Source: an uncultured virus (IMG/VR IMGVR_UViG_3300013121_000021) | Taxonomy: Duplodnaviria > Heunggongvirae > Uroviricota > Caudoviricetes | Reading direction: 5' to 3' (one strand) | Length of the DNA: 64,000 nt | IMG/VR virus record: IMGVR_UViG_3300013121_000021 | In this document: one piece after another, positions 1 to 64,000 of the stretch | How the letters are laid out: every line of letters starts with the position of its first letter | Position numbering within the stretch: the stretch's first letter is position 1 | Program-made: the position numbers and the translations under genes | The notes under the pieces: generated by a model | What the model saw: only the letters and a program-made list of their open reading frames with translations | Database searches by the model: none | Told to the model about the DNA's origin: nothing

Positions 1-832
1 TAGTGATTACTAAACATCCGTTAGCTTGTGCCTCAATTGCATTAATACATGATATCTCTGGAAAATCCGTTGGATATATCATATATTTGCATTTATTTAA
101 TAATTTATAAAAATCAGATTTTAATAAATTACCATGATTAACAATATTTTTTGATTTTAATAATACTTCATTTATATCTTGATAATGTTCAAATACTGGG
201 TGTTCTTTAGGAATATTAGTATTTAAATAACCACACAAATGTAATTTTGAATCTGGATCTTTTTCTAAAATTTTCGGCCAAATTTCTTTTAATAATTTAA
301 GTAAACCTCTCTCAGGCCTAGATGCATAAATATAATCATTTTGTTTTTTATCATATGAAAGAGGTTGTATTGTTAAATCTAAATCAAATCCATTTGTAGT
401 TAAATAAAAAATACTATCATCTATTGAATATTTTTCCTGATATAATTTTTTTTGATATTGAGATAGGCAAAATATTTTATCAATTTTACCTAATGATAAT
501 TCCATATCTTGAACATCAATATCATGAACCCATAATATATTTAATTTAGAATCTATATTTAAAGATAGAAAATTAGTAAATCTAGATACTATACAAACAT
601 CCATTTGTGATTTATTATCATTAGTAAAATCCTTATTACTTCTATATTCTATATTATTATAAAAACCTGGTCTATCACATTTACAATAAACAGTTATTTC
701 ATTATCATCAAATTTAGACAATTCATTTGCAATATATATAACGGCAGATTCAGAACCACCTAAAGATATTTCATTTAATGAATTGCCGTTAAATTCTAAA
801 CCATCTGTAACAATAGAAATTGTTTTTCTCAC
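1..832 (-). CDS. GT-B (GT4-like) glycosyltransferase, C-terminus runs off the window start
   Basis: Not in the ORF track. A GTG at 832 overlaps the TGA of the upstream gene. Translation MRKTISIVTDG...SLGGSESAVIYIANEL...YASRPERGL...YPTDFPEISCINAIEAQANGCLVIT carries the GGxE and E-x7-E motifs. Confidence 0.85.
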   Translation of the reverse strand, partial: MRKTISIVTDGLEFNGNSLNEISLGGSESAVIYIANELSKFDDNEITVYCKCDRPGFYNNIEYRSNKDFTNDNKSQMDVCIVSRFTNFLSLNIDSKLNILWVHDIDVQDMELSLGKIDKIFCLSQYQKKLYQEKYSIDDSIFYLTTNGFDLDLTIQPLSYDKKQNDYIYASRPERGLLKLLKEIWPKILEKDPDSKLHLCGYLNTNIPKEHPVFEHYQDINEVLLKSKNIVNHGNLLKSDFYKLLNKCKYMIYPTDFPEISCINAIEAQANGCLVIT

Positions 833-1185
833 TGTTGCTCCAATTTAATTCCAAATTTACTAAATACTAAATTTTTAAAACCAGGATAATGTCCTTTTCG
901 ACAATCAAATTGTTTGCAAGCTTTAGGTCTATCATCATAAATAGTACATCTATTACCATTAAAATAATAACAACCTTTTTCATTTCTAGGAATTGCTATT
1001 GTTGGTAAATTAGGATCGGGACTACTTATTAAAGTATAAACATATTTCGCCGATATAAATTCATCAGGAGTAAGAATTGGAGATAATTTTTTACAACATT
1101 CATGACAATCACCACATGGAACAGAAGATTCTTCTTCTGGTCTATCAATAGCTACTGCTTGAATATTGAATTTTTTATAAATCAT
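829..1185 (-). CDS. YkgJ-family cysteine-cluster (CxxCxxCC) protein
   Basis: CGDCHECC...CYYF...CTIYDDRPKACKQFDC motif; likely start MIYKK at 1185 (ATGA overlap). Confidence 0.85.
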   Translation of the reverse strand: MIYKKFNIQAVAIDRPEEESSVPCGDCHECCKKLSPILTPDEFISAKYVYTLISSPDPNLPTIAIPRNEKGCYYFNGNRCTIYDDRPKACKQFDCRKGHYPGFKNLVFSKFGIKLEQQ

Positions 1186-1955
1186 CTCCAAACCTCTAAA
1201 TTGGAAAATGCTTGCCAAACATCTGGTGGTAAAATTGTAGGTCTTTCTATAAATCTTACTTTCTTCCTAATTTTATGTAAACCTTCAATATTAGCATCTA
1301 AATCATATTCATCGTATTCAGCTTTTATATCATTAAAATCATGTTCGAAATATGGTTCATCTATAAAATGATAAATAGATTTTAATGTTTGTTCTGGATG
1401 TTTGGCTAATTGTTCATATTCAATTAATATTAATTTGTTTTTATGTTCACTTGTAATAGCTTCTTTTAATCCATCATAAGCGAATCTAAGAATATGTCCT
1501 GTAGACATTAATGCTTGACATCTCGAATAAACATTTTCAGATTCATGTTCAGCATATAATTGAGATACAGAAAATGGATTTTTTCTAAATAATATTTCAA
1601 ATGAATCTAATATCCAATTAATATCTCTAACACAACAAATCATTTTAAAATTATCATTTATAGAATTTAAAACATTTAATAATAATGTCCATCCACGATT
1701 TGTATTGAAACAAACAGGATAATCTTTATCATAATAATATGTATCTATTAATGATTGTGACAACTTTATCCTTTTTTCAACGGGACATTGTAATTTATAC
1801 CCAGGTCCAGCAAAAGATTCAGTAATAACCGCTCTTATAAATCTGGCTAAAGGAGAAGATATATCAGAATAAAATCTTGGATTTTGATTTAAAATAGATG
1901 TTAATAAAGTAGAACCAGATCGTGGCAAACCAGAAATGAAATGAATTTTTTTCAT
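1182..1955 (-). CDS. Sulfotransferase family protein
   Basis: N-terminal PAPS-binding loop ISGLPRSGSTLL; CVRD...S and YEQL...P motifs. Confidence 0.9.
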   Translation of the reverse strand: MKKIHFISGLPRSGSTLLTSILNQNPRFYSDISSPLARFIRAVITESFAGPGYKLQCPVEKRIKLSQSLIDTYYYDKDYPVCFNTNRGWTLLLNVLNSINDNFKMICCVRDINWILDSFEILFRKNPFSVSQLYAEHESENVYSRCQALMSTGHILRFAYDGLKEAITSEHKNKLILIEYEQLAKHPEQTLKSIYHFIDEPYFEHDFNDIKAEYDEYDLDANIEGLHKIRKKVRFIERPTILPPDVWQAFSNLEVWR

Positions 1956-4240
1956 GTTAATGTTTTTAAAGCTAAAGCTGCTTGACTAGCTACCCAAGTT
2001 ATTGATTTCCAATTAGTATCAGATCCAACTTGTTTTGGTGTAGTTCTATATGAATCTGCTATACTTAAACCTAATTGACCTTCATAATTTCTTCCCCAAG
2101 TCCATAACGTCCCATCAGTCTTAATTGCCGCAACTGAAGGATTTAATCCACTATCAGATATAATTTTTTTCCAATTAGTCGCTACACCAACTTGTACAAA
2201 AGTATTTCGAATTGCACTAGTAGATTCACTTATTCCTAATACTCCATATTCATTTGTCCCACATGTCCATAAAGTACCATCTGTTTTAATAGCTATCGTA
2301 TGATATCCACTACATGCAATATTTGACCAATCTGTAGATGTACTAACTTGAACTGGAAATGATCTTATTGTTGCTGTCGTATTGCCTAATCCTAATTGAT
2401 AATTAGCATTATCCCCCCATGCCCATAAAGTACCATCAATTCTAATAGCTACAGCATGTTGATATCCACAAGATACTTCTTTCCATGTATGACCACCAGT
2501 AACCGCTATTGGTGAACTTCTATTAGTTATTGTAGAAATACCCAATTGACCTTTATTATTTTTACCACATGCATATAAGATTCCAGATAAATCCATAAAA
2601 ATACTAAAAGATTCACTAGTATATACTGATTTCCAATCTGCTTTAGTTGTAATAATTTGAACTGGAGAAGATTTATGAACTACTGATACATCAGCTAATT
2701 GACCATATGAATTTGCACCCCATGCCCATAAAGTACCAGAAGTTTTAATAGCTATACAAAAACCTGGACTACCAACAGATATTTGTTTCCAAGAATCAGT
2801 ATCTGATGAACCTACTTGAGTAGGAGAAGATCTATCTGTTACATGACTTAATCCTAAAGCCCCATAAGTATTAGCTCCCCAAGTCCATAATGTTCCATCA
2901 TCTTTAATAGCAGCAACTGACCCATACCAACTATTACTAGAAATTTTTTTCCAATTCAAAGAACTTATTTGAGTTGGTGAATATCTATTTGTAAGATCAT
3001 TTAATCCTAACTGTCCAAATTGATTTTGACCCCAACCATATAAACCAGTAGATTGAAAAAATGATTTAGGTATTAACAAATCTCCAATATCTGAAGCGTC
3101 TGTAGTTGAAGTATCTAATTTAAATGCTATTGATGAATACCAAGCTCCAGTTATTACTTTATACCAATTATCTCCACCAACTATATTTTGAACAAATGTA
3201 TTTTTACTAACAGTATTTCCAATTGCTAATTGTCCATATGTGTTATTTCCGCATGCCCAAAGGGTCCCATCATTTTTTATAGCATATGCGTTTCCATCAG
3301 CAGCTTCAACTAGTTTCCAAGAACTTAATGTAACTTCTTGAACTGGTGATGATCTATTAGTATTATTACTTATACCTAATTCACCATAACCATTTTCACC
3401 CCAACACCATAAAGACCCATTAGTTTTAATAGCATAAGACGAATATGATTCTTTACAAGATACATATGCCCAATCAGTTGCACTTCCAATTTGTACAAAT
3501 GTAGTTTTAAGAATTACTGAATTGATACCTAATTGACCCGATGAATTAGTTCCAGTAGCCCATAAAGTACCATCTGTTTTAACGGCGAGCGAATGTTCTT
3601 TTCCACAACTTATTTGTTTCCAAGTAGTATCTGTATCAACTTGAACTGGAGTATAAACAATTGCAGATGTTCCGAGACCTATATAACCCGATGTATCACC
3701 CCAAACCCAAAGTGTTCCATCTGTTTTAATTGCAAATGATCCACCACTACCAGCACAAACAAATTTCCAATCAGATGCACTACCAATTTGAGCGGGGGTT
3801 CCTTTAACAAGACTAGAAAGCCCAGAAATACCTAATGTGTAACTATTATTTTTACCCCAAGTCCATAAAGTACCATCTGTTTTAATCGCATGGGTTGTAT
3901 AATATCCACAAGATACTTGTTTCCAATCAGTTCCACCAACCGATGTTTGTATTGGTGAATAAACTGTAGCTACTCCGTTTGTAGAATTACCTAAATGATG
4001 CGACCAATTATCACCACACAACCATAATGTACCATCAGATTTAATAACTGCTGATACGCAATAATTCATAGTGGCATCTTTAATAGCCCAATCAGTATAT
4101 AAATTTGGTTGATTTATATTATAACCAAATATTGAAGCACCATTATTTAATTTTGCACCATACCATGGGTCTGAATAATCCGCTTTACCCCAACTATAAC
4201 TTTTTAAATTATGTCCAACTTTAAAACCTGTTTGAGGCAT
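1952..4240 (-). CDS. RCC1/BLIP-II repeat beta-propeller protein (probably two propellers), probable virion protein
   Basis: Many WKQVSCG..H..AIKTDGTLWxWGxNxxGQLG repeats. Confidence 0.9.
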   Translation of the reverse strand: MPQTGFKVGHNLKSYSWGKADYSDPWYGAKLNNGASIFGYNINQPNLYTDWAIKDATMNYCVSAVIKSDGTLWLCGDNWSHHLGNSTNGVATVYSPIQTSVGGTDWKQVSCGYYTTHAIKTDGTLWTWGKNNSYTLGISGLSSLVKGTPAQIGSASDWKFVCAGSGGSFAIKTDGTLWVWGDTSGYIGLGTSAIVYTPVQVDTDTTWKQISCGKEHSLAVKTDGTLWATGTNSSGQLGINSVILKTTFVQIGSATDWAYVSCKESYSSYAIKTNGSLWCWGENGYGELGISNNTNRSSPVQEVTLSSWKLVEAADGNAYAIKNDGTLWACGNNTYGQLAIGNTVSKNTFVQNIVGGDNWYKVITGAWYSSIAFKLDTSTTDASDIGDLLIPKSFFQSTGLYGWGQNQFGQLGLNDLTNRYSPTQISSLNWKKISSNSWYGSVAAIKDDGTLWTWGANTYGALGLSHVTDRSSPTQVGSSDTDSWKQISVGSPGFCIAIKTSGTLWAWGANSYGQLADVSVVHKSSPVQIITTKADWKSVYTSESFSIFMDLSGILYACGKNNKGQLGISTITNRSSPIAVTGGHTWKEVSCGYQHAVAIRIDGTLWAWGDNANYQLGLGNTTATIRSFPVQVSTSTDWSNIACSGYHTIAIKTDGTLWTCGTNEYGVLGISESTSAIRNTFVQVGVATNWKKIISDSGLNPSVAAIKTDGTLWTWGRNYEGQLGLSIADSYRTTPKQVGSDTNWKSITWVASQAALALKTLT

Positions 4241-4258
4241 TTTTATTTACCTCTTGAA

Positions 4259-5521
4259 TTAAATAAATTCATCTGAATTATCAACTATACCAATCATTGA
4301 ATAATTTTTATTTACTATACTTATCCAATTTGAATTATTTCCTACTTGTGTTATTGATGAAATTACAGAATTTATAGTTATTCCTAATACTGGATAATAT
4401 GGGATTCCAGTATTATCACCCCAAGCCCAAAGAGTCCCATCTGTTTTAATAGCTGATGTAGAATATTTTCCAACAGATACATATTTCCAGCTATTTGATG
4501 CATTTTCTATTAACCCTGGAATATTTCTACCATTACTATATATGGTTATAGATATGCCTAAACTCCAACGCATATCGTATCCCCAAGTCCATAATGTACC
4601 ATCAGTTTTAATTGCAGCCGAATGAGTATAACCACAAGAAACTTGTTTCCAATCAGCAGTGGTGCCAACTTGTCTTGGAGTTAATATATTTGATGCGGCA
4701 CTACTTACTCCTAATTGCCCATAATTATTCATTCCCCACATCCATAAAGTACCATCTGTTTTAATAGCTGCACTATGATAACGATCGACAGATATTTGAC
4801 TCCAATCAGTACCTGTACCAACTTGAACTGGGGAAGATCTATTCGTTATATTACTTAAACCTAATTGACCATTATAATTATAACCACAAGTCCAAAGAGT
4901 ACCGTCTGTTTTTACAGCTATAAAATGTTTATATCCACAAGATACTTGCTTCCAATCGGTACCTGTACCAATTTGAACTGGGGAAGATCTATTCGTTATA
5001 TTACTTAAACCTAATTGACCTAAATCATTAGAACCCCACGACCATAAAGTACCAGAGGTTTTAACTGCTACATTAAAATATATACCACAAGATACTTGTT
5101 TCCAATCAACCCCAGTTCCTATTTTAATTGGCGTAGATGAACTAGTAACAGTACTGTTTCCTAATTGACCATAACCATTATAACCCCAAGTCCATAATGA
5201 TCCATCAGTTTTAATTGCTGCTATATGTAACGAACCAGCAGTATCCGTATAACACATATCAACTTGTTTCCAATCAGCATTAGTTGTATTTAATAAAACT
5301 GATGTATTAATTGTTATTCCATAAGTAAAACCAAGTGTTGGAGAAGCCGTTTTAATACTACCAAATCCAACTAATGCACGATGAGCTATTTTAGGATCTT
5401 CTACTAATTGATTATAATAACGTAATAATTTATTTTTAGTTAAAAATTTTTCACCTAAATCAATATTATTTTCATCAGGTCCTTCTTTAAAATTTGTTTG
5501 AATAGAATAATTATCAGACAT
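4259..5521 (-). CDS. RCC1-repeat beta-propeller protein
   Basis: About 7 repeats of AIKTDGTLWTWGxNxxGQLG. Confidence 0.9.
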   Translation of the reverse strand: MSDNYSIQTNFKEGPDENNIDLGEKFLTKNKLLRYYNQLVEDPKIAHRALVGFGSIKTASPTLGFTYGITINTSVLLNTTNADWKQVDMCYTDTAGSLHIAAIKTDGSLWTWGYNGYGQLGNSTVTSSSTPIKIGTGVDWKQVSCGIYFNVAVKTSGTLWSWGSNDLGQLGLSNITNRSSPVQIGTGTDWKQVSCGYKHFIAVKTDGTLWTCGYNYNGQLGLSNITNRSSPVQVGTGTDWSQISVDRYHSAAIKTDGTLWMWGMNNYGQLGVSSAASNILTPRQVGTTADWKQVSCGYTHSAAIKTDGTLWTWGYDMRWSLGISITIYSNGRNIPGLIENASNSWKYVSVGKYSTSAIKTDGTLWAWGDNTGIPYYPVLGITINSVISSITQVGNNSNWISIVNKNYSMIGIVDNSDEFI

Positions 5522-5525
5522 ATAT

Positions 5526-6167
5526 TTATTCCCAAGTTGTGGAAATTAATTCTATATCATTTAATTCTGATAATAATGTTTTAGAATCTATTTCCGTCCC
5601 TTTTAAAGCTTCCCAATCAAAAACATTTTGAACATGAGTACTTACAGCTAAAACAATTTGTCCTAATTCAGTATTTGAAAGTGTTAGCCAAATTGGACCT
5701 TCAAATTTCCAATTAGCTCCATTACTTCCTAATTGATAAGCTTGAAGATATAATCCTCTATCTTCTCTACTCGTATATAATTTAACTTCTGTTTCTTGAA
5801 TTGTTGATTTTACTCCTTGAATTTCATATTTATACCTATTAGCGGCAACTATTTGTTTTAATTCCGCTTTAACTGTATCAATATTCTTATCTACTGGAAC
5901 ATAATACATTTCTGCATATGTTGAGAAGAAATTATAAAATGGTCCAGATAATTGTTGTATTTTTGGATTATATTCAGTATTAGGTCCTAAATCAGTAACT
6001 GGTAATATTCTAATTGTTTCATTAATTGTTATTGGTTCATTATTTGGATTACTTAACGGTAATGCGTAATTTATTTCAAATTCATCTGATAAACAATTAG
6101 AAAACATTACAGGTCGCCAATTCATAGGACCTAATACTACATTATTATTATCTACAATTATAAACAT
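5526..6167 (-). CDS. Tail-fibre assembly-like protein (DUF4376-like C-terminus)
   Basis: K..VAANRYKYEIQG...WKF...HVQNVFDWE pattern; lies among fibre genes. Confidence 0.55.
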   Translation of the reverse strand: MFIIVDNNNVVLGPMNWRPVMFSNCLSDEFEINYALPLSNPNNEPITINETIRILPVTDLGPNTEYNPKIQQLSGPFYNFFSTYAEMYYVPVDKNIDTVKAELKQIVAANRYKYEIQGVKSTIQETEVKLYTSREDRGLYLQAYQLGSNGANWKFEGPIWLTLSNTELGQIVLAVSTHVQNVFDWEALKGTEIDSKTLLSELNDIELISTTWE

Positions 6168-6173
6168 AATTTA

Positions 6174-8432
6174 TTATTCTGTCATATATTGAATTGCCAA
6201 TGAACTATGATGTCCTGCATTTATTTGTTTCCAATTAGCAAGTGTTCCAATTTGGATTGGTGAAGAACTAGAAGTTGTAGTACTATCCCCTAATTGTCCA
6301 AAAGAATTATCTCCCCAAGCCCAAAGTGTACCATCTGTCTTAATAGCAACTATATGATTATCTCCACCATTAACATGTTTCCAATTTGTATTTGTACCTA
6401 TTTGTATTGGTGAAGATCTATGGGTTCTCGTACCATCTCCTAATTGACCATAAGAATTAGAACCCCAGGACCAAAGTGTACCATCAGTCTTAATAGCAGT
6501 TATAAATGAATCACCACATGTTAATTTTGTCCAATTAGATCCGCCAGCTAAAGTCTGTTTTGGAGACATATTAGAAGTTGTAGTACTATCCCCTAATTGA
6601 CCATCACCATTATAACCCCAAGCCCAAAGTGTACCATCCGTTTTAATAGCTGCTGCAAAATAATTACCAGCTGAAACCATTTTCCAATTAGATCCGCCAG
6701 CTAAAGTTTGAACAGGTGAATGTATTGCCCATATTATACTTGTTCCTAATTGATAAATAGCGTTTGAACCCCAAGTCCAAAGTGTGCCATCAGATTTAAT
6801 TCCAGTATGAAAATATACCCCAGAACTAATTTGAGACCAAGTGGGTGTATTATAATTGGTTTGAACTAAAACTGAAGTATTTGCATTAATATCTGATTGA
6901 ATTAATAATTCTGGGTCTGCAGTATAATTTCCCCAAGTATATAAATCTCCATTTGTTTTAATACCTACTGCAGAGGTATTTGCAAAATATATATGATACC
7001 AATCTGTACCTTGAAAACATATTTCATTAGGAATACTAAAATTTCCAGTTCCAGATCTGTCTGAAGATGCACATAAATAATTTCCTTTTTGTCCCCAAAT
7101 CCATAAAGTACCATCAGTTTTAATTGCTGCTGAATTATATTTTGTAGCTATTACTTTCGAATATGTAGTATCAGCACCGATGATTTGAATTGGATAAGAT
7201 TTATTTACAACAGTGCTATCACCTAATGCTGCTGTTATATTATTACCACAGGAAAAAAGTTGACCAGTTGTTTTAACTGCTGCAAAATGAGTACAACCAC
7301 AAGATACTTGAGACCAATCAGTACCACCTAATAATGTTTGAATTGGTGTACTTCTATGAACTCTATCACTTCTTCCTAATTGTCCATATGAATTAGCACC
7401 CCATAACCATAAAGTACCGTCGGTTTTTACAGCAGCCGTAAAATGTAAACCACATGAAACTTGATTCCAAGTTGTACCTGCGGTTATAGTTTGAACTGGT
7501 GATAATCTCCATGTAGAAATTAATGAATTACCTAAAACTCCTAATGTACCACCACCCCAAGTCCATAATGAACCACCTGTTTTTACAGCTGCTGTATGTA
7601 ATTCACCACATGATACCTGTTTCCAATCAGTACCTGTACCAACTTGAACAGGAGACGATCTAGCTGTTAAATTACTTTGACCTAATTGACCAAAAGAATT
7701 TGATCCCCATGTCCATAAAGTACCATCTGTTTTAATAGCAGCTGTATGATATCTTCCAAATGATATTTGTTTCCAAGTAGTATTAGCACCTATTTGGGAT
7801 GCAGAACTTCTAATTGTACGTGTCCCATCTCCTAATTGACCATAAGTATTTGAACCCCACATCCACAATTCATTTGAAGCATTAACTGCGCCTAGGTGTT
7901 CATTATTAGTTCCATCATTAAGATTATAACCATCTTCATACCAAACACCTTGAGTTAATTCTGTAGCTAAATATGGAACTTTTGTATCTACTTTTCGTCC
8001 TATCTGCTCATGTGTATTTAATCCACACGTCCATAAAGTACCATCATTTTTAAGAACAATACTGGAACCATAGGCAAGAGATACAAATTTCCAATCAGTA
8101 TCAGATACAATATTTTCAGTAGGGATTAATTTATCTATAGTAGTACTTAATCCTAATTGACCAAAATAATTATCTCCCCAAAACCATAAAGTTCCATCAT
8201 CTTTTATACCGGCAGCATGTAAAAATTTTATACTTGCAGATCTCCAAATACCAGTATTAGTAATTTGAACTGGTGATGATCTATGTGTAGTAGTACTTAA
8301 CCCTAATTGACTATAAGAATTACTTCCCCATAACCATAATGAATTAGGTCTAAGATAATCATCTATAAAACTTTGATCATTTATAAAATAATTATCAAAA
8401 TCGCCAGTTTCTTTTGAGCTAAATTTAGACAT
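6174..8432 (-). CDS. RCC1-repeat beta-propeller protein
   Basis: More than 10 RCC1 repeats (AIKTDGTLWAWGxNxxGQLGD...SP). Confidence 0.9.
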   Translation of the reverse strand: MSKFSSKETGDFDNYFINDQSFIDDYLRPNSLWLWGSNSYSQLGLSTTTHRSSPVQITNTGIWRSASIKFLHAAGIKDDGTLWFWGDNYFGQLGLSTTIDKLIPTENIVSDTDWKFVSLAYGSSIVLKNDGTLWTCGLNTHEQIGRKVDTKVPYLATELTQGVWYEDGYNLNDGTNNEHLGAVNASNELWMWGSNTYGQLGDGTRTIRSSASQIGANTTWKQISFGRYHTAAIKTDGTLWTWGSNSFGQLGQSNLTARSSPVQVGTGTDWKQVSCGELHTAAVKTGGSLWTWGGGTLGVLGNSLISTWRLSPVQTITAGTTWNQVSCGLHFTAAVKTDGTLWLWGANSYGQLGRSDRVHRSTPIQTLLGGTDWSQVSCGCTHFAAVKTTGQLFSCGNNITAALGDSTVVNKSYPIQIIGADTTYSKVIATKYNSAAIKTDGTLWIWGQKGNYLCASSDRSGTGNFSIPNEICFQGTDWYHIYFANTSAVGIKTNGDLYTWGNYTADPELLIQSDINANTSVLVQTNYNTPTWSQISSGVYFHTGIKSDGTLWTWGSNAIYQLGTSIIWAIHSPVQTLAGGSNWKMVSAGNYFAAAIKTDGTLWAWGYNGDGQLGDSTTTSNMSPKQTLAGGSNWTKLTCGDSFITAIKTDGTLWSWGSNSYGQLGDGTRTHRSSPIQIGTNTNWKHVNGGDNHIVAIKTDGTLWAWGDNSFGQLGDSTTTSSSSPIQIGTLANWKQINAGHHSSLAIQYMTE

Positions 8433-8433
8433 T

Positions 8434-10584
8434 TTAACCGCCCATTAGACTTTCTAATTCTTGGACTTTTGCTTGCAATGCAGTAGTTTTACCAGATAAT
8501 TGTTGAACAGCAGCTACTAAAATACTAATAATTGGAATATAAGAAACTGCTTTGAATCCTGTATTTAATTCTGTGACTAATTCTGGTAATATTTTTTCTA
8601 ATTCTTGAGCAATTAAACCATAAGAGGTTTTATCTGGCATTGCTTTCCATTCAAATTTAACTGGATTCATTGCTTCTATTAAAGGTAATCCTGGATTACC
8701 TCTAACATTAATTTTTATTCGTTCATCCGATAACGATTGAAATTGAGTTGCAAATAACGTACCGCTTGAAGGATTAAATTGTAATTTAGTGGATGAAGTA
8801 TATACTGTAGTTAAAGTCCCGGTTGTAGCAGTAGATAAAGTTAAATAGTATGTACCATTGGTTGTAGTGTCATCAGAAAGTGTTCCACCACCTCCGATTG
8901 AGGTAATTGCTTGCCAAGTATTATCACCTCTTAAAAATGTAGTAGAATCTCTGGTTCCGGAACTACCTAATCTAGCAGAATCTACTGTACCAGATGATAA
9001 ATTAGTAGCATTTGTATAATATGATCCATCATTTCCATCCAATTTATCAGCATTTAAATTAGTAACTAAATATGTCGAATCAACTGTAAACGGCGCACTA
9101 GCTCCACTAGTCCCACCATTAAAAGCAGGAATAGCATTAAATGTCCATATTTGTGTAATAGTTTCAGTAGAACCAACTCTAGCTAATAATGATCCATCGG
9201 AAATTGCCGTTTCTGGAATAGAACTTAAATTTGCACCTGATCCGCTAAATCCTGTTGCACTTAATACACCAGTTGCTTGATCAAATAATAATGTACCTGA
9301 TTTAACATATACTGTACCAAGCACTCCAGTTGTAGCATTTAACATTGCTACATAATAACTTGTTCCACCAGAAATTTCTGAAACACTTGAAAATGATTTC
9401 CAAGTATTATCGCCAGCAAGATAAGTAGTAGAATTTTTAGTCCCAGAACTACCTAATCTATCAATAGATACTGTACCAGATGATAAATTGGATGCGTTAA
9501 GAGATGATAATGATGCTCCACTTCCACTAAAACCTGTAGAAGTTAATAATCCTGTAGATGGATTAAAAGTTAGTTTTGAAGATGATGTATATGCTGTTGA
9601 TAAAGTTCCAGTATTCGATGATGCGACTAATGGATAAAAAGAACTATTTGTAGATTCATCATTTGTAATCGTAGTACTGGGAGGGACAGAAGCCCAAGTA
9701 CTATCACCTCTAAGATAAGTCCCACTATTAGCAGTCCCTGATCCTAATTGAGCGGTTGGAACTGTTCCTGAAGATAAATTAGATGCATTGAGTGCTGTTA
9801 AACTTGTACCAACTCCAGAAAATCCTGCAGCTGCAATAGTACTAGTATCACTATTATGAGAAATAGTTATTGTACCAGTACTTGGATTAATGGTTATTTT
9901 TGTTGAAGAAACATATGCGCTAGATAAAGTTCCACTAGTAGAAGCTGCAAAAAGTGGATAATAAGTACCATTTGTGGTGATATCTGAAATTGCAGTACTT
10001 GCTGGAATTGTTGCCCAAGTACTATCACCTCTAAGATATGTAGTATTATTTGCAGTTCCAGACCCTAATCTAGCTGTTGGGACTGTACCAGCATTTAAAT
10101 TTCCAGCATCTCTATAATAAGAACCTTCTTGACCATCGAGTAAATCAGAATTTAAATTAGTAACTACTGTTGTTGAAGTTACTGTTAATGGAGCTGTACC
10201 TTGAGCTACTGATGATTTTAATACTGTGCCAATAATAGAACCATTAACTTGTAATTTATCAGTTCCATTATTCGTATTAGTACCAAATAAAACATTTCCA
10301 GAAAATCTTGCAATTTTTACAGTACCATCATCTACAACTTCTAAAGATGGTACTCCAGATCCATCATTTACTGAATAAAATGTTCCTGAAAAACTATTTG
10401 TAATTGAAAATAGTTGTCCTGCTGAACCTTCAAATGATAAAGTTCCACCCGAATCTACATTTACAAATAAAGAGATATCGAATGGACCTGTTGAAGCTCC
10501 TGCAGCACTAAAAATTATACGTGGGTCATTATCCGAGTCTCCCACTGCCGGTATTACTAATATATTTTTATCTGAGTAAGCCAT
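8434..10584 (-). CDS. Tail fibre with C-terminal intramolecular chaperone (peptidase S74-like) domain
   Basis: S/T/G-rich repeats (NASNLSSGTV..ARLGSG...TYLRGDSTW, NLNADxLDG); C-terminal SDERIK...GLIAQELEKILPELV...Y..II..LV.AVQQL coiled coil. Confidence 0.85.
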   Translation of the reverse strand: MAYSDKNILVIPAVGDSDNDPRIIFSAAGASTGPFDISLFVNVDSGGTLSFEGSAGQLFSITNSFSGTFYSVNDGSGVPSLEVVDDGTVKIARFSGNVLFGTNTNNGTDKLQVNGSIIGTVLKSSVAQGTAPLTVTSTTVVTNLNSDLLDGQEGSYYRDAGNLNAGTVPTARLGSGTANNTTYLRGDSTWATIPASTAISDITTNGTYYPLFAASTSGTLSSAYVSSTKITINPSTGTITISHNSDTSTIAAAGFSGVGTSLTALNASNLSSGTVPTAQLGSGTANSGTYLRGDSTWASVPPSTTITNDESTNSSFYPLVASSNTGTLSTAYTSSSKLTFNPSTGLLTSTGFSGSGASLSSLNASNLSSGTVSIDRLGSSGTKNSTTYLAGDNTWKSFSSVSEISGGTSYYVAMLNATTGVLGTVYVKSGTLLFDQATGVLSATGFSGSGANLSSIPETAISDGSLLARVGSTETITQIWTFNAIPAFNGGTSGASAPFTVDSTYLVTNLNADKLDGNDGSYYTNATNLSSGTVDSARLGSSGTRDSTTFLRGDNTWQAITSIGGGGTLSDDTTTNGTYYLTLSTATTGTLTTVYTSSTKLQFNPSSGTLFATQFQSLSDERIKINVRGNPGLPLIEAMNPVKFEWKAMPDKTSYGLIAQELEKILPELVTELNTGFKAVSYIPIISILVAAVQQLSGKTTALQAKVQELESLMGG

Positions 10585-10591
10585 AATATAA

Positions 10592-11872
10592 TTATTGTAC
10601 GTCTTCTTGCCAGTTAATTGCTATTGCAAATGTAGTACTTGCTGTGGAAAGAGCCGTAACAGTTAAAGTTTCAGATGGAGCTAAAAATATATCAAATGGA
10701 GTTAAATCAACTGCATGTTGATTTGAAGTATTAGAATTAGAATTAAATATAGTTGTTCCACCAGAAATAGTTGCAACTGTATCAACACTTATTGTAGATT
10801 GTGCATTTGTTAATGACATACCATTATCAGCGGTTGAAGCTGAAATTGGTGAAAATGTTGGATTTGTTAATGTGCATGATCGTTTAAAACGAATAACTAT
10901 ATATCCATTACCACCTTGTGATAAAATACTCATATACCTCAATCTAATTAATCCTCTATTTACTGAGGAATTTATATTAGAACAATTTTTTAATGTAAGT
11001 ATATGAGTTTCAGTACTTGCAGATAATGATTTTCCATTTTCAGTACCAAATTGCGGCCCTAAATAAATTTTTGGACCATTAATAAAAATACCAACAGATC
11101 CAATATACATTGTCAAATCAGAAGTATTTCCACTATTTATAACTTGACCATAAACATTTAATATTGGATTTGTTAATTGCACATTAACATTTGAATTAGC
11201 ATATTTAATAGTATGTGCTAAAATCCATCCTGAAGTTTCAGGATTTTGAATAAAAAATCTTATATTACCATATCCTAAAAAAGGATATTTAATCATCATT
11301 GGAACACCTTTAGTTGGATCCAGTGTAAATTCACTAGCTCCATTTCCATCACATGTATCAGCATTCCAAGATGTTTGTGCTATAAAAGTATCATTACTAT
11401 TATATCTATGAAATATACCAAACTGAGTACCATTATAACCCCAAAAATATCCATCTACATCATTTCCCATACCAAATAATTGTTTAGAATTAGATGCTGA
11501 TGTATTAAACGAAGGAGTCATTCGAGCGGTAATTCCCTGCCCAGGTCTATAACCAACAGGTTTTACAGATGATACTATTGCACTACCATCACTATTAGTT
11601 CCAGTTTGCAATCTCAATCTACTTGCATTGGTATCAATTGAACCACCATTCACAGTAGATGAATTTATTAATTGGTTTCTTATTCCAGTACAAAATGATA
11701 AATGACAAACTGGTGTCATTTCCATTGTTTCTAAATCACCAAATGCTCCTAAATTTTCTCCTGGAAAAGCAATAGTATTAGCACCATATGTAGCAATTAA
11801 ATTTAATAAAGATACTTCTAATTCATTTTTTAATGTTGTTAATATAGGACTTAAACCAATATAATTAGCCAT
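10592..11872 (-). CDS. Putative virion structural protein (beta-rich)
   Basis: 426-aa ORF inside the fibre operon; no motif recognised. Confidence 0.55.
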   Translation of the reverse strand: MANYIGLSPILTTLKNELEVSLLNLIATYGANTIAFPGENLGAFGDLETMEMTPVCHLSFCTGIRNQLINSSTVNGGSIDTNASRLRLQTGTNSDGSAIVSSVKPVGYRPGQGITARMTPSFNTSASNSKQLFGMGNDVDGYFWGYNGTQFGIFHRYNSNDTFIAQTSWNADTCDGNGASEFTLDPTKGVPMMIKYPFLGYGNIRFFIQNPETSGWILAHTIKYANSNVNVQLTNPILNVYGQVINSGNTSDLTMYIGSVGIFINGPKIYLGPQFGTENGKSLSASTETHILTLKNCSNINSSVNRGLIRLRYMSILSQGGNGYIVIRFKRSCTLTNPTFSPISASTADNGMSLTNAQSTISVDTVATISGGTTIFNSNSNTSNQHAVDLTPFDIFLAPSETLTVTALSTASTTFAIAINWQEDVQ

Positions 11873-11875
11873 AAC

Positions 11876-12574
11876 TTATAAATTAAACTGATTTTTTATA
11901 ATATTAAAATTTTGAAGAATTTCAGATTCTGATAATAATTTATCATATACCATAATAGCATATATATCGCCAATATATCTCCATCCGGAAGCATTCCCAA
12001 ATATTAATCCATTTGAAGAATAAATATTACCAGTAACAGTTGTAGAATTTAATTCATCAATATAATTTGAATTAACATAATATTTAATATTTGCACCAGA
12101 AGATCTATCAACTAAAAATGTTCGATGATAAGTTGTAGATTCTTGTACATTATGTGTAAAATATTTTGATGAATAATTAATTCCATCACTTACTTCAACT
12201 TGAATAGAAGAAGAACTAGCTCCTTCACCTATTTGTAAACCTAAAGCAGATGCTGTTGGATTTTGACTTAATGTTAATGGATGTCTACTTTGTGGGTAAT
12301 CCACATTAGTAGATTTCATTAATGTTATTAATGAAAAACTATTATTTAATATTGTATTTAATGAAGTAGAATGTGGAATTGTAATAGTTTCATTACCAGA
12401 ATCAAAATTAACGGCGCCATTATATGTAATAGACCCACTTATATTAGCATTAAATTCATTTGATATTAAATTATTTATAACAGATCCGGAACCGGAATAA
12501 GATTTAATATTAGTTGTCGATAAATATATTTTTAAATGATCTGTAACAATACTTAATCCACGAGAAAATCCCAT
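11876..12574 (-). CDS. LamG/concanavalin A-like domain protein
   Basis: SYSGSGS N-terminus and G.I....VYDK.LS..EI.QNFN C-terminus, typical of phage LamG proteins. Confidence 0.75.
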   Translation of the reverse strand: MGFSRGLSIVTDHLKIYLSTTNIKSYSGSGSVINNLISNEFNANISGSITYNGAVNFDSGNETITIPHSTSLNTILNNSFSLITLMKSTNVDYPQSRHPLTLSQNPTASALGLQIGEGASSSSIQVEVSDGINYSSKYFTHNVQESTTYHRTFLVDRSSGANIKYYVNSNYIDELNSTTVTGNIYSSNGLIFGNASGWRYIGDIYAIMVYDKLLSESEILQNFNIIKNQFNL

Positions 12575-12576
12575 TT

Positions 12577-13005
12577 TTAAGGCCTCTCTAATGGATTTAT
12601 TTCAACACGTAATTTTTCAACATCTTTTCGAATACCACTAAGAGTCCAAAAAAATCTATATGAATTATTATCATAAAAACTCAATTTTGTTTTAACACTA
12701 AATAATTTAGACTCTAGATCTATTTCATCAATATATAATATTTTAGAATGTCCTATATTAGTTAATTGTATATTAATATCTTCTTCATAGATTAAATCAT
12801 CTATATAATCTGGTAACCTAACAATACTATGTGATTTTGATATATATGATGTTCCAGTCAATCTAATTCCATGATATGGAGATTCTAATGAACCATATTG
12901 TAGTTGCCAATTTTCTTTATTTTTACTTGGATGATCTATTAAAAATGATTTTGTGGTAGCCGTTAGATTCCCTTCTATATCAACATTTGATAAAACTTTT
13001 GGCAT
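12577..13005 (-). CDS. Stand-alone fibre C-terminal module (TKSFxIxHP...LQYGSLESP)
   Basis: Paralogous to the C-terminus of 17141-18640; the two share 43 identical bp. Confidence 0.65.
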   Translation of the reverse strand: MPKVLSNVDIEGNLTATTKSFLIDHPSKNKENWQLQYGSLESPYHGIRLTGTSYISKSHSIVRLPDYIDDLIYEEDINIQLTNIGHSKILYIDEIDLESKLFSVKTKLSFYDNNSYRFFWTLSGIRKDVEKLRVEINPLERP

Positions 13006-13030
13006 ATCTTATAATCCCAAAAAGATAAGA

Positions 13031-13064
13031 GAATACCCTTTCTAAAATATTAAAAAGGGTATTC
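13031..13064 (-). terminator. Probable intrinsic terminator hairpin
   Basis: GAATACCCTTT...AAAGGGTATTC inverted repeat between genes. Confidence 0.45.
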
Positions 13065-13079
13065 ATAATAAATAATTAT

Positions 13080-16000
13080 TTATCCAACAACTACAACTGT
13101 ATATTGTCCAGATGTTGGGGCAACGGCAAAAGTAAGAGTACAAGTAGTAGTAGAAGTTAAACTAATATCTGGATAGACAACATCATAAGAAGTTGAATCA
13201 AATACTAATACTGCAACATTTCTAGAACCAATATCATGTGTAACTACTATAGAAGTTAATGCACCATTACCAACTGTAGTTGAATATTTCTTTAATATAT
13301 TAGATGCTGAAATTGTACCAGTTACACTTAAATTATTATTAACTGTGGTAGTACCAGTAGCTGCACCAATACTTAAAGTAGTTGCTGCTCTAAATGCATT
13401 AATAGTAGTAGCTGTAGTATTAAATACATCAAATGAAGCAGATGAAGTGACTACACTTGTTTCAAACGATGGAGATGTACTAAATACTGCTTTCGCGCCA
13501 CTAGTATATCCAGTTTCATCAGAAAGAACTCCTGCTAGCTGAGCAGAAGTAGTTGCTGCGAACTGCGATAATGCGGTTCCAGTATATGCTACTGTACCGC
13601 CTGTACCAAAAGCTACAGAAGATGTGTCAGTACCACTAAAAGTTAAAGTACTATTACAAGTAAGAGTTTTACCATCTGCTATTGTTAATACTGCGCTAGT
13701 AGCAGGAGCTGTAATTGTAACTTTATTAATAGAGGTAGCAGTTGCAACACCTAATGATGGAGTAGTAAGAGATGGGCTAGTTGCGAAAACAAGAGCACCA
13801 CTACCAGTTTCATCAGAAATAACCCCAGCTAATTGCGCAGAAGTAGTTGCTGCAAACTGAGCTAATGTCCCACCAGTATATGCTACTGTACCACCTGCAC
13901 CAAAAGCTACAGAAGATGAATCCGTACCACTAAAAGTTAAAGTATTATTACAAGTAAATACTTTACCTGCAGCAACAGTTAATCCACCACCAAATGCAAC
14001 AGTTATTGCATCAGTACCTGTAAAAGTTAAGGTATTACTACAAGTAAGTGTTTTACCATTAGCAATAGTTAAAGTAGCAGAAGTAGCAGGAGCTGTAATT
14101 GTAACTTTATTAATAGTAGAATTAGCAGTTATTGCACCACCAAAATATGAAGCTCCAGCCGCTACATATAATGCATAAGGATTTGTAATTGTTACATTTG
14201 CGCCATTAGTTGGTGCACCTGCAATATAAAATGAAGCGGCATTTGTATATGTTACTGTCGCATTAGTAGCAGCAATAGTATTAATAGCTATAGATTCAAT
14301 AACACCCCAAGCAGCAGTACCGGAGGCTGCAGTCGAATTATCTGTAAAAGTAGATGCTAAATTTTGATAGGCAATACCAGCTGTTCCCCAAGCAGCAGCT
14401 GTTAAATTACCAGAACTAGTAACTGTACCTCCAACAAATAATCCTTTAGCAATACCAACGCCACCACTAATAACTACTGCTCCAGTTGCAGTGGAAGTTG
14501 TTGCAGTTGTAGAATTAAAAGTAGTAGTACCAGTAACTGCGCCAAAACTAATAGTCGTGGCAGCTCCGAATGCATTAATTGTTGTTGCGGTGGCATTAAA
14601 TACATTTTGAGTTGTCGAGGCACCAACAATAGTACCACTATTAATAGTAGTTGAACCAGCAATTGAAGAACCAATATTAATATTTGTAGTAGATCCTGCT
14701 GCACCATTAGTACCAATATTTACTGTTTTAGTGGTTGCAGTCGCAGTCGCACCAGTAGCGAAATTATATGTAGATGCTGCCGTTGAACTGCCACCAATAG
14801 TAACCGTCTGAGCACCTGCTGCACCACCAATAGCTAAAGTAGTAGCTGCGCCAAAAGCATTAATTGTAGTAGCGGTAGTATTAAATACATCAAATGAAGA
14901 AGATCCGGTTACTACTGAAGTTGTAAAACTTGGAGATGTACCAAATACTAATACCCCGCTACCAGTTTCATCAGAAATAACACCTGCTAATTGAGCAGAT
15001 GTGGTAGCTGCAAATGCACCTAAATTATTAGAAGTTGTTGCTAATGTACCTGAAGTTGGTAAAGTAATTGAAGTGGCGCCACTTACTGTTAATGTAGTAG
15101 TGTAAGCCCCACTAAATGTAACATTACCACCAATAGTAATAGTAGAAGATCCATTATTAACACCAGTACCACCATAAGTACCAGTAATTAAAGAACCTTG
15201 CCAAGTACCAGAAGAAATGGTCCCAACACTAGTTAAACTGGAAGCTGTAACTCCACTCCCTAATGTTGTTGCACTTAATACTGATGTATTATTAATTTTA
15301 TATACTAATCCAGAAGATAAATTCCAAGATTGATTGGCCGTCCAATTATCATTAGTATTATCCCAGATAATCGTCTTATCTGTACTTCCTTTAAGAGAAA
15401 TACCACCACCATCAGCAGTAGTGTCTGTTGGTGTACCGACTGCACCTAGTTCAATTAATTTATCATCTACTGTAATAGTAGTAGCGTTGATTGTAGTCGT
15501 TGTTCCATTAACAGTAAAATTACCTGTTACGACTAAATCAGAATTAACAGTAGTTGTGCTAGTTGTATGTCCTATTGATACAGTCGGTGAACTAATAGTA
15601 GTTGTTCCACCATTAGAAGAACCGATATTAACATTAGTAGTAGAAGATGCTGCTGCACCTGTACCAATATTAACTGTTTTTGTTTTTGTACCAGCAGTAA
15701 CACCAGTAGCTAAATTATATGTTGAGGTATCAGTTGATCCACCACCAATTGTGAGTGTCTGTGCAGCTGCTGCACCACCAATAGCTAAAGTAGTAGCTGC
15801 ACCAGCAAAATTAATAGTTGTTGCAGTAGTGTTAAGTAAATCAAATGATGAGGATCCAGTTACAATAGAAGTTGTGATTGTTGGCGATGTACCGAATACT
15901 AATAACCCACTACCTGTCTCATCAGAAATAACACCTGCTAGCTCAGCAGATGTGGTGGCTGCAAATGCACTTAATTTACTTGAAGTAGTTACTAATGTAC

Positions 16001-16403
16001 CAGAAGTTGGTAATGTAACATTTGTTCCAGCAGTTACAGTAATAACTGTTGCAAAAGCACCAGAAAAAGTAAGATTACCACCAATAGTAATAGTCGAACT
16101 ACCGTTATTTACACCAGTACCACCATAGGTACCAGAAATTAAACTACCTTGCCAAGTAGCAGCGGTGATTGCTTGACTATTAAAACTTACAGAAGAAGTA
16201 GGGGCAGCTATACTATTTAAAGTAGTAGTAGAAGGATAAAAATCAATAAACCCACTACCATCATGAAACTTAAGTTTATGATTTGAACTATCTGTATAAA
16301 TCTGTCCCTCAACTGGAGAAGCTGGAGCTGTACCTAACTTCTGAATGACAGCATTTTGTAATTCATTTTTATTAAGATCAACATTAACTAAAAACTTAGA
16401 CAT
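13080..16403 (-). CDS. Long tail-fibre/spike protein
   Basis: 1107 aa, T/G/A/S-rich; four copies of FAATTSAxLAGVxSDETG and other internal repeats. Confidence 0.8.
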
Positions 16404-16422
16404 AATATTTATAACCTATCTT

Positions 16423-16923
16423 TTAATTTAAATATGCGGTTCCTGCGAATGGTGCTCTAAATGTAACAGATAAATTTTTCTTATCTATATATTCAACATC
16501 ACCTATTACAACAGATCCAGCAGAATCAACTACTGTAACTGATGGAAATTTTGATAAACCATGATTTATATTCCATGTAATATTAGGAACTATTTGATCA
16601 TGTTTATAAGTATCAAATCGATTAACTAAATCATCTATAACTGCTTTATTAATTCTTAAACCACAATGCGATCCTATTGCAAATTGTTTAGCAGTAGTTC
16701 CACCTTGTGCTCGTACTACAGTTAATTCTAATTCATCTATATTTGTTACTTTAACTGTCTCGTAATTATTATCATTATCTATTATATCCAAATAAAAATA
16801 ATCTTCTTGTAAAGGATCTATATTTGGAAAATTAGATACAGATTCAACAAAAATTGATGTATCCGCATAATCTACTAATGATGTTGTTTTTGTATATGTA
16901 TAAGATGATAATTTTAATTCCAT
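16423..16923 (-). CDS. Fibre-associated structural protein
   Basis: YETVKVT...RAQGGTTAK...CGLRINKAVIDDL shared with the N-terminus of 17141-18640; C-terminal WNINHGL..FPSVTVVD module. Confidence 0.65.
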   Translation of the reverse strand: MELKLSSYTYTKTTSLVDYADTSIFVESVSNFPNIDPLQEDYFYLDIIDNDNNYETVKVTNIDELELTVVRAQGGTTAKQFAIGSHCGLRINKAVIDDLVNRFDTYKHDQIVPNITWNINHGLSKFPSVTVVDSAGSVVIGDVEYIDKKNLSVTFRAPFAGTAYLN

Positions 16924-16926
16924 ATA

Positions 16927-17136
16927 TTAAAGAAATATGCCTTTATAAAAAGATGAAAATGATGCATTAATTGTAACATTTCCAGTACCAGAATCTACTC
17001 CTGTACTTTCAATGTTTATATTATCACCAGCTGTTATTTTAGTAATAACTGCTTTATCTGGTATAGTTATATTTAAATCATCTACAGTAATAGTTTGATC
17101 TTTTATTTGTTTTGAGCCAACTTCTGTTCTGCTCAT
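16927..17136 (-). CDS. Small structural protein
   Basis: ITKITAGDNINIESTG..TGNVTINA fibre-like motif. Confidence 0.55.
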   Translation of the reverse strand: MSRTEVGSKQIKDQTITVDDLNITIPDKAVITKITAGDNINIESTGVDSGTGNVTINASFSSFYKGIFL

Positions 17137-17140
17137 TTTA

Positions 17141-18640
17141 TTATACCTCAAATTCTACTATTAAATCATCTACATCTTTTCGTATAGCAGTAAAAGACCA
17201 AAAAAATTCGCTACCATCTAATTCAGATCCAACAACAAAATAATTATTTTCAAAATTTATTTGTTCTATCCATAAAGTATTTATAAATCCAATTGGTGTC
17301 AATTGAATATTTATTCCTTCATCCTTTACTAGACTATTAATATAATCTGGTAATATTATCTTACAACATTTTTTATTAATTTTTCCTTTACCAGTTAATC
17401 TAATTCCATGATATGGAGATTCTAATGAACCATATTGTAATTTATAATTTTCTTTTGTTGGATGAACTATTTCAAAAGATTTAGTTTTAGCGGCAAATGA
17501 TCCATTTACTTCTAAATTATGAGAAGGATTAGAAGTATTTATTCCTATTTTACCAGTAGATGATATAACTAATTGATCAGTATTAAAACAAATTTTTGAT
17601 TGATCAGGTGTAGATATTAGAAAATCTTGGGTTCCTCGATGAATTATTTCAGATATTCCAGTAATAGTTCTTGATATTTTTAATGAATAATTTGGATAAG
17701 TATCATCACCATGTAAATTAATACTTGATATTCGATTTCCGGTTAAACTATTACTTATATGAACATCATTTAAATTTGATAAAGATGATTGAAAATATGA
17801 AGCATTATATCCATCTAATAAATCTGCGTTTAAATTAGAAACAACAGTTGTAGATGTTACTATAAACGGCGATTCACCTATTGGTGCAATCGATTCAAAA
17901 ATTCTTGCTTGTATAGTTCCTATTGTTCCAGAAAATACTTCTGAATCATTAGTAGCTGAAGGAATGAAAACAAATTTATGAGATGAATTTTGAAATCCAA
18001 AAAATCCTCTTTTAGAATCAAAACCATCATGCCATCTAAATTCAATCCCTCTATCCTTACCATCATTTGATGTTGGTGCGGTATCACCACCTAATGTAAA
18101 AATTGGATCATCAATAGTAATAGTTGTTGAATTAAGTATTGTAGTTAATCCATCAACCATTAAATTTCCAAATACTCTTAAATCATGTTTAATATTAGTT
18201 ATACCATTAATATTACCAACATTAATAGTAGTTGCTTCACCACCAAAATTGATAGTTGTAGCAACATCATTAACTAAATTATAAGTACTTGTATTTGTAA
18301 TTAGAGCATTTGCTTGTACATGTGAATTTATATAAGCAACTAAATCATCTATAATTGCTTTATTAATTCTTAGACCACATGGACTATTCGCATTAAAATT
18401 TTTAGCTATTGTTCCACCAGATCCTCGAATACATGTAATGATATTATTATTTTTATTTGTAACTTTTACTGTTTCATAAGTTCCATCAGTTAAGTTTAAA
18501 ATATCTAAATAAAAATATTCATTTAATTGTGTATCTATATCTGGAAAAATAGATCCATTTTCAACATTAAATGTGGTTTGCGTATTGTTTATTAAATTAG
18601 TTAATTTAGTATAACTATTATTAGATAGTTTTGAAAGCAT
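17141..18640 (-). CDS. Tail fibre protein
   Basis: NLNADLLDG, G.IGINT..P...LEVNG and C-terminal TKSF..HP..LQYGSLESP modules. Confidence 0.75.
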   Translation of the reverse strand: MLSKLSNNSYTKLTNLINNTQTTFNVENGSIFPDIDTQLNEYFYLDILNLTDGTYETVKVTNKNNNIITCIRGSGGTIAKNFNANSPCGLRINKAIIDDLVAYINSHVQANALITNTSTYNLVNDVATTINFGGEATTINVGNINGITNIKHDLRVFGNLMVDGLTTILNSTTITIDDPIFTLGGDTAPTSNDGKDRGIEFRWHDGFDSKRGFFGFQNSSHKFVFIPSATNDSEVFSGTIGTIQARIFESIAPIGESPFIVTSTTVVSNLNADLLDGYNASYFQSSLSNLNDVHISNSLTGNRISSINLHGDDTYPNYSLKISRTITGISEIIHRGTQDFLISTPDQSKICFNTDQLVISSTGKIGINTSNPSHNLEVNGSFAAKTKSFEIVHPTKENYKLQYGSLESPYHGIRLTGKGKINKKCCKIILPDYINSLVKDEGINIQLTPIGFINTLWIEQINFENNYFVVGSELDGSEFFWSFTAIRKDVDDLIVEFEV

Positions 18641-18661
18641 ATTAACCACAAAAAAAGAGAA

Positions 18662-18928
18662 TTATAACTTAATTATATATAAAAATAAATTATTTATATC
18701 ATCACTAGGTATTAACCTATGATATTTATTTTTCGGTATTTTTATTTGTTCTTTTGTAATATTTAACGGCAATTCATTATCTAATTGAAACTTCCAATTA
18801 GTAGGCAATAAACTGTATATTATTCTATCTTCTAAATCTTTATGCCATTGCATAACGGAAGAATTCTTAAATTGTCGTAAAAATAAATTATCTTTCAAAT
18901 GAATTTCAAAATATTTATGATAATCCAT
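18662..18928 (-). CDS. Small cupin-like phage protein
   Basis: WHxDxEDR...WKFQLDNELP...IPKNKYHRLI. Confidence 0.5.
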   Translation of the reverse strand: MDYHKYFEIHLKDNLFLRQFKNSSVMQWHKDLEDRIIYSLLPTNWKFQLDNELPLNITKEQIKIPKNKYHRLIPSDDINNLFLYIIKL

Positions 18929-19103
18929 GTTTCTTTAATAATGCAGCTCCAACAATACCAGTAAATGCTGCAGCTGGTAATAATTCCATTCCACCTTTTA
19001 TCATTTTATAAGGTGTACCTTTCACATTCATAACTGGTTTTGTTATATTAAGTGGTCTTTTTATATTTAATAAATTACTTACATCTTCTAAAATATTTTT
19101 CAT
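18915..19103 (-). CDS. Small protein with conserved N-terminal leader
   Basis: Likely start MKNILEDVSNLL at 19103 (ATGA overlap); hydrophobic C-terminus. Confidence 0.55.
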   Translation of the reverse strand: MKNILEDVSNLLNIKRPLNITKPVMNVKGTPYKMIKGGMELLPAAAFTGIVGAALLKKHGLS

Positions 19104-19327
19104 AATTTCATAATTCTTTGTTCTAATATACAAGAATAAAGAACCATATGTTCAATTTGCTGTTTAAGTAATTCTTGTTCTTCTTTTTCTAAAGAATTAT
19201 ATATATCTGTGATAAAAAAAGATTTTAATCTTTCTATTTTTTCATCTAAATCTTGCTTTTCATCAATTACACGTTGAAAGGCTTTTATTTTTTTAATTTT
19301 TTGTTCTAAAGGATTTTCTATCACCAT
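19100..19327 (-). CDS. crAss001_48-like small helical phage protein
   Basis: FQRVIDEKQDLDEKIERLKSF...LLKQQ..HM..YS.IL.QRI pattern. Confidence 0.6.
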   Translation of the reverse strand: MVIENPLEQKIKKIKAFQRVIDEKQDLDEKIERLKSFFITDIYNSLEKEEQELLKQQIEHMVLYSCILEQRIMKL

Positions 19328-19866
19328 GGTTCTCCAGATTGCAATCCTACATCTTTATGATATTTTCCAATATTACATGACCACCATTTAGCTCTCCATT
19401 TAGGACCAGGTTCTTCGCAATGATGCCGTTTTAAAAATGCTTGTGCCCTAACTGGATTATCATTTTTAACAGATCTTTCCGGATCTCCAAATCTAACCAA
19501 TACTACATTTCCCTTATCATTTTTAGTATAAACGGCGTATTTCTTTCTTGGATGACCAGGTGTTCTAAATGGTTTATCTAAAGTCTTTTCTTCTTTCTCT
19601 TCTTCAATTATCCAAGGAATATCTAACAAAACTTCTCTATTTTCATATATTCCTATTTGACCAGCATCCGTTTCGCTGATTAAAAATCGATCATCTTCAT
19701 TTAGTTGAATTAAATTATCATTAAATAATTGTCGTGTTTCATTAACTAAATTTATCCAACTTTCTGAACCATATCTTAAAATATTATTACCTAATAAATT
19801 CAATTTATTTTCCGTATAATATTTTAAGTTCTGACTTATTAAATTATTTATATCTTGAAGTATCAT
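19321..19866 (-). CDS. Conserved large-phage protein with N-terminal leader
   Basis: KKYAVY.KN.KGNVV.VRFGDP...F.KRH.C...KWRA.WWSC motif. Confidence 0.65.
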   Translation of the reverse strand: MILQDINNLISQNLKYYTENKLNLLGNNILRYGSESWINLVNETRQLFNDNLIQLNEDDRFLISETDAGQIGIYENREVLLDIPWIIEEEKEEKTLDKPFRTPGHPRKKYAVYTKNDKGNVVLVRFGDPERSVKNDNPVRAQAFLKRHHCEEPGPKWRAKWWSCNIGKYHKDVGLQSGEPW

Positions 19867-20369
19867 AATTTATCTAGTACCTTTAAACGATATTGTAAAA
19901 TCAATTTACCTTCTGGATTAATATGTTTGTGAATATCATTAGTAATTAATTTTTTTGCAGTTTCAATATCAACAAATTGATAATCTACATTATCATTATC
20001 TTTACCATATAAACTTTTATTTTCCTTTACTAAATTAGCTTTATAGTAACTAGTAGTTGATCCTTCATGATCTGTATTTTTCAATTTTCTTATTTGGTCT
20101 GACCATTCCATTATAAATGGTTTAATATTAATTTTCTTAATATTATTAATATCTAAACCAACTTCTTCTAAAGTTTCTCGCCTAATAGATTCAATAATAT
20201 CTTCATCTGGTTCAATTCCTCCTCCTGGGAATCCATGATATGGATCTTTCAGTTCTCCATATGGAGGAATAGTAGTTAATAATATTTTATTATTATTAAA
20301 TATTATTACTTCAACTCTTTGTCGATATAAAGAATCAATTAAATTATTTATTTGTTCTAATATTTTCAT
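19863..20369 (-). CDS. Nudix hydrolase
   Basis: Nudix box FPGGGIEPDEDIIESIRRETLEEVG. Confidence 0.9.
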   Translation of the reverse strand: MKILEQINNLIDSLYRQRVEVIIFNNNKILLTTIPPYGELKDPYHGFPGGGIEPDEDIIESIRRETLEEVGLDINNIKKINIKPFIMEWSDQIRKLKNTDHEGSTTSYYKANLVKENKSLYGKDNDNVDYQFVDIETAKKLITNDIHKHINPEGKLILQYRLKVLDKL

Positions 20370-20722
20370 ATTTCACATTTAGCCAATAAATCAGATGATA
20401 TAAACTTCCCTTCTATACTATCTAAATTTAAATTAACAACCTTTTGAAGTCTATGTAAACCATCAATAGCTACTAATTTATTTTTATAATTAGATATTAT
20501 AACTGGGACATTTACATCTGCTTTTTCGACTCTATCCTTATCTGGTTTATCATATTTTAAAACCCATTTTAAATCTGAAACTTTAAAAGTTTTAGGTTTA
20601 ATTTTTTCTGTTAATTTAAATATACAATTTAAATTATAATTTTTTTTATTATGTGTAATAGTGGAATCTATTTCTTCATATTCTAGTATTAAATTATCTA
20701 TTTGTTCTAATATATTTTTCAT
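20366..20722 (-). CDS. ParB/Srx-like domain protein
   Basis: PVII...AIDGLHRL motif. Confidence 0.65.
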   Translation of the reverse strand: MKNILEQIDNLILEYEEIDSTITHNKKNYNLNCIFKLTEKIKPKTFKVSDLKWVLKYDKPDKDRVEKADVNVPVIISNYKNKLVAIDGLHRLQKVVNLNLDSIEGKFISSDLLAKCEI

Positions 20723-20782
20723 TTATTTTATAAAGATATTATAATATAAATAATGTTGTCTGTTACAATTTGGAGAACAGTT

Positions 20783-21115
20783 ATGAGCATTAATATGGAA
20801 TGTCACAATCTCACTGGGAACAATGGTTACATCGTGATTTGGTATGGATTCTGCGGTTTCCAAGGACAGCATTGGAGAGTATCAATTGAAGCAGAAAACG
20901 CATACGAACCAGGGAAGGTAGCGCACTTTACCCCCTGTTCGGAAATAGAATGGGAAAGTATGCGACTGGCGGTTGTCGCCCATCCAATGCTGCGACATCA
21001 TGAATTTGCAGATTTTGAATTGATTTTTGATCTAGTAAATCTAAAAGAAGATGAAGGTGGCTACTATTTAGATAAATTTGAAATAAGAAAAAAAGAACAG
21101 GAAATAATTTACTAA
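20783..21115 (+). CDS. Hypothetical protein (GC-elevated)
   Basis: GGAGA RBS before the ATG at 20783; promoter-like motif variant at 20730-20744. Confidence 0.65.
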   Translation: MSINMECHNLTGNNGYIVIWYGFCGFQGQHWRVSIEAENAYEPGKVAHFTPCSEIEWESMRLAVVAHPMLRHHEFADFELIFDLVNLKEDEGGYYLDKFEIRKKEQEIIY

Positions 21116-21156
21116 ATTTTAATAACTTGAAAGGTATTACGCCTTTCTTTTTTATT

Positions 21157-21600
21157 TCAAACAAATATATTTTTAATAAAATGCCAACTTCTAACAGCGT
21201 TATAATATAAATTAGCAAATATAAATCCTTCTTTTTCCATTAATTTATAAAATATTTTATCAATAGTTTTTATTGCAATAGGAAAATGTTGTTTATCTCC
21301 TGGACTATAATAAAATTGACATAAAGCATCATGTACCAAACTTGGATAATATAATTCTGGTTTTTTAGTAGTTCTATTTACTGGACCATCCCATATACCA
21401 ATAAATACTCCATTACCTAAATAAAATTTAGGTGAACAACCATCCCAAGAATAAGTCATATATATTGTAATAGTTCCATCAATATGAAGTGTTAATCTTA
21501 ATACACCATTTTGATCATAATAATCATATGGTCTATAAAATTTTAAAAATGTAGATTTTATATGATAATCTTTATCTAAAGTAAATTTCCAATGTGACAT
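21157..21600 (-). CDS. DUF1353-like protein
   Basis: WDGCSP...PSLVHDALCQ...DKIF..LM...YY.AVR motif. Confidence 0.6.
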   Translation of the reverse strand: MSHWKFTLDKDYHIKSTFLKFYRPYDYYDQNGVLRLTLHIDGTITIYMTYSWDGCSPKFYLGNGVFIGIWDGPVNRTTKKPELYYPSLVHDALCQFYYSPGDKQHFPIAIKTIDKIFYKLMEKEGFIFANLYYNAVRSWHFIKNIFV

Positions 21601-21917
21601 TATCTTCTTTTATATTTATTTTTTAATATAGTCCGATTAGTTTTAGGATCATATTTAAAATGATCTTGAGGATGTTTAGAATGAACGGCGGCTCTATCTA
21701 ATGCTCTTTCCCGAGCAGTCATTTGGTCTCTTATTTGACCGGCAGGAGTTAATGTTTTACCATCTGCTTCTAAATGACCTCTATTAATTAATATTCTAAT
21801 AGCTAAATCTCGATCCCCACCAACCTGTGCTGTTAATCTATTAATTAATTGATACCGTCCTCTATATTTTTGGGTATGTTCTTGAATTAAATTCTTTACA
21901 GAATTAAGTATATTCAT
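21600..21917 (-). CDS. Basic hypothetical protein with N-terminal leader
   Basis: Starts MNILNSVKNLIQE. Confidence 0.65.
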   Translation of the reverse strand: MNILNSVKNLIQEHTQKYRGRYQLINRLTAQVGGDRDLAIRILINRGHLEADGKTLTPAGQIRDQMTARERALDRAAVHSKHPQDHFKYDPKTNRTILKNKYKRR

Positions 21918-21961
21918 TATAAACTAGCTTTACCAACTTACTAAATTATTTCTATATAAAA

Positions 21962-22687
21962 TTAGTTGTTAGTATTATTTATTTCAGATCTTTTATACTT
22001 ATTTTGATTCTTATATTTATTAAGACCATATAAACCTAATCCGGCACCACCAATACCAGCTGCAGCTGCAATTTTAGCCGCCTTTCTTGTTTTTTCCATT
22101 TTCTCATTATGTTCATCTGTTTTATCTTTTAATTTTTTAGCTCCATATATAGCTCCGCCTCCTAATATAGCAGCACCTAATATTGCATCTTCTACTTCAC
22201 GATTTTGTCTCATTCTTTCAGTACTTCGGTTAATAAAATCTTCTTTAGTACGATTCCAAAATTCATTATTATTTGTATAGTCTCTATTAGTACGTTCTCT
22301 AGCACGTTTAAAAATATCATCAAAATCGCTAAATCCACTATTATAATTAAATCCAGATTCAGAGTTTGATCTATTTTTATTTGGTTTTGGATCATAAATC
22401 CCTTGTTTAATAGCTTCACTTTTTTCAGCATGGGCACGCTTATGAGCTGCGCGCAATCTAGCTTTTACACCTCCTGACATATCTGGAGGAATAGGTTTTC
22501 CTGTTTTCTTTGCTTGTCGTTTAGCATGAGCTAATTGATTTGCAGATGTAAAAAGATCTAATGTTCTTTTACCAAAAACTTTCCCAGGAATAACTTTACC
22601 ATATTTATCTAAGGTAGTTCCTAATTTTCTTTGAATAAAATCATTACTTATTTCATTTAATAAACTTTTAATTTCAGTTATTATCAT
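21962..22687 (-). CDS. Basic hypothetical protein with leader and two Gly/Ala-rich hydrophobic segments
   Basis: Starts MIITEIKSLLNE; AILGAAILGGGAIYG and AAAAGIGGAGLGLYG segments. Confidence 0.65.
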   Translation of the reverse strand: MIITEIKSLLNEISNDFIQRKLGTTLDKYGKVIPGKVFGKRTLDLFTSANQLAHAKRQAKKTGKPIPPDMSGGVKARLRAAHKRAHAEKSEAIKQGIYDPKPNKNRSNSESGFNYNSGFSDFDDIFKRARERTNRDYTNNNEFWNRTKEDFINRSTERMRQNREVEDAILGAAILGGGAIYGAKKLKDKTDEHNEKMEKTRKAAKIAAAAGIGGAGLGLYGLNKYKNQNKYKRSEINNTNN

Positions 22688-22703
22688 AATTAATTATCCT
22701 TAT

Positions 22704-23105
22704 TTAATTTAGAGCTGGAATTAATCTGCGGGCTTGTAATTGTCGTGTTTTATCTGCTTTATTTAATCCAGAAAGAATACTTGTAGCAGCAGTGACCCCA
22801 CCATGTCCAGGAATAAAATCCGCAGCTACTTTTACTGGATTTACCTTTTTTCTATCCACAATTGTTCTAATATTTTTTGTTATTGCAGGATAATCCATTC
22901 CTAGTACTCCTTGACTAACAATTGATTTAACATTTGGTTTTATTTCTCTACCAATAGTTTTTATTGTATTTATTCTATTAGATCTATTTAATAGTAACGG
23001 AATATGTTTTAAAGTATTTACCGTTCTTTTAATATTTGCATTAACTTTGGTTAATGTTGATATTTCTTCAATTAAATTATTTATTTCTAATAATAAATTA
23101 CTCAT
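22704..23105 (-). CDS. Hypothetical protein with N-terminal leader
   Basis: Starts MSNLLLEINNLIEE. Confidence 0.65.
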   Translation of the reverse strand: MSNLLLEINNLIEEISTLTKVNANIKRTVNTLKHIPLLLNRSNRINTIKTIGREIKPNVKSIVSQGVLGMDYPAITKNIRTIVDRKKVNPVKVAADFIPGHGGVTAATSILSGLNKADKTRQLQARRLIPALN

Positions 23106-23163
23106 TTTTACTTATTTTCATATATATATTATATTATGTTATTAACTTAAATTTATCAATATT

Positions 23164-23667
23164 ATGTATGATCCTTATAGTAACCCTTTTAATGCTATTA
23201 ATAAATACAATATTGCAAAATTTGCTCATATTATATTTATTGATCCTCATGATCGTTATAATTCAATATATGGATTTGTTATTCCTAAATTTTACAAATT
23301 CAATATGAGAGATGAATATGACGATAAAGATATAAGAAATTATTTAAAACTTATAATACCCAATACTTGGGAAAAAGCATCTATAACTTCTATTACAGGA
23401 AAAATTAAATGGAAACCTAATAAAAAAAGATCAACAATATGTATTTTTGCTCAACCACATGATGAAATTGAAAATACTCTACTACACGAATTAATTCATG
23501 TAGTAGATATTTCAAGGTGTCCTAATATTGCAGCATATGATAATATAGAAGATCCTCATAATACAAATATTTGGAATGAGTTCAAACACATATTGGATAA
23601 AAATTGTAGAGAACAATCTTATTCAAATTATATAAATGAACTTATTGAAACACGTTATAAGTATTAA
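23164..23667 (+). CDS. Putative zincin-like metallopeptidase
   Basis: TLLHELIH (HExxH) plus a downstream His; promoter-like motif variant at 23120-23134. Confidence 0.55.
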   Translation: MYDPYSNPFNAINKYNIAKFAHIIFIDPHDRYNSIYGFVIPKFYKFNMRDEYDDKDIRNYLKLIIPNTWEKASITSITGKIKWKPNKKRSTICIFAQPHDEIENTLLHELIHVVDISRCPNIAAYDNIEDPHNTNIWNEFKHILDKNCREQSYSNYINELIETRYKY

Positions 23668-23669
23668 TA

Positions 23670-25463
23670 TTACTTACAAGAAAAGATAGTTCCATAAATA
23701 GATATTTCCCACAAAGAATATCCGTATGGAGTTATTCGTTTAACTCCATTTATTTTGACATATCTTGCAACTCCATTTATTGAATACTCTTCTGTTCCGC
23801 CAATACCATTAGTTACATTATATAAATCAAACCAATTTATATTATCAATAGATCCTTGAATTTTATATTCTTTAGCTGCAGCAGCTTCCCATTGTAAACT
23901 AATTTTATTTAATGAATACCATGCACCTAAATCAATTGAAATCCATTGTGGATCAGAAAATTGACTTGACCATCTAGTATTAAGTATCCCATCAACTACA
24001 TTTTTAGCTAATAAACTTGTTGACTCATCACTAGAGCTTGTTACAATTTTATTTAATGATAGACTTGGTGTGACTGGTGTAACTGGTGTAGAAGAACTAA
24101 TTTCAATAGGACCAATTGTCGGTGTAGCTGAACGAGTCTTACCATTAATATCAACTGGAACTTGTATTAATTTTAAAGCTTTATCAATTGCTGGTGATCC
24201 AGTTCCAGGAGTAAACCAAGCTATCGTATTAGCTGTACCTGTTTTAGAAATCTTTGGATCAGCTATAATATCACCAGACCCTAAAGTAATCCCTGGTGAT
24301 TTACTCCATATATTATTAGATAAAATATATCCTAAAGTTGATCCTATAAATATTGGAGTAGAATCTTCCTGTATAGCAATATTATTTCGAAACTGAACAT
24401 TAGATACACCAGATCCATTAAATGCTATGGTATTTGGTCCACCACCTCGTCCACCTCGACCATTCATAAATAAGTTATTTGCTATAAGTGAATCTTTAAA
24501 TTGATTGATCCCACCACCTGTAAAGTAAACAAATGGATAAGCTGTACCTAATACAATATTATTGATAATTGTTATATTGGTGAGACCTTTAGGATTAACT
24601 GTATATTCATTAGATATACCTAGTCCACGAGCAGGTATGCCAAATAATTGATCACTAATATTAGTAGCATATACTAAATTACTATCGACTAATACATCAT
24701 TACTATCATCAACATATAAGTTAACTGCCATATTATCATGTATAGTATTTTTATATACTTTTACATTTGAGGCTTTCATTATATCAAGACCTTCACCGTA
24801 ATTCTCATATATATCATTATATTGAATTACAGATCCTGTAGGTATTGATGTTGATCCATGAAGAGCTGCTACTATAACCCCATTTGGCCACATAGTAGGC
24901 CATCCTGGGACTTTAGGTTTTACTGATAATCCAGATTTTGATACTTTAGAATATTCAAGAATATTATAATTTCCATTAAATACCACACCTTGTTCCCAAG
25001 AATCATGTATATTACACTTACTAAACTTTACATTTGATCCAGATACATATACATTATATCCACCGGCCTTAACTCCAGTAAGATTCATATTACGGATTTC
25101 AAATCCAATAATATAAATATAATTTCCAGTTACTGTAATTAAATTTTGCCAGTCTCCTGTTGTTTGATTATTACCATCAATAATAGGAGATTCATTATTA
25201 TAATTAATAATAGTGATTGGAGAAGAAGAAGTTCCAGATTTCCAAATATTAATTTTTTCGTTATAAATTCCATTTCGAACTTGTATAATATCTCCAGCAA
25301 CTGCTTTATTAATTCCAGCAGAGATTGTTTTTAACGGCGTAGTAATAGTAGTTCCATTATTATTATCATTTCCAGTACTAGAGATAATATAAGTTGTCGC
25401 TAAACTAGATGTTGAAAATACAAATAATAAACTAAAAATAATTTTATTCAATCTAAACCTCAT
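23670..25463 (-). CDS. Secreted right-handed beta-helix (DUF1565/pectate-lyase-like) protein with C-terminal F5/8 type C (discoidin) domain
   Basis: Signal peptide; GNDNNNGT...PLKTI..G...A.AGD.I.VR.G.Y; parallel beta-helix repeats; VDG..NTRWSS...PQWI.IDLG...YSLWEI. Confidence 0.85.
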   Translation of the reverse strand: MRFRLNKIIFSLLFVFSTSSLATTYIISSTGNDNNNGTTITTPLKTISAGINKAVAGDIIQVRNGIYNEKINIWKSGTSSSPITIINYNNESPIIDGNNQTTGDWQNLITVTGNYIYIIGFEIRNMNLTGVKAGGYNVYVSGSNVKFSKCNIHDSWEQGVVFNGNYNILEYSKVSKSGLSVKPKVPGWPTMWPNGVIVAALHGSTSIPTGSVIQYNDIYENYGEGLDIMKASNVKVYKNTIHDNMAVNLYVDDSNDVLVDSNLVYATNISDQLFGIPARGLGISNEYTVNPKGLTNITIINNIVLGTAYPFVYFTGGGINQFKDSLIANNLFMNGRGGRGGGPNTIAFNGSGVSNVQFRNNIAIQEDSTPIFIGSTLGYILSNNIWSKSPGITLGSGDIIADPKISKTGTANTIAWFTPGTGSPAIDKALKLIQVPVDINGKTRSATPTIGPIEISSSTPVTPVTPSLSLNKIVTSSSDESTSLLAKNVVDGILNTRWSSQFSDPQWISIDLGAWYSLNKISLQWEAAAAKEYKIQGSIDNINWFDLYNVTNGIGGTEEYSINGVARYVKINGVKRITPYGYSLWEISIYGTIFSCK

Positions 25464-25504
25464 TTTATATAGATATTACATATAATAATTCTAGGAGAAC
25501 TCAA

Positions 25505-25813
25505 ATGAACACTAAACCTCAAGTCCGGATTGTTAATGATAATGGAACAATTAACTGGTACCAAAATGACAAACTACATCGAGAAGATGGTCCTGCAGTT
25601 GAGTATCCAAATGGTAAAAAGAAATGGTATCAAAATGGAAAATTGCATCGAGAAGATGGTCCTGCAATAGAAGATGTTGATGGATATAAATCTTGGCATT
25701 ATAATGGAATACTTCATCGAGAAGATGGCCCAGCATTTGAAGATATTGATGGAACAAAAGAATATTGGATAAATGGAAAACTATTAACTGAAGAAGAATT
25801 TAACAAAAAATAA
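25505..25813 (+). CDS. LHREDGPA-repeat (MORN-like) protein
   Basis: Three W..NGxLHREDGPA repeats; AGGAG RBS; promoter-like motif at 25467-25481. Confidence 0.8.
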   Translation: MNTKPQVRIVNDNGTINWYQNDKLHREDGPAVEYPNGKKKWYQNGKLHREDGPAIEDVDGYKSWHYNGILHREDGPAFEDIDGTKEYWINGKLLTEEEFNKK

Positions 25814-25826
25814 TTTTAATAAATTT

Positions 25827-25855
25827 AAAATCGCGGCCACTATGACCGCGATTTT
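25827..25855. terminator. Bidirectional intrinsic terminator
   Basis: AAAATCGCGG...CCGCGATTTT between convergent genes. Confidence 0.7.
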
Positions 25856-25862
25856 ATTTATT

Positions 25863-26045
25863 TTATCTGGGCTGTAATAAACTTGGAAGTTCAAAAGAGA
25901 TATGATTTACAAAATGATAATTTGAAGAATAATACTCTCTTTTTAATTCTTCTAATACCTTCAACCCATCATCTATCACCATAAGATCTGTTAATCTTAT
26001 TTGTTCTAACACATCTATTGTTCTTTTAAGAAGATCAGTTGTCAT
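25863..26045 (-). CDS. Hypothetical protein
   Basis: 60-aa ORF in operon position. Confidence 0.45.
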   Translation of the reverse strand: MTTDLLKRTIDVLEQIRLTDLMVIDDGLKVLEELKREYYSSNYHFVNHISFELPSLLQPR

Positions 26046-26065
26046 AATTATACTTTACTTAAACC

Positions 26066-29000
26066 CTAATTCCAAACATCATTCATCTTATATTTTATAA
26101 TATAAGATGGTGCTGTCCTCCAAATACCATTTTGTTTTATTTTTACTGTATTTAGTGCCACCCATTGGTTATTAATATTAATCTTAGGTTTACTTGAATA
26201 TATTAATACTGGACTATTAAATTCAAGTGTTACATTACTATATAAACCAGATGATTCTATTGTTGCTTTTACTTTTGGAAATTCAAGATATTCATATTCA
26301 GGATAATAAGATTTATCCGTTATACCCCATTGATCATATGTTGAGAATGAATTTGGAGTTTCCCAAATATTATAAATACTAACATCCTTATTGTAGCTAT
26401 TTTCTATTTTTGCTTGCCACCATTGTAATTGTTGCTTATATAGATTATAAACTGTATCTAATCCATCTTCTCCAAATTTTAGTTGAGCAATAGCTTTAAA
26501 CATATATGGTGATGGGCCTGGACAACCAAATCCACCTTCATAAAAACAGAAAGTAGGTCTGACTGGATCTCCATTTAAATCATTTCCTAATTCACCATTA
26601 TTATTTAATAATGTATCAAAATGATAGCCTTCATTAGTTTTAAACTCTTCTAATCCTATCCAAGCATGTGGAATCACTTCTTCTAATGTCCACTGATAGG
26701 GTAAAGGAGCATGTATTTCTTCAATATGCTTTATTTCTGGACTCAACATATCTGCAAAATAAGCATTTGAACCAATTACATCATATGGAATACCATCAAT
26801 ATCTTTTGTATATTGAACGGCGTATTTCCAAACATCTATTGCTACCGAAGGGTTTGCACTAATTGTACTTAATACTCTTAAAAATCTTCTTTGTTGGGTT
26901 TTAGGATCATCCCATAATTTAACAGGATATAATCTAGCATGTTCGCCACTAAATACGGAGTCCCAAATAGCAAATACTCTTTGAGATAACATAGCGTATG
27001 CTTTTAAATGAGAATCCCAACTTAAATTTGCAGCATTAGGATCTGGTTCAATATTAAATTTATCAGCATATAAATTTAACCACCAACCAGTGCCTAAACC
27101 ACCATTCCATTGTTCATTTCCAAATTCAGCATATATTCGTAAATTAGGATTTAAATTATCTCTAAATATTTTAGCTATTTCTAATTGATAATCATCAGGT
27201 GCAGCAGGATGTAAATTTATCCAACAATCAGTATTTGTTTTATTACATTGTTCAATAATTATTTCCCATGGTATATTACTATCTGCGCCTGACCATGATA
27301 CATCATCAATATAACCTCGTTCAGATATATCTCTCGAAATAGCCTGAAATGTATTTCCTTTACACCAATCTAAATATCTAATACATTTAAAATATTTTAA
27401 TCTATCTAACCATTCTGGATAAAATACTTCACCAGAATCTAATAGACTCTCATATTTTTCTTCTACTAACCTAATATTTCTAATATGATTATCTGGATTA
27501 GTAGATGATATTACAATTAAAAAACCAGATTGTGCTTGGGTCCAATTCGGTGTTGGTATATCTGATCCTAAAGCATATTTAATATGAACAGGATCTCCAT
27601 TTGATGTATTACCAGAACAATCTATATCATAAACTATTCTATTAGAAGAACTAGATATTTCTGTAACTGGATATGGGCCTGCTGAAAGTCCTACAGTATT
27701 ATTCATATGAATAGTACCTTCACCATCCCATTTTAATACATATCTACCACTTGGCATTACAGGATGATTCATTTGACCAGCGACATAATTCCAAGGTGCT
27801 GATAAACGATAACTAATACATGATAATTGATAACCTGTTGGAATATATCTTGGATACCCATTTTCATCCATATTTAAATCTGAATGAGTATCAATAACTT
27901 CTTTTTTAATATAATAAAAATCATTGATATCTGAACTTCCAATAGTAGGCGTATCTATTTCAATATATACTTTATTATTGATATCATCTACGGTTGCGGA
28001 TACAAATTTTGTATTATTTGCTATATTTGTACCCAAAACAGTTTTATCAAATAAGTCTGCTCCAAATAAAGAAGGCCACCCACTACTTGATTTAGAAACT
28101 GTTAATATAGTATCACCAGATTCAAATTCGACATTAGATAATACTATTCTAGTATCAAAACAATCCCATCTACTATCTATTCCATTTCCATTAACAGATG
28201 CATCTCGATATAACCACCAACCTTGAACTGGAGTTTTTGGCCAAACCCCATAATAATCTACAGAACTTCTATATCTTCCAGCATTAGATACTTTTAATAA
28301 ATTTAAAAATATTCTAGCTGTACTAAAAAAATGATTACCAGTTACATTTATACCTACATTGTGTTGTGGAGTTTCAGATATTGATTTTATTGGGAACGGC
28401 TGAATTTCTATATCGCCGCTTATATATTCTAATGTAGGATAAAAAACTTGACTTCTATTTTCAATAGGAATTATTGGATAATTTGGAACATATAAAAAAT
28501 CAGCATAATAAACATCAGGGGTTGTTCCTTCATTAATCATTAAACCATATAATAAAGAAGATGTCCAAATTGGCGCCCATGGTTCATAAGCAGGATCTGG
28601 ATTACCATTTAATTGTGGTTGATATGGTTGATTAATAGATATTTTTAATCCAATTGAACCATATGAAAATGTTAATGGATTAGATGTTCCTGGTCTTGCC
28701 GTTTCTGTTAAGGTATATTGCATACCTTTAGTAGCTTTAAACGAATAACTTAATCTGGTCCAAGTATTTGGATATATTGGCATACTTTGAGATAATCTAA
28801 AAGTATTATCAAATATTCTTGGACCGCCATAAATAGCAAGATCACCAGAAAATACAAATCCTACACCTACTGGTTTAGTTATATCTTGTGTTATAGTAGT
28901 ATTAGGATAATCAGGATCAATAAAACTACTCGCCATATTAATTGAAAAGTAATATTGATTAGATCTCCAATCTGTTGTTAGCGTATTATAATTTTTATGT

Positions 29001-32000
29001 ACTCTAGTTATTTTTCTTCCAGTAGTATCAGTTATTACTACAGCTAATCCTACTAAATCACCAACAACATTATTATCTAATGCATAAACTAATTGATTTT
29101 CAGCATTAATAAAAGAATATTCGGAAGCTAATCTTAACCAAAATTGAGCACCATAACTTGTAAATTCACTATTATATGGAATTTCTTGATATACAACTAC
29201 AGAATTTTTTGTTCTAGTTAATATATCAGATAGATTAGTTGCAACATTAAGATCATATATTTGATAATCTTCCGTTACCCAAAATGATGAAGAAGAATTA
29301 TCACTTATTGCTTTAATTTTATCAGCTCTTCTATCTACTAATATTTTATCAGCTGGAATTACATCTGGTATTCCTAAATCACCAATCGTAGGGTAAGTTC
29401 CAGTTATTTCACTTACTGGTATTTGTATAGAACCGTTTAAAAATTTCCAACTTGAATGACTAAAATTACCTTGTGAATTAGCTACTTCTATACCATTAAA
29501 CCAAGTACCACTTGGTATAATATTAAAAAAAGCAGTTGTTTCTAAATATTTAGCTTTAATCCATATAGATACAGTATAATCCACACCTTCAACTAATGTT
29601 GTAGGCATTGGCCAAAGTATAGAAACCCCAGAATATCCATTTAATTTATTAGGATCAGATGATCCTTGTAATAAATCAGAATGATACCCATCTGGATTTG
29701 GATTATATATTGGATCATTAGGTGTTAAATCTTGATTGGCTATTATAGTTGATCCACTATTTTCAACTAAATAATATCCTAATTCATCATTTATTAAAAC
29801 ATCAAAAGTATTTCCATATGGAATAGCATGTTTACCTAATCTTGTAAATGTTGCTAATCTAAATGGATCAAATGGTGAATAAATCAAATCTCCATTTGAA
29901 TTCAATTCATTAATATCTGGATAAAAAAATTCAAGATTGGAATCAATATAATTACCAGTTGGAATACTTAATGAATCATAAATAAATAAATATGGTTCTA
30001 CAAAATCATATAAAGATGTTCCTACTACTAAAGAAGCTCCATATAAATATAGATTAGCATTAGCAGCAATATAAATACTTAATTCACCATTAGAACCTAA
30101 AACAGGATCTGGAATATTTCCAGGAATAGTAAAAGTCCAATTATATCTTTCATACCCATCAGTAGATGGATAAACATAAATTGCATAATTTATAAACCCA
30201 ATTATATTATTTGGATCCCACCAAACAACACCAGTAGGTTCTGTCCATAATCTTAATGCGAAACCATCTGAACCTGAATTTCTTTTTGAATAAACAGAAA
30301 ATGTATAAGTATAATTTGGTTGTAAATAAACATCTAATTTTAATCCACCATATGATAAATCATCAGATACTATTCTATCTGCTAAATTAGATGTTCCAAA
30401 TGGATTTATATCATTATCTCTATAAACTGTATATCCAGGAGTTGCTGGTAGATTAGATGGTGTATATCTCCATCCTTGAAAATTTAAACCTAAATTATTT
30501 TTTATTAAATTATAATCAACAAATCCATATCTTGTTGGGTCGAACGGCAGAGTTAAAGGATTACCATTAATATCTAATTCATCAATAGAACAATCAAAAA
30601 ATTCTAATGAAGAATCTATTGTATCTACATCATAAGTATATAATATTCGATCTTTAAATATAGTATCTGTTGTATCTAACCATGCTCCAAATAGAACTAA
30701 TTGGCTTAAAGTTGGATTATTATCTGGTGAACCAGTTATTCTTATTGCAATTTTAGTTGGCGTATTAGCATCTAAATTTACTGGAGTTGTAAATTGCCAT
30801 GTATATAATGTCCAATCACCAGGTATAGGACTTGTATATACTTCTGTAGGATTAGTTCCAGTATTTCCTACTCCTGGCCAATAAACACTACCAAAAGTAC
30901 TATCTTGATTTAATCTAAAAGAAAATTCACAAAATTTACCAACTGGAATAAGAGTCCATATCTTAAAATAATATTCAGTATTAGGTTGTATTGTAACTTC
31001 GGTTTCTAATCCACCATAAGCATTTGCATCTGCTTTAACTAAATCTGCTAAATTTGAATTACTTAAAGGATCCAGATAAACATCTTTTTCAATAATATAC
31101 CCTTGATTTGGCGAAATCCTATGATTCCATTTATCAAAAGATGTTCCAAATTGTAATAAAGGAATAAAATCTGTATCTAATATCCAACTCTGTTCAATAT
31201 TAAGATCACCTAATTGATCTCCAACTACATTTATTTTATATGTTTGTTCGAATAATAGATCACTCATATTACTTATAATTTGTCTAAAAAATGCACATGT
31301 TGGTATTTGAAAACTCGAATTATATCTGCTTATTCCTTTTGTAATTCTAATACTATCAATATATCCATACCAATTAGTATTACTGATTTTTAATGTTCCA
31401 GGACAAGTTATAGCAGACGCATATGAAACAAAACTATATCCAACACCATCTATATACAATCTTAAATTCCCAGCAACTCTAGTTAAAGCTAAATGATGCC
31501 ATTCTAATGCTCTTATTGTTACAGATGTTGTTGCTCTAATAGAATTAGATGTAAATGTTGTTATTGTTCCTTGTTGAAAAATTTGTAGTCCAGTATCAGT
31601 TGATATAGATCTAGTATCAAATATAGTTCTTAATGTAGCTCCAGTTTCTAATGATTTATACCAAAATTCAATAGTAAAATCATTAGTTCCAAAATCAAAA
31701 TCAATACTTGAAGGGCTATATATTTGATCTCCAGATCCATCAAAATATAATGAAGTATTTCCAAATTTCTTATCTGTAGATACTAATGAAGATTGTCCTA
31801 CTACAGTAAATTCATGATTTTTTTCATCAATTATATCACCTTCCATTGGCATAAATAAAACTACATTATTCCAATAGGGATCATATGGAGTTTCAGAATA
31901 ACTAGGATTATCAAAAGTAATTAAATTTGGATCAAAATTTGAAGTATAATTAGCTTGACCTATTAATACTCTAATACTATCTAAATACCAATCTGGATAT

Positions 32001-33931
32001 GATGTTACACCACCACCTAGACTCCATGAAGAAATAGATGTGGTTGGTGGTCTAGGATCATAAACCCAAGTACTATCTAATCCATTTTGTGTTCCATTAA
32101 TAAAAATTCTAACTATATTATTTGAACGGCAAACTGCAACATGGCACCACTCATTCGTAGCTATAGATAATGCAGAGGTTTCAAAATATGCTACACTTGT
32201 AACATTATATGAATATGAAAACCTTAATTTTGGTGTTGTTGCCGTTCCAATAAAATGTAAACGCCAATCTGGAGATGTATAACTATTATTTATAACAAAC
32301 CATTCATTTGCTGATGTTGGAAATGAATTAAAATAAACATATGCTTCAATTGTAAAATCAGAATTCCCATCCGCATTAACTAATGCTAATTCGTTATTAT
32401 TTGTTAATAATTTAATTGTATTATTTGTACCAGGAAAATATGTAGAAGCAGTTCCAGTTTTATAAATAGAAGTTGATGCAGTAATAGCAGAAGATCCAGT
32501 AACACCATAATTAGCTTCATTTTTAAATTCTGTACTTCCTTCTGCACTATCCATATGCATTAATAATTTTAAATTTTTACTATATGAATTAGAATAAATT
32601 AATTTACTAGTTGGAGAGGCTTCTATTGGGACTGTAAAAATTTGTTTTCCAACATTACCTCTAGCTATCCCTTTAGTTATTCTAACTTCATCAATATATC
32701 CTAAATACTGACTACCAAAATATATTGTTTCTAATGTTGCAGAATCTATTGTAAAACTTGAAAAATTCCAAGATTCACATATTCCATTTAAATATAAAAA
32801 CCAAAAAGATCCTTTTCTAATAAATGTTATTTGATGCCAAGTATCATAAACAATTGACGAAGCTGAAATTAATAAAGCCGCAGATGAATTATAATTTCTT
32901 GAAAATACAGCATATTTATTAGGATATGAAGCATGATCGATAGCAATTGACCAAGCATTAGTAACCCATGAATTACTATTAGCAATTAAAGCAGGATATT
33001 GGTTTCCTGTAATCTGTGGATAAAACCAAAACTCAATAGTAAAATCTTGAGATCCAAAAGCAAAATCAATTGATGAATTAGTTTGAAGAATACTTGATCC
33101 ATTTAAATACAAAGATGAATTATTAAATTTATATAAATCAGTTTTAGTAATCGGAGATCCACTATATGTACTTAATATATGATTTTTTTCATCTGTAAAT
33201 ATAGTTCCATTATTTTCGCCATCCATATGACATAATAAAACTACATTATCCCAATAATCATCTGTTGAACTAAAAGGAATAGTATTATCAGCTACTGGAA
33301 TACTATATCTATTTACACCTTTAGTAATTCTAAAATCATCAACCCAACCTTTTAGAGAATCATTAGCACCACCAGACCAACCTTGCCATCCTATATGAAT
33401 ATAGTTTGATGAATTTGGCAATAAAGTATTATTATATTTATATTGGGCTTGTAAAATACCATCGATAAATAAATTCAGATGTAATAGATCAGAAGTTACT
33501 GCAATATGATACCATTGGTTAATATTTAATATGCCAAGACTTCTTGCAATAGTAAAAGATACAGAAGAGGTATTTTTATATAAATATAAATAACCATCTG
33601 ACCATCTAAAAATAGCAAATCTATTAGTACCAGAAGTTCCTATTTGTAGTATATGAGGGGTAGTAGTGTTAAATGATTCAAAATTAATAAAAAAATCTAT
33701 TGTAAATATACAATTATTAAGATTAAATTCAGAAGTTGGGCCAATCATCAATAAATCAGTATTACCATCAAAATATATTGATGTTGGTCCAAATTTCTTA
33801 TTATTTGATTTTAAAGTTGGAGTACCAGTTTTAGATATATTATGATTTTTTATATCATATATGTAGCCTGAGTTATCTATACCGTTTCCTGGTAAATGTA
33901 AGACTACTTGATCATAATAAACATCAGCCAT
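26066..33931 (-). CDS. Giant virion protein: about four LamG-like domains, carbohydrate-binding-like modules and a C-terminal glycoside-hydrolase-like (clan GH-A-type) domain
   Basis: Repeated FTIEFW...WHH...GYIDEVRITKG LamG units; C-terminal IRNIRLV..FYPEWL..IRYLDW...PWE......N....WIN...IYAEFGNEQWN with NE acid/base-like motif and later FYEGG. Confidence 0.75.
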   Translation of the reverse strand: MADVYYDQVVLHLPGNGIDNSGYIYDIKNHNISKTGTPTLKSNNKKFGPTSIYFDGNTDLLMIGPTSEFNLNNCIFTIDFFINFESFNTTTPHILQIGTSGTNRFAIFRWSDGYLYLYKNTSSVSFTIARSLGILNINQWYHIAVTSDLLHLNLFIDGILQAQYKYNNTLLPNSSNYIHIGWQGWSGGANDSLKGWVDDFRITKGVNRYSIPVADNTIPFSSTDDYWDNVVLLCHMDGENNGTIFTDEKNHILSTYSGSPITKTDLYKFNNSSLYLNGSSILQTNSSIDFAFGSQDFTIEFWFYPQITGNQYPALIANSNSWVTNAWSIAIDHASYPNKYAVFSRNYNSSAALLISASSIVYDTWHQITFIRKGSFWFLYLNGICESWNFSSFTIDSATLETIYFGSQYLGYIDEVRITKGIARGNVGKQIFTVPIEASPTSKLIYSNSYSKNLKLLMHMDSAEGSTEFKNEANYGVTGSSAITASTSIYKTGTASTYFPGTNNTIKLLTNNNELALVNADGNSDFTIEAYVYFNSFPTSANEWFVINNSYTSPDWRLHFIGTATTPKLRFSYSYNVTSVAYFETSALSIATNEWCHVAVCRSNNIVRIFINGTQNGLDSTWVYDPRPPTTSISSWSLGGGVTSYPDWYLDSIRVLIGQANYTSNFDPNLITFDNPSYSETPYDPYWNNVVLFMPMEGDIIDEKNHEFTVVGQSSLVSTDKKFGNTSLYFDGSGDQIYSPSSIDFDFGTNDFTIEFWYKSLETGATLRTIFDTRSISTDTGLQIFQQGTITTFTSNSIRATTSVTIRALEWHHLALTRVAGNLRLYIDGVGYSFVSYASAITCPGTLKISNTNWYGYIDSIRITKGISRYNSSFQIPTCAFFRQIISNMSDLLFEQTYKINVVGDQLGDLNIEQSWILDTDFIPLLQFGTSFDKWNHRISPNQGYIIEKDVYLDPLSNSNLADLVKADANAYGGLETEVTIQPNTEYYFKIWTLIPVGKFCEFSFRLNQDSTFGSVYWPGVGNTGTNPTEVYTSPIPGDWTLYTWQFTTPVNLDANTPTKIAIRITGSPDNNPTLSQLVLFGAWLDTTDTIFKDRILYTYDVDTIDSSLEFFDCSIDELDINGNPLTLPFDPTRYGFVDYNLIKNNLGLNFQGWRYTPSNLPATPGYTVYRDNDINPFGTSNLADRIVSDDLSYGGLKLDVYLQPNYTYTFSVYSKRNSGSDGFALRLWTEPTGVVWWDPNNIIGFINYAIYVYPSTDGYERYNWTFTIPGNIPDPVLGSNGELSIYIAANANLYLYGASLVVGTSLYDFVEPYLFIYDSLSIPTGNYIDSNLEFFYPDINELNSNGDLIYSPFDPFRLATFTRLGKHAIPYGNTFDVLINDELGYYLVENSGSTIIANQDLTPNDPIYNPNPDGYHSDLLQGSSDPNKLNGYSGVSILWPMPTTLVEGVDYTVSIWIKAKYLETTAFFNIIPSGTWFNGIEVANSQGNFSHSSWKFLNGSIQIPVSEITGTYPTIGDLGIPDVIPADKILVDRRADKIKAISDNSSSSFWVTEDYQIYDLNVATNLSDILTRTKNSVVVYQEIPYNSEFTSYGAQFWLRLASEYSFINAENQLVYALDNNVVGDLVGLAVVITDTTGRKITRVHKNYNTLTTDWRSNQYYFSINMASSFIDPDYPNTTITQDITKPVGVGFVFSGDLAIYGGPRIFDNTFRLSQSMPIYPNTWTRLSYSFKATKGMQYTLTETARPGTSNPLTFSYGSIGLKISINQPYQPQLNGNPDPAYEPWAPIWTSSLLYGLMINEGTTPDVYYADFLYVPNYPIIPIENRSQVFYPTLEYISGDIEIQPFPIKSISETPQHNVGINVTGNHFFSTARIFLNLLKVSNAGRYRSSVDYYGVWPKTPVQGWWLYRDASVNGNGIDSRWDCFDTRIVLSNVEFESGDTILTVSKSSSGWPSLFGADLFDKTVLGTNIANNTKFVSATVDDINNKVYIEIDTPTIGSSDINDFYYIKKEVIDTHSDLNMDENGYPRYIPTGYQLSCISYRLSAPWNYVAGQMNHPVMPSGRYVLKWDGEGTIHMNNTVGLSAGPYPVTEISSSSNRIVYDIDCSGNTSNGDPVHIKYALGSDIPTPNWTQAQSGFLIVISSTNPDNHIRNIRLVEEKYESLLDSGEVFYPEWLDRLKYFKCIRYLDWCKGNTFQAISRDISERGYIDDVSWSGADSNIPWEIIIEQCNKTNTDCWINLHPAAPDDYQLEIAKIFRDNLNPNLRIYAEFGNEQWNGGLGTGWWLNLYADKFNIEPDPNAANLSWDSHLKAYAMLSQRVFAIWDSVFSGEHARLYPVKLWDDPKTQQRRFLRVLSTISANPSVAIDVWKYAVQYTKDIDGIPYDVIGSNAYFADMLSPEIKHIEEIHAPLPYQWTLEEVIPHAWIGLEEFKTNEGYHFDTLLNNNGELGNDLNGDPVRPTFCFYEGGFGCPGPSPYMFKAIAQLKFGEDGLDTVYNLYKQQLQWWQAKIENSYNKDVSIYNIWETPNSFSTYDQWGITDKSYYPEYEYLEFPKVKATIESSGLYSNVTLEFNSPVLIYSSKPKININNQWVALNTVKIKQNGIWRTAPSYIIKYKMNDVWN

Positions 33932-34699
33932 TTAATAGCCTGCTCTAATTCTTAATGCAGATAAATCATTATTATTACTTATTAATGTATTAGCTGGAAT
34001 TTCTCTTTTTACCCAAACAGCATAAGATTTTCCAGCATCTATTTGCCCAATATCTAATGCATCATCAATTATACTAGGAGTACTAAAAGTAATCGTATTA
34101 GGATTTGTTGTAGCCACTCCAGTTGTTAATCCATCCCCAATCCCAACTGGATCTAAACCAATAGATAAAATATCTTCACCTAATGGTTGTTGACTTATAT
34201 AAATAAAAACATTTACAAATGGTTGATTAACATGTTCATTATGAATATAGAAACACCTATACTCAATATTTCCATTTAAACTTTCTAATTTAGTTATATC
34301 ATCAAATAAACTATTTGATTTTTGAGATACTATAATATTATCTTGTTGATCTGTTAACGGCAAATCATTAAATATTACCGAAACAAATAATAATCCATCA
34401 GTTGGACTTGTTATTGTATATCTTCCATCTTCTGTTAAAGTTACTATATCACCAGCGCTTTCACCAGAAGGAGCCCAAGTTAATGTTTTATTTGTTGAAT
34501 TATATATTAATGTACCACTTCCATTAGCAGATCCAGGAGCATCAATTAAAGTTATCCCAGTAATATTGGAAATTCCTGTAACATTTTTAGAATAAAATGA
34601 AGTATTAGATTTAATACCGCCAGTACTTATACTTGGGTTAGTATTATCAGCTCCACCACTCAATCTTAATTCTAAATAAGCTAAACTACTTTCTACCAT
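33932..34699 (-). CDS. Virion structural protein
   Basis: LSGGA.N..P..S.GG...LFDDI...E...G..EYRCFYI.N...AVWVKR pattern seen in phage tail modules. Confidence 0.6.
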   Translation of the reverse strand: MVESSLAYLELRLSGGADNTNPSISTGGIKSNTSFYSKNVTGISNITGITLIDAPGSANGSGTLIYNSTNKTLTWAPSGESAGDIVTLTEDGRYTITSPTDGLLFVSVIFNDLPLTDQQDNIIVSQKSNSLFDDITKLESLNGNIEYRCFYIHNEHVNQPFVNVFIYISQQPLGEDILSIGLDPVGIGDGLTTGVATTNPNTITFSTPSIIDDALDIGQIDAGKSYAVWVKREIPANTLISNNNDLSALRIRAGY

Positions 34700-34702
34700 T
34701 TT

Positions 34703-35167
34703 TTATATTTTAAAAATACCTTTAGTAGGATTCCAAGTAATTTTTATACTACCACCATTTGTACCTGCACCAATACCATAACCACTATCAATCAAAGCAA
34801 TTAGTGGGGATGATCCATAGTCATTAGAATTTGGTGGTCCATTGACATTATTAATATCTGGGTCTTTAAATATTACTATATATGATATTGTTTGATTTGC
34901 ATTTACACTATCAAAAGTAACTGGATCAGCAGAAACTGCACCATATACTCCATTTACTATAGTTGCTTTATTGGTTAATGTTTTAATAGGCATTAATGCA
35001 GCTAAAATACAATTAGATATACTCGTATAAAATTCATCACTATCTAAAGCTTGAGAACCACCAATATATGTACCATCCACTAATGCTGCTTTAATATTAT
35101 CATTAATCCAATCTATTTCCGCCTGCATTATTTTTTGTCTAGTTTTTGCATATAAAGAATTTGCCAT
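34703..35167 (-). CDS. Virion structural (tail-associated) protein
   Basis: MANSLY...IDW..D.IKAALVD...PLIA.ID...NGG.I.ITW...GIF pattern. Confidence 0.65.
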   Translation of the reverse strand: MANSLYAKTRQKIMQAEIDWINDNIKAALVDGTYIGGSQALDSDEFYTSISNCILAALMPIKTLTNKATIVNGVYGAVSADPVTFDSVNANQTISYIVIFKDPDINNVNGPPNSNDYGSSPLIALIDSGYGIGAGTNGGSIKITWNPTKGIFKI

Positions 35168-35180
35168 AAAAATTAACCTT

Positions 35181-36188
35181 TTATATTAAATTTATTTTCG
35201 TCCAATTAGAATTAGATTCTTGTCGTTCAACTATTGGATATACATAATACCCAGTTGTAGATCCATTATATGGATATGCATTAATAACCCAATCTCCAGT
35301 TACCCTGCCTGAATTATAAATTGTGGTTATTAATCCTCTATCACCATCTCCAACAAATTCATCAGCATTACTAACAATATGATCTAAATTTATAGATACC
35401 TGATATTCACAATTTTGATGTAATTCAATTAATTTATCAAAGTATATGGATACCCAACCAGTTTCGGTTACATATTTAAATCTACACCCTAAAGGAACCT
35501 TATCGGCCCATAATTTAATTCCAATAGACGTATAACTGTTATTAGTAGGTTTATAAAATTTAACACCTTTTAAAATTAAATCATAATTAGCAATAAAACC
35601 TATACCAACTTCTTTAGGAGTACCATCATAATTTATAGTCGGGGTGTCACTTTCACTTGGAAATGCTGAACCTGTAGTTATTGTTAACGGTGGACTATTA
35701 ATAGATTCGGCAGTAGCTATAAATAATTGATTTTCATAAAATACCATATCATCTATAGCATAAGTAGTAGAATCATTCCAAAAACCTTTTAAACCACTAC
35801 TACCAGATGAACCAATTAATGACGTTAACCATTCTTGTACTGTTCCTGTAAATCCATTTTGAGTAGCTAATTCATAAGCAGACAGCCCAGGATTACCTCT
35901 AGGACCCTTCATATTAGTAAGTATTTTACTATTTACTAAACTATATGTATCAATATCAACTACAATCCCTGTATCAAAAGTGAAATCCCCACCTAAAGTA
36001 GCTCCTTGATAAGCATCTGATCGTAATTGTAATACTTTAATATTCTCATTTACTACTATTGTATATCCATTTGAAACACAAATATCATATTCTGTTGGCA
36101 CCATAAAACTACCAGTTCCATTTGACTGAGTATTCCATATATTATTTGTATTCCAATTTCCATTTTGTTGTGCAAATAAAACTGTCAT
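35181..36188 (-). CDS. Fibre protein with DUF4082-like C-terminal domain
   Basis: G.SAYE.A..NGF.GT..EWL.SL and EVGIGF...GVKFYKP motifs; paralogue of 36185-37624. Confidence 0.65.
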
Positions 36189-37624
36189 AATTTTACCCAA
36201 TTAGAATTTGCTTGTCGCCGTTCTACTATTGGATATATATAATGAGCATTAGTAGAACCATTTCCTGGATATGCATTAATAACCCAATCACTAGCCACTC
36301 GACCAGAATTATAGATTGTTGTTATTAATCCTCTATCACCATTACCGCTAAATTCATCTAAATTAGTAACAATATGATCAAGGTTTACAGACACAACATA
36401 TTCATTATTTTGATATAAATTAACACTACGATCAAAATTAATTGATACCCAACCAGTTTCAGTTACATTAAGAAATCGAGATTCAATTGGAATTTTATCA
36501 TTCCATAATTTAATCCCTATACTTGTATAAGTATTATTTGTTGGTTTATAAAATTTAACTCCTGTTATTACTATATCATAATTAGGAATAAAACCTATAC
36601 CGACTTCTTTAGGAGTACCATCATAATTTATAGCTGGAGTATCGCTTTCACTTGAAAACGCTGAACCTGGGGTTATTATTAATGGCGAACTATTAGTATT
36701 ATCCGCAGTAGCTATATATAGCTGACCTAAATATGTTACTATATCATTTGTTACATAAGAAGCTAAATTATCCCAAGCTCCTTTAAAATTACTACTAGAT
36801 GTGCTTGGTTCTCCTGGGTCAGATGGATTAATCCAAATAGAATATTCTGGAGCATCTAAAGGCTCATCTACTTGCAAATAAATTGGTACAGATTTTAATG
36901 TGTCTAACCATTCGGATTCTGTTCCAACAAAACCATTTTGAACTGCAATTTGATAAGCTGTTAATCCATCAATACCTCTAGCTCCTTCACTACCAGGATC
37001 TCCTTTAGGACCTATACCACCAGTATCACCTTTAGGTCCAGTTAAACCAGTAGGACCCATCGGACCTTGTACACCAGGTGGACCAGTAGCACCATCATTA
37101 CCTCGTGCACCTTGTATTCCTTGTATTCCTTGAGGGCCAGGATCACCAGTATCACCTTTAGGTCCAGTTAAACCTGGTGGACCTACATCTCCTTGATCTC
37201 CTTTAGGACCTTGTGGACCTGGTTCTCCTTGTGGACCGGTTAAACCAGGTTCTCCTTGATCTCCTTTAGGACCTTGTGGACCTGGTTGACCTATTGGACC
37301 AGGATCTCCTTTAGGACCTATAATTACTTTTTGAAAATTTGAAGAATCTTTTAAATTTGTAATTAATGAAATTGAAGATTGCCGTTCTGTTTCTACATTT
37401 ATATTTGGAAATACTAAAAAATCTCCACCTAATTTAGCTCCTTGATAATCATCCGTTCGTAATTGTAAAACTTTAATATTAACATTTATAATAATAATTT
37501 TACCATTAGCAACACAAATGTCATCATAAATTGGTGTTTTATATACTCCTGTACCATCTATTTTAGTATTCCATAAATATCTAGTATTCCAATTATTATT
37601 AGACTGGGCAAATAAGACTGCCAT
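36185..37624 (-). CDS. Collagen-like fibre protein with DUF4082-like C-terminal domain
   Basis: About 39 consecutive Gly-X-Y triplets ([10 protein letters not shown]...); same terminal domains as 35181-36188. Confidence 0.85.
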
Positions 37625-37629
37625 AATTA

Positions 37630-38049
37630 TTAAATACCTTTAACTAATATATATTCAATTTTTATATCTTTTAATAAAATAGATGGAGTTAATTCTCCAC
37701 TTATTAAATCTACATCATATGAACCATTAGCTATATCAATATTTATACCAATTTGATCATTCATATAACAAAATTGTTTTGTTTTTAATATTAAATTAGA
37801 TGCTAATTTTAATATAAATAATTCATCACTTACTATTTCAATATAATTAGTACTTGTAGCTAATTTTATAAATTGCGAATCTTCTTTTTGTAAAATTAAA
37901 ACACTATTGTGATAAACTTTAGGATTTGTTATAATTATATTATTTTCTAATAATAATTCTTTGGTATTACTTTTTTCATATGTTGGATATGGAGGAAATT
38001 CAGTATAATTAATATATCTAATTTTAGTTTCTTTGATGATTTGTTGCAT
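37630..38049 (-). CDS. Hypothetical protein
   Basis: 139-aa ORF coupled within the operon. Confidence 0.55.
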
Positions 38050-38459
38050 TATGTTTTAATTAATTTCGGAACTGTTTTAGATATTATCTGACTTACTGGA
38101 ACTGGAGAAGGTGAATTTGCATTTTGGAGTTTTGATAAAGGATTATATTTATCATATGCTCCTTTAAGAGCAGCATTAGCTCCTATCGATATTGCACCTA
38201 ATCCACCCAATCCCATTAAAGCTTTACCAGCGGTTGATCCAATTGATTGATTTGTAACTCGTCTAAATAATTCTTTATTACGTGTAGGATTAACGGCAGA
38301 ATGGCTAGTCATCTTTCCTAAATATTTTGCCGATCTATCAATTAACTCTCCAGTAGTATGACGAGCTTTAGTAAGAGGATTTAATGATCTTACAAACCCT
38401 TTTCCTATATCAATTGCTGTAGATTCTATTATTAAATTATCAATCTCTTTTAGTATCAT
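38049..38459 (-). CDS. Hypothetical protein with N-terminal leader
   Basis: Starts MILKEIDNLIIE; Gly/Ala-rich hydrophobic stretch. Confidence 0.6.
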   Translation of the reverse strand: MILKEIDNLIIESTAIDIGKGFVRSLNPLTKARHTTGELIDRSAKYLGKMTSHSAVNPTRNKELFRRVTNQSIGSTAGKALMGLGGLGAISIGANAALKGAYDKYNPLSKLQNANSPSPVPVSQIISKTVPKLIKT

Positions 38460-38637
38460 AATGTTTTACTATACTTCCATTTGGAAATTCATCTTTTGGT
38501 TTATCATATTCTTGATATGGGATATCTTTTGATATTTCAGTTTTCTTAAAATCTTGATGAGATTCTACCGCTTCTTTCCAAACAGATAATACATCTTCTG
38601 CTTCAGTAATTAAATTTTTTACATCTTCAATAATCAT
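38440..38637 (-). CDS. Small protein with N-terminal leader
   Basis: Starts MIIEDVKNLITE. Confidence 0.55.
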   Translation of the reverse strand: MIIEDVKNLITEAEDVLSVWKEAVESHQDFKKTEISKDIPYQEYDKPKDEFPNGSIVKHYDTKRD

Positions 38638-38840
38638 ATATTAATACCTTTTAATTCATTAAACACATAAGCTTGCGTTCCTGTTGCTTCTACCGAATAT
38701 CCTTTTGAAATAGCTTCTTTTGTAAAATTTTTAGTAGAAGTAATATGTTCAAATAAAACAATTAAATCATTACAAATTGAACGCCTGACACCCTTGTAAT
38801 CTTCACATAATTTTCTTAAAAGAGGATCATCTATTAACAT
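38634..38840 (-). CDS. Hypothetical protein
   Basis: 68-aa ORF with ATGA coupling. Confidence 0.5.
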   Translation of the reverse strand: MLIDDPLLRKLCEDYKGVRRSICNDLIVLFEHITSTKNFTKEAISKGYSVEATGTQAYVFNELKGINI

Positions 38841-38845
38841 AAAAA

Positions 38846-38877
38846 AAGGGTTAAATAAAAAATTTTATTTAACCCTT
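38846..38877 (-). terminator. Intrinsic terminator
   Basis: AAGGGTTAAATAAAA...TTTTATTTAACCCTT stem followed by a U-tract on the minus strand. Confidence 0.6.
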
Positions 38878-38883
38878 CCTTAA

Positions 38884-39177
38884 TTATGCTGCTTCAGGAG
38901 GTGGTTCTTCAGTTACAGGAGGTGGTTCTTCAGCTGGAGGAGGCTCTACTGGAGCAATAATATCAGGTACAATACTATCTAAAGATTGTGCAACAGATTT
39001 TAATTCTTCAATAGCGGTTAATGCATCAGCTGGAACATCGCCAGCTGCATTTAATGCATCTTCTAAAGCCTGAATTCTATCATATAATTCAACCTGCTTA
39101 GAAGTAATTTCATCCTGGGCTTTCTTTAACTCAACTACTGCTTCATTAATAATAGTAGTCAATTCTGTAACTTTCAT
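38884..39177 (-). CDS. Acidic coiled-coil protein with Pro/Glu tail
   Basis: AGAGG RBS before MKVTELTT at 39177. Confidence 0.6.
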   Translation of the reverse strand: MKVTELTTIINEAVVELKKAQDEITSKQVELYDRIQALEDALNAAGDVPADALTAIEELKSVAQSLDSIVPDIIAPVEPPPAEEPPPVTEEPPPEAA

Positions 39178-39261
39178 ATCTATATACCTCTTTAATTTAA
39201 AAAATTCTTTTTCACAATTAAATATTACAACTTTATTTATTAACGCCATTTTAATTTTATC

Positions 39262-39276
39262 ATATAGATATAATAT
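39262..39276 (+). promoter_or_regulatory. Conserved phage promoter-like motif ATATAGATATAATAT
   Basis: Upstream of the plus-strand operon at 39310; identical 15-mer on the minus strand at 62768-62782. Confidence 0.6.
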
Positions 39277-39309
39277 AATACGTTAAATTTTATTATTAGG
39301 ATTAATAAA

Positions 39310-39747
39310 ATGTTTAATTTACAATGTCAGTGTGGTAAAACCACAAGATACGATGGTGTTGCTGACACTGTCGATAAAAAATACGTTATATGTATAGATT
39401 GTAAAAAAATCAACAATATTGAAACTAAACAATCTCTAACAGATGACGAGTGGTTGGATCTTCCAGTTGATACAAGATCAAAATTAAAAACAATTTTTGA
39501 TCTTCTTAATTCTTCAAAAATCCAAGAACAAATTGATAGTTTTCAAAAAGAAACTGATGAATATAGACGATTATTTCAAGAAGATTTAATAAATGCACCA
39601 CTGGAAGAAGTAATAAAAAGTCTTTCAAAATATTATATTATGAATAAACATAATATGGAAGAAAGACATATGGAATTATTTAGAGTAGTAGGTGGAGCAT
39701 TAAAATATTTATATGATGTTCAACAAGAAAATGAAGGATCTAATTGA
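39310..39747 (+). CDS. Zn-ribbon protein, paralogue of 40291-40821
   Basis: CQCG...CIDC followed by TDDEWLDL. Confidence 0.65.
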   Translation: MFNLQCQCGKTTRYDGVADTVDKKYVICIDCKKINNIETKQSLTDDEWLDLPVDTRSKLKTIFDLLNSSKIQEQIDSFQKETDEYRRLFQEDLINAPLEEVIKSLSKYYIMNKHNMEERHMELFRVVGGALKYLYDVQQENEGSN

Positions 39748-40294
39748 TAAATTATTTCCTCATCTTTCAAAACAATACGATGAAGATTCAATAATAAACC
39801 AAATTGAAAAACTAGAAATTGTTAGTTTTTCTCAATGTTTTATTATAACTGAAAAAATAATTTCTGCTATAATAAAAGTTAATACTGAAGAAATTCAATA
39901 TGTAAATAAACCTTCTTTAAAACTTCAAAGATTAGCAATTGAAGTAGACCCAAGTTCATTTCAATATTTTAGTGATAAAGCACCATATGCAATAAAAAAA
40001 TTAGCAATATTAAAAGAACCTTCTAATTTAAAACATATTAAAAAGCCAACCCCGGCCTTATGTCATTTAGCAGTTTCAACTGGAGCGTTTGCTATACAAT
40101 ATATTGAAAACCCTTCTATTAGCTTACAACAAATAGCTATTAGAAAACATCCAGTTATGATTCAATATATTAAAAATCCAGATTTTAAAATTATTATTAA
40201 TTGTGTTAGGAGAGATAAAAATGTTTTAAAATTTGTTAATTTATTACATTTAACGGCAGATCAACTTCATCAATTAAAATTATTATCAATATGA
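39713..40294 (+). CDS. DUF4116-like repeat protein
   Basis: Repeated [IL]QY[IV]xxP...LA units. Confidence 0.6.
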   Translation: MMFNKKMKDLIDKLFPHLSKQYDEDSIINQIEKLEIVSFSQCFIITEKIISAIIKVNTEEIQYVNKPSLKLQRLAIEVDPSSFQYFSDKAPYAIKKLAILKEPSNLKHIKKPTPALCHLAVSTGAFAIQYIENPSISLQQIAIRKHPVMIQYIKNPDFKIIINCVRRDKNVLKFVNLLHLTADQLHQLKLLSI

Positions 40295-40821
40295 AAACCG
40301 TAACATGTTCTAAATGTAATACAAATACATCTTATGGAAAAGAGATCATTGTTGGGAATTGGAGTGTATGTATTGAATGTAGATCCATTATTAATGTTGA
40401 TAATGGAGAACAAATAACAGATGATGAATGGTTAGAATTAGAACTCGATCAAAGAAAAGAAATTAACTATTTATTAACATTAGCCGATAAAGAAAAAGCA
40501 CAAAAATTAATTCATGAAATTCATGGGGAGATAGAATTCTTCAAAAAACTAATTCAATCCAATATTCAAGCAGTCCCTATCGATAATATGACGGTTGATA
40601 TGTTTGAATATTTTATTCTGGTTCGACAGAATTTGTCAAATCATAATCGACATTTATTCTGTTCGGTTTTAGGAATGTTGGAATATTTTAAAGAAATACA
40701 GGAATCTCACAAAAAATTCAAAGAAATTGTAGATAACCCAAAATTCAAAGATATTCTAGATAGCACAAAGTTTGAAGAAATCACAAAAGAAATTTTAGAA
40801 AAAATATCTCTAGTTCAATGA
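40291..40821 (+). CDS. Zn-ribbon protein
   Basis: CSKC...CIEC followed by TDDEWLEL. Confidence 0.65.
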   Translation: MKTVTCSKCNTNTSYGKEIIVGNWSVCIECRSIINVDNGEQITDDEWLELELDQRKEINYLLTLADKEKAQKLIHEIHGEIEFFKKLIQSNIQAVPIDNMTVDMFEYFILVRQNLSNHNRHLFCSVLGMLEYFKEIQESHKKFKEIVDNPKFKDILDSTKFEEITKEILEKISLVQ

Positions 40822-40836
40822 TATTGTTTTCTTAAA

Positions 40837-40872
40837 AAATAGGTACTATATAATAAAATATAGTACCTATTT
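40837..40872. terminator. Bidirectional terminator hairpin
   Basis: AAATAGGTACTATA...TATAGTACCTATTT between convergent genes. Confidence 0.65.
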
Positions 40873-40878
40873 AGTTTT

Positions 40879-41151
40879 TTATTTTTTATACGTTTCTTCT
40901 AGTTCTTTAGATAATGAATATAATGTTTGATCATCGAAATTTTCAAGATGTAAATGCATTACAGAATCCCTCTCATTATCTCTTAAATCTTTTAAAAATT
41001 TTAGAATATAAGGATGAGGTTTTTTATGAAATATCTTTTTAAAAACACCATTTGGTAAATGACATTGATAACATTGTTGAGAACTATCAGATATTACTAA
41101 CGATGGAAAAAAGAAAACTAGTAGAAAACTAGTTTGTCTAATCCATGACAT
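40879..41151 (-). CDS. Class I c-type cytochrome-like protein
   Basis: Signal-peptide-like N-terminus, CYQCH heme-binding motif, and L.D.R...R.SVM distal Met region. Confidence 0.65.
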   Translation of the reverse strand: MSWIRQTSFLLVFFFPSLVISDSSQQCYQCHLPNGVFKKIFHKKPHPYILKFLKDLRDNERDSVMHLHLENFDDQTLYSLSKELEETYKK

Positions 41152-41496
41152 TTAAGCAAATACAGCAAATCTTCTATCTTCAATTCGAGTTTGTTCTTCA
41201 CCCTCATCGTCAATATAAGTTAATTCTCGAGGAGGATAAACTCGATCATATATTGCTTTTTTATCAGGATTAGAAAATATTTCACCAAATGTCCCTAATA
41301 TAGTTAAATTTTCTAATTGATTTAATAATGCCAATTCATTAGCATTTACTCTTATTAATGCTAAAGTTTCATTATCTTTTCTTATAGTTGGAGATTTTTC
41401 AATTATAAAACGACCAGTATCTTCTCTATTTGGTATTTTTTCTTTTACTTCTGCTAATAAAGCTTCAGTATCTGAACAATATGTTACTAAATCCAT
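41152..41496 (-). CDS. Hypothetical fibre-associated protein
   Basis: 114-aa ORF directly after the LamG fibre cluster. Confidence 0.55.
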   Translation of the reverse strand: MDLVTYCSDTEALLAEVKEKIPNREDTGRFIIEKSPTIRKDNETLALIRVNANELALLNQLENLTILGTFGEIFSNPDKKAIYDRVYPPRELTYIDDEGEEQTRIEDRRFAVFA

Positions 41497-41512
41497 ATTT
41501 TTTATTTAAACC

Positions 41513-43060
41513 TTATAGTAATATAATATCTTCTTGACGTAATGCACGTTTAAAGATTCTAAAACTAGAAACATGACCGTTTAAAAATCCATCACCACCT
41601 GAAATAGTATCACCTTTATCAACAGATACACTTCTATGATGGCCAAGATTAATATGTGTAGGAGTTCCAGTATAAGCTGGAACTGTAACATTAGTTGCTA
41701 ATTTAATATTACCATTCAAATAATTAGATTGAACATTTGAATCAAATACAAAAGCAGCAGATAGTGTTTTATTAAATAATGTTTCGGTTTCTGTTGTTTG
41801 GTCTAACGGCCCAGTATAAGTTGACCAATCTCTATCATAATAAGAGATTATATTTCCATCCTTCAATACTGATCCTAAATGATAATTAAACCCAGCTAAT
41901 CCAAATAATTCTCTTCTATCCATACGTGATAAGTATGCATAATTCTGAGATGTATTTGAAACAGTTGGATCATAACCAGATAAAATAGTAGAAGCAAAAT
42001 TATATCTACCTAATAAGTTAAAATTAACTATATAGGTAGTCTGGCCTTTATATGGGAATGGAACGTTAGTATCTGCATTTGATACCCAACAATAATCACC
42101 TTCTCGTACAGGAGGAGAAGCAAAATTATTTGAATAAATATATGATGTTGGATATGGCATTGGTTCTAGTTGTGCACCCCAAGCATAGATACCTGAAGTT
42201 GTACTACCAGCATAGTTCCAATTATCAAGACTATTAGTAAGGCCTAATTTTATTTTAAAATTTCCAGAATCTGCACCAGTATAGAACGTTAAAGAAATTC
42301 TATACCAAGTATACTCTGAAAATTCATATTCCCCTACCCTAGGAATTTTTTTAATTGAACAATATGGAGTAGTACTTGTATTTAAAAAGAAAGAAGAAGT
42401 ATCAGGAAAAGTTGAAGTATCAAAATTTTGTTCAAATGAAGCTATAATTCCATTTTCTAAATCAAATACTGCTGATGCTCTTGATTGATTAGCACTATCT
42501 ACATATTCTAATTTAGTATATTTTCGTTCTGCTGCTCTTACAAAAGTACTAAATGTTAGTATTTTATTTCTTGAAGGAGTAGCAGTAGATCCTAATGATT
42601 GAATTGGAAATATTTGGGTATTAGCAATAAATTGAATATAATGTTCTGAACTGGTATTTGTTTCTGTTATTTTTTGTGGAACGGAAACATTATCAGGTGC
42701 TACTAATCCAACACTAGATTGAATTAAAGCTTGAATACCAGTTCCAGTAAAATCTTCTGATTTTTTAATATAGTTTAAAGAAGGACCTTCAATTAATAAA
42801 CCTTCAGATTCAATTTTAGGCTGATTCTTATATGCTTTCTTTAAAATACCATCAATTCCAATATAGGTTGAAACTGAATTTCGTCTAAAGTTAACAGTAC
42901 CGTTACCTCTAACAAATTCAATATCTCCACCTACAAAATTAACATCTAAATCTGAAATTGATGTTTTACTTAACTGATTAAGATTTAATTGAGCAGCTGC
43001 TAAAACAGGATCTGAATATATTTCTACTAATTTTTTAAGGGATAAAATATTCTTACTCAT
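41513..43060 (-). CDS. LamG-like fibre/spike paralogue 4
   Basis: FRRNSVSTY...P.IE.EGLLIEG.S.N...WYRISLT...WGAQLE...TSYI...R...NGHV..FRIF..AL. Confidence 0.7.
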   Translation of the reverse strand: MSKNILSLKKLVEIYSDPVLAAAQLNLNQLSKTSISDLDVNFVGGDIEFVRGNGTVNFRRNSVSTYIGIDGILKKAYKNQPKIESEGLLIEGPSLNYIKKSEDFTGTGIQALIQSSVGLVAPDNVSVPQKITETNTSSEHYIQFIANTQIFPIQSLGSTATPSRNKILTFSTFVRAAERKYTKLEYVDSANQSRASAVFDLENGIIASFEQNFDTSTFPDTSSFFLNTSTTPYCSIKKIPRVGEYEFSEYTWYRISLTFYTGADSGNFKIKLGLTNSLDNWNYAGSTTSGIYAWGAQLEPMPYPTSYIYSNNFASPPVREGDYCWVSNADTNVPFPYKGQTTYIVNFNLLGRYNFASTILSGYDPTVSNTSQNYAYLSRMDRRELFGLAGFNYHLGSVLKDGNIISYYDRDWSTYTGPLDQTTETETLFNKTLSAAFVFDSNVQSNYLNGNIKLATNVTVPAYTGTPTHINLGHHRSVSVDKGDTISGGDGFLNGHVSSFRIFKRALRQEDIILL

Positions 43061-43064
43061 AGTA

Positions 43065-44396
43065 TTAAATATTACCTAATTCAGCTTCTGTTAACAATTC
43101 ATTATAAACTCTAACAGAAGTTATATGTCCATTAAATCCATTAGACCCAAATTCTAATTTATATAACGCCAAATCATCAGGTAGTAAAATCAAAGAATTC
43201 ACATCAACTGGATTTGAAAATTTAGTATTATTTAAAGAAGCATATATTTGATTATTCGGTTGATTATACACAAATGCAAATCTTTGTGGATGATCACTAT
43301 TTGTAATATAATCAAAAGATACTTCTTCTAAATCTCCTGAATTATCCGTATAATAGGTTCCAAATACTTGTCTACTTTGATCCCACCAATCATGATTTAC
43401 TAAAACATTATTGATACCCATAGATATCTTTGAAGAATCTAATTGAATATCAAATACTTTAGGATATGTATTAGTAGAAGATATAAAATCAAAATCTACT
43501 ACAATACTAAAAGAAGAATTTGGTACTTTTGGGAAATTATATTCGAACGGCGCAAAGAATTCTTCAGCAACTCTTGTTACAGGAGATGCTAAAGTTGGAA
43601 TATAAGAAGACATATAAGGTAACTTTTCTAATTGAGCACCCCATATTAAGATACCATCACCAGATGCATAAGTAACACCATCTGATTTCACTAAATTAAT
43701 TCTTATACCAACTGGATTAGCACCACTTCCAGTATTGAAAGTATAAGATAATCTCATCCAATTATTATTTAACTCTGTAATAGATACAGAAAGACCAGAT
43801 GAAATATCATTAGAAATAAAAGTATTAGAATCAAATGATGCTGCTAAATTAGTATTAGCTTTATTAAATGATTCTACTTTTATCTTATTATACTTATTTG
43901 ATCTAATAAATACAGAAAAAGTATAAATCGTATTAGCATCTAAATTAGTAAATGTTCGTTCAATATAAGAAACATTATTAATATTAGAACCTAATTTCAA
44001 TTCATCTACTGTTCCACTATTATCTGGACTTGGTGTATTTAATAAATCTACAGATACTGTACTATTAGTATTAGTCCATTTTTGAAATTGGGTAGAATAA
44101 GGAATTAAATTAGTAGAAGGTTCATTTTCAACTAATAAACCAGTAGATTCAAATCGTGGCTCATCATATTGAGCATATCTTAATCTACCATAGATATCAA
44201 TATATGATGCAATAGAATTTCTTTTAAAAACAATATTACCAACGCCATGTGACATGATAACATTATTTTTTGTTTGAACGGCGAACATTGGGTTTGCTAA
44301 CTTACCCAACATTCCTCGACTACCAATGTATAATTGAGCTTCTGTAGGCTCACTGTATTTTCTTTGTATTTCTTTAAGGGATAATGTTTTTGACAT
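43065..44396 (-). CDS. LamG-like fibre/spike paralogue 3
   Basis: EPRFESTGLLVE..STNL...WGAQLE...SSYIPT..PVTR...NGHI..VRVYN. Confidence 0.7.
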   Translation of the reverse strand: MSKTLSLKEIQRKYSEPTEAQLYIGSRGMLGKLANPMFAVQTKNNVIMSHGVGNIVFKRNSIASYIDIYGRLRYAQYDEPRFESTGLLVENEPSTNLIPYSTQFQKWTNTNSTVSVDLLNTPSPDNSGTVDELKLGSNINNVSYIERTFTNLDANTIYTFSVFIRSNKYNKIKVESFNKANTNLAASFDSNTFISNDISSGLSVSITELNNNWMRLSYTFNTGSGANPVGIRINLVKSDGVTYASGDGILIWGAQLEKLPYMSSYIPTLASPVTRVAEEFFAPFEYNFPKVPNSSFSIVVDFDFISSTNTYPKVFDIQLDSSKISMGINNVLVNHDWWDQSRQVFGTYYTDNSGDLEEVSFDYITNSDHPQRFAFVYNQPNNQIYASLNNTKFSNPVDVNSLILLPDDLALYKLEFGSNGFNGHITSVRVYNELLTEAELGNI

Positions 44397-44398
44397 AA

Positions 44399-45736
44399 TT
44401 AAACGATTCTAATCTCATCATCGGTTAAAGCTGTATCAAAAATTCTAAAATTAGTGATATGGCCGTTCAAAACATTCTGAGATAAATTAACAGAACTACC
44501 TATATTAATCTTACCTGATGGAAATGTAGCATATTCAGGAGTTGCTCCTAATTTAGAAACAGTTTTAAAGCTATTTCTAAATAAAGAATAATTACCATCA
44601 TCATATCTTAAAGCAATACGATGTTGAGTAAAAGCTTCTAATGAATCTTCTTCAATAATACCATCAATATCATAAAAAGCTTCTAAATTACCATTAGAAG
44701 TAATCTTTAGTGAATTATGTTTAAATCCATCTAAAGTAAATATATCTCTATTAGTATTATGCTTAGTACCTAAAATATCAATATCTAATACATAGGTATT
44801 TTCAGTTGTAGGGAAATTAATAGTAGTATTTAAAATATCTATCTCTAACCAATCAGAAGCTCTTGTTACTGGAGATGATTCAGTAACAATATAAGAGGAC
44901 ATAAAATAATTTTCTTCTAATTGAAAACCCCATAATAAAATAGAGTTCCATTGATTCATTTCAGCAGCATAAGATTCATAATAAGAATTATTAGAACCTT
45001 CTTTGATAGTTTTTGCTGTAAACCTTAAAGTAGGGAATGTTGTATTAGATACAGTAGTAATAGTAAAAGACATTGAAACTCTATACCAACCACCCCACAT
45101 TTTTTGTACTGCATATGAAGGATTAGAAAAGAATTGTGAACCAGTTATAATATCATTAAAGAATATACCATTTTCCACATCAAGTAATGTAGAATACATA
45201 TTAGTATCAGTAGTATCACCTACTACTAACTTTACAAATTTACCATTACCCTTTCTTACAAATAAACTAACAGTATAATTTTTTATTGTACTATTTGGAA
45301 TATTTAACGGGATATCTTGATATATAATATGAGTAGTATTATTGGTATTATCTACTAATTCAAAATGTTTTGCTAAAATACCATTTGGAGCGGCTAATGT
45401 TTGAGAAGAAGATAAAGTAATAGTACTATTAGTTACTTTCCAATATTCATTATTAGTTAATAATTCTGAATATCGTACTAAATTAGTAGAAGCTCCTTCA
45501 ATTAATAGTCCATTCTTTTCGAATCTTGGTTCATCAATATTGGCATAAGATACTAAACCCATTCTATCAATATAAGTTGCATTAGAACTTCTATTAAATG
45601 CAACAGTTCCTACACCAGTTACAGGATTTAAATTATTTTGTAACGGCAAATGTAAGATAGGAGTATTTAAAACACCATAATTAGGGCTGTTTGTTTGATT
45701 TTGTAACGATCCTACTGAAGGGTAAATTCTAGCCAT
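44399..45736 (-). CDS. LamG-like fibre/spike paralogue 2
   Basis: EPRFEKNGLLIEGASTNL...WGFQLE...SSYI.T..PVTRASD...NGHI.NFRIFD. Confidence 0.7.
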   Translation of the reverse strand: MARIYPSVGSLQNQTNSPNYGVLNTPILHLPLQNNLNPVTGVGTVAFNRSSNATYIDRMGLVSYANIDEPRFEKNGLLIEGASTNLVRYSELLTNNEYWKVTNSTITLSSSQTLAAPNGILAKHFELVDNTNNTTHIIYQDIPLNIPNSTIKNYTVSLFVRKGNGKFVKLVVGDTTDTNMYSTLLDVENGIFFNDIITGSQFFSNPSYAVQKMWGGWYRVSMSFTITTVSNTTFPTLRFTAKTIKEGSNNSYYESYAAEMNQWNSILLWGFQLEENYFMSSYIVTESSPVTRASDWLEIDILNTTINFPTTENTYVLDIDILGTKHNTNRDIFTLDGFKHNSLKITSNGNLEAFYDIDGIIEEDSLEAFTQHRIALRYDDGNYSLFRNSFKTVSKLGATPEYATFPSGKINIGSSVNLSQNVLNGHITNFRIFDTALTDDEIRIV

Positions 45737-45741
45737 TTATA

Positions 45742-47085
45742 TTACACCATGATGATTTCATCTTTTGAAAAAGCTCTATCATAAATTCTAAAATTACAGA
45801 TATGCCCATCAAAATAAATATTATTAATAGGATCTTCACCAAAATGCAAATATGTATTTACACCAGCAGTATAAGGTTCATCAATTCCAGTTGTTTCAAT
45901 TTTACCATTGGCAAAAGCATGAACTGTATTTGCACTTCTAGTATAACCTATTTTATGTTTTGCTTTAAAATCGGTCATTACTGGAAGAATATGTTCAATT
46001 TGAGTACTGGGATTAATAATAAACCCACCCTGATTAGTATTTGCTTCTTGAGTCCATTTAATAACGCGAGATTTTTCCCTACTATCAGGTAGAGAACCGT
46101 ATAAAGATCCTGTCCAAAAGATACTATGACCGCTAGAGCGATAAGGACCTCTTAACTTTACTTCTAATAATACTGTGTGATCAAAAGACAGATCAGGTAA
46201 ATTCCGATCATTTTCAATTAATAATACATCAGAAGATCTAATTTCTTCTGCACCAGAAGTAGCAATATAAGAAGTAGAATACCATTTTCGTTCTACTTGA
46301 GCACCATATACAGCTATTGTTTTATTATTAGTATTAGAACCCCAAGTACCAATTGATAATCCAAATTCATAATCATGAGAGGTATCAATTGTATTAATAG
46401 ATTCTATTGTTAAAGATATTCTAAACCAACCATTTGCTAATTCTTCTACTTTATAATCAGCAAATCTAGTAATATTCAAAGTATAGATCAAAGATACAGT
46501 TGGAGAAATTTTTCCATTAGCATCAAAAGAAAACTGTGCTCTTGATAAAATATTTGAGGTTACATTTTTAATATATAAATTAAAAGAATCTGTTGGATTA
46601 GTTGCTCCTTTATGTACAAATATAGATAAAGTTAAAGGATTTAATCCAGCTTCTGTTAATTTTCTAGTATAAGAAATAGTTTGAGTATCACTTACACCGG
46701 CAGATGTTAAAGTTGTTGCAAATGAATTACTTGTATTAGTTGGATCTAGAATAGTAGAAGTTGTAGTTGTAACGGAAGATTTTACCCAATTAGCATGAGA
46801 GAAAGTATTAGACCTAACTATATGATTCTTTGTAGAAGATTCTAATAGAATGCCATCATATTCAAATCGCGGTTGATCTATTGGAGCAAATACTAACTTT
46901 TTAGTTAATCTATCAATATAAGATGCTACTGAAGATCGCCCAAAAGTTAAACTACCAAATCCATCATAAACCAAACTATGTTCGAATGTTGCATTACATA
47001 ATGGGAAAGCTATATCAGAAGCTAGACCCAAATAATTATTTACTGTTTCTAAGCTTGATTTTGTCTTAGTGGTTTTTCTTGACAT
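45742..47085 (-). CDS. LamG-like fibre/spike paralogue 1
   Basis: QPRFEYDGILLE...YGAQVE...TSYIAT...R.SD...DGHI.NFRIYD. Confidence 0.7.
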   Translation of the reverse strand: MSRKTTKTKSSLETVNNYLGLASDIAFPLCNATFEHSLVYDGFGSLTFGRSSVASYIDRLTKKLVFAPIDQPRFEYDGILLESSTKNHIVRSNTFSHANWVKSSVTTTTSTILDPTNTSNSFATTLTSAGVSDTQTISYTRKLTEAGLNPLTLSIFVHKGATNPTDSFNLYIKNVTSNILSRAQFSFDANGKISPTVSLIYTLNITRFADYKVEELANGWFRISLTIESINTIDTSHDYEFGLSIGTWGSNTNNKTIAVYGAQVERKWYSTSYIATSGAEEIRSSDVLLIENDRNLPDLSFDHTVLLEVKLRGPYRSSGHSIFWTGSLYGSLPDSREKSRVIKWTQEANTNQGGFIINPSTQIEHILPVMTDFKAKHKIGYTRSANTVHAFANGKIETTGIDEPYTAGVNTYLHFGEDPINNIYFDGHICNFRIYDRAFSKDEIIMV

Positions 47086-47116
47086 ATTTATTTTTTAAAT
47101 AAAATAAAAAAGAAAA

Positions 47117-47150
47117 AACCTGTATTATAATTTTACTTATAATACAGGTT
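47117..47150 (-). terminator. Intrinsic terminator
   Basis: AACCTGTATTATAA/TTATAATACAGGTT stem followed by a U-tract on the minus strand. Confidence 0.65.
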
Positions 47151-47162
47151 GGATATACTACT

Positions 47163-47549
47163 TTATTCTTTAAAGAATTTCTCTAATTGAACCATATCCA
47201 TTGGTGTCAATTGGAGATCGCCAACTGAATCCAGAGAAATAGGAGAGAATTCTATTTTTAATTCTTCTTGTAATAATTCATTATATTCCTTTACAAAATC
47301 TGGCATATTTTCAGTTGTTACTTTTATTTCACCTGTTTCTTCATTAGTGGTTCCATACTTACGTACTAAATTCATCCTTTGTTCTTCTAAGAGACCTAAC
47401 TCTTTTGAAATTTTAGTAAGACATTTGGATAATCGATATGAAACTTTTACCGGCAAACTTAAGGTTGTAATTTTTCGTAAACTTTCTTCAATAGATTTCA
47501 GTTCACCTAAGGTAAAAATAAGAGTATCAGTTTGTGTAGTATCGGACAT
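47163..47549 (-). CDS. Hypothetical phage protein (DUF1617-like)
   Basis: AGGAG RBS before MSDTTQ at 47549; LPVK.SYRL.K....I..E......R..LV.KYG motif. Confidence 0.6.
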   Translation of the reverse strand: MSDTTQTDTLIFTLGELKSIEESLRKITTLSLPVKVSYRLSKCLTKISKELGLLEEQRMNLVRKYGTTNEETGEIKVTTENMPDFVKEYNELLQEELKIEFSPISLDSVGDLQLTPMDMVQLEKFFKE

Positions 47550-47882
47550 AAAAAATAAGTCTCCTTTAATAGTATAAGTTAAATTGCGTAATAATTTATA
47601 TATATAAAAAGTTTTTAAATTTTGGCCCTGAAAACCAAAATAAAAGGTCAAGGTGATTGTATATGATTTTTATACACAATCACCTCTCCCTGTTTTTTTA
47701 AAATCTTTAATCACCCAAATGATACAGGTGGGTGATTACATCACTTGCAGCAGGTCGCCGATAACGATGATTATTTCGTCTTTACTATGATAAAACTCAA
47801 CATTTTTGCTGTTTCCTCTGAATATTAAAAAACAACCTAAAGTTCAATACGCTAGACGCTAATATTTTCCTTTAGATTTATT

Positions 47883-47897
47883 ATATAATATCTATAT
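47883..47897 (-). promoter_or_regulatory. Promoter-like motif ATATAGATATTATAT
   Basis: Exact copies also at 52086, 54856 and 55719 (minus strand). Confidence 0.6.
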
Positions 47898-47908
47898 GAA
47901 ATTTTTTA

Positions 47909-48181
47909 TTATTTCTTCTTTGTTAAATTATAATTATTGATAACCCAACTCATTATATTATAAATACTTGGAGTTTCACCTACTGAATAATATTCTGAGT
48001 TTGTAAATTTTCTTGTTAAACGTAAAGCTAATGCATGTAATTCTGCATCCTTCCTATTATTAAATTCTTCTAAATTACCTTTAACTCGATACTTTATTAT
48101 CTCTTCTATTTCGTCTTGGTTGTTTGGGTTTTGGTTGTTCATTATTAATAGAAGGTAATTTATATATAGTTGCAAATCCAT
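47909..48181 (-). CDS. Hypothetical protein
   Basis: ORF track; start uncertain (possibly 48142). Confidence 0.45.
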   Translation of the reverse strand: MDLQLYINYLLLIMNNQNPNNQDEIEEIIKYRVKGNLEEFNNRKDAELHALALRLTRKFTNSEYYSVGETPSIYNIMSWVINNYNLTKKK

Positions 48182-48512
48182 CTACTATAAATATAAAATG
48201 AGTATATGAATTTGGGTTATCTTCATAAATAGATAAAACAGTTACTTTATTTGATTCAGATTTAGTTATTGTTTTATCTTTATTAAATTTTGTTGTTACT
48301 GTAACGGGAGGTATTTCGCCGTATTTATTTGTATCTATATTTACTAAAATTGTTCTATGAATCATTATTTGATGAGATGCAATTGATGATTCATAAGTAA
48401 CGCTGATTACATTGGATGAAAAATTGGATAATAATTTTGGATCTTCAATTTCTATTATTTTACCATCTTTTTCATCACAAAAATTTACCATTAACGATTC
48501 TAATATATTCAT
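48081..48512 (-). CDS. Hypothetical protein
   Basis: ATGA-coupled to the sspB-like gene. Confidence 0.55.
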   Translation of the reverse strand: MNILESLMVNFCDEKDGKIIEIEDPKLLSNFSSNVISVTYESSIASHQIMIHRTILVNIDTNKYGEIPPVTVTTKFNKDKTITKSESNKVTVLSIYEDNPNSYTHFIFIVDGFATIYKLPSINNEQPKPKQPRRNRRDNKVSS

Positions 48513-48964
48513 TTTTTATTTTTAAATAACGGCACAACTTTATTATCTTTTTCAGGTTCTATTTCGGATTCTAATTTAGATTCTAATTTAGATTCTATAA
48601 TAGAATTTTTTTTCATATCAAATTGTTTTATTTTCTCTATATCAAATCCTGTTACAAAACCCATATTATTTTCTTTTGAAAATAATGATAAAACATGATT
48701 TGTAGGGAATTCAACATATTGTTCTTTACCTGAAAATCGAGCTTTAAATGAAATTAAATCATCCGTTATTTGTAAATCTACGGCAGCAATAGGATTTATA
48801 TTTAAAATAATTATTCCTTCATTATTTAAATATTGCTGTGGAATATATTGTTGATCTTTACCATAGACAGCTATAAATGGTGTATGATCATTATCTAAAC
48901 ACCAATTTAAAGTTGCCATTAATTGATAAGTTAATAAATTTTTATTTTTACATCTAGGATTCAT
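48509..48964 (-). CDS. sspB: Stringent starvation protein B (ClpXP specificity-enhancing adaptor)
   Basis: W.LDND.TP.I.V...IP.QY...G.IILNI.P.A..DL......ISF.ARFSG...P...V..LF.KEN..G matches the SspB core; acidic tail ending VVPLFKNKK. Confidence 0.85.
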   Translation of the reverse strand: MNPRCKNKNLLTYQLMATLNWCLDNDHTPFIAVYGKDQQYIPQQYLNNEGIIILNINPIAAVDLQITDDLISFKARFSGKEQYVEFPTNHVLSLFSKENNMGFVTGFDIEKIKQFDMKKNSIIESKLESKLESEIEPEKDNKVVPLFKNKK

Positions 48965-49163
48965 TTGTTATTTGATTGTCTCCAAAAAGAAAAATAATTA
49001 TTATTCCTCGTTATTAAATACTTTTTATTATTTTTTTCAAATAATACAAACCCAACATTTCTTATAAAACCGCAATCTAATATTAAACAATGCTTTCCAA
49101 ATTCTGGTGAATCATAATATACTGATTTGTGTAGCATAATTATATCATCCAGATAATAGTTTA

Positions 49164-49385
49164 TTAAGCTTTATTTCCTCGTCCAATAAACCAAGAAAAT
49201 GCTTTAATTATTAATTGATTATCCCACCAATTAGTAATTTCTCTATTAGACTTTTTATCTTTATAGAAAGTTGGTCCTAAGTATTTATGCCATTCCATAA
49301 ATACATGATCACCATTATCCAATCTTAATTTGTAAAATGGATTTATACAAACTGTTGTTATTGAGTTTAATTTTACACAAGTCAT
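49164..49385 (-). CDS. Hypothetical protein
   Basis: 73 aa, ATGA-coupled. Confidence 0.55.
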   Translation of the reverse strand: MTCVKLNSITTVCINPFYKLRLDNGDHVFMEWHKYLGPTFYKDKKSNREITNWWDNQLIIKAFSWFIGRGNKA

Positions 49386-49615
49386 ATCTCCTCCTTTATA
49401 AATTCTTCGATTATTTTTACTAACTGAGTATTAATATCTGGTTTTTGAAAATCTATATCTAATAATTTTTCTGTTAATGATGTTTTTGTTTCTTTAACGG
49501 CAGATTTCCAACAGTGATAAAATTGTTTTGTAAATTGATAAAAATAATTATTAGTATTTTCTATCTTATTTGTTGGGATACCATTTTGTTTTGCCCATAC
49601 TTCAAATTGATTCAT
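49382..49615 (-). CDS. Hypothetical protein
   Basis: 77 aa, ATGA-coupled. Confidence 0.55.
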   Translation of the reverse strand: MNQFEVWAKQNGIPTNKIENTNNYFYQFTKQFYHCWKSAVKETKTSLTEKLLDIDFQKPDINTQLVKIIEEFIKEEI

Positions 49616-50448
49616 AACCCTATTATTTTATGAGAAATATTATCTTTAGAACTATTTTTAATTTTATACATTTCGGCATCAGCTATATCAATTAAATCTT
49701 GTGATAAATAAATTTGATCTACTTTTTCACAATTAATTGATAAAATTCCATAACTACATGATATATTTAATTTTTTAAATTTTATCTTAATTTTATTTCT
49801 TATTCTAGATATTATTTCGCTTGCATTTGATGGAGAAGATTCTACTAATATTATTGCAAATTCATCTCCTCCCATTCTAGCTACAGAATCTATTTTTCTT
49901 ACAGAAGTTTTTAATATTGTTGCGAATTCTTGTAATACTTTATTAGCTTGTATATGTCCTAATTTATCATTAACGTATTTAAATCCATCTATATCTAAAA
50001 ATACAATGGTTAACCATTTTTTATATCTATAACATCTATTTACTTCATTATCTAATAAATAGTTAAAATGATCAATATCATATAATTTTGTTAATGGATC
50101 TTTAATACTTATTTCTTTTATTTTTTCAATTTGTTTAGATATAACTGATAAAATTAAAGGAAATACAATTAGTGAAAATATAATTTGTGAATTATACATT
50201 AATTTTAATTCTTCCATATCCTTTGGAATTATTGGAAAATATATATCATATAATTTTAAAGAAAAAGTTATAATTGAAAGTATTATTAATAATAATCTAT
50301 CTACTATCCAAACACATAATATAAATTCAATAATATAAACTGGACATGGTACTATATAATATGTAAATAAATCAATATATAACGTTAATGATAAAATTGA
50401 TGTTACTATAATTGATTTTATAAAAAAACTACAACAATTTTTAATCAT
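49612..50448 (-). CDS. Membrane-anchored GGDEF (diguanylate cyclase-family) protein
   Basis: Hydrophobic N-terminus; DPLT, DIDGFKYVND.LGH, RxxD I-site (RKID) and RMGGDEF. Confidence 0.9.
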   Translation of the reverse strand: MIKNCCSFFIKSIIVTSILSLTLYIDLFTYYIVPCPVYIIEFILCVWIVDRLLLIILSIITFSLKLYDIYFPIIPKDMEELKLMYNSQIIFSLIVFPLILSVISKQIEKIKEISIKDPLTKLYDIDHFNYLLDNEVNRCYRYKKWLTIVFLDIDGFKYVNDKLGHIQANKVLQEFATILKTSVRKIDSVARMGGDEFAIILVESSPSNASEIISRIRNKIKIKFKKLNISCSYGILSINCEKVDQIYLSQDLIDIADAEMYKIKNSSKDNISHKIIGL

Positions 50449-50632
50449 TTTCTGTTTTTAAATTTTCTTTTATCTTTTCATATTGTTTTACTAATTGAAT
50501 CATTTCACTCTCATTTAATACTAATTTTGGATTTACTATTTCACCATCATTAAAAATCATCCAATAATTATTTTGTGATCCAGTTTCACTAGTTACTAAA
50601 ATATGTCTAAGTTGCATAAAATTAATATTCAA
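50441..50632 (-). CDS. Hypothetical protein
   Basis: 63 aa, overlapping neighbours in the operon. Confidence 0.5.
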   Translation of the reverse strand: MNINFMQLRHILVTSETGSQNNYWMIFNDGEIVNPKLVLNESEMIQLVKQYEKIKENLKTEND

Positions 50633-50939
50633 TACGTGATGAAAGAAAATATATTTTATTTTTACATTGTTTTGCTATTAAAAGATCATCCTCTTGTTTA
50701 AATATAATATTTTTATTTCTCGCAATATCAATTTCTCTTTTTAGGATTTTAGAAACTTCTAACGCGAGATTTTCATTTGTTATAACTGAAATTAAATTTC
50801 CTTGTTTATGTTCTTCGTTAGCCAACCATCCAATTGGGTCATATAAAACTTCAAATAATATTCTGGTGCGTGTTTCACTTTCTGTAACGCGCCATTTTGG
50901 TAATAACTCTATTGAAAAATCATCAATTAAGTATATCAT
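50622..50939 (-). CDS. Hypothetical protein
   Basis: Likely start MIYLIDD. Confidence 0.55.
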   Translation of the reverse strand: MIYLIDDFSIELLPKWRVTESETRTRILFEVLYDPIGWLANEEHKQGNLISVITNENLALEVSKILKREIDIARNKNIIFKQEDDLLIAKQCKNKIYFLSSRIEY

Positions 50940-50963
50940 TACTTTTTTTCCTAAAAAAGAAAT

Positions 50964-51000
50964 ATTCACCGGTACACAATAAATATGTATACCGGTGAAT
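50964..51000 (-). terminator. Terminator-like hairpin after the tasA-like gene
   Basis: ATTCACCGGTA...TACCGGTGAAT stem followed by U-rich sequence on the minus strand. Confidence 0.6.
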
Positions 51001-51008
51001 TTTTATTC

Positions 51009-52016
51009 TTAGGCCGCCTTCTTTTCCCTCTTCGGAGGCTTCTCAAAGATCTCCCTCAAAGTCCTTTGAGGGTGAGTGTACCCCAATTTCACCTGTTCGT
51101 ATCTTCCCTTGAGTGGCAGATTTTCGAATTGTCGCCAATATGTCCACATATCAGCGAGAAATTCCTTGATCATATAACGCACTGCGGCGTTATGCTTATG
51201 ACCTTTGGATTTTCCTTCCCAATTGGGATGCATGTCAAGACGTTGCTTGTAATTATCGTAAACCGTACGATATGGTCCACCCATCTTAATGAAAGATGGA
51301 CCAAGAACTCCAAGCAGTTTGGTTTTAACAAAGGGATTAAACGTAATCCCTTTCGTCTTAACCAGTTCACCTTCCATGTCGATATATTCCTTATCGACCA
51401 AGTGTGCTTTTCGGCGCGAACGCCCTTCCGAGTGGATCACTCCATCATCATCTTCATAGACGACAACGTCCACCCCACAGTACTTGTGAAGCGCAGCGAT
51501 CGAATTACACTTAGTAATATCGATCTCCGACAAAATAACGCCTGCCATTCGCGGTCCAACTCCATGGACATTGACCAAGTAATAATTGTAGAACGGGTAA
51601 TTTACCAATTCTTTAGCTACCAATTCAGCATAGATGTCTTCGGAGGCTCGCATGTGATCAAAAGCTTCGAAGATGCGAATGTCATCTTGCGTTTTCAAAA
51701 GAGTGATTTCCTTATCTTCTTTGTAGTTTTTCGGCAGACGAACCCGACGCTTCGCCATGTCCAATACCTCGTCGGACATCAGGCGGTTTTCAATCTTGAC
51801 TTTCGTCTTGATGTGGTCATACTCTTCCTTGAGGATCTTGAGCAATTTCTTGCTCTTCTCTTCTTGCTCATCCTTGTTTAAGGCGGCATATTGCTCCTCG
51901 GTTAAACCGAGGGCGTTTCTGAAGATTTGTACCAGCCGATTGCCGATACTAATCCTCAATTTCTGTTGGTCGTACATCGTACGAACCAGCATCCCAAGAC
52001 GGGACTTCATACTCAT
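51009..52016 (-). CDS. Nop/IS110-like RNA-binding protein without a nuclease domain (TasA-like TIGR-associated protein)
   Basis: N-terminal helix LVRTMYDQQKLRISIGNRL; VHGVGPRMAGVILSEIDITKCNSIAALHKYCG aligns with the IS110/Nop helical motif (IPGIGP..A..LLAEI......L..YAG); FNPFVKTKL...YDNYKQRL...HKHNAAVRYMIKEFL. No RuvC DEDD or HNH motif. AGAGGA RBS. Confidence 0.8.
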   Translation of the reverse strand: MSMKSRLGMLVRTMYDQQKLRISIGNRLVQIFRNALGLTEEQYAALNKDEQEEKSKKLLKILKEEYDHIKTKVKIENRLMSDEVLDMAKRRVRLPKNYKEDKEITLLKTQDDIRIFEAFDHMRASEDIYAELVAKELVNYPFYNYYLVNVHGVGPRMAGVILSEIDITKCNSIAALHKYCGVDVVVYEDDDGVIHSEGRSRRKAHLVDKEYIDMEGELVKTKGITFNPFVKTKLLGVLGPSFIKMGGPYRTVYDNYKQRLDMHPNWEGKSKGHKHNAAVRYMIKEFLADMWTYWRQFENLPLKGRYEQVKLGYTHPQRTLREIFEKPPKREKKAA

Positions 52017-52085
52017 TTTTGTTTCCTCTTATAACTTTGTGAGACTTTTTAACAAAAAAGAAAGATAACATCTTCCTTTTCTATT

Positions 52086-52100
52086 ATATAATATCTATAT
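52086..52100 (-). promoter_or_regulatory. Promoter-like motif ATATAGATATTATAT upstream of the tasA-like gene
   Basis: Exact 15-mer about 70 nt upstream of the start codon. Confidence 0.6.
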
Positions 52101-52104
52101 AAAA

Positions 52105-52485
52105 TTATTGTAAAATTAGCTCTAAATCTAGGTCTGTATTATAACCTGGATTTCGTCTACCTTGTTTATCCCAAGTAAGTTGATAATCATCATCCACAAT
52201 CCCAGTTAACATAATTTTTTGATTATTCTTCATTGTAAACTTAGTTAATTGTGTGATTATTTTTCCAGATTTAGTTCTAACTATATACTTTTTACTTAAT
52301 GCTTTATTAATATCAAATTCTAAATCATCAATACTATCAATTAAACTATTAATTCGTTCTAAACGAATTGCACCAGCTTCTGCACCTTGTGATGTTTCCC
52401 ACCATCCATCAATAGAGCTAGTTTCACATTCATCTATTCCTTTAAGAATTTCATTTATTTTATCTTTTAGATATTGTTTGTTCAT
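52105..52485 (-). CDS. Hypothetical phage protein
   Basis: GWWETS.GA..G motif; FDI.KAL....V.T..G C-terminal module. Confidence 0.6.
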   Translation of the reverse strand: MNKQYLKDKINEILKGIDECETSSIDGWWETSQGAEAGAIRLERINSLIDSIDDLEFDINKALSKKYIVRTKSGKIITQLTKFTMKNNQKIMLTGIVDDDYQLTWDKQGRRNPGYNTDLDLELILQ

Positions 52486-52513
52486 ATAGATTTATTATAT
52501 AAAAAGAAAAAAT

Positions 52514-52543
52514 AAACCAGATCAGATAATACTGATCTGGTTT
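52514..52543 (-). terminator. Intrinsic terminator
   Basis: AAACCAGATCAG/CTGATCTGGTTT stem followed by a U-tract on the minus strand. Confidence 0.65.
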
Positions 52544-52703
52544 CGTCGGGATATATTGAAAACTAATTGAAATTTCAAATATTTTGTCAATTAAACGAGG
52601 AGGAGAACTCTTCAACTAACAACTCAAAAATAGAAATATTAGTTTTTTTCCGACAAGTTGTATATTCATTAACAACTTGTTAAATTATATCTATATATTT
52701 TTC

Positions 52704-53009
52704 TTAAAACCCCAAATCGTCTAAAGATAAAATATGTTTTGATATTATGTCATATGGAAAAGAAGAAGATCCATATCTTCTATTTGTATATTCAGGAATA
52801 GAAACTATTACTTCTATTCTTGTAGAAGTATGATAATTAATTCCAACATAGGTAGAATCTTTACTAAAATTTATTTTAATATATTTTTTAACGGCGTTTA
52901 TAATATCTTTTAAAGGAATATCATTATATGATTTTGGTAAATCATAAATTGGTTGTTTTGTTGGTTGTTCTGGAACGGCAAAGAACATTAATTGTGAAAT
53001 ATCAATCAT
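52704..53009 (-). CDS. Hypothetical protein
   Basis: ATGA-coupled to the helicase gene. Confidence 0.55.
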   Translation of the reverse strand: MIDISQLMFFAVPEQPTKQPIYDLPKSYNDIPLKDIINAVKKYIKINFSKDSTYVGINYHTSTRIEVIVSIPEYTNRRYGSSSFPYDIISKHILSLDDLGF

Positions 53010-54391
53010 GACTTATGTTTATATCCATATGGAAAAAGATAATCTACTAATACTAATGAAGTCTTACATCTGGTAATAGCAGTATATAACCATTTATCAC
53101 TATATTGTTTAAACATCATTGATTCATTAAGAATCAATCCTTTATTTGCTTCGCTTCCTTGTGCTTTATGAACAGTTAATGCTCTACCAAAAGAAACTTC
53201 TACTATTTTATTAAAAGGATAACTTTCCCAATTAATTTTATACTTTCTTAAAAATTCAGTTTGTATATAAGGAAATTTTGGTAATTTATTTGAACGCCTA
53301 AATTTTCTTATAGTAGAATAACATGACATTAAAATTTGATATTCATCTTCATCTTGTTCAGATAAATAATGTTTAAAAATTGGTTTTATTAATAATGATC
53401 CTCCTTCTTCATTTTTAACAAACATTGTTGGAATATTTGTCCAATTTATTTTTTTATTTAAAGGATATGATGAATAATCATCTTGAACTATTAACATATC
53501 AGAATTATAAATATCTAAATCATAGTTATTTTTCCAAACAATTAAAGTTTCATCTTTAACGGGAAATCTATTAGTATTATATCCTTTTAATTGTCTATAA
53601 TAATCATTTATTCGTTTTACACTTCTATTAGAACCGCATAAAATAAGATCTGAATCTAAAACTAAATCTTCTCTATGTTTATCTAATTGTATTGATTTTA
53701 AATATTTATAAGCTGGTAATTGATAATTTTCAAAATAATTTAATTTACCACCATCTCTTACTTTATTAGCAGCAAATAATATAGGACTATCTTGTGCTTG
53801 TCTATGTATTTCTGTTAATATAAAGTTTGGATCTTTTAAAACGGAAAAATTTAAACCGTATATTTTTTCTTCATCTTTAGATAAAATAGGAGGTAATTGA
53901 AAATTATCTCCAATATATAATATTGGTAATCCTACTTCTACCAAATCAATATGAATAGATGGAGTTATCATTGAACTCTCATCTACTATTAATAAATCAT
54001 GCTCGCTTTTAATTTCTTCTACATTTTTTCTTATAAATTCAATTTCATTTGAATCAGAAGTTTTAACTTCATACAATAAATTATGAATTGTTTTTGCTTT
54101 TGTTACACCTTTCTTTTGAAGTATTTTTTTAGCTTTATTTGTAAATGCTATAACCGCAGGTTGAACTCCAAATGTATTCTCAGTGCTATTATTACATTTT
54201 TTATCAATTTTAATTGCTTCAGTTTGATATTTTTTATATTCAGATATAATATAATTTATAAGATATGATTTGCCAGTACCAGCATTTCCAACCAAAGAAA
54301 AATATTTTTTTAATTTGTTTTTAGGATCAAAATTAATTTTCCATTGTGAAAAATTATCATATGCTTCTTGTTGCTGATCTGTTAGTTTCAT
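53006..54391 (-). CDS. RecD/Dda-like superfamily 1B DNA helicase
   Basis: Walker A GNAGTGKS, AFTNKA, TIH, IVDESSM, IGDNFQLPP, LTEIHRQ, ALTVHKAQGSE, LYTAITR. Confidence 0.9.
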   Translation of the reverse strand: MKLTDQQQEAYDNFSQWKINFDPKNKLKKYFSLVGNAGTGKSYLINYIISEYKKYQTEAIKIDKKCNNSTENTFGVQPAVIAFTNKAKKILQKKGVTKAKTIHNLLYEVKTSDSNEIEFIRKNVEEIKSEHDLLIVDESSMITPSIHIDLVEVGLPILYIGDNFQLPPILSKDEEKIYGLNFSVLKDPNFILTEIHRQAQDSPILFAANKVRDGGKLNYFENYQLPAYKYLKSIQLDKHREDLVLDSDLILCGSNRSVKRINDYYRQLKGYNTNRFPVKDETLIVWKNNYDLDIYNSDMLIVQDDYSSYPLNKKINWTNIPTMFVKNEEGGSLLIKPIFKHYLSEQDEDEYQILMSCYSTIRKFRRSNKLPKFPYIQTEFLRKYKINWESYPFNKIVEVSFGRALTVHKAQGSEANKGLILNESMMFKQYSDKWLYTAITRCKTSLVLVDYLFPYGYKHKS

Positions 54392-54458
54392 TTTATATAT
54401 TAAATTATGAAGAAAAAATTTAGGGCTATAAAAATTATAACCCTAAATTAATTAATTA

Positions 54459-54821
54459 TTATACTTCGAATATTGGAGTTGGTTTTAATTTTTCAAAAAC
54501 GCTCTCAATATATGTTAATGGAGTATTGTTGTCAAATTTGGCAATAATTTGACCTAAATGTCCATCTTTTCGAAGAAACATTTTTTTCTCCGATTGATTA
54601 TAAGCGAACATATAAGTCTTTCCATTAATTGTCAACCAAACTCTCGATCGCGTCCGTCCACATTGTGATTGCCAAACTTCAAAAGGAACACCGCGATCTT
54701 GTTTCCATGTTGCATGTCCTAACAAAGTAGGAATAATATTTCTAATTGATGGGACATGATGATTTACTGCAGATTTTCCATAATCAAAAAAATCGCGGAG
54801 ATCAAAAGTTTTTACTTTCAT
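54459..54821 (-). CDS. Protein resembling the integron cassette family VCH_CASS14
   Basis: HH......I..L.G...WK.D...VW..INGK.Y.F.YN...FDN.TPL..I...F..L pattern, recognised from memory. Confidence 0.55.
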   Translation of the reverse strand: MKVKTFDLRDFFDYGKSAVNHHVPSIRNIIPTLLGHATWKQDRGVPFEVWQSQCGRTRSRVWLTINGKTYMFAYNQSEKKMFLRKDGHLGQIIAKFDNNTPLTYIESVFEKLKPTPIFEV

Positions 54822-54855
54822 TCTAACAACCTCTTGAGGTTTGGTTCATAGGACA

Positions 54856-54870
54856 ATATAATATCTATAT
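54856..54870 (-). promoter_or_regulatory. Promoter-like motif ATATAGATATTATAT
   Basis: Exact copy upstream of 54821. Confidence 0.6.
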
Positions 54871-54921
54871 AAAAACTAAAAAAATCTCAGAAATCCATTC
54901 TGAGATTTAAATTTTTAAATG

Positions 54922-55242
54922 TTAATGAGCAAATATACCCAAAATGGGTATATGCTGCATTATCCCCAAATATGGGGTATTGTTATACTTCGCCAACTGG
55001 CGTTTCTTCCTTTCGAGACGCATTTCCATATCAACCAATTGCATCTGCCGTTCGTATTGAATCAACTGATCTTCCGTGATCTGAGCTTGGAACTGTCCAC
55101 GTGTACTATTCAAGTACGCTGTGTCAGAGCCAGCCCCTATTGATGAAATACTGCTACCCGGACGGGTAACAGCACAACCACTTATTGATACTGCTCCAAA
55201 TGCTAGGAGCAGTATCAGCAACCAAGTAATTAACTTGTTCAT
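54922..55242 (-). CDS. Putative lipoprotein
   Basis: GAGGAG RBS; MNKLITWLLILLLAFGAVSISGC lipobox-like signal. Confidence 0.65.
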   Translation of the reverse strand: MNKLITWLLILLLAFGAVSISGCAVTRPGSSISSIGAGSDTAYLNSTRGQFQAQITEDQLIQYERQMQLVDMEMRLERKKRQLAKYNNTPYLGIMQHIPILGIFAH

Positions 55243-55253
55243 GATATTACTCC

Positions 55254-55679
55254 TCATTTTGGAACAGGAGGTGTATTCGGAGGTAACCATGGCGGATAAT
55301 ACGGAATCATTCCGCCACCGCCCATACCACCGAACATACCACCGAAACCACCATAAGGCACAACGACCGGATTATTAGGCTTGGTGATATTGTATCCCCA
55401 AGCATTGGTTTCGACTTGCATCCTGCGAGCTTCGTTTTCCGTTTGTTGGTCTAATAAGTAACTCATCCTGTCCATATTACGACTTTGAACTGCATTCCAT
55501 TGCGCTACCGCCGCAGTGGCGGTAGAGATTCTCACTTCCTGTGCGTTCGGCACAGGAGTTTGAAAGCACCCAAAAAGTGCTATAGTCGTTAAGAACAACC
55601 CAATCCATAGAACAAATCTCACCATCCCTGGTAAGATATTAATCTCCTTGCGGAGATCATTGATAAAAGTATTATTCAT
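55254..55679 (-). CDS. Putative lipoprotein with Gly/Pro-rich tail
   Basis: AGGAG RBS; hydrophobic stretch ending ALFGC. Confidence 0.65.
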   Translation of the reverse strand: MNNTFINDLRKEINILPGMVRFVLWIGLFLTTIALFGCFQTPVPNAQEVRISTATAAVAQWNAVQSRNMDRMSYLLDQQTENEARRMQVETNAWGYNITKPNNPVVVPYGGFGGMFGGMGGGGMIPYYPPWLPPNTPPVPK

Positions 55680-55718
55680 TTGAATCTCCTAAGATATTAT
55701 TCACATTTCTGTGTTATT

Positions 55719-55733
55719 ATATAATATCTATAT
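55719..55733 (-). promoter_or_regulatory. Promoter-like motif ATATAGATATTATAT
   Basis: Exact copy upstream of 55679. Confidence 0.6.
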
Positions 55734-55748
55734 GAAAATTCTTGAATT

Positions 55749-56348
55749 TTAACGCAAAAAATTGGGTTTAAATCCTTTCCGATTTAAATAATCTAATGTA
55801 TTTTTAACTACTTTACTATCAACATTATGATTTTTTATTTCTTTAACTAATCTATTAATAATAGCAATTAAATCTTCTATTTGATTATCTTTAGTTTTAA
55901 TAGTATTTTTATCTAAATCGACTCTCATTATACGTTCATGTAATGCTGCTTCTTTCCAAGTTTCAAATCCATCTGGACCTTGAAACTCTATTTTTAACTT
56001 TTCTAATTGAATATTAAGTTCAAGATTTTCTTTTCTTAACTTTTCTAATTGAACATTAAGTTCAATATTTTCATTATTTAATTTTTCAGCTCTTCTTTGA
56101 GCTATTTCCATACCAATTGAAGAACTTTCTAACAATTTTGTCCACTTAGATAAATCTCCTAATTTATTTTCAAATTCATTTAACGCATCTCTTATTCCTT
56201 TATTAAATTCATCAAAATCAATTTGAGAATCGCAAAGTATTCTTAATTCATCAATTGTTTTTTCTTTTCTAAATAATTCACCTAATGCGTAATCATATCC
56301 TTTAATATATTTTTGTCTCGTCCTGTCTTTAAAATATTTTTTAAGCAT
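55749..56348 (-). CDS. Coiled-coil hypothetical protein
   Basis: Internal repeat ENxELNxQLEKL; GPDGFETWKEAA..ER motif. Confidence 0.6.
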   Translation of the reverse strand: MLKKYFKDRTRQKYIKGYDYALGELFRKEKTIDELRILCDSQIDFDEFNKGIRDALNEFENKLGDLSKWTKLLESSSIGMEIAQRRAEKLNNENIELNVQLEKLRKENLELNIQLEKLKIEFQGPDGFETWKEAALHERIMRVDLDKNTIKTKDNQIEDLIAIINRLVKEIKNHNVDSKVVKNTLDYLNRKGFKPNFLR

Positions 56349-56916
56349 TATTTAATTCATTAGTGATAAAATTATTTAATTCATCATATTGAATAGTTGA
56401 GATTATCGGATTAGTAATAGGGATTTCTGCATAATATTTTTGATATATTTCAAATAATTTAGGAAGTTTATCTTTTAATTGATTTGTAGTATTAATAGTT
56501 TTTAAAGTTTTTTCTAATTCAAGTTTAAGATTTTTTTTCTCTTCAATAGTAAATTCATATTGATCTTCATTTTCAATATATCTTGAAAGATATAATTCAA
56601 CATTTACTTTGTAAAGTTCTGGAGTTTCCATTGGAGAAAAATATGCAATTCTTATATTAGTTCCCCATGGTTTATAATCACTAAATTTTACTTCAATATA
56701 TTTTTCATTATATTTAATAGAACATTTTGAAATAACTGAAGTAAACCAAGTTGGGAATCTTTTTATTTCATGTAAATTATAAGTATCTATAATTAATTCA
56801 TAAATTTGATCACCAATTCTTGTTAATTCAGAATCTATTTCCTTTAATGAAGTTTGATAAATTAAATCTAAAGTTTTAGATATTAAACAATTTTTGATAT
56901 GGTTTGAAAGTTTCAT
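56341..56916 (-). CDS. Hypothetical protein (possibly Nmad5-like)
   Basis: MKLS..IK..L.. start and TINT..QL....P C-terminal pattern; weak. Confidence 0.45.
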   Translation of the reverse strand: MKLSNHIKNCLISKTLDLIYQTSLKEIDSELTRIGDQIYELIIDTYNLHEIKRFPTWFTSVISKCSIKYNEKYIEVKFSDYKPWGTNIRIAYFSPMETPELYKVNVELYLSRYIENEDQYEFTIEEKKNLKLELEKTLKTINTTNQLKDKLPKLFEIYQKYYAEIPITNPIISTIQYDELNNFITNELNNA

Positions 56917-56922
56917 AATATT

Positions 56923-57096
56923 TCAATAAAGAATTGGATACTCAGTTTTAGAGTCATCTTTTGTAAGCCAAGTAAGAGCTGCAACTATACCTTCTTCATA
57001 AGACATAGCATGAAATCTTGTTCCTTCTTTATCCATAATATCATTTGCTTCATCAATTAATTTATTAATTTCTTCTTCAGTACGTTTAATACTCAT
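56923..57096 (-). CDS. Small hypothetical protein (57 aa, not in ORF track)
   Basis: MSIKRTEEEINKLIDEA...MSYEEGIVAALTWL...; fills the operon gap. Confidence 0.6.
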   Translation of the reverse strand: MSIKRTEEEINKLIDEANDIMDKEGTRFHAMSYEEGIVAALTWLTKDDSKTEYPILY

Positions 57097-57106
57097 ATAA
57101 TTATCT

Positions 57107-57379
57107 TTAATATTTTTCTATATCTTCTTCATCATAAACTAATTCATATGTATGATTACATCCAGTGATTTGTATAATTGACCTATCATCTAAATGTAAT
57201 CTTTCTATTATTTTAGAAAGTATTTCTTTTAAATTTTCATTTTCTTGTCTTAATAAATCTAATCTACCTTCTATATCACTTCCACATAAAAGTGAATTAA
57301 ATTCTGTTGAAAGATCTATTAAATCTTTTATTGATACTTCTTTTATATTATTAAGTTCATATTTTTTTCTTATTTTCAT
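57107..57379 (-). CDS. Hypothetical protein
   Basis: 90 aa, ATGA-coupled. Confidence 0.55.
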   Translation of the reverse strand: MKIRKKYELNNIKEVSIKDLIDLSTEFNSLLCGSDIEGRLDLLRQENENLKEILSKIIERLHLDDRSIIQITGCNHTYELVYDEEDIEKY

Positions 57380-57696
57380 AATAATCTTAATATATAAGTT
57401 TCTTTTAAATATTGATCTGTTATAAAATCTAATAAATATCTAATTATAGCAGTATTAATATATTTTGGATTTCTAGTTTGTCGTTGTAATAGATGAATAG
57501 TAAATAATATAAATTCATCTGAACTTTCAAATTCTGTTTCTAAAAAATATGGTAATTTATATGAAGTAAATCCTTCACCTATTAATTGAATTATAAAATG
57601 ATTTTGTGCTTTTTTTATAACTTTATTTTTTTCAAATTGAATCTCAGTAAAAATAGTTATGTCGTAGTTGTCCAAAAGAATCTTAATCACATACAT
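57376..57696 (-). CDS. Tandem paralogue family member 9 (C-terminal E-Y-x-x-L-K-Y-like motif)
   Basis: Ends LDFITDQYLKETYILRLL. Confidence 0.6.
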   Translation of the reverse strand: MYVIKILLDNYDITIFTEIQFEKNKVIKKAQNHFIIQLIGEGFTSYKLPYFLETEFESSDEFILFTIHLLQRQTRNPKYINTAIIRYLLDFITDQYLKETYILRLL

Positions 57697-57961
57697 ACAT
57701 AAAAAAATAATACTCTTTTTTAAACTGATCTGGTATAAAATCTATTATATAATTTATTACATCTTTAATACATTCATCATAAAAGTATTCTTTTTTAATG
57801 TATTTTATTATTTTTAATATAAATTCTTCTACTAAATATTCTTTTTTATTAAGAGTTCCCGGTATTACTAAAGCAGCTACGAACGGCGCTTGTGGCCATA
57901 TTGATATATTAATTATTTTTGTTTCTATTTCTGAATAAATAGTGATATCAGTATTAAACAT
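57683..57961 (-). CDS. Tandem paralogue family member 8
   Basis: Ends IDFIPDQFKKEYYFFMYVCD. Confidence 0.6.
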   Translation of the reverse strand: MFNTDITIYSEIETKIINISIWPQAPFVAALVIPGTLNKKEYLVEEFILKIIKYIKKEYFYDECIKDVINYIIDFIPDQFKKEYYFFMYVCD

Positions 57962-58292
57962 ATAATAATTTATAATACTCCTTTATATCTTGATTATCTA
58001 ATATTTCTAAAAAATAATTAAATAATATGTCATAATTAATATCATTTCTAATTGATATAAGTATCATAAAATTTTGATTACAAAACTCTTTAAGTAAAAA
58101 AAATGGATCTTTTTTAATTATATCTATAAATTTATCAATATTAAATATAAGTTGCACTTTATTTTTTCTATTTATTTTCCGAATTTTAATCTTTATTTTT
58201 TCATCATCAATAATTTCAAATATTATATTAATTTTTATAGATTTATTCTTTATAGTATTAAATTTATTTACTTTAATAGATATTTCAAGCAT
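57954..58292 (-). CDS. Tandem paralogue family member 7
   Basis: Ends NQDIKEYYKLLYV. Confidence 0.6.
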   Translation of the reverse strand: MLEISIKVNKFNTIKNKSIKINIIFEIIDDEKIKIKIRKINRKNKVQLIFNIDKFIDIIKKDPFFLLKEFCNQNFMILISIRNDINYDILFNYFLEILDNQDIKEYYKLLYV

Positions 58293-58644
58293 ATTTTAAT
58301 ATATAATATTCTTTTAATAATGGGTCATCTATTATATTAAAAAAATAATATCTAAAATTATCACATATAATATCTGAAAAAATTAAATCATTTTGATCGC
58401 AAAAAAACTTTGGTATAAAATATGGTTTATCTTCTAAATTATCTAAAACCCATTCAATTGTCGAAAAGAATTCAACTGGTTTATAATTATCACAATGAAT
58501 TTTAAAATTTAACATATCTGAACTATTTTTTTCAATAATAACATTTAATTCTAAATAGTTTAGAGCTATTGATGAACTTAAAATATTTTGACTTAGATTT
58601 GAAGAATCATCTACTGATATAATACTAACACCAATTTTAAACAT
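58285..58644 (-). CDS. Tandem paralogue family member 6
   Basis: Ends DPLLKEYYILKYA. Confidence 0.6.
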   Translation of the reverse strand: MFKIGVSIISVDDSSNLSQNILSSSIALNYLELNVIIEKNSSDMLNFKIHCDNYKPVEFFSTIEWVLDNLEDKPYFIPKFFCDQNDLIFSDIICDNFRYYFFNIIDDPLLKEYYILKYA

Positions 58645-58990
58645 ATTTTAACCTTAAATATTCTTGAGTATATTTATTTTGTATAAAATTCATTAAATGT
58701 AGCATTATTTCTTTCTTTCCTTCATCTGTTATGTTTAAATTATTTGGAAAATAAACATAATCTATTAATTGTAATATAATTTCATCTGATTCTACTCTAG
58801 AACATAATTTTTTTATGTTTTGTTTTCTTCTTTTTATAGAAGATAAATTTAATAAATGTACTTTTGGTAATTGATGAGTAAAATCATATATTATTACTGT
58901 TTGATATTTATTATTTTTACTAAGTTTCGAATAAATTGTAATTGGTTTAAATAATTCTTCTGATTTAAATTCATAAAATTCAGTAGTCAT
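58637..58990 (-). CDS. Tandem paralogue family member 5
   Basis: Ends NKYTQEYLRLKYV. Confidence 0.6.
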   Translation of the reverse strand: MTTEFYEFKSEELFKPITIYSKLSKNNKYQTVIIYDFTHQLPKVHLLNLSSIKRRKQNIKKLCSRVESDEIILQLIDYVYFPNNLNITDEGKKEIMLHLMNFIQNKYTQEYLRLKYV

Positions 58991-59355
58991 AAATATTTTA
59001 ACTTTAAATATTCACGTTCATGGTTATCTGGATAAAAAGATATCAAAAACTGAACGATATGTTTTCTATCTTCATCATTATTATTTATATCTATTATTTT
59101 TTTAATAAAACTTTCTAATTTCTTTATATTTTTAAACTCTTTCTTTTCTATTCCATAAGCATGTGCTTGAGAATAAGTAGTATCATAAATTATAATATGT
59201 TTACTTTCTACCATAGAAAAAATTGTAATTGGAGATATAATTATACTTGAATCAATAGAAAAATCATAATGCATACGGAATAAATGTTTTGGTAAAACAC
59301 CTAACGGCCCAGTATAAGTTATTGGAAAGTTATGTATTTCTGTGCTAAGTTTCAT
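58987..59355 (-). CDS. Tandem paralogue family member 4
   Basis: Ends DNHEREYLKLKYL. Confidence 0.6.
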   Translation of the reverse strand: MKLSTEIHNFPITYTGPLGVLPKHLFRMHYDFSIDSSIIISPITIFSMVESKHIIIYDTTYSQAHAYGIEKKEFKNIKKLESFIKKIIDINNNDEDRKHIVQFLISFYPDNHEREYLKLKYL

Positions 59356-59654
59356 ATATATTTTAACTTTAAATATTCGCGTTCATTTATATCTTTAATA
59401 AAATCTAATATATATAATATAATTTCTTTTTTATTATTTTGCACATATGTATAATCAATAAATTTTAATGTTTTTTCTATTAATTTTTTTAATTTTTTAT
59501 CATTTGTTTGTTCATATAATTCTAATTGATACGTATATGATTCTGGTTTTCGAATAGACAAATCCCATATACTTAATCTTTTAAGATTATAATTATGGTT
59601 ATTATTTGAAAAAACTAATACACTTTTTTGTTTAGTTAAAATAATATTTAACAT
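59352..59654 (-). CDS. Tandem paralogue family member 3
   Basis: Ends DINEREYLKLKYI. Confidence 0.6.
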   Translation of the reverse strand: MLNIILTKQKSVLVFSNNNHNYNLKRLSIWDLSIRKPESYTYQLELYEQTNDKKLKKLIEKTLKFIDYTYVQNNKKEIILYILDFIKDINEREYLKLKYI

Positions 59655-59995
59655 TATATATACTTTAACTTTAAATATTCTTTAAAAAAAGGATCTAATG
59701 AATATTGGATTACTTGTTCTATTGCTGGATTACATAAATGAGAACTTCTAATGTATAATTTTAAAGATTGAATTGTTTTTTCTATTACTTCATTTGAAGT
59801 ACTTTTTTCTACTTCATTTGAACCAAATTTAAATAAATATTGAAAATTATGAGAAATTGGAGTATGTGTTTTTTCAAATTCATCTTCAACATCATGAAAA
59901 AACATTCTCATTGTTAAATTTACTTTAATAAATTTATTACTATCGAACGGCGAATATATTGAAACTTCTAAACTAAATGGATGTTTTGCTATCAT
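59654..59995 (-). CDS. Tandem paralogue family member 2
   Basis: Ends DPFFKEYLKLKYI. Confidence 0.6.
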   Translation of the reverse strand: MIAKHPFSLEVSIYSPFDSNKFIKVNLTMRMFFHDVEDEFEKTHTPISHNFQYLFKFGSNEVEKSTSNEVIEKTIQSLKLYIRSSHLCNPAIEQVIQYSLDPFFKEYLKLKYI

Positions 59996-60348
59996 ATATA
60001 TTTTAATTTATAAAATTCTTTAATATCTTGATTATAAATTAATTCAATTAAAAATTTTATAACATAATCATGATGAACACTTCTTGAAAATATAAATGAA
60101 AAGAATAAATTATTATCTTTAGGATCAATTTCTTCTACTATATCTATCATATTTATAGTATCTATTAATAATTTATCCATATTATTATATTCTAATATAG
60201 TTTTAGTATTATAACTTAGAATATGTAAAGTTCTTTCAAAAGAAAACATTAAATAAATTATTGTAGCTCCTCTTTTTATTTCATTTTCTTTTACATTAAA
60301 TCCCACCATAGAATAAAATTCTATTCTAGGAAAATTATTATCTATCAT
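59992..60348 (-). CDS. Tandem paralogue family member 1
   Basis: Ends NQDIKEFYKLKYI. Confidence 0.6.
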   Translation of the reverse strand: MIDNNFPRIEFYSMVGFNVKENEIKRGATIIYLMFSFERTLHILSYNTKTILEYNNMDKLLIDTINMIDIVEEIDPKDNNLFFSFIFSRSVHHDYVIKFLIELIYNQDIKEFYKLKYI

Positions 60349-60353
60349 AAAGT

Positions 60354-60384
60354 AAAAAAGCTACTGAAGCTAAATTCAGTAGCT
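60354..60384 (-). terminator. Intrinsic terminator closing the array transcript
   Basis: AGCTACTGAA/TTCAGTAGCT 10-bp stem followed by a U-tract on the minus strand. Confidence 0.7.
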
Positions 60385-60392
60385 GTATTTAA

Positions 60393-60503
60393 TTATTTTT
60401 TAATAAAGAGTGCTTCCAATATTTTATATACTGAAAGTAATCCTATACCAACTAAAACTAATCCAGAAACTTCTTTTACTGTTTTGTACTTATCTTCTTT
60501 CAT
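60393..60503 (-). CDS. 36-aa single-transmembrane peptide (not in ORF track)
   Basis: MKEDKYKTVKEVSGLVLVGIGLLSVYKILEALFIKK; lies between the array and the terminator. Confidence 0.5.
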   Translation of the reverse strand: MKEDKYKTVKEVSGLVLVGIGLLSVYKILEALFIKK

Positions 60504-60541
60504 AATAAAAATTTAATGTGGTTGGGACAGATTCCCCATTA

Positions 60542-62736
60542 TGATAAAATTAAGGGTTTAGTATCTATTCAATCACTTTGTTAAAATTCGTGTCCATATT
60601 TCTATTCGAGCAGTATGTTAAAATCGTCCACCATGTAACTATTTTAAGAAGAGTGTTAAAATTTAACTCTTTGTATCTATTTGACAACCGTGTTAAAATC
60701 AGTCTTAATATAACTGATTAACAGTTCTGTTAAAATTTCATTTTCAGTTTTTGATACTGCTTGTTGTTAAAATACGCTCTTCTATTTCTGATATACGGTC
60801 TTGTTAAAATTCCCGCCGGTATTTCTGATAGACTGTCTTGTTAAAATCGTACTCAATGAGTCTTTTTTCATCTCGTGTTAAAATAGAATTGTGTAAGTCT
60901 ATTTACATTTATTGTTAAAATTCGTATATCTAAATCTGATCATACGAAGTGTTAAACTTGTTTCTGATGTATCTATTAATCTTAGATGTTAAAATCAATA
61001 TCGATGATTCTAATTGCCGTAGGTGTTAAAATAAATTCGCTTATTTCTACTTTTGGCAATTGTTAAAATTCATCGGTCTGTTTCTGTTTGGCCTAATTGT
61101 TAAAATCGGGTCCTTTGTTTCTAATTCGAATCCCTGTTAAAATAGAACAGTATGTTTCTGATTTTGATCAATGTTAAAATACACACCACTATTTCTATTT
61201 TGACGTAGTGTTAAAATTACAACTTCTGTTTCTAATAGTAATTCTTGTTAAAATACTTTGTAATGTATTTGTTTGGTTTCGATGTTAAAATTGGCACACT
61301 TGTATTCTAATCAAAATCCCTGTTAAAATTTGCCTTATTGTTTCTAATACCACATAGCGTTAAAATTTACACCTTTGTTTCTGATTCGGGTCAGTGTTAA
61401 AATTTCTCCTTTTATTCCTGATCAAGATGTTTGTTAAAATTCGTATCTTTGTTTCTGATAAGAGGACGTGTTAAAATAAGCGCCTTTATTTCTGATTTAA
61501 AATTATGTTAAAATTTTACTTCATGTTTCTATTAAATAATATTGTTTAAATAAATTCAAGAATTTCTGATTCGCGATAATGTTAAAATCACTTTTCGTAT
61601 TTCTGATGGAGTCTCATGTTAAAATTGTGTGCCATATTTCTGATCTGCGCGCTTGTTAAAATCCAACCCTTTACTTCTGGTTATGGGCGTTGTTAAAATT
61701 GGCTTTTTTATTTCTATTCATGGGAGGTGTTAAAATGCGCCTCATTATTTCTGATCCACATGCTTGTTAAAATTCGTCAGAATATTTCTGATCTGGTTCA
61801 GTGTTAAAATCATCACCTATATTTTTGATCCGGCCGAATGTTAAAATCAGGCCCTTTATTTCTGATCAATATTAATGTTAAAATGGAAGCTCGTGTTTCT
61901 ATTCGTCATCATTGTTAAAATTCTCCTCATTATTTCTGATCAATTTTAATGTTAAAATCCGCCAACCTTATTTCTGATTGTTCATGCTGTTAAAATAAGT
62001 TCATCTATTTCTAATCTACGCCAGTGTTAAAATTCTCAGCATTATTTCTGATCACCTCTGCCGTTAAAATACCGATTGTTATTTCTGATTCGATTTTTTG
62101 TTAAAATGACTGGCCCTATTTCTGATCGGGCCGAATGTTAAAATAACCTGCTTTATTTCTATTTGGGGGAGGTGTTAAAATACGGAACGTTATTTCCGAT
62201 CCAACATCATGTTAAAATAACTGACCTTATTTCTAATCATTCATCCTGTTAAAATAACCAAATTTATTTCTGATTGCTAATTGTGTTAAAATAGAGATTT
62301 ATATTTCTGATTATTTATATTGTTAAAATATTCCACACTATTTCTGATTGAGCCCGATGTTAAAATTAGCACCTTTATTTCTGATCAATATCAATGTTAA
62401 AATAATGAGCTCTATTTCTGATCGGGCCGAATGTTAAAATCGGCTTTTTTATTTCTATTTGCGGCAGTTGTTAAAATTTATCCTCGTATTTCTGATCAAT
62501 ATGTTCGTTAAAATACCGATTGTTATTTCTGATTCGATTTTTTGTTAAAATATTTCCGCATATTTCTGATTAATACTTCTGTTAAAATTAGCGACACTAT
62601 TTCTGATCGAATCAAATGTTAAAATCCACCGCACTATTTCTGATCTAAGAACTTGTTAAAATCGGCTTCGATATTTCTGATTATTCATCTTGTTAAAATA
62701 CCTGTTGCTATTTCTGATTTGAGTTCGTGTTAAATT
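60542..62736 (-). ncRNA. TIGR-like dual-repeat guide-RNA array: 59 units of 37 nt (edge repeat, 9-nt spacer, loop repeat, 9-nt spacer)
   Basis: Plus-strand consensus TGTTAAAAT-N9-T(A/G)TTTCT(GA/AA/AT)T-N9. 60 edge repeats from 60542 to 62728; period 37 except three 38-nt units (starting 60616, 61283, 61950). Strand inferred from the promoter motif at 62768 and the degeneration gradient. Confidence 0.85.
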
Positions 62737-62767
62737 AGAAAAAAATTTAAAAAATCTTTTCTATAAA

Positions 62768-62782
62768 ATATTATATCTATAT
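62768..62782 (-). promoter_or_regulatory. Promoter-like motif ATATAGATATAATAT in the array leader
   Basis: About 31 nt from the best-conserved end of the array, pointing into it. Confidence 0.6.
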
Positions 62783-62879
62783 CAAATAGTATAAAAATTA
62801 ATCGGTAAAAACCCACCCAAATAATCAATACTTAATATTAATTATTTGGGTAAGTATAAAAATAGGTCGGTAAAAAAAC

Positions 62880-63460
62880 CAATCCTATACTTCAATATTT
62901 AATAGATTTTTTATGCTTCCGCGTCTATTAAATATAAATTTTTCGCTTTAATTATCGGCACTTTCCTTTTATTTTTGTATTTAAACCGATACAAATTCGG
63001 GTTTCAACGGATTATCATAGAGTTTTATATAAAAACTATTATACTTATCCTTGCTGTGGTACTCTCGTCTTCAACCGATACCCCACTATCCACAACTCTT
63101 TCATATCTCATACATTCCTATGTACTTCATATAACTAGTGTCATTTTTCAACGCACAACTTTGACGTGCTAGCCTCTACTCAGTAACTTTCCCGGATATT
63201 TTCTTCTCTAGGTAGACGAATCCCCTAGTTAAGTACTTTTAGCTGCTATTTAAGACTTCCGCGCCATAGAATACTTCTATCCGTCCTACTTATTACCTTT
63301 CCGCGCTCTCTCATGTAGCTACGTAGACCCTTCCCCTATATTTTAGTCCTTGCTTTGCGTTACAGTTTATCTTTGCACATCCTCAATGGCTGTGGGATAT
63401 AAACTTTCGCCCAGTTTTAATTCCGCGCGCTACGCTGGAACAACCGTTGAACGGTCACCT
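62880..63460 (-). ncRNA. Candidate large structured non-coding RNA
   Basis: GC-elevated with no convincing ORF; promoter-motif variant at 63461-63475; 8-bp long-range complementarity 63003-63010/63444-63451; repeated GCGCGGAA and TAGGGGA-N3-GTCTAC motifs. Confidence 0.45.
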
Positions 63461-63605
63461 CAATAATTTCTATATATAATGTGACCAAACCCAAAAATTA
63501 TACTTAAGTAACCTAAATGCTATTTTTTATACTAATACTAAAAATGTATAAATGATATATTGTACTTTCTGTTACTAACATATTTTTTTAAAACACTAGT
63601 ATAAT

Positions 63606-63688
63606 TTTTGAAAACACGGAAAATAGTAAAAAAATATTAGTAGAAAAATTTAAGTTACTAATTTTGAAAACACGGAAAATAGTAAAAA
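63606..63688. repeat. 27-bp direct repeat in an AT-rich non-coding region
   Basis: TTTTGAAAACACGGAAAATAGTAAAAA at 63606-63632 and 63662-63688. Confidence 0.8.
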
Positions 63689-64000
63689 CTATATCAAACT
63701 ATTAAAAAATAGTAATATAGTTTATAATTTTTTCCTAATAGGCTTTAAGTTAAAAGCTAGCTCTCTTGGATAAAAAAGTACTAGTATAAAAAAAATTCGG
63801 AAAAAATGCGTCCTATGACCACATAGGAACTCACTCATAAGTAGCATCTTTATCTCTTAAATACATTCCCAAAAATCCCAAAAACAAAAATTTGTTAATG
63901 TAAATTTAAGGTACTAATTCCTTCAAAAGATAAGTTTTTTATGCACCCGACGTATAAACCATCTTTTAGTCTATGTTTTTTCAGTCAAGGTTTTTTCATT

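Follow-up and report, generated by a model that had tools for sequence, protein, structure and literature searches.

A candidate TIGR-TasA system in a large AT-rich tailed phage, with a nuclease-free effector gene and a 59-unit guide array in putatively separate transcription units

We describe a stretch of 64,000 nucleotides from an uncultured virus (IMG/VR IMGVR_UViG_3300013121_000021), called the window below, by which we mean the whole stretch of DNA that was analyzed. The window is part of a large tailed phage from sewage sludge and has a GC content of 29%. It carries a tasA gene (51009..52016, minus strand) for a protein of 335 aa with a coiled coil and a Nop part, which is matched by the family profile NF052498 and which, by its fold, lacks a DNA nuclease domain, and it carries a dual-repeat TIGR array (60542..62736, minus strand; 2.2 kb, 59 units between 60 edge repeats). 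We consider it likely, at a probability of roughly 70%, that these are the two unlinked halves of one dual-repeat TIGR-TasA system that exerts an RNA-guided, non-cutting block of host or rival DNA. Directly supported are the family membership of the protein, the lack of a nuclease domain, the array's anatomy, the fit of its type to the protein's clade, and the separate promoter-like and terminator-like signals. TIGR-Tas systems were described only in 2025 (Faure et al. 2025, PMC12045711). RNA-guided repression without cutting is an already published activity of TasA, and the locus leaves the known mechanism unchanged. What sets it apart is the unlinked layout, the very long array of 37-nt units, and an effector gene that looks recently acquired.

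The open reading frame of tasA is intact, and an AGAGGA ribosome-binding site lies about 7 nt 5' of its ATG; a public version of the protein, encoded by a contig of 159,064 nt, was called from the second ATG and is 333 aa long. Residues 79-295 match NF052498, an NCBIfam profile of 215 positions named "TIGR-Tas system RNA-guided endonuclease" (E 1.6e-33, 116.5 bits, curated cut-off 100). The profile covers the Nop part only, so its name is uninformative as to a DNA nuclease in this protein. In Pfam, the IS110/Nop-type motif registers weakly, as Transposase_20 at 18.8 bits (below the 21.3 cut-off); the search returned no nuclease family, and neither DEDD_Tnp_IS110 nor Nop appears at E up to 1. 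A six-frame hmmsearch of the 64 kb with the family profile finds one tas-like sequence, tasA itself (2e-127), the next best match having an E of 2.7. The closest protein (P0002) has 59% identity; relatives of P0002 were not found in metagenome_contigs, and a single-protein scan of viral_contigs returned nothing.

The fold bears on the question of a nuclease. An AlphaFold2 model built from 30 family members (mean pLDDT 87.4) has an all-helical, coiled-coil-like N terminus (helices 4-31, 48-77, and 110-137) and no beta-sheet before residue 184. In a Foldseek search against the PDB, the ten best-ranked matches are without exception chains of TasH or TasR (E 1.4e-8 to 1.2e-6). The IS110-type recombinases ISCro4 and IS621 come next (E ~0.05), and Nop5 appears at an E near 1. 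With VIA-align, the Nop and coiled-coil core superposes on TasH (SpTasH of Salicola phage CGphi29; PDB 9w03, 9w04, and 21kl) at Z 20.0, with 224-225 residues aligned and model residues 1-325 lying on chain residues 65-307, and on TaTasR (PDB 9mty) at Z 18.9, with an rmsd of 2.0 over 199 residues and chain residues 110-322. In these structure alignments, neither TasH residues 1-64 (the HNH domain) nor TaTasR residues 1-109 (the RuvC domain) have a counterpart in the window's TasA. Because the whole model aligns only behind the HNH and RuvC domains of its relatives, the architecture is that of TasA, without a nuclease domain, i.e., the solo Nop as defined by Faure et al. (2025, PMC12045711). As judged from sequence and model, then, the window protein is of the TIGR-associated, nuclease-free TasA type and is probably devoid of a DNA nuclease; given the missing HNH and RuvC counterparts, DNA cleavage by it is not expected. 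The earlier note, made from the letters alone, had proposed a coiled-coil N terminus with an IS110/Nop motif, no RuvC or HNH, and a TasA-like identity, and had named AlphaFold and Foldseek as a check on the Nop fold. The helices of the model, the weak Transposase_20 and clear NF052498 matches, and the TasH and TasR chains at the head of the structural matches bear it out on each of these points.

Beyond the Tas proteins, the Nop fold gives the window's TasA a distant resemblance to the box C/D proteins Nop5 and Nop56/58 and to Prp31, with Nop5 and Prp31 aligning to the C-terminal part at Z ~7, and both kinds of system have guides in which short box-like motifs flank the spacers. In contrast, there is no match to box C/D proteins at the level of sequence, the expected target in the window's system is DNA where that of box C/D is RNA, and no fibrillarin or L7Ae partners were seen in the window. 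Within the C-terminal part, Y306 is invariant in 30/30 aligned family members, and H315 is nearly so. The sequence match to SpTasH is confined to query residues 149-315; Y306 aligns with Y289 of SpTasH, and H296 of SpTasH falls on Y313, two residues before the conserved H315. The reported pre-tigRNA processing residues of SpTasH are these two, Y289 and H296 (PMC13421893). We regard Y306 and H315 as candidate RNA-processing residues in a loop that may have been kept.

The array itself is regular. One unit consists of the edge repeat ATTTTAACA, a 9-nt spacer A, the loop repeat ATCAGAAATA, and a 9-nt spacer B, which together make 37 nt; 56 of the 59 units have this length, and 3 have 38 nt. The edge repeat is exact in 53/59 units, along the whole array. 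The loop repeat is exact in 24/59 and drifts toward the far end, where 0-2 exact copies per 10 units remain; its variants include ATCAGAAACA in 3 units and AACAGAAACA in 1 unit. The first and last edge repeats are degenerate (AATTTAACA and ATTTTATCA, respectively). Which repeat is edge and which is loop was assigned from the start and end of the array and from one duplicated block that spans spacer to spacer across ATCAGAAATA; as described by Faure et al. (2025, PMC12045711), TIGR arrays begin and end with an edge repeat. The two spacers have a GC content of 0.43 and 0.46, the repeats of ~20%, and the window of 29%. The array that the earlier note had placed 8.5 kb from the gene is thus a true TIGR array of 59 units on the same strand.

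Upstream of the array leader lies a long hairpin with a T run (62812..62854, minus strand) that probably ends the preceding transcription unit, which would give the array its own start. At the other end, a terminator-like hairpin (60359..60384, minus strand) stands ~160 nt after the last edge repeat, with a 36-codon ORF (60392-60502) between it and the array end. The 1.26 kb upstream of the array contains no minus-strand ORFs of 50 codons or more. A GC-richer, ORF-free block at 62990-63480 was considered as a structured RNA and as a tas remnant and was rejected as both, its fold z-scores being only -0.46 and -1.70 and no tas-profile or phage match being found. Searches for RNA families and tRNAs found none, including at E up to 1 over 60300-64000.

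Gene and array are each bracketed by their own promoter-like motif and terminator. Upstream of tasA is the 15-mer ATATAGATATTATAT (52086..52100, minus strand), and in the array leader is the promoter-like 15-mer ATATAGATATAATAT (62768..62782, minus strand), which ends 31 nt before the first edge repeat; the two are one base apart. Directly 3' of the tas stop codon is a terminator-like hairpin (50964..51000, minus strand) with a 15-pair stem and a T run, and tasA makes up a cassette of one gene, preceded by a phage promoter-like motif and closed by a terminator. The same hairpin was also recovered, as inverted repeat I1, in a search for flanking repeats. That search found no IS-like ends around tasA, whose flanks carry only short AT-rich repeats of 74-85% identity. 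The earlier note had attributed to the gene its own promoter motif, ribosome-binding site, and terminator and had seen no IS ends, and all of this holds.

The same note had also taken the near identity of the two 15-mers as a tie between gene and array. The one-base difference stands; the special tie does not. The pattern ATATAGATATWATAT, which includes a TATAAT-like hexamer, has 9 sites in the window at no more than 1 mismatch, that at 52086 among them, against 0.77 expected, and 9 was reached in 0/100 shuffles. Each of the nine precedes a gene or the array by a short distance and has the same orientation. With nine oriented copies, ATATAGATATWATAT is a general promoter-like element and not a private link between gene and array; we suggest that it is a phage promoter for small accessory units, and it places the tasA and array units in the same promoter class without pointing to private co-regulation. 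After each of the two 15-mers comes the 9-mer ATAGAAAAG, but a different promoter pair has a 9-nt word in common as well. As a private tas-array word, ATAGAAAAG was rejected, with 3 occurrences in the window against 1.87 expected by chance.

From the start of tas to the near end of the array is 8.5 kb on the same strand, and this gap holds 19 ORFs of at least 57 codons, 3 further promoter-like copies, and at least 3 more terminator-like hairpins. Set against the relatives, such a layout is an outlier. In IMG/VR, the array lies no more than 300 nt from tas in 68 of 80 loci. This count starts from a k-mer chain detector, which placed an array within 300 nt in 66/80, at 2,172 nt in one (L022), and nowhere in 13; among those 13, the repeats of L029 and L077 were judged non-TIGR and dropped, and small adjacent arrays that the detector had missed in L079 and L075 were added to give 68. 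Of 25 loci from bacterial and archaeal assemblies, 18 have a repeat chain, 16 of these within 415 nt and the others at 690 and 1,194 nt. The earlier note had put forward the co-occurrence of gene and array in related phages for checking; in 68 of the 80 viral relatives they do co-occur, at a far shorter distance. In the available text of Faure et al. (2025) and Xu et al. (2026), arrays are described upstream of, downstream of, flanking, or inside tas, and that text holds no case of a gap this large; we do not claim that none is in print. The former work extracted 5 kb on each side of tas (PMC12045711), and the latter took as much as 10 kb and obtained a median of 5.4 kb (preprint 10.64898/2026.09.09.750476). 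The window's array is also about twice the longest among the 80 relatives (L060, ~1.07 kb, 28 chained copies), the most frequent array size being 5-15 units according to Faure et al. (2025, PMC12045711).

Does this distant array belong to this TasA? In a tree of 69 distinct Tas sequences (from 81, i.e., the window and 80 IMG/VR loci), the window's TasA groups with L001 and L002 with a support of 0.998. In L001 (44% identity) and in L092 (46%; from the genome collection and the closest relative with DNA compared), the arrays directly flank tas, and the unit is AGCGAGCCA, N9, AACAGAAACA, N9, again 37 nt. The window's loop repeat, of 10 nt, differs from AACAGAAACA at two positions, and L092 itself has one ATCAGAAACA loop. 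Elsewhere, this format is rare: the period is 36 in 53 of the 54 periodic IMG/VR loci (one of the 53, L029, being a coding 18-nt repeat and not an array) and 37 only in L001, and a period of 37 occurs in 1/18 genome loci with a repeat chain, namely, in L092. A 37-nt unit with a 10-nt loop is thus found in only 2 of 72 other arrays typed, L001 and L092. The strand and reading direction of the window's array are as in the arrays of the relatives. Because unit length and loop type covary with the protein clade, they are the best available evidence that gene and array are cognate, and on the basis of these sequence features we conclude that they very probably are. The AT-rich edge ATTTTAACA differs from the edge AGCGAGCCA of the nearest relatives, so that the compatibility of the array with this TasA is something we infer.

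The composition of tasA sets it apart from its surroundings. Its GC content is 0.45 and its GC3 0.53, against a GC3 of 0.06-0.21 in the other measured ORFs of the window (n = 14). L001 and L002 come from phage DNA of ~50% GC, their tas genes have a GC3 of 0.64-0.67, and tas is the only region in which they match the window. In bacterial and archaeal assembly loci, the GC content of tas departs from that of its own locus by no more than 0.07 in 25/25 cases. A GC3 far above that of the window's ORFs, together with GC-richer relatives, points to recent entry from a GC-richer lineage; judged by composition, tasA looks like a recent arrival in this AT-rich phage from a genome of ~50% GC. Given the foreign GC3 of the gene and the AT-rich repeats of the array, the two may have different histories. 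Two ORFs at 54922-55679 also look foreign, with a GC3 of 0.43-0.46.

Uncoupling of gene and array may also occur in other viruses. Searching IMG/VR for the L001-type repeat pair brought up, apart from L001 itself, a viral fragment of 38 kb (G006, 49% complete) with a mini-array of five such units. Unfiltered HMMER at E up to 1 detects no tas anywhere on this fragment. Conversely, three tas-bearing fragments, G001 (30.7 kb), G003 (59.2 kb), and G005 (30.6 kb), show no array over their full length. All four are fragments, and we take them as suggestive only. G005 contains L002, a member of the clade of the window's own TasA. The window's own repeat pair gave two single chance matches in IMG/VR, with no array and no tas.

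These observations bear on an alternative in which the array belongs to a Tas encoded outside the window and the TasA at 51009 is a second, recently acquired copy without an array of its own, which might or might not draw on this one. The window ends 1.26 kb upstream of the array within a 159-kb contig, leaving room for such a gene in the other ~95 kb, and the foreign GC3 of tasA, an edge repeat unlike that of the nearest relatives, and the arrayless tas genes of G001, G003, and G005 would all fit. We nonetheless consider this alternative unlikely, since neither the 1.26 kb upstream of the array nor the rest of the 64 kb contains a further tas or a remnant of one and since the array's unit and loop are exactly those of this TasA's clade, a format that only 2 of the 72 other arrays have. 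A 36-mer taken from the window end had no exact match in metagenome_contigs or viral_contigs.

If gene and array are cognate, how might they act? We propose that a phage promoter of its own drives transcription of the array as a long precursor and that TasA, made from a separate single-gene unit with the same promoter class, would bind this precursor as a coiled-coil dimer and would probably cut it in the edge repeats via the C-terminal Tyr/His loop (Y306 and H315). The products would be 37-nt tigRNAs composed of half an edge, spacer A, the loop, spacer B, and half an edge. On double-stranded DNA, spacer A of the TasA-tigRNA complex would pair with one strand and spacer B with the other, and with neither HNH nor RuvC, the complex would not cut and would instead block transcription or replication of the DNA of the host or of a rival element. 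Dimerization, RNA processing, dual-strand pairing, and repression are modeled here on published relatives, the dimer in particular on the solved dimers of TasH and TasR. Faure et al. report that TasA binds processed tigRNAs and, in their discussion, consider a non-cutting binder or silencing role possible (2025, PMC12045711). For MbTasA, Xu et al. report repression of a reporter and of cysG and an electrophoretic mobility shift (EMSA), with no cleavage (2026 preprint 10.64898/2026.09.09.750476). The novelty that the earlier note had seen in a programmable, non-cutting DNA binder is thereby forestalled.

Candidate targets were sought by placing spacer A next to the reverse complement of spacer B, in either order, and re-paired spacers served as the control. 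In the window, at gaps of 0-3, 6 sites with 2 mismatches and 67 with 3 were found, compared with 0-7 and 33-51 for ten controls. Over 1.01 Mb of the loci of relatives, at gaps of 0-2, there were 1 site with 1 mismatch and 19 with 2, compared with 0-2 and 14-24 for five controls. Neither search gave a signal. A ParB-like partner occurs with some tasA genes (Faure et al. 2025, PMC12045711); no such TasParB was found among the neighbors of the window's tasA, which encode a GGDEF protein, an SF1 helicase, a VCH_CASS14-like protein, and unknowns. PHROG matches elsewhere in the window include tail fibers, baseplate and virion proteins, and a Dda-like helicase. The gap between gene and array holds nine small ORFs that are paralogs of one another; as TIGR partners they were rejected, their profile matching nothing in L001-L090.

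That no target was found is among the points that could be read to mean that this is not a working system at all, the array being an orphan relic or tasA a passenger gene heading for decay. The physical uncoupling of gene and array, the degeneration of the loop repeats toward the far array end, and G006, in which a mini-array of the same type stands without tas, would agree with such a view. We hold it to be improbable, at about one chance in ten or a little less than we would grant an outside Tas, given that the ORF is intact with all family-invariant residues kept, that the edge repeats are exact in 53/59 units, that both units have a promoter-like motif and a terminator, and that identical sequence occurs in samples of different studies and years. 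The stretch is present in 13 DNA runs labeled sludge, digester, or soil, from 7 studies, with 92% of its sampled words in one run; no RNA runs are listed among the 13. In three other studies, runs contain contig pieces that agree exactly with stretches of tas and of the array, which speaks to presence only.

Set beside the known TIGR-TasA systems (FpTasA of Flavonifractor plautii and MbTasA), a comparison made by description only, the proposed system of the window shares a solo Nop and coiled-coil protein without a nuclease, two alternating short repeats with two 9-nt spacers per unit, an array with an edge repeat at either end and a terminator behind it, and a tailed-phage setting; by analogy, it would also share RNA-guided DNA binding and repression without cleavage. 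It differs in having 8.5 kb and 19 ORFs between the gene and an array that forms its own transcription unit, in its 37-nt unit with a 10-nt loop against the published norm of 36 nt, and in its 59 units, its very AT-rich repeats, and the foreign composition of its gene. The closest protein from a cultured phage is ORF034 of Ralstonia phage phiRSL1, likewise a very large phage (32% identity over 91% of the query); immediately after it come 1.4 kb with no annotated gene, the place expected for an adjacent array.

The IS110/IS621 recombinases (PDB 8wt6, 8wt9, and 9t56) have the same fold in their RNA-binding C-terminal half (Z ~14; 14.3 for IS621). Unlike them, the window gene lacks a DEDD/RuvC domain and element ends, and it is paired with a guide array in place of a single bridge RNA. 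That the gene is an IS110-family transposase or its remnant, as PHROG and RefSeq "transposase" labels would have it (phrog_4285, E 5e-32; the phiRSL1 homologue; and the weak Transposase_20 match), can be set aside as a negligible prospect and is, as far as sequence and fold show, already refuted, because NF033542, the IS110 model, reaches 13.8 bits where its cut-off is 140, a DEDD/RuvC domain and terminal repeats are lacking, the IS621 match is limited to its residues 125-322 with residues 1-124 unmatched, and 68/80 relatives adjoin TIGR arrays.

Returning to the TIGR-TasA reading, we can go one step further, if only tentatively. It is conceivable, at well below even odds, that effector and guides live apart and are exchanged separately, such that a tasA originating in a phage lineage of ~50% GC was recently captured, landed between a promoter and a terminator of the AT-rich phage, and now serves the 59-guide array in trans, giving multiplexed non-cutting silencing against host or rival DNA (the spacers have a GC content of 43-46%, the phage 29%). 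If this is true, uncoupling would explain both the orphan array of G006 and the arrayless tas of G001, G003, and G005, and surveys confined to 5-10 kb around tas would miss partners. With tasA and a very long array as separate transcription units, the window's locus suggests that neighborhood is not required. Xu et al. report 6,685 arrays for 20,096 tas loci (2026 preprint 10.64898/2026.09.09.750476); the layout described here bears on the many tas loci for which no array was found and on how "arrayless" branches are read.

The array also offers clues to how such arrays grow. One whole unit has been duplicated, the two copies standing at 62551 and 62107, one spacer A recurs with three different spacers B, and the edge repeats have been kept while the loop repeats drift.

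The TIGR array (window 60542-62736, minus strand) carries several marks that, taken together, hint that it has grown by duplication and divergence of its own units. One entire guide unit is present in duplicate (62551 and 62107), with a spacing of 12 units between the copies, and one spacer A, TTCGGCCCG, occurs three times (62440, 62144 and 61847; one copy reads TTCGGCCGG), each time with a different partner spacer B. Near-identical spacers are also in excess: 12 pairs of A spacers differ by no more than two mismatches, where 3.1 would be expected and the maximum in 200 shuffles was 9. Finally, Tandem Repeats Finder (TRF) reports higher-order periods of 74 and 111 nt.

A five-unit mini-array with 37-nt units of the type AGCGAGCCA/AACAGAAACA lies at about 13,330-13,500 of the 38-kb viral fragment G006 (9990-10180 of the locus L119 within it), a fragment in which no tas match was found.

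Adjoining the window array are nine tandem paralogous ORFs of 92-122 aa on the minus strand (57376-60348), most of which share a C-terminal motif resembling EY(L/Y)KLKY(I/V). A PHROG search of the nine returned no match, Pfam gave nothing above cut-off for the two that were searched, and a profile built from the family matched nothing in the loci of tas relatives (L001-L090). Just upstream of the array leader is a block without ORFs (62990-63480; GC about 0.40) in which G is in strong excess on the minus strand; it has no match in Rfam or to phages, and its fold signal is not clear (z of -0.46 and -1.70). Close to the window end, in an AT-rich stretch, a word some 27 nt long, TTTTGAAAACACGGAAAATAGTAAAAA, occurs twice in the same orientation, the copies being about 60 nt apart (63590-63690).

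Is tasA the only cassette of its kind? Two overlapping minus-strand ORFs (54922-55679; GC3 0.43-0.46), one with a lipoprotein-like N terminus and the other rich in Gly, Met and Pro, form a second such cassette, an island that, like tasA, has foreign composition and lies between a promoter-like motif (55719-55733) and a terminator (54882-54908). The motif also precedes a small minus-strand gene (54459-54821) whose product scores 37.9 bits for the Pfam family VCH_CASS14 (integron cassette protein; cut-off 26.7). About 140 nt downstream of a further copy (52682-52696, minus strand) lies a terminator hairpin with a perfect stem of 12 pairs (52514-52543), and this arrangement could represent a short transcription unit (52514-52696) for a small RNA or a 51-codon TTG ORF.

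The phage additionally encodes a protein (49612-50448, minus strand) that has a GGDEF diguanylate cyclase domain (Pfam E 2.8e-33) and whose N-terminal half is hydrophobic. Three large minus-strand ORFs (1952-8432), whose strong PHROG matches carry the label "regulator of chromosome condensation" (RCC1-like repeats), adjoin tail-fibre genes and are probably receptor-binding proteins.

Follow-up and report, generated by a model that had tools for sequence, protein, structure and literature searches.

The 64,000-nucleotide stretch of viral DNA analysed here (the window) very probably encodes a dual-repeat TIGR-TasA system of a large tailed phage, in which an array of 59 units and the gene for a nuclease-less Tas protein would form two minus-strand transcription units and direct DNA binding without cutting. 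TIGR-Tas systems were described in 2025 (Faure 2025, PMC12045711), and by sequence the locus is a member of the TIGR-TasA family from that description. Array anatomy, homology, strand, protein fold and a predicted dimer are established below. The window is tailed-phage DNA with tail-fibre, baseplate and virion genes and a GC content of 24-33%. No near-identical DNA was found in 50,697 phage records, isolated phages include no near relative, no tRNA genes were found in the window, and the best matches to its helicase among phages, at ~30% identity, come from phages of scattered hosts. For its GGDEF and SspB-like proteins, the nearest Atlas clusters lean toward Pseudomonadota, which is a lead only. 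Array pieces without differences were recovered from contigs of four runs belonging to four studies, from sludge or digester metagenomes, and a few contigs of low depth combine these repeats with different spacers.

The repeat array and its Tas protein

It had been noted in the first-pass annotation that two short repeats alternate over 59 units with a 37-nt period at 60542-62736, and this was borne out when the array was parsed. Units follow one another head to tail and consist of a 9-nt repeat, a spacer of ~9 nt, a 10-nt repeat and a second spacer of ~9 nt, with a total length of 37 nt in 56 of the 59 units and 38 nt in the other 3 (minus-strand parse). The plus-strand 8-mer GTTAAAAT is spaced at 37 nt almost throughout the array, and Tandem Repeats Finder returned a period of 37 together with its multiples 74 and 111. 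Dual-repeat TIGR arrays have two alternating repeats of 8-12 nt and spacers of ~9 nt (Faure 2025); the present array likewise has two alternating short repeats, of 9 and 10 nt, and ~9-nt spacers. The array and its effector gene are as follows.

60542-62736, minus strand: TIGR array of 59 units, each with edge repeat ATTTTAACA, spacer A (9 nt), loop repeat ATCAGAAAYA and spacer B (9 nt)
51009-52016, minus strand: tasA, encoding the 335-aa Tas protein P0001 with a coiled coil and a Nop domain, as assigned from sequence, fold and dimer prediction

The promoter-proximal end of the array lies at 62736 and the decayed distal end at 60542. Exact edge repeats (ATTTTAACA) are present in 53 of 59 units and exact loop repeats (ATCAGAAATA) in 25 of 59. 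All 53 edge and 25 loop minus-strand copies in the 64-kb window fall within the array; outside it, no exact edge copy was found on either strand of the window and only 3 loop 10-mers, all on the plus strand, so that repeat clustering in the array is far beyond chance. Spacers, previously described as almost always 9 nt, gave a clean 9 + 9 parse in 51 of 59 units. The edge repeat stays intact while the loop repeat decays toward the 60.5-kb end: over the first 20 units an average of 9.65 of 10 letters match the loop consensus, as against 7.3 of 10 over the last 20, loop repeats are poor in ~10 distal units, and the last edge repeat (60542-60550) is degenerate. The earlier figure of up to ~59 guides therefore holds for the number of units and, given the decayed distal loop repeats, is an upper bound for the number of guides. 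On the RNA strand the edge reads AUUUUAACA and the loop AUCAGAAAYA. Both begin with AU and end with ACA or AUA, and the letters at the start (box D) and at the end (box C) are thus common to the two repeats.

The assignment of the open reading frame at 51009-52016 to a Nop-domain Tas protein, also made in the first-pass annotation, was upheld by sequence, profile and structural matches to TasR and TasH. When P0001 was compared with all PDB sequences, the only significant matches were TaTasR (9mty, E 1.2e-11) and SpTasH (21kl, E 1.8e-9), and a 29-sequence profile improved these to E 2.3e-27 and 2.6e-21, respectively. Pfam returned only a sub-threshold match, to the IS110-type Transposase_20, and detected no HNH or RuvC domain in P0001. 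In the AlphaFold model (pLDDT 89.1) residues 1-145 are entirely helical, with no nuclease fold among them, and are followed by a Nop-type domain. A Foldseek search of the PDB with this model placed TasH or TasR chains in all of the top ten ranks (E 1e-8 to 9e-7), with IS110-family recombinases ranked after them. The 29 aligned relatives of P0001 begin at the same conserved helix. Because P0001 has neither HNH nor RuvC, it is of the TasA type, for which, there being no nuclease, binding and not cutting is expected.

In published Tas relatives, dual-repeat precursors are processed by a Tyr/His loop. Tyr306 of P0001 aligns to Tyr289, the catalytic residue of SpTasH, and is invariant across the 29 relatives aligned; His315 is present in 23 of these 29 and is displaced by two residues, in the C-terminal direction, from SpTasH His296. 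The tasA open reading frame is intact and retains its conserved residues. A P0001 homodimer was predicted with a score of 0.66 (best control, 0.27), although this pass may only reflect likeness, since a custom alignment was used and Tas dimers have already been solved. Of 30 proteins whose structures were solved as pairs, 20 attain the mark applied to this score, as does 1 of 23 with single-chain structures. The predicted interface is formed by helices 9-31 and 111-135, contacts agree between runs to at least 94%, and the partner pLDDT is at least 78.

Relatives, coding strand and transcription units

Searches for relatives of P0001 returned 310 from IMG/VR, 415 or more from metagenome contigs and, in genomes of 185,579 species, 26. 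Identity is 59% for the best relative that does not come from the same 159-kb contig, and the closest in a genome bin, at 46% identity, is from a Candidatus Moraniibacteriota MAG, on a contig that may itself be viral. An array of 36- or 37-nt units is present in 129 of 156 distinct relatives' loci, and the finding of this same build beside Tas genes sustains the earlier identification of the dual-repeat array as TIGR. The gap between tas and array in these 129 loci has a median of 0 bp, a 95th percentile of 521 bp and a maximum of 2,417 bp, and the largest array elsewhere has ~35 units versus 59 here (129-156 relatives' loci). Published arrays most often have 5 to 15 units (Faure 2025), and the published dual-repeat set of 65,635 tigRNAs in 4,126 arrays corresponds to a mean of ~16 each.

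The closest relatives with a 37-nt period form a subclade (L001, L002, L081-L084, L086 and L166) whose proteins are 44-48% identical to P0001. Its arrays are like the present one in the 37-nt period and the 10-nt loop repeat, and their loop, AACAGAAACA, has 8-9 of 10 letters in common with the loop repeat found here. Their edge repeat, AGCGAG(C/T)CA, is unlike the A/U-rich edge of the present array, and they adjoin tas with ~5-14 units, whereas here 59 units lie 8.5 kb away. The first-pass description of a divergent variant is therefore apt for the A/U-rich edge and the 59 units and not for the 37-nt unit, which is common to at least nine of the closest relatives.

As initially written, the repeats are in plus-strand orientation, and the functional forms are their reverse complements. 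At up to 2 mismatches, the loop consensus of the closest relatives, AACAGAAACA, has 45 matches to the minus strand of the array and none to the plus strand, from which it follows that the array RNA is the minus strand. Among the relatives, 140 of 163 array segments are on the tas strand, 22 have too few motif matches to be scored and 1 is on the opposite strand; this single case is an unrelated 18-nt repeat and not a TIGR array. Transcription of the present array from the plus strand, which would give repeats with a UG start as in published box D, would be in keeping with the T(G/A)TT with which both repeats start on that strand, but is scarcely credible in view of the 45-to-0 count, the 140 of 141 scorable segments on the tas strand, the minus orientation of the promoter-like motif and of both terminator-like hairpins, and the fact that all genes neighbouring the array are, like tasA, on the minus strand. 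The chance that no guide array exists here, and that the regular look of repeat and spacer comes from a CRISPR array, a protein-coding repeat or iterons bound by a protein, is smaller still and can be regarded as negligible. CRISPR repeats are of one kind and 25-36 nt long (Faure 2025), whereas two kinds of 9 and 10 nt are seen here, and no Cas family was found among 30 proteins searched with Pfam or 12 searched with PADLOC, helicase-type matches aside, in agreement with the first-pass view that this is not CRISPR. The period is not a multiple of 3, no open reading frame of 60 aa or more crosses the array (the longest in any frame has 47 aa), no Rfam match was obtained over 58000-64000 at E values up to 1, and the same build is found beside Tas genes in 129 of the 156 relatives.

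Published repeats run UG...CCA (Faure 2025), whereas those of the present array run AU...A(C/U)A. An edge repeat comprises the box C/D pair plus one extra pair (Faure 2025, PMC12045711), and TIGRFinder recognises edges by the complementarity of the ends of a 4-nt gap. In the present array, edge positions 2:7 and 3:6 are both U:A. The fully resolved edge consensuses of relatives, of which there are four representing 71 arrays, all pair at 2:7 and 3:6, with A:U, G:C or G:U at the former and C:G or U:A at the latter; relatives' loop repeats pair only at 2:7. Compared with AGCGAGCCA, the present edge has only A1, C8 and A9 in common, and in both edge pairs the two partners have changed while pairing persists, an indication of selection acting on the RNA. 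The edge centre is UU here versus GA in all 84 relatives' arrays, out of 96, that could be classified, a count that means only that no resolved alternative was seen, because the classifier required GA. These edge-repeat counts refer to loci and not lineages, with loci present in both collections left unmerged. Searches of IMG/VR for the edge, 9 free letters and the loop returned only 4 single chance matches, and no other array with the present edge repeat was found in that collection.

Both the array and tasA are flanked by signals that could start and end transcription on the minus strand.

62812-62854, minus strand: terminator-like hairpin just upstream of the array promoter motif
62765-62781, minus strand: promoter-like motif, TATAGATAT plus an A/T-rich TATAAT-like stretch, ~30 nt upstream of the first edge repeat
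60393-60503, minus strand: putative gene, a 36-aa open reading frame that includes a hydrophobic stretch and lies between the array and its terminator-like hairpin
60359-60384, minus strand: terminator-like hairpin with T run, ~160 nt beyond the final edge repeat
52083-52099, minus strand: another copy of the promoter-like motif, 66 nt ahead of the tasA start codon
50964-51000, minus strand: terminator-like hairpin directly after tasA

The 9-mer TATAGATAT has 12 copies in the window versus 4.35 expected, a number reached by 0 of 100 shuffles, and the extended motif is found at seven intergenic sites, each pointing at the next gene. The terminator-like hairpin at 62812-62854 would close off transcription arriving from upstream of the putative array promoter. 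At the distal end, the degenerate last edge repeat with a terminator-like hairpin beyond it agrees with dual-repeat TIGR arrays, which finish on a partial edge repeat and a terminator. With a shared promoter-like motif and separate terminator-like hairpins, the array and tasA look like two units of one promoter class. Further upstream, the non-coding stretch 63030-63480 had folding z-scores of -0.69 and -0.74 and hence no support as a structured RNA. Between the array and tasA, which are 8.5 kb apart, lie ~20 small genes, none with a confident Pfam match, along with a gene for an integron-cassette-family protein and one for a Dda/RecD-like helicase (53006-54391). The array, to all appearance separately promoted, heads a block of small genes and is about twice the size of any array beside the 156 relatives. 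As the 8.5-kb gap is beyond that of all 129 relatives, the coupling of array and tasA rests on homology and the shared promoter motif.

Spacers, targets and proposed function

Most units are unique, with some having spacer A in common and a different spacer B. One unit is present twice, 12 units apart, with the same variant of the following edge repeat, and 7 unit pairs share at least 12 of 18 spacer letters, where 0.84 are expected from column permutation. This likeness is what occasional unit duplication with later divergence would give, and guides directed at related sites would also account for it. A purine occupies position 9 of spacer A in 43 of the 51 parsed units, and the freely variable part of a guide may accordingly be slightly shorter than 18 nt. 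Spacer GC is 0.444 versus 0.289 for the phage, and 2000 random sets reached at most 0.345. The spacers of relatives have a GC content near 0.42 whatever the GC of the genome (73 arrays, at least two of them non-TIGR repeats; slope 0.41, r 0.53), and the high value may therefore reflect a need for stable 9-bp pairing; it need not mean a foreign origin.

Searches for targets used spacer A with the reverse complement of spacer B placed directly after it. This geometry was derived from the published case of E. coli K-12 wcaD, in which the reverse complement of spacer B of TaTIGR unit 1 is directly preceded by a 9-mer giving 5 identities and one G:U pair with spacer A. Across the 61.8 kb of the window not covered by the array, spacer-pair matches showed no excess over shuffled pairings, a comparison put forward with the first-pass annotation: 0 matches were seen at up to 2 mismatches and 5 at 3 mismatches versus 4.65 for shuffled spacer pairings. 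When four spacer joinings were scanned on both strands for the 51 units, no class rose above shuffled pairings in the window outside the array, the four-joining totals at up to 2 mismatches being 4 for the real pairings versus 1.85 summed over the control means. Two 18-nt targets had 1 and 2 matches in IMG/VR, as chance predicts, and no second spacer match was present at any of the three loci; single 18-mers are without statistical power in collections of that size.

The proposed transcription, processing, DNA binding and repression are inferred from what has been published on relatives. Binding of unit-length tigRNAs by TasA (Faure 2025, PMC12045711) and its RNA-guided repression of transcription (Xu 2026 preprint, 10.64898/2026.09.09.750476) have been reported. 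By homology, a phage promoter near 62.77 kb would drive a precursor of ~2.4 kb across the 59-unit array, and TasA would be expressed from a second promoter of this class, 8.5 kb downstream. The TasA coiled-coil dimer would bind the edge and loop repeats, and its putative C-terminal Tyr/His loop would cut the precursor inside each edge repeat, yielding tigRNAs of ~37 nt. The two 9-nt spacers of each tigRNA could then pair with adjacent 9-bp stretches on opposite DNA strands, and the nuclease-less TasA complexes would bind and block the resulting 18-bp targets, leading to repression or interference in which host DNA, or that of competitors, could not be transcribed or replicated. The likely function is multiplex, RNA-guided binding of DNA that is left uncut.

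Two other accounts of the locus were weighed against this one. TasA and its guides might do something other than plain repression, such as marking DNA for a separately encoded helicase or nuclease, excluding competitors at replication, or assisting segregation or integration, roles that Faure 2025 (PMC12045711) lists as open. The Dda/RecD-like helicase gene at 53006-54391 lies between the array and tasA, and the spacer GC of 0.44 versus 0.29 for the phage speaks against self-regulation; against this, no partner is conserved beside tas in relatives, whose arrays adjoin tas, and repression is the only TasA activity shown so far (Xu 2026 preprint). Such a role is unlikely. Less probable again is that the array is a relic or orphan that once lay beside tas, was separated from it by gene insertions and is now unused or partly used by TasA. 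That history would be compatible with a distance exceeding that in all 129 relatives, with the decay of loop repeats in the distal third and with the lack of targets in the window and in two IMG/VR scans. It sits poorly with the 53 of 59 exact edge repeats and the 20 near-perfect promoter-proximal units, with edge pairs that were both kept through two-sided changes, with a tasA-class promoter-like motif and a terminator belonging to the array itself, with an intact tasA that retains conserved residues, and with identical array pieces in the samples of four studies.

Within the TIGR-TasA reading, a more specific interpretation is possible though doubtful, namely that the array is an autonomous guide library that has loosened from its effector gene, with an edge recoded from G/C-rich to all-A/U and with related units that record array growth. 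A recoded edge would imply that the cutting loop of TasA co-evolved with a new substrate, and the duplicated units of such a library would record growth by copying and divergence, with no spacer acquisition route known. The natural targets of TIGR arrays and their gain of spacers are open questions (Faure 2025), and 59 guides in one phage that recurs unchanged across sludge studies make a good case for target hunting in the complete phage genome and in the genomes of co-occurring hosts. An A/U edge that was recoded with its pairing kept would also be a natural experiment on whether Tas proteins and processing read structure or sequence. An array lying 8.5 kb from tas bears on the 'arrayless' tas loci of catalogue pipelines, whose searches are confined to the vicinity of tas and depend on canonical box letters. 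The locus is of value mainly as a promising case in which to find natural targets and test the repeat rules.

Comparison with known systems

The known TIGR-Tas mechanism is unchanged by the present locus. What is truly unusual is the A/U-rich edge, the 59 units and the 8.5 kb separating them from tas, although the published catalogues may already list longer arrays, A/U-type edges or this very contig, so that precedents for these features may exist. Among the 9,182 protein rows of Table S1 of Faure 2025 that were covered, a 22-residue peptide of P0001 was not found, which does not show its absence from the full table. The closest known systems are FpTIGR of Flavonifractor plautii (Faure 2025) and MbTasA (Xu 2026), which, like the present system, combine a nuclease-less Tas of coiled coil and Nop domain with alternating edge and loop repeats, two 9-nt spacers, an array on the tas strand and a phage context. 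Their unit is 36 nt, whereas here it is 37 nt with a 10-nt loop repeat, and the A/U-rich edge and the placement of the array in what looks like a separate transcription unit are further differences.

Detectable Tas relatives occur in only three phages among the 50,697 phage records, and the only full-length one among cultured large phages is ORF034 of Ralstonia phage phiRSL1, annotated as 'transposase', with 32% identity over 91% of P0001. An unannotated 1.4-kb gap after ORF034 contains ~37 degenerate 36-nt units; this array lies directly downstream of its gene and has G/C-rich repeats, and in both respects differs from the present array. Neither RSL1 nor Ralstonia is mentioned in the main text of Faure 2025. 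SpTIGR-TasH of Salicola phage CGphi29 (9w03, 9w04, 21kl; PMC13421893) is likewise a phage-borne dual-repeat array, whose SpTasH resembles P0001 in its Nop domain by sequence (E 1.8e-9) and by fold and in the conserved Tyr of the processing dyad. Unlike P0001, SpTasH has an N-terminal HNH nuclease and cuts DNA, and the 8-nt spacers and AGCGAGCCA-like edge of SpTIGR differ from those of the present array. TaTIGR-TasR (9mty), the best sequence match among solved structures, is a coiled-coil dimer, as predicted for P0001, and has two edge base pairs, as here, whereas its active RuvC nuclease and its UG...CCA repeats have no equivalent in the present system.

Outside the TIGR-Tas systems, CRISPR follows the same guide logic of repeats and spacers; the present array differs from it in having no cas genes and very short dual repeats. 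The box C/D snoRNP and the IS110 bridge RNA likewise combine a Nop-domain protein with box C/D-like motifs and two guide segments. In contrast to these, the present system is without a methylase or recombinase domain, and its guides would be split over both DNA strands.

A promoter-like element and the region upstream of the array

A conserved promoter-like element, consisting of TATAGATAT followed by (T/A)ATATAAT-like letters, was found at seven sites in the window, all of them intergenic and each oriented toward the next gene. This element is probably a phage promoter class. Its positions, and the stretch that lies upstream of the 59-unit dual-repeat guide array, are as follows.

25468 and 39263, plus strand: promoter-like element
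47896, 52099, 54869, 55732 and 62781, minus strand: promoter-like element
62860-64000 (especially 63040-63470), minus strand: 1.1-kb stretch without a convincing ORF, upstream of the array

The 1.1-kb stretch includes a purine-rich segment that is richer in G/C and carries four GCGCGGAA-like words. No Rfam match was obtained for 62860-64000, and on both strands the stretch folds no more stably than shuffled sequences do (z about -0.7).

Genes around tasA and tandem gene sets

Several genes neighbor tasA, which encodes the nuclease-less Tas protein, and two sets of tandem genes, of three genes each, were observed elsewhere in the window.

48509-48964, minus strand: SspB-like ClpXP adaptor (Pfam E 2.4e-15)
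49612-50448, minus strand: GGDEF diguanylate cyclase (Pfam E 2.8e-33)
54459-54821, minus strand: small protein, integron-cassette family VCH_CASS14 (Pfam E 2e-9)
1952-8432, minus strand: first tandem set (762, 420, and 752 amino acids)
43065-47085, minus strand: second tandem set (443, 445, and 447 amino acids)
26066-33931: virion protein of 2,621 amino acids

The phage-encoded GGDEF gene lies two genes downstream of tasA, and its presence suggests that the phage may interfere with host c-di-GMP signalling. For the SspB-like protein, also carried by the phage, one of the nearest Atlas clusters is mostly viral. The VCH_CASS14 gene sits in the block of small genes that separates the array from tasA. 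Products of the first tandem set share matches to the same RCC1-like repeat PHROG families, and those of the second, near-equal in length, match tail proteins or Laminin_G_3.

Spacers in a metagenome contig and in relatives

A low-depth contig from metagenome run X8, compared at 62320-62440, keeps the flanking repeats and neighboring spacers, with one spacer (62346-62357) changed at nearly every letter; strains may differ here by the replacement of a single spacer, or the change may have arisen in assembly. Across 73 arrays from the loci of Tas relatives (L002-L191), at least two of which are non-TIGR repeats, spacer GC stays near 0.42 throughout despite flanking GC of 0.35 to 0.60 (slope 0.41), which hints that the stability of the 9-bp guide–target duplex constrains spacer GC.

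ORF034 of Ralstonia phage phiRSL1, annotated as a "transposase," is a Tas relative, and the 1.4-kb unannotated gap that follows it is filled by an array.

L165 8990-10320 (phiRSL1 record 14247-15577): degenerate 36-nt dual-repeat array, roughly 37 units

Because this degenerate array occurs in a cultured jumbo phage whose host is known, phiRSL1 could help to find natural TIGR targets.

Follow-up and report, generated by a model that had tools for sequence, protein, structure and literature searches.

TIGR arrays, known since 2025 (Faure et al. 2025, PMC12045711), consist of two alternating repeats of 8-12 nt and 9-nt spacers, arranged in units of edge, spacer A, loop and spacer B; in that paper, arrays usually hold 5-15 units and have a truncated edge at each end, followed by a terminator, and other spacer sizes are allowed. 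A second description resolves the half-unit into a 3-nt box C, a spacer of 9 nt and a 2-nt box D, with neighbouring half-units set 4 nt apart, reports 65,635 tigRNAs in 4,126 arrays, which comes to about 16 units per array, and states that TasA represses transcription (10.64898/2026.09.09.750476). The origin and expansion of TIGR arrays and their gain of spacers are called an 'enigma' in PMC12045711, where the word 'acquisition' is absent, and 'unknown' in 10.64898/2026.09.09.750476, where a phrase on 'degenerate repeats at array boundaries' is the sole related mention; 10.64898/2026.08.11.744272 lacks the terms 'acquisition', 'array expansion' and 'degenerate'. We found no paper on the polarity or growth of TIGR arrays, a subject that TIGRSafari and the paper supplements (table S1, figures S4 and S5) may cover, just as they may list this locus. 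A reading of the present locus made from its sequence alone (hereafter the sequence-only reading) had called the mechanism behind its array unexplained, a question that is not confined to this locus, since published work names it as open for TIGR arrays in general.

The window, by which we mean the whole 64,000-nt stretch analysed here, comes from a large tailed phage from sludge. At 60542..62736 on its minus strand lies what is, judged by the layout of its repeats, a dual-repeat TIGR array with the architecture of the published definition. Its full units number 59, of which 56 are 37 nt and three 38 nt long. Along the minus strand each unit runs from the edge ATTTTAACA through the 9-nt spacer A and the loop ATCAGAAATA to the 9-nt spacer B; on the plus strand the same unit reads GTTAAAAT, 9 nt, TATTTCTGAT, 10 nt, and the units form a strict tandem array. 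It starts with a 5'-truncated edge, AATTTAACA, at 62736-62728 and ends with a 3'-truncated edge, ATTTTATCA, at 60550-60542. These unit lengths differ from the 36 nt published for dual-repeat tigRNAs, and the 37-nt period arises because the loop has one extra base (10 nt); it can be read as a variant length, one also found in L016 and L017, the nearest loci with DNA (44% protein identity), both of which have 37-nt periods. The spacers have a G+C content of about 44%, compared with 19-38% in 2-kb bins of the AT-rich window, which suggests targets outside this phage. Tandem-spacer matches with 0-1 mismatch, sought in four geometries with gaps of 0-2, are absent from the other 62 kb of the window, and at 2-3 mismatches their counts equal those of a control with shuffled spacer partners.

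Other interpretations of the repeat were considered and set aside. Every edge repeat carries a U run and contains TAA, which places stops in all six frames of both strands, so the array is non-coding; a coding repeat is ruled out by these stops together with the lack of any ORF of at least 50 aa in the array. A hairpin array is likewise ruled out, the two 9-nt variable parts being complementary in a few units only, and a plus-strand array of extended -10 promoters (TGTTAAAAT) was dropped after the minus strand had been settled. TRF also gives periods of 74 and 111 nt, which were rejected as a superstructure because spacer periodicity has z of at most 1.6 at every lag. The window contains no tRNA and no known RNA family (Rfam).

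The tas gene of this locus, which encodes a 335-aa product of the TasA type (P0001), is found at 51009..52016 on the minus strand, 8.5 kb downstream of the array, a greater distance than usual, and separated from it by about 25 small ORFs. Its product scores 116.5 bits against NCBIfam NF052498 ('TIGR-Tas system RNA-guided endonuclease'), for which the cut-off is 100, and phmmer against the PDB matches it to TasR 9mty (E 1.2e-11) and TasH (E 1.8e-9). An AlphaFold model of the product, built with 30 homologues (pLDDT 86.9), retrieves complexes of TasH and TasR at ranks 1-10 in Foldseek (E 5e-8 to 4.5e-6), with IS621 next. The protein has the Nop-type RNA-binding fold of Tas; its residues 1-180 are modelled as helices only, with no RuvC or HNH domain ahead of the coiled coil, and Pfam at E 0.01 gives no nuclease family, and we therefore assign it to the TasA type. 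Members of its family are about 295 aa long and begin with a short helix that is conserved. Dual-repeat Tas proteins carry a Tyr/His processing loop near the C terminus; in this family Y306 is invariant in 30/30 sequences and K310-L311-G312 is kept in at least 90%. The catalytic H296 of SpTasH aligns with Y313, and the histidine of the family, H315, two residues further on, is kept in fewer than 90% of sequences. The Tas protein of the phage is on record on a 159,064-bp contig, about 95 kb of which lies beyond the window.

The repeats also differ in detail from their published counterparts, in which each repeat opens with box D and closes with box C and the two boxes are joined by a base pair. 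The edge AU-UUUA-ACA retains the 2:7 and 3:6 pairs through double changes relative to AG-CGAG-CCA, and in the main loop, AU-CAGAA-AUA, a U2:A8 pair is possible, while loop variants with A2 are unpaired unless the register shifts. The edge and loop letters thus written depart from the published box letters UG and CCA.

The tigRNA strand is the minus strand. All window ORFs beside the array lie on that strand, as do most window genes, and minus-strand terminators flank the array on both sides. On its tas-sense strand, L016 has the edge AGCGAGCCA and the loop AACAGAAACA, corresponding to the minus-strand loops of the window, and the loop of window unit 45 is identical to the L016 loop. Edge positions 2:7 and 3:6 are pairable in 7/8 consensus edge types of related arrays, with G:C, A:T, G:T and T:A (the window) at one pair and C:G or T:A at the other, and the G:T pair is workable on the minus (tigRNA) strand only. 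The 62736 end is therefore the 5' end of the array and 60542..61360 its 3' end.

Upstream of the first unit, an AT-rich leader with a presumed promoter occupies 62737..62811 on the minus strand, bounded by a strong terminator-like minus-strand hairpin of 20 pairs followed by a T run (62812..62854), which closes an upstream non-coding unit. The sequence-only reading had the conserved end of the array abut a promoter motif, and this end is indeed the 5', promoter-side one, but the motif itself does not stand out: a sigma-70 scan gave 20 sites against 24.9 expected, with no promoter signal above chance, and a leader 11-mer matches the window 14 times where chance would give 13.6, hence without enrichment. 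At the other end a two-way terminator-like hairpin lies at 60359..60384, about 160 nt beyond the last unit, and between it and the array a putative 36-aa open frame with a hydrophobic core is found on the minus strand at 60393..60503.

Beginning at the 62736 end and moving toward 60542, loop mismatches to ATCAGAAATA climb steadily (Spearman rho 0.677, p 3.8e-9, computed after the three 38-nt units had been brought into register), and 0/20000 permutations reach this value, while the edge repeat has no gradient (rho -0.11, p 0.41). The polarised loop decay with a preserved edge described in the sequence-only reading is thereby borne out, as are its examples of degenerate loops, AGTATCTATT, TGTAACTATT, TGAGTCTTTT and TGTATTTGTT, which are found at 60560, 60634, 60857 and 61264. 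By thirds from the 62736 end, the loop is exact in 15/20, 7/20 and 2/19 units, a count that precedes the register correction by which the loop of unit 21 is also exact, and the edge is exact in 17/20, 18/20 and 18/19. The promoter-proximal 5' stretch of 20 units (61997..62736, minus strand), which accounts for the 15 exact loops of the first third, includes an exact duplicate pair, units 6 and 18; in the promoter-distal 3' stretch, the 22 units 38-59 (60542..61360, minus strand), loops are worn and edges intact. A gradual rise describes the data best (AIC 159.2 for a log-linear Poisson model, 165.3 for one step and 204.9 for a constant), and the best single break falls after unit 37, with mean loop mismatches of 0.59 in units 1-37 and 2.73 in units 38-59.

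Only loop positions 2, 3, 7 and 9 vary much. Changes begin at unit 23 for position 9, where T gives way mostly to C in the region of units 33-38, and at unit 40 for position 7; the remaining skeleton, A--AGA-A-A, is intact in 19/20, 14/20 and 11/19 units by thirds. Deep in the worn zone, units 52 and 53 have perfect loops. In the distal third, 18/19 units keep the 37-nt length. Distal spacer G+C is 0.417, and spacer G+C has no gradient along the array (rho -0.14, p 0.28).

We consider 60542..61360 to be the older 3' part of the 59-unit TIGR array and the loop gradient to be an age gradient, a reading to which we give a probability of about 0.55. It rests on the direction of loop change: with the closest related array as outgroup, a distant one, the L016-type state C at loop position 9 is found in 1/30 proximal and 16/29 distal units (Fisher p 8e-6), and the outgroup state A at position 2 in 4/30 and 11/29 (p 0.04), and it is this distal excess of outgroup states that leads us to read the gradient as one of age, with the proximal loop derived. 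Taken over all positions, distal loops are no closer to the outgroup consensus than proximal ones (total distance 2.47, against 2.15). Judged by C9 and A2, ATCAGAAATA is probably the derived form, and since the 5' units have this one derived loop in common, they would be recent copies of one another. A looser loop is in keeping with what is seen elsewhere: the loop varies more than the edge in 31/44 non-redundant related arrays, and the TasR structure has, according to PMC12045711, no base-specific contacts to the loop middle, from which it follows that the loop is the looser element.

The spacers record copying as well. Seven unit pairs differ at no more than 6/18 spacer positions, against 0.58 pairs expected, and close spacer-A pairs (at least 7/9 bases) number 12 against 3.0 expected, with a maximum of 9 in 500 shuffles; for spacer B the excess is borderline (8 against 3.2). 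Paralogous spacers are thus a significant minority, and 17/26 of the units concerned lie within units 1-30. They are 8-29 units apart, not at the array end, and some are shared by halves, spacer 9A being equal to 17A and 8B close to 28B. Most spacers of the young part are mutually unrelated, with a modal distance of 13/18, the same as in shuffles, and duplication alone therefore leaves spacer origin unexplained.

A scheme consistent with the age reading, which we regard as plausible, can be outlined as follows. As in the published family, minus-strand transcription of the array would start on the 62737-62811 side, and cuts inside the edge repeats would release tigRNAs of 37 nt with two 9-nt spacers each. 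Each tigRNA may then guide a dimer of the nuclease-free TasA to DNA, for which binding or repression would be likelier than cutting; by analogy with the transcriptional repression described for TasA, the 59 guides would most likely direct DNA binding. Because the edge would be needed for processing and for contact through boxes C and D, selection would maintain it in all units, and the weakly constrained loop positions 2, 3, 7 and 9 would drift and so provide a rough clock. The 3' units, by the patterns described above, would be the older ones, having retained ancestral states and gathered private changes. Growth would have taken place mainly in the 5' part, where slippage at the repeats, or unequal recombination there, would have copied whole units, with spacer replacement and reshuffling probably much faster than loop change. 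We infer each of these elements, namely transcription, processing, the neutrality of the loop positions, the 5' growth bias and the source of new spacers. The perfect loops of units 52-53 in the old zone mean that growth or conversion is not strictly terminal, and the 5' bias is drawn from one sequence, because no strain of this array with a different 5' end was found.

The same gradient might also arise among units of similar age if selection were relaxed down the transcript, so that distal guides, scarcer or less important, would let their loops decay. A single presumed promoter serves the whole 2.2 kb of the array, the U run in each edge could favour early termination, and the loop skeleton is damaged in 8/19 distal units compared with 1/20 proximal ones; since it is intact in only 11/19 units distally against 19/20 proximally, true loss of function could account for part of the gradient. 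However, exact edges in 18/19 distal units and the preserved unit length are unexpected for units out of use, and distal spacer G+C is far above the phage background. Because edges, length and spacer G+C are all kept distally, the distal units have not been abandoned, and they appear to remain under selection. Decay from a uniform ATCAGAAATA, moreover, does not predict the distal excess of C9 and A2. We consider relaxed selection as the main cause unlikely.

An alternative closer to the sequence-only reading, which had proposed growth from the leader as in CRISPR arrays, is polarised adaptation, in which each new unit would enter at the leader by way of some machinery that copies the first edge and loop and installs a fresh spacer pair, so that units would become strictly older the farther they lie from the leader. 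The gradient does begin at the 5' end, the combination of near-identical proximal loops and random-like spacers is what repeat copying with new inserts would be expected to leave, and a spacer G+C of about 44% in a window whose bins reach 19-38% fits a foreign source. If this were true, the new spacers might come from DNA of higher G+C than the phage, and the loop gradient would be the first natural record of the direction of TIGR guide acquisition. Against it, PHROGs and Pfam searches of the window ORFs found no adaptation-type gene. The sequence-only reading had seen no Cas1, Cas2 or integrase there, and PHROGs searches of 79 window ORFs and Pfam searches of 80 (a set that takes in two extra plus-strand frames and leaves out the 2621-aa ORF) agree and extend this to reverse transcriptase, within a window beyond which about 95 kb of the contig continue; the sole 'transposase' match is the Tas protein itself. 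Strict order is also broken by units 52-53, and the paralogous units lie 8-29 apart and not at the end.

An alignment-based Tas scan of IMG/VR returned 80 loci with tas on the plus strand, most with adjoining 36-nt arrays; a single-protein Tas scan of IMG/VR gave no match, a protein-guided metagenome scan gave no relative, and the P0003 locus has a Tas relative that is 59% identical. Among 43 related arrays of at least 10 units, with end units trimmed, loop divergence favours neither direction: 22 have a positive rho and 21 a negative one (median 0.02, Wilcoxon p 0.59), and three reach nominal significance, two positive and one negative. Left out of this set were arrays of fewer than 10 units, near-duplicates, the protein-coding repeat L046 and one array for which rho was not computable. 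Turnover among relatives is even, with 57/149 units in common in 12 comparisons, from which two near-identical pairs are excluded, and 19/50, 17/49 and 21/50 by thirds (chi-square p 0.76). The two near-identical pairs themselves, L079 with L080 and L037 with L039, each differ in length by exactly 36 nt, that is, by one internal unit, and the junctions of these gains or losses fall inside repeats. Common units that are evenly spread are the pattern that the sequence-only reading had named as speaking against it, a result drawn here from relatives and not from this array.

For the array itself, parts of 60542-62736 were found in ten sequencing runs from six studies, of sludge or digesters and all of DNA. 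The contig pieces of runs X1-X4 that fall on the array have 0 differences from it, except for one letter in a short variant contig of X1. Those of X2 cover 60714-60938, 61090-61322, 61609-61928 and 62193-62414, that of X3 covers 60957-61411, and those of X4, which comes from another study, cover 61351-61712 and 62518-62773, the latter spanning units 1-6 and 37 nt of leader, unchanged. The evidence from X2-X4 is confined to these pieces. The sole variant is the X1 contig of 61 nt, with a depth of 2, which joins 61283 to 61359 and omits 75 nt, the internal units 38-39; the run evidence is limited because rare variants can go unseen in contigs and because X1 could be the very sample from which the window came. 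A search for close copies elsewhere gave no match in a phage collection, 15 single matches to a 27-nt pattern in IMG/VR with 0 arrays among them, and 0 matches to a 45-nt pattern in metagenome and genome collections.

Relatives without polarity, even turnover, strain changes at internal units and the same units 1-6 beside the leader in X4 all run counter to insertion at the leader, and the CRISPR-like part of the earlier proposal is not supported. Of its claim of directional growth, what stands is the age-like gradient given by the distal C9 and A2 states, but not the addition of new units at the leader. Polarised growth at the 5' end, in which the first unit would supply edge and loop and a new 9-nt spacer pair would be added without Cas1 or Cas2, is in our estimate decidedly unlikely. 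Very improbable, finally, is a junction of two arrays, in which an old array of loop type A[AT][CT]AGA[AT]ACA would have recombined with the ATCAGAAATA array of another phage, for although the best single break after unit 37 and the switch of position 9 around units 33-38 would fit such an event, the gradual model outperforms one step, the two parts do not differ in their edge repeat, and the nested onsets of change at positions 9 and 7 mark no single boundary.

In the age reading, the length of the array and its loose loop repeat make for a history that can be read off, with a young 5' part, an old 3' part, duplicates and half-unit mosaics. The 44 related arrays add constraints on any model of growth: whole units are gained and lost internally via repeats, turnover is even and polarity is not general. 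Taken together, the growth of TIGR arrays looks more like tandem-repeat dynamics with fast spacer replacement than like CRISPR adaptation, and the present array hints at how such arrays grow, giving a clue without showing a CRISPR-like capture of guides. With 8.5 kb between its array and tas, the locus is also an example of a TIGR array of the sort that searches of 5-kb flanks would miss.

Compared with known systems, the array resembles CRISPR arrays with worn trailer-end repeats in that promoter-side repeats are conserved and the far end is worn, and in that differing spacers lie between similar repeats. In contrast to the CRISPR repeat, which is of one kind and about 23-50 nt long with spacers of similar size, there are here two kinds of repeat of 9-10 nt with 9-nt spacers, no Cas family is found among the window ORFs (PHROGs, Pfam), only one of the two repeats wears, and turnover among relatives is even and internal. 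Concerted evolution by unequal exchange or slippage leaves copies more uniform where turnover is recent, and the unit-sized gains and losses joined inside repeats, the duplicated units and the mosaics are shared with it. Under unequal exchange, however, an array usually diverges at its two ends; here divergence is confined to the 3' end, and the spacers turn over far faster than the repeats.

The closest match is to dual-repeat TIGR-TasA as described in PMC12045711 and 10.64898/2026.09.09.750476, with which the locus shares alternating short repeats, 9-nt spacers, unit order, truncated edges at both ends, a terminator past the 3' end, a phage host and a Nop-type Tas fold without a nuclease domain. 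It differs from those descriptions in its 37-nt instead of 36-nt period, with a 10-nt loop as in L016 and L017; in its edge, AU..ACA instead of AG/UG..CCA, by which the box pair changes from G:C to U:A; in its 59 units, compared with the typical 5-15 or the average of about 16; and in the position of the array 8.5 kb from tas, outside the 5-kb flanks searched in PMC12045711. The locus therefore belongs to the known TIGR-Tas kind, with a strong gradient of its loops in one direction, a feature missing from the 43 related arrays.

Upstream of the leader of the dual-repeat TIGR array, a stretch of about 600 nt on the minus strand (62855-63475) holds no ORF, is purine-rich on that strand, and is closed by a strong terminator (62854-62812). 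Four copies of the motif GCGCGGAA lie within it, and its fold z-score is -4.15 relative to 20 shuffles, a value that is partly attributable to the terminator. An Rfam search of the same stretch returned no matches, even at an E-value of 1. The stretch may represent a large non-coding RNA located immediately 5′ of the TIGR leader. Beyond the array, the long stretch of non-coding DNA also carries a 25-nt direct repeat, TTGAAAACACGGAAAATAGTAAAAA, in two copies (about 63607-63632 and 63662-63688). With one mismatch allowed, TTTTTATACTA has 14 matches in the window, and six of these fall within 62787-63792.

On the other side of the array, one contig from X4, a public sludge/digester sequencing run, has 23 other nucleotides in place of 59939-60384, a segment comprising a 118-aa ORF (59992-60348) and a terminator. 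Given that other contigs of the same run retain this segment, its replacement is a strain difference directly downstream of the array.

Genes located between tas, which encodes the nuclease-free TasA-type protein, and the structural genes include those for a protein with a GGDEF diguanylate cyclase domain (49612-50448; E 2.8e-33), an SspB-like adaptor (48509-48964; E 2.4e-15), and a small protein of the integron-cassette type, VCH_CASS14 (54459-54821; E 2e-9). Elsewhere, at 1952-8432, the genes for three large proteins with RCC1 repeats (beta-propellers; 762, 420, and 752 aa) are situated among those for tail fibres, and a virion protein of 2621 aa is encoded at 26066-33931.

Within the array itself, purines occupy the final position of spacer A, next to the loop, in 50 of the 59 units and the third position of spacer B in 49 of the 59. 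The loop may be 11 nt long, with an effective length of 8 nt for spacer A. Related 36-nt TIGR arrays, at L025 (an IMG/VR locus that also carries tas; array at 10860-11940) and other IMG/VR loci, contain exact duplicate units approximately 11 units apart, and the B spacers of L025 form a family of similar sequences of the type A-A-C-T-N-A-C-C. Therefore, relatedness among spacers within an array is not unique to the window.

Follow-up and report, generated by a model that had tools for sequence, protein, structure and literature searches.

The segment between positions 60543 and 62736 of the window, by which we mean the whole stretch of 64,000 nucleotides that was analysed, is probably the guide array of a TIGR-TasA system carried by a phage, in which the reuse of spacers reflects copying at the DNA level inside the array and the GC content of the spacers reflects the composition of the family. 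TIGR-Tas systems were first described in 2025 (PMC12045711), and in the parts of that paper and of 10.64898/2026.09.09.750476 that deal with arrays, spacer gain is left unexplained and no adaptation genes are associated with the arrays. From the present results, one can derive a concrete and testable way in which an array could grow and new guide pairs could arise. Duplication inside the array is not treated in the main texts of the TIGR-array literature retrieved by full-text search or of two 2026 preprints, although the supplements may show cases.

Organization of the array and its reading strand

The array lies in an AT-rich phage and consists of 59 dual-repeat units with a period of 37 nt (3 of the 59 units have 38 nt, the remaining 56 have 37 nt), each composed of an edge of 9 nt, a spacer of 9 nt, a loop of 10 nt and a second spacer of 9 nt. 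On the plus strand, a unit reads as a T+GTTAAAAT edge, 9 variable nt, the loop TATTTCTGAT and another 9 variable nt, and on the minus strand as the edge ATTTTAACA, spacer A of 9 nt, the loop ATCAGAAATA and spacer B of 9 nt, with both minus-strand repeats beginning with AT and finishing with A[CT]A. The preliminary description had defined the unit by its edge and loop, and this assignment is right, as seen from the column profile, which is conserved in columns 37 plus 1-8 and 18-27 and variable in columns 9-17 and 28-36, with a biased base composition in columns 9, 15 and 28. A scan of the window with the array pattern placed 56 of 59 matches inside the array (shuffles gave 2.9) and found no second TIGR array in the window. 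No open reading frame of at least 60 aa runs across the array, and the Rfam and tRNA scans gave no match. At the high-coordinate (5') end the repeats are almost perfect, and at the low-coordinate (3') end they are degenerate, with a Spearman rho of -0.66 (p 1.4e-8). The main features are collected in Table 1.

Table 1. Positions of the array, of the reused units and of neighbouring features in the window
Feature	Coordinates	Strand	Remarks
TIGR array	60543..62736	-	59 units, 37-nt period; column profile and pattern scan
Unit duplicate, copy 1 with both flanking edges	62062..62107	-	plus-strand order CGTTAAAAT, ACCGATTGT, TATTTCTGAT, TCGATTTTT, TGTTAAAAT
Unit duplicate, copy 2	62506..62551	-	12 units from copy 1; inside run X1 contig, 0 differences
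Two-unit segment with CGGGCCGAA at 62127-62135, then a unit with the rare ...CTATT loop	62100..62173	-	related to 62396-62469
Second two-unit segment with CGGGCCGAA at 62423-62431, then a unit with the ...CTATT loop	62396..62469	-	
CCGGCCGAA, one mismatch from CGGGCCGAA, unit 61803	61830..61838	-	
Ten units with 93/180 G+C spacers, local maximum of spacer GC	61581..61950	-	
Terminator-like hairpin, 20-pair stem then TTTTT, just upstream of the array	62812..62854	-	
Terminator-like hairpin with T-run	60359..60384	-	
tasA-type gene, 335 aa	51009..52016	-	Nop domain, without nuclease domain

The array had initially been read on the plus strand, but the evidence favours the minus strand, on which it is most likely read because of the orientation and loop of the relatives' arrays, the purine-rich spacers and the minus-strand terminators. 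Namely, the arrays of the closest relatives (L121-L123 and L041, with Tas proteins 44-48% identical) adjoin their tas genes in the tas orientation, have a unit of 37 nt and carry the loop A[TAC]CAGAAACA, which resembles the minus-strand loop here. The purine fraction of the minus-strand spacers is 0.566, compared with 0.591 +/- 0.038 in the relatives, where it exceeds 0.5 in 65 of 66 arrays. Finally, the array is bracketed by terminator-like hairpins on the minus strand (62812-62854 and 60384-60359). Judging from the sequence, the first of these would close the preceding transcription unit; the second lies about 160 nt beyond the last, degenerate unit, with an open reading frame of 36 codons in between. 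Dual-repeat TIGR arrays are described as closing with a truncated edge and, after it, a rho-independent terminator. With the minus-strand reading, spacers A and B as originally named are swapped and reverse-complemented. The array transcript would start near 62.8 kb, stop at the terminator (60384-60359) and be cut inside the edge repeats into tigRNAs of about 37 nt, each carrying half an edge, spacer A, the loop AUCAGAAAUA, spacer B and another half edge.

The Tas protein

The tasA-type gene encodes a Nop-domain, TIGR-associated protein 8.5 kb downstream of the array and on the same strand. Its matches to PDB sequences, namely TasR (9mty_A, E 1.2e-11) and TasH (21kl_A, E 1.8e-9), cover residues 114-315 only, the Pfam-level match is a weak one to PF02371, and no HNH, RuvC or other nuclease family is found in it at E<=0.01. 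In the AlphaFold2 model (pLDDT 87.4), residues 1-145 form helices only; the top folds for this model are TasH 9w04 and TasR 9mty (E 1e-8 to 1e-7), and the Nop5 and Nop56/58 structures 3id5, 3nvi and 3pla follow as weak matches (E ~1-2). On the strength of sequence and predicted fold, the protein is of the TasA subtype, i.e. a Nop protein without a nuclease domain. Its identity to any protein found is 36-59%; single-protein patterns found no close relatives, while alignment-based scans did find relatives. All 28 relatives in the alignment share Y306, the consensus H after KLG corresponds to H315 here, and the conserved C-terminal Y/H stretch aligns as a region with that part of TasH which bears the tigRNA-processing dyad.

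No other Tas protein was found in the window, which also has no cas1, cas2 or any other cas gene and no member of the L7Ae or fibrillarin families. Given the distance of 8.5 kb, it is by the logic of the family only that tasA and the array may be said to belong together. Each tigRNA would then load a dimer of the Nop-domain protein, and its two 9-nt spacers would base-pair at a single 18-bp DNA site, each with a different strand, targeting by tandem spacers being known from other TIGR systems (PMC12045711). Since the protein has no nuclease domain, one would expect binding or repression rather than cleavage, by analogy with published work on other TasA proteins, of which MbTasA is a repressor (10.64898/2026.09.09.750476).

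Spacer reuse within the array

Two units had been reported as identical, and the units starting at 62063 and 62507 indeed are so: positions 62062-62107 equal 62506-62551 over 46 nt, including a rare variant of the edge, and the bases just outside differ on both sides, giving four different flanks. The terminal C that gives the CGTTAAAAT edge variant is present in 3 of the 56 units of 37 nt, and two of the three such edges precede the duplicate copies. What is more, the duplicate extends past the expected end of the mature tigRNA, with the rare edge adjoining both copies. The claim that spacers are reused with different partners holds as well, since CGGGCCGAA serves as plus-strand spacer B in two units and is joined to GACTGGCCC in unit 62100 and to AATGAGCTC in unit 62396. 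Between the two-unit segments that start with these units, 13 of 36 spacer positions differ, compared with 26.05 +/- 2.83 for all 1380 segment pairs, of which they form the closest; within them, CGGGCCGAA differs at 0 of 9 positions and its neighbours at 5, 5 and 3 of 9. The re-partnered CGGGCCGAA units could have arisen by duplication of two units followed by divergence, instead of by recombination in a loop. The ...CTATT loop variant shows a marginal association with related spacers (p 0.05).

As for the series of related spacers, CAATATTAA, CAATTTTAA, CAATATCAA and CAATATGTT are all found, with CAAGATGTT (unit 61396) as a further member, and so are TGGCTTTTT and CGGCTTTTT. The spacers CATGGGAGG and TGGGGGAGG, which had been paired in the same way, are both present, but they are related only at 3 differences.

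Could these similarities be due to chance among short, biased 9-mers, or could the duplicate be an artefact of short-read assembly? It is true that the spacers have only 9 positions, of which some fall in the biased columns 9, 15 and 28. It is also true that 62046-62179 is covered by no contig of four public runs (four studies, 2019-2024), so that the first copies rest on the window's own assembly. However, in 2000 shuffles of the 57 units with 9+9-nt spacers that kept the composition of each column, several measures were never reached (0/2000). Namely, there are 7 pairs of plus-strand spacers B at a Hamming distance <=1 versus 0.32 expected (0/2000 shuffles) and 2 identical pairs versus 0.01 expected, while pairs of 18-nt guides number 3 versus 0.02 expected at a distance <=4 (0/2000) and 8 versus 1.04 expected at a distance <=6 (0/2000). 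Plus-strand spacer A (the true spacer B) alone has a weaker excess, with 2 pairs at a distance <=1 versus 0.4 (131/2000 shuffles). In other words, the similarity exceeds that of random 9-mers of the same composition. In addition, the four different flanks of the duplicate speak against an artefact. So does run X1, of which one contig (1016 nt, 62301-63316) spans the second copy in each of the two reuse events with 0 differences, and the same reuse is found again in 15 independent arrays out of 48. Taken together, we regard chance or misassembly as a highly improbable explanation.

Within the array, the other three runs cover approximately 1000 nt (X2), approximately 580 nt (X3) and 167 nt (X4), all with 0 differences, and no ongoing turnover is seen where the four runs cover the array. 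Joints in the contigs, such as that from 60995 to 62761, were left unused; their sides are 21-30 nt long or of low likeness, and they probably stem from further arrays whose edge repeat is identical. A single ancient duplication of a 12-unit block was considered, and is weak: there are 4 half-spacer pairs with <=2 mismatches at an offset of 12, and most units at that offset are unrelated. Relations by reverse complement between spacers, as for tiling or palindromic targets, are not above the null. It should be noted that the excess amounts to about 10 related guide pairs among 57 units and that most spacers have no detectable relative, so that copying and mutation need not be the source of all spacers.

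Spacer reuse in related arrays

The same kind of reuse extends well beyond this phage. In 65 related arrays, some of them redundant, there are 49 pairs of identical half-spacers versus 0.2 expected, and 82 pairs with <=1 mismatch versus 5.4 expected. When redundancy is removed, reuse is seen in 15 of 48 arrays, with 6 identical whole-unit pairs and 19 pairs in which one half is identical and its partner different. A non-consensus flanking repeat is shared by 7 of 25 identical-half pairs versus 176 of 4726 other pairs (3.7%), an excess with a binomial p of 2.6e-5 for pairs that are not fully independent. One array contains a clean tandem duplication of 74 nt with its breakpoints in the loops (L122, 6482-6666), and another a trio of the form A1B1 / A1B2 / A2B2 (L104). 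Reuse in relatives, together with rare repeat variants that move with the copied spacers, favours copying or recombination at the level of DNA and at the repeats. Beyond chance, no guide is common to the array and the 665 guides of related arrays. Elsewhere, the edge-N9-loop pattern has 40 single matches in IMG/VR, none of which belongs to an array, and a megablast of window positions 41000-60500 against a phage collection gave no match.

Spacer composition and possible targets

The count of 93 G+C among the 180 spacer bases of ten units (unit starts 61581-61914) proved exact, and GC makes up 44.1% of all 1064 spacer bases versus 28.9% of the window. From these values, the preliminary description had concluded that the guides target non-self DNA of higher GC content. 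If spacers were copied from such DNA, for example from the host or a competing element, they would be richer in GC than the phage, as they are, and one would find no site in the phage itself; indeed, in the part of the window that lies outside the array, which is 62 kb of a 159-kb contig, none of the 57 guides with 9+9-nt spacers has a site with fewer than 2 mismatches. That scan used gaps of 0-2 and both possible geometries, since the cut is described as 3' of the paired base in one passage and as 5' of it in another (PMC12045711); at 2-5 mismatches, its counts equal those of shuffled guides. However, in 59 related arrays the GC content of the spacers stays at 0.42 +/- 0.045 across flanks with a GC content of 0.35-0.56 (slope 0.31), and 48 of these arrays have flanks that are richer in GC than their spacers. 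The value of 44% is hence the norm of the family and, with spacer GC constant whatever the GC of the flanks, says nothing on the composition of the targets. What is more, the strand-specific excess of purines in 65 of 66 relatives is not what random capture from double-stranded DNA would yield. Over the four quarters of the array, spacer GC takes the values 0.417, 0.381, 0.51 and 0.454, the first two belonging to the degenerate half, and such a fall in the degenerate part is expected if selection on working guides holds the composition. For these reasons, targeting of higher-GC DNA is not supported, and an origin of the spacers in such DNA appears quite unlikely. Most likely, selection on the guide or on its 9-bp hybrid maintains the purine-rich composition with approximately 42% GC. 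Guide composition is thus uniform across genomes of very different GC content, and we would warn against inferring the composition of targets from spacer GC.

Another way to account for the related half-spacers is that they were taken up or selected independently, in the sense that the targets are allelic variants of one locus, or sites in which a conserved 9-bp half lies beside a variable half, and that the array mirrors this diversity. The near-identical series (the CAAT... family, CGGGCCGAA / CCGGCCGAA) do resemble variants of one site, the unchanged CGGGCCGAA beside its diverged neighbours fits selection on that half, and the natural targets of TIGR systems are given as unknown in the field in the relevant part of 10.64898/2026.09.09.750476. 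Independent uptake, however, does not predict that rare repeat variants move with the copied spacers, as they do both here and in the relatives, and the tandem 74-nt duplication and the A1B1 / A1B2 / A2B2 trio are recombinant structures. Nor do the matches of the two CGGGCCGAA guides point to one locus. Namely, two scans of IMG/VR (one geometry, gap of 0-2 nt) gave 3 and 1 matches, which is the level of chance, in unrelated contigs of 57-69% GC that share nothing but the motif; 18-nt motifs are expected to match collections of this size by chance, a point also made in 10.64898/2026.09.09.750476. The lack of guides shared with the 665 guides of related arrays weighs in the same direction. We therefore hold independent uptake to be unlikely and favour copying inside the array.

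A possible route of array growth

The diversity of the guides had been traced to duplication and mutation, together with recombination at the repeats, and this proposal gains support from the excess of similarity, the duplicate with its rare edge and the related arrays. The results suggest that arrays grow by internal copying and not by capture of foreign DNA. The copying itself would proceed by short-tract gene conversion, template switching or unequal recombination between repeats of 9-10 nt. A tract bounded by two edges would copy a whole guide, of which the 46-nt duplicate would be an example, and a tract ending once in a loop would copy a single spacer and give it a new partner, forming a chimeric guide. 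Later point mutations would produce the series with one and two mismatches. New or homogenised units would be found at the promoter-proximal end, and old units would decay distally.

Would TIGR arrays then need any machinery for spacer capture at all? As a tentative and rather speculative generalization, it is possible that they do not: guides would arise inside the array by conversion or recombination, re-pairing of half-guides and point mutation, selection would keep the purine-rich guides of ~42% GC, and distal units would decay. If this were true, the 59-unit array and the 15 of 48 related arrays would be snapshots of the internal generation of guides. Breakpoints in loops would give combinatorial diversity, and point mutation would explore neighbouring target sequences. 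It would also answer how TIGR arrays emerge and expand, a question that PMC12045711 and 10.64898/2026.09.09.750476 call open in the passages concerned.

Comparison with known systems

Box C/D s(no)RNAs that act with Nop5 or Nop56/58 share with the present system a Nop-domain dimer and a guide RNA whose two short guide segments lie between paired motifs (PMC12045711). Such RNAs have RUGAUGA (C) and CUGA (D) boxes, which form K-turns, and L7Ae and fibrillarin as partners. They differ from it in that the unit consensus here lacks an RUGAUGA box on either strand, with CTGA on the plus strand only and TGATGA on neither, and in that the units here form a tight tandem array.

As in CRISPR arrays, the repeats here are better conserved at one end and degenerate at the other. 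In CRISPR arrays, too, spacers can be duplicated by recombination between repeats. Spacers can also be lost there by recombination between repeats (PMC12045711). The array differs from them in its repeats of 9-10 nt, which are of two alternating kinds, and in its split 9+9-nt spacers; what was found is neither one repeat of ~25-36 nt with single spacers of similar length nor cas genes in the window. Half-guides can here acquire new partners through recombination at the inner repeat, for which there is no counterpart in CRISPR.

Against TIGR-TasA systems, of which FpTIGR of Flavonifractor plautii is an example (PMC12045711), a number of differences can be listed. The unit here has 37 nt with a loop of 10 nt, as in the closest relatives, compared with 36 nt in known systems, and the repeats are very AT-rich and end in ACA/ATA, not CCA; in TasR arrays as well, the motifs are UG...CCA (PMC12045711), unlike AT...A[CT]A here. 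The array has 59 units, compared with most often 5 to 15, and its distance of 8.5 kb from tas places it outside the 5-kb flanks that were mined (both PMC12045711). TasH (Salicola phage CGphi29; 9w04, 21kl) and TasR (Thermoproteota archaeon; 9mty) are the best matches of the protein in both sequence and fold over the Nop and coiled-coil part, from which it differs in having no HNH or RuvC domain and, in its N-terminal 110 residues, helices only. That said, the likenesses to TIGR-TasA cover the two alternating short repeats (edge and loop) with two 9-nt spacers per unit, the first and last bases shared by edge and loop, probably the terminator after the array, here a terminator-like hairpin, the nuclease-less Nop-domain protein and the location in a phage. 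In dual-repeat TIGR systems, these shared first and last bases form short motifs (box D / box C) that covary between edge and loop. The type of system, a TIGR array with a TasA-type protein, is already known.

Results

A tandem array with a regular period of 37 nt, crossed by no ORF of at least 60 aa, lies in the window (all features are placed in the table below). In a column profile of the 56 units that measure exactly 37 nt, two blocks are conserved on the + strand, T+GTTAAAAT (9 nt) and TATTTCTGAT (10 nt), alternating with two 9-nt stretches that carry almost no information; three of the 59 units in total measure 38 nt, with a 10-nt spacer in two and an 11-nt loop in one. This is the anatomy described for TIGR in the text of Faure et al. 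(PMC12045711), namely edge, spacer, loop and spacer, the two spacers being called A and B. A degenerate pattern search of the window gave 59 matches, 56 of them in the array, as compared with 2.9 in shuffles, and there is therefore no second array in the window.

The preliminary description assigned edge and loop correctly and read the array on the + strand, whereas three lines of evidence favour the minus strand. First, in the closest relatives (loci L121-L123 and L041, with Tas proteins 44-48% identical), the arrays adjoin tas directly, in tas orientation, with a 37-nt unit, the edge AGCGAGCCA and the loop A[TAC]CAGAAACA; the minus-strand loop of the window array is ATCAGAAATA. Second, related-array spacers are purine-rich in tas orientation in 65 of 66 arrays (0.591 +/- 0.038), and in the window array purines make up 0.566 of the minus-strand and 0.434 of the plus-strand spacer sequence. 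Third, terminator-like hairpins of minus-strand orientation stand before and after the array. In the minus-strand reading, spacers A and B as first described become swapped and reverse-complemented.

The decay of the repeats is polar, with mismatches increasing toward the low-coordinate (3') end (rho -0.66, p 1.4e-8). Namely, repeats are near-perfect at the 62.7-kb end, where 12 of 17 units in the last quarter are perfect, and degenerate at the 60.5-kb end, with a mean of 3.15 mismatches per unit. Read on the minus strand, this end resembles CRISPR trailers, with their degenerate repeats at the 3' end. A small hydrophobic peptide is encoded by a 36-codon ORF in the gap from the last array unit to the minus-strand terminator. 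Upstream of the array, ~580 nt free of ORFs have a GC content of 0.31-0.44 vs ~0.2 around; this stretch has no Rfam match and ordinary folding energy on both strands (z -1.2 and -0.7).

Among 72 scanned ORFs of the window, the only relevant Pfam hint is a weak match of the tasA-type gene product to the IS110 C-terminal family PF02371. Compared with PDB sequences, this protein matches TasR chain 9mty_A (E 1.2e-11) and TasH 21kl_A (E 1.8e-9), exclusively within residues 114-315. Its AlphaFold2 model, made with 28 homologues (mean pLDDT 87.4), has the TasH and TasR cryo-EM structures as top fold matches (E 1e-8 to 1e-7), followed by IS621/IS110 recombinases and, at a considerable distance, archaeal Nop5. 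Helices alone make up the first ~145 residues of the model, and no HNH or RuvC family was detected in the protein, which is therefore a nuclease-less, TasA-type Tas. A large protein collection contains ~55 homologues, of which the nearest has 59% identity, and the contig carrying the protein itself measures 159 kb. The gene lies 8.5 kb from the array (window 52016-60543), on the same strand (-), with a UvrD/RecD-like helicase gene and ~20 small ORFs, all on the minus strand, in between. Locus mining was confined to 5-kb flanks in the Methods of Faure et al. (PMC12045711), and a miner with such flanks would overlook an array at this distance. The phage also encodes three RCC1-repeat proteins, which account for the 150-nt tandem repeats in the window, a 2621-aa protein with Laminin_G_3 domains, a GGDEF diguanylate cyclase, an SspB-like protein and a crAss001_48-like small protein.

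Positions of the array and other features in the window
Feature	Position	Strand	Remark
RCC1-repeat proteins	1952-8432		Pfam scan
crAss001_48-like small protein	19100-19327		
Laminin_G_3 protein	26066-33931		Pfam scan
SspB-like gene	48509-48964		Pfam scan
GGDEF gene	49612-50448		Pfam scan
tasA-type gene	51009-52016	-	
UvrD/RecD-like helicase gene	53006-54391	-	
Terminator-like hairpin after array	60384-60359	-	
36-codon ORF	60393-60503	-	
Array	60543-62736	-	
Terminator-like hairpin before array	62854-62812	-	close to array
ORF-free stretch	62900-63480		

Copied and re-partnered half-guides are in excess in this array, and the instances first described are all present. The units at 62062-62107 and 62506-62551 are identical over 46 nt, and on either side of this tract the two copies have different bases; the C of the rare edge variant CGTTAAAAT occurs at 3 of 56 unit ends, and two of these three edges precede the copies. 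The spacer CGGGCCGAA recurs in units 62100 and 62396 with different partners, GACTGGCCC and AATGAGCTC, CCGGCCGAA is found in unit 61803, and five units belong to the CAAT series (61396, 61840, 61914, 62359 and 62470). Of two further pairs put forward as related, TGGCTTTTT/CGGCTTTTT has one difference and CATGGGAGG/TGGGGGAGG has three. Against 2000 shuffles, in which each spacer column was permuted among the 57 units with 9+9-nt spacers, keeping positional composition, spacer similarity exceeds that of random 9-mers, the B-pair excess never being reached.

Similarity among spacers of the window array compared with column shuffles
Comparison	Observed	Expected	Shuffles reaching observed
+ strand B pairs, identical	2	0.01	0/2000
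+ strand B pairs, <=1 mismatch	7	0.32	0/2000
+ strand B pairs, <=2 mismatches	12	3.7	0/2000
+ strand A pairs, <=1 mismatch	2	0.4	131/2000
18-nt guides, <=4 mismatches	3	0.02	0/2000
18-nt guides, <=6 mismatches	8	1.04	0/2000
18-nt guides, <=7 mismatches	15	4.97	1/2000

The + strand A half taken alone has a weak excess, since 131 shuffles reach its count. Reverse-complement relations between spacer halves stay at the null level; the reuse is neither tiling nor palindromic. Of the seven closest B pairs, six have both members in the well-conserved array half, from 61581 on.

How did the copies arise? The 46-nt duplicate takes in the edges on both sides, down to the final base of what is, on the minus strand, the downstream edge. 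With processing mid-edge, this base would fall in the next tigRNA, and so copying took place at the DNA or precursor level and not from a mature guide. The units flanking the two copies are unrelated, and what was copied is a single unit, 12 units away, as expected of a short conversion tract rather than of one unequal crossover. A unit with the rare ...CTATT loop comes after each CGGGCCGAA unit (such units are slightly nearer one another than random unit sets, p 0.05), and between the two-unit segments there are 5+0+5+3 = 13 differences in 36 spacer positions, the smallest number among all 1380 segment pairs, whose average is 26.05 +/- 2.83. The "different partners" may thus partly be diverged copies; the half with 0 of 9 differences amid 5, 5 and 3 is also compatible with conversion in a separate event, or with selection for this half.

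The same excess is found in relatives. Arrays with a 36- or 37-nt period occur in 128 of 160 related loci; 80 distinct arrays were parsed. In the 65 arrays of at least 8 units, some of them redundant, there are 49 identical half-spacer pairs vs 0.2 expected and 82 at <=1 mismatch vs 5.4 expected, with reuse in 22 arrays. Removing arrays that share at least 30% of guides, and leaving out nine without the CGAG edge motif, gave 48 non-redundant arrays (665 units, 4751 within-array pairs), 15 of which exhibit reuse: 6 identical whole guides, 7 pairs with the same A and a different B, and 12 with the same B and a different A, with at least 4 differences between the partners in 13 of the 19 shared-half pairs. 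In particular, L122 (6482-6666) contains a tandem 74-nt duplication with both ends in loops, creating a new A/B combination at the junction, and L104 a guide trio A1B1, A1B2, A2B2. What is more, repeat variants move with the copies: a non-consensus loop or downstream edge is common to 7 of 25 identical-half pairs vs 176 of 4726 other pairs (binomial p 2.6e-5, the pairs not being fully independent).

Discussion

Together, the window duplicate and the relatives' shared halves, repeat variants and recombinant structures argue in favour of copying and recombination at edge and loop repeats alike, with point mutation afterwards, much as the preliminary description had proposed. The copying mechanism would be conversion or recombination; the array would be transcribed from the minus strand and its transcript processed into ~37-nt tigRNAs, and, by analogy with the published TIGR-Tas papers, the complex might bind DNA at 18-bp split sites and repress. 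Internal copying may not be the sole source of spacers, since most spacers of the window array have no detectable relative.

The ten units from 61581 do have 93/180 G+C, exactly as first counted, and are a local maximum; all spacers of the array have 44.1% GC vs 28.9% for the window. Targets of higher GC, however, do not follow from this. Namely, in 59 related arrays with 8 units or more and flanks of 2 kb or more, the spacers have a GC content of 0.42 +/- 0.045 whatever the flank GC, which ranges from 0.35 to 0.56 (slope 0.31, r 0.36), and spacers are poorer in GC than the flank in 48. Base compositions are also alike (A.305, C.180, G.260, T.254 here on the minus strand; A.345, C.171, G.250, T.233 in pooled relatives). 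Guide composition is therefore family-wide, and conspicuous here solely because the phage has 29% GC. Both spacers are enriched in purines on the RNA strand even though they pair with opposite strands of the DNA, an asymmetry that unbiased capture from double-stranded DNA cannot produce and that points towards selection on guides. One possible reason is the greater stability of RNA-DNA hybrids in which the RNA is the purine-rich strand, which would matter for 9-bp hybrids. Spacer GC is lower toward the degenerate low-coordinate end (0.417 and 0.381 vs 0.51 and 0.454, by array quarter), as expected if old units drift to genome composition.

As for targets, supposed at first to be non-self, the phage itself is not the main one as far as the 62 kb of non-array window sequence are concerned: in both geometries, with gaps of 0-2, there are no sites with 0 or 1 mismatch to the guides, and matches at 2-5 mismatches equal those of shuffled guides. 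IMG/VR scans with the two CGGGCCGAA guides gave 3 and 1 matches, in unrelated contigs of 57-69% GC, which is chance level, and guide sharing with related arrays (665 guides) does not go beyond chance.

Several studies have produced sludge and digester metagenomes in which the stretch is present (public runs X1-X4: activated sludge, digester, sludge). In contigs of these four runs, from four studies of 2019-2024, array pieces fitting window 59500-63500 at >=99% have 0 differences, over ~1000 nt of the array in X2, ~580 nt in X3, 167 nt in X4, plus X1, with 62046-62179 uncovered. Given this identity wherever covered, the array is stable on the 2019-2024 scale, with no sign of rapid CRISPR-like turnover. 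In X1, loose contig ends at window 60971 and 61407 carry the GTTAAAAT edge and a ...CTGAT loop with other spacers, and so a second array of the same repeat family, probably from a related phage, co-occurs there.

In the TIGR texts searched, supplements aside, the reuse pattern goes unmentioned. It bears directly on how TIGR arrays expand, spacer gain being called open in the main texts of both Faure et al. (PMC12045711) and the preprint 10.64898/2026.09.09.750476. Among relatives, the repeats nearest in composition to those of the window belong to L198:1258-2360, a distant locus (35% identical Tas) whose AT-rich array has a 35-nt period (ATTAAACA / ATTGAAACA). The system is a rather divergent new addition to the known TIGR-TasA kind, with an array of unusual length, unusually AT-rich repeats and an unusual distance between array and tas.
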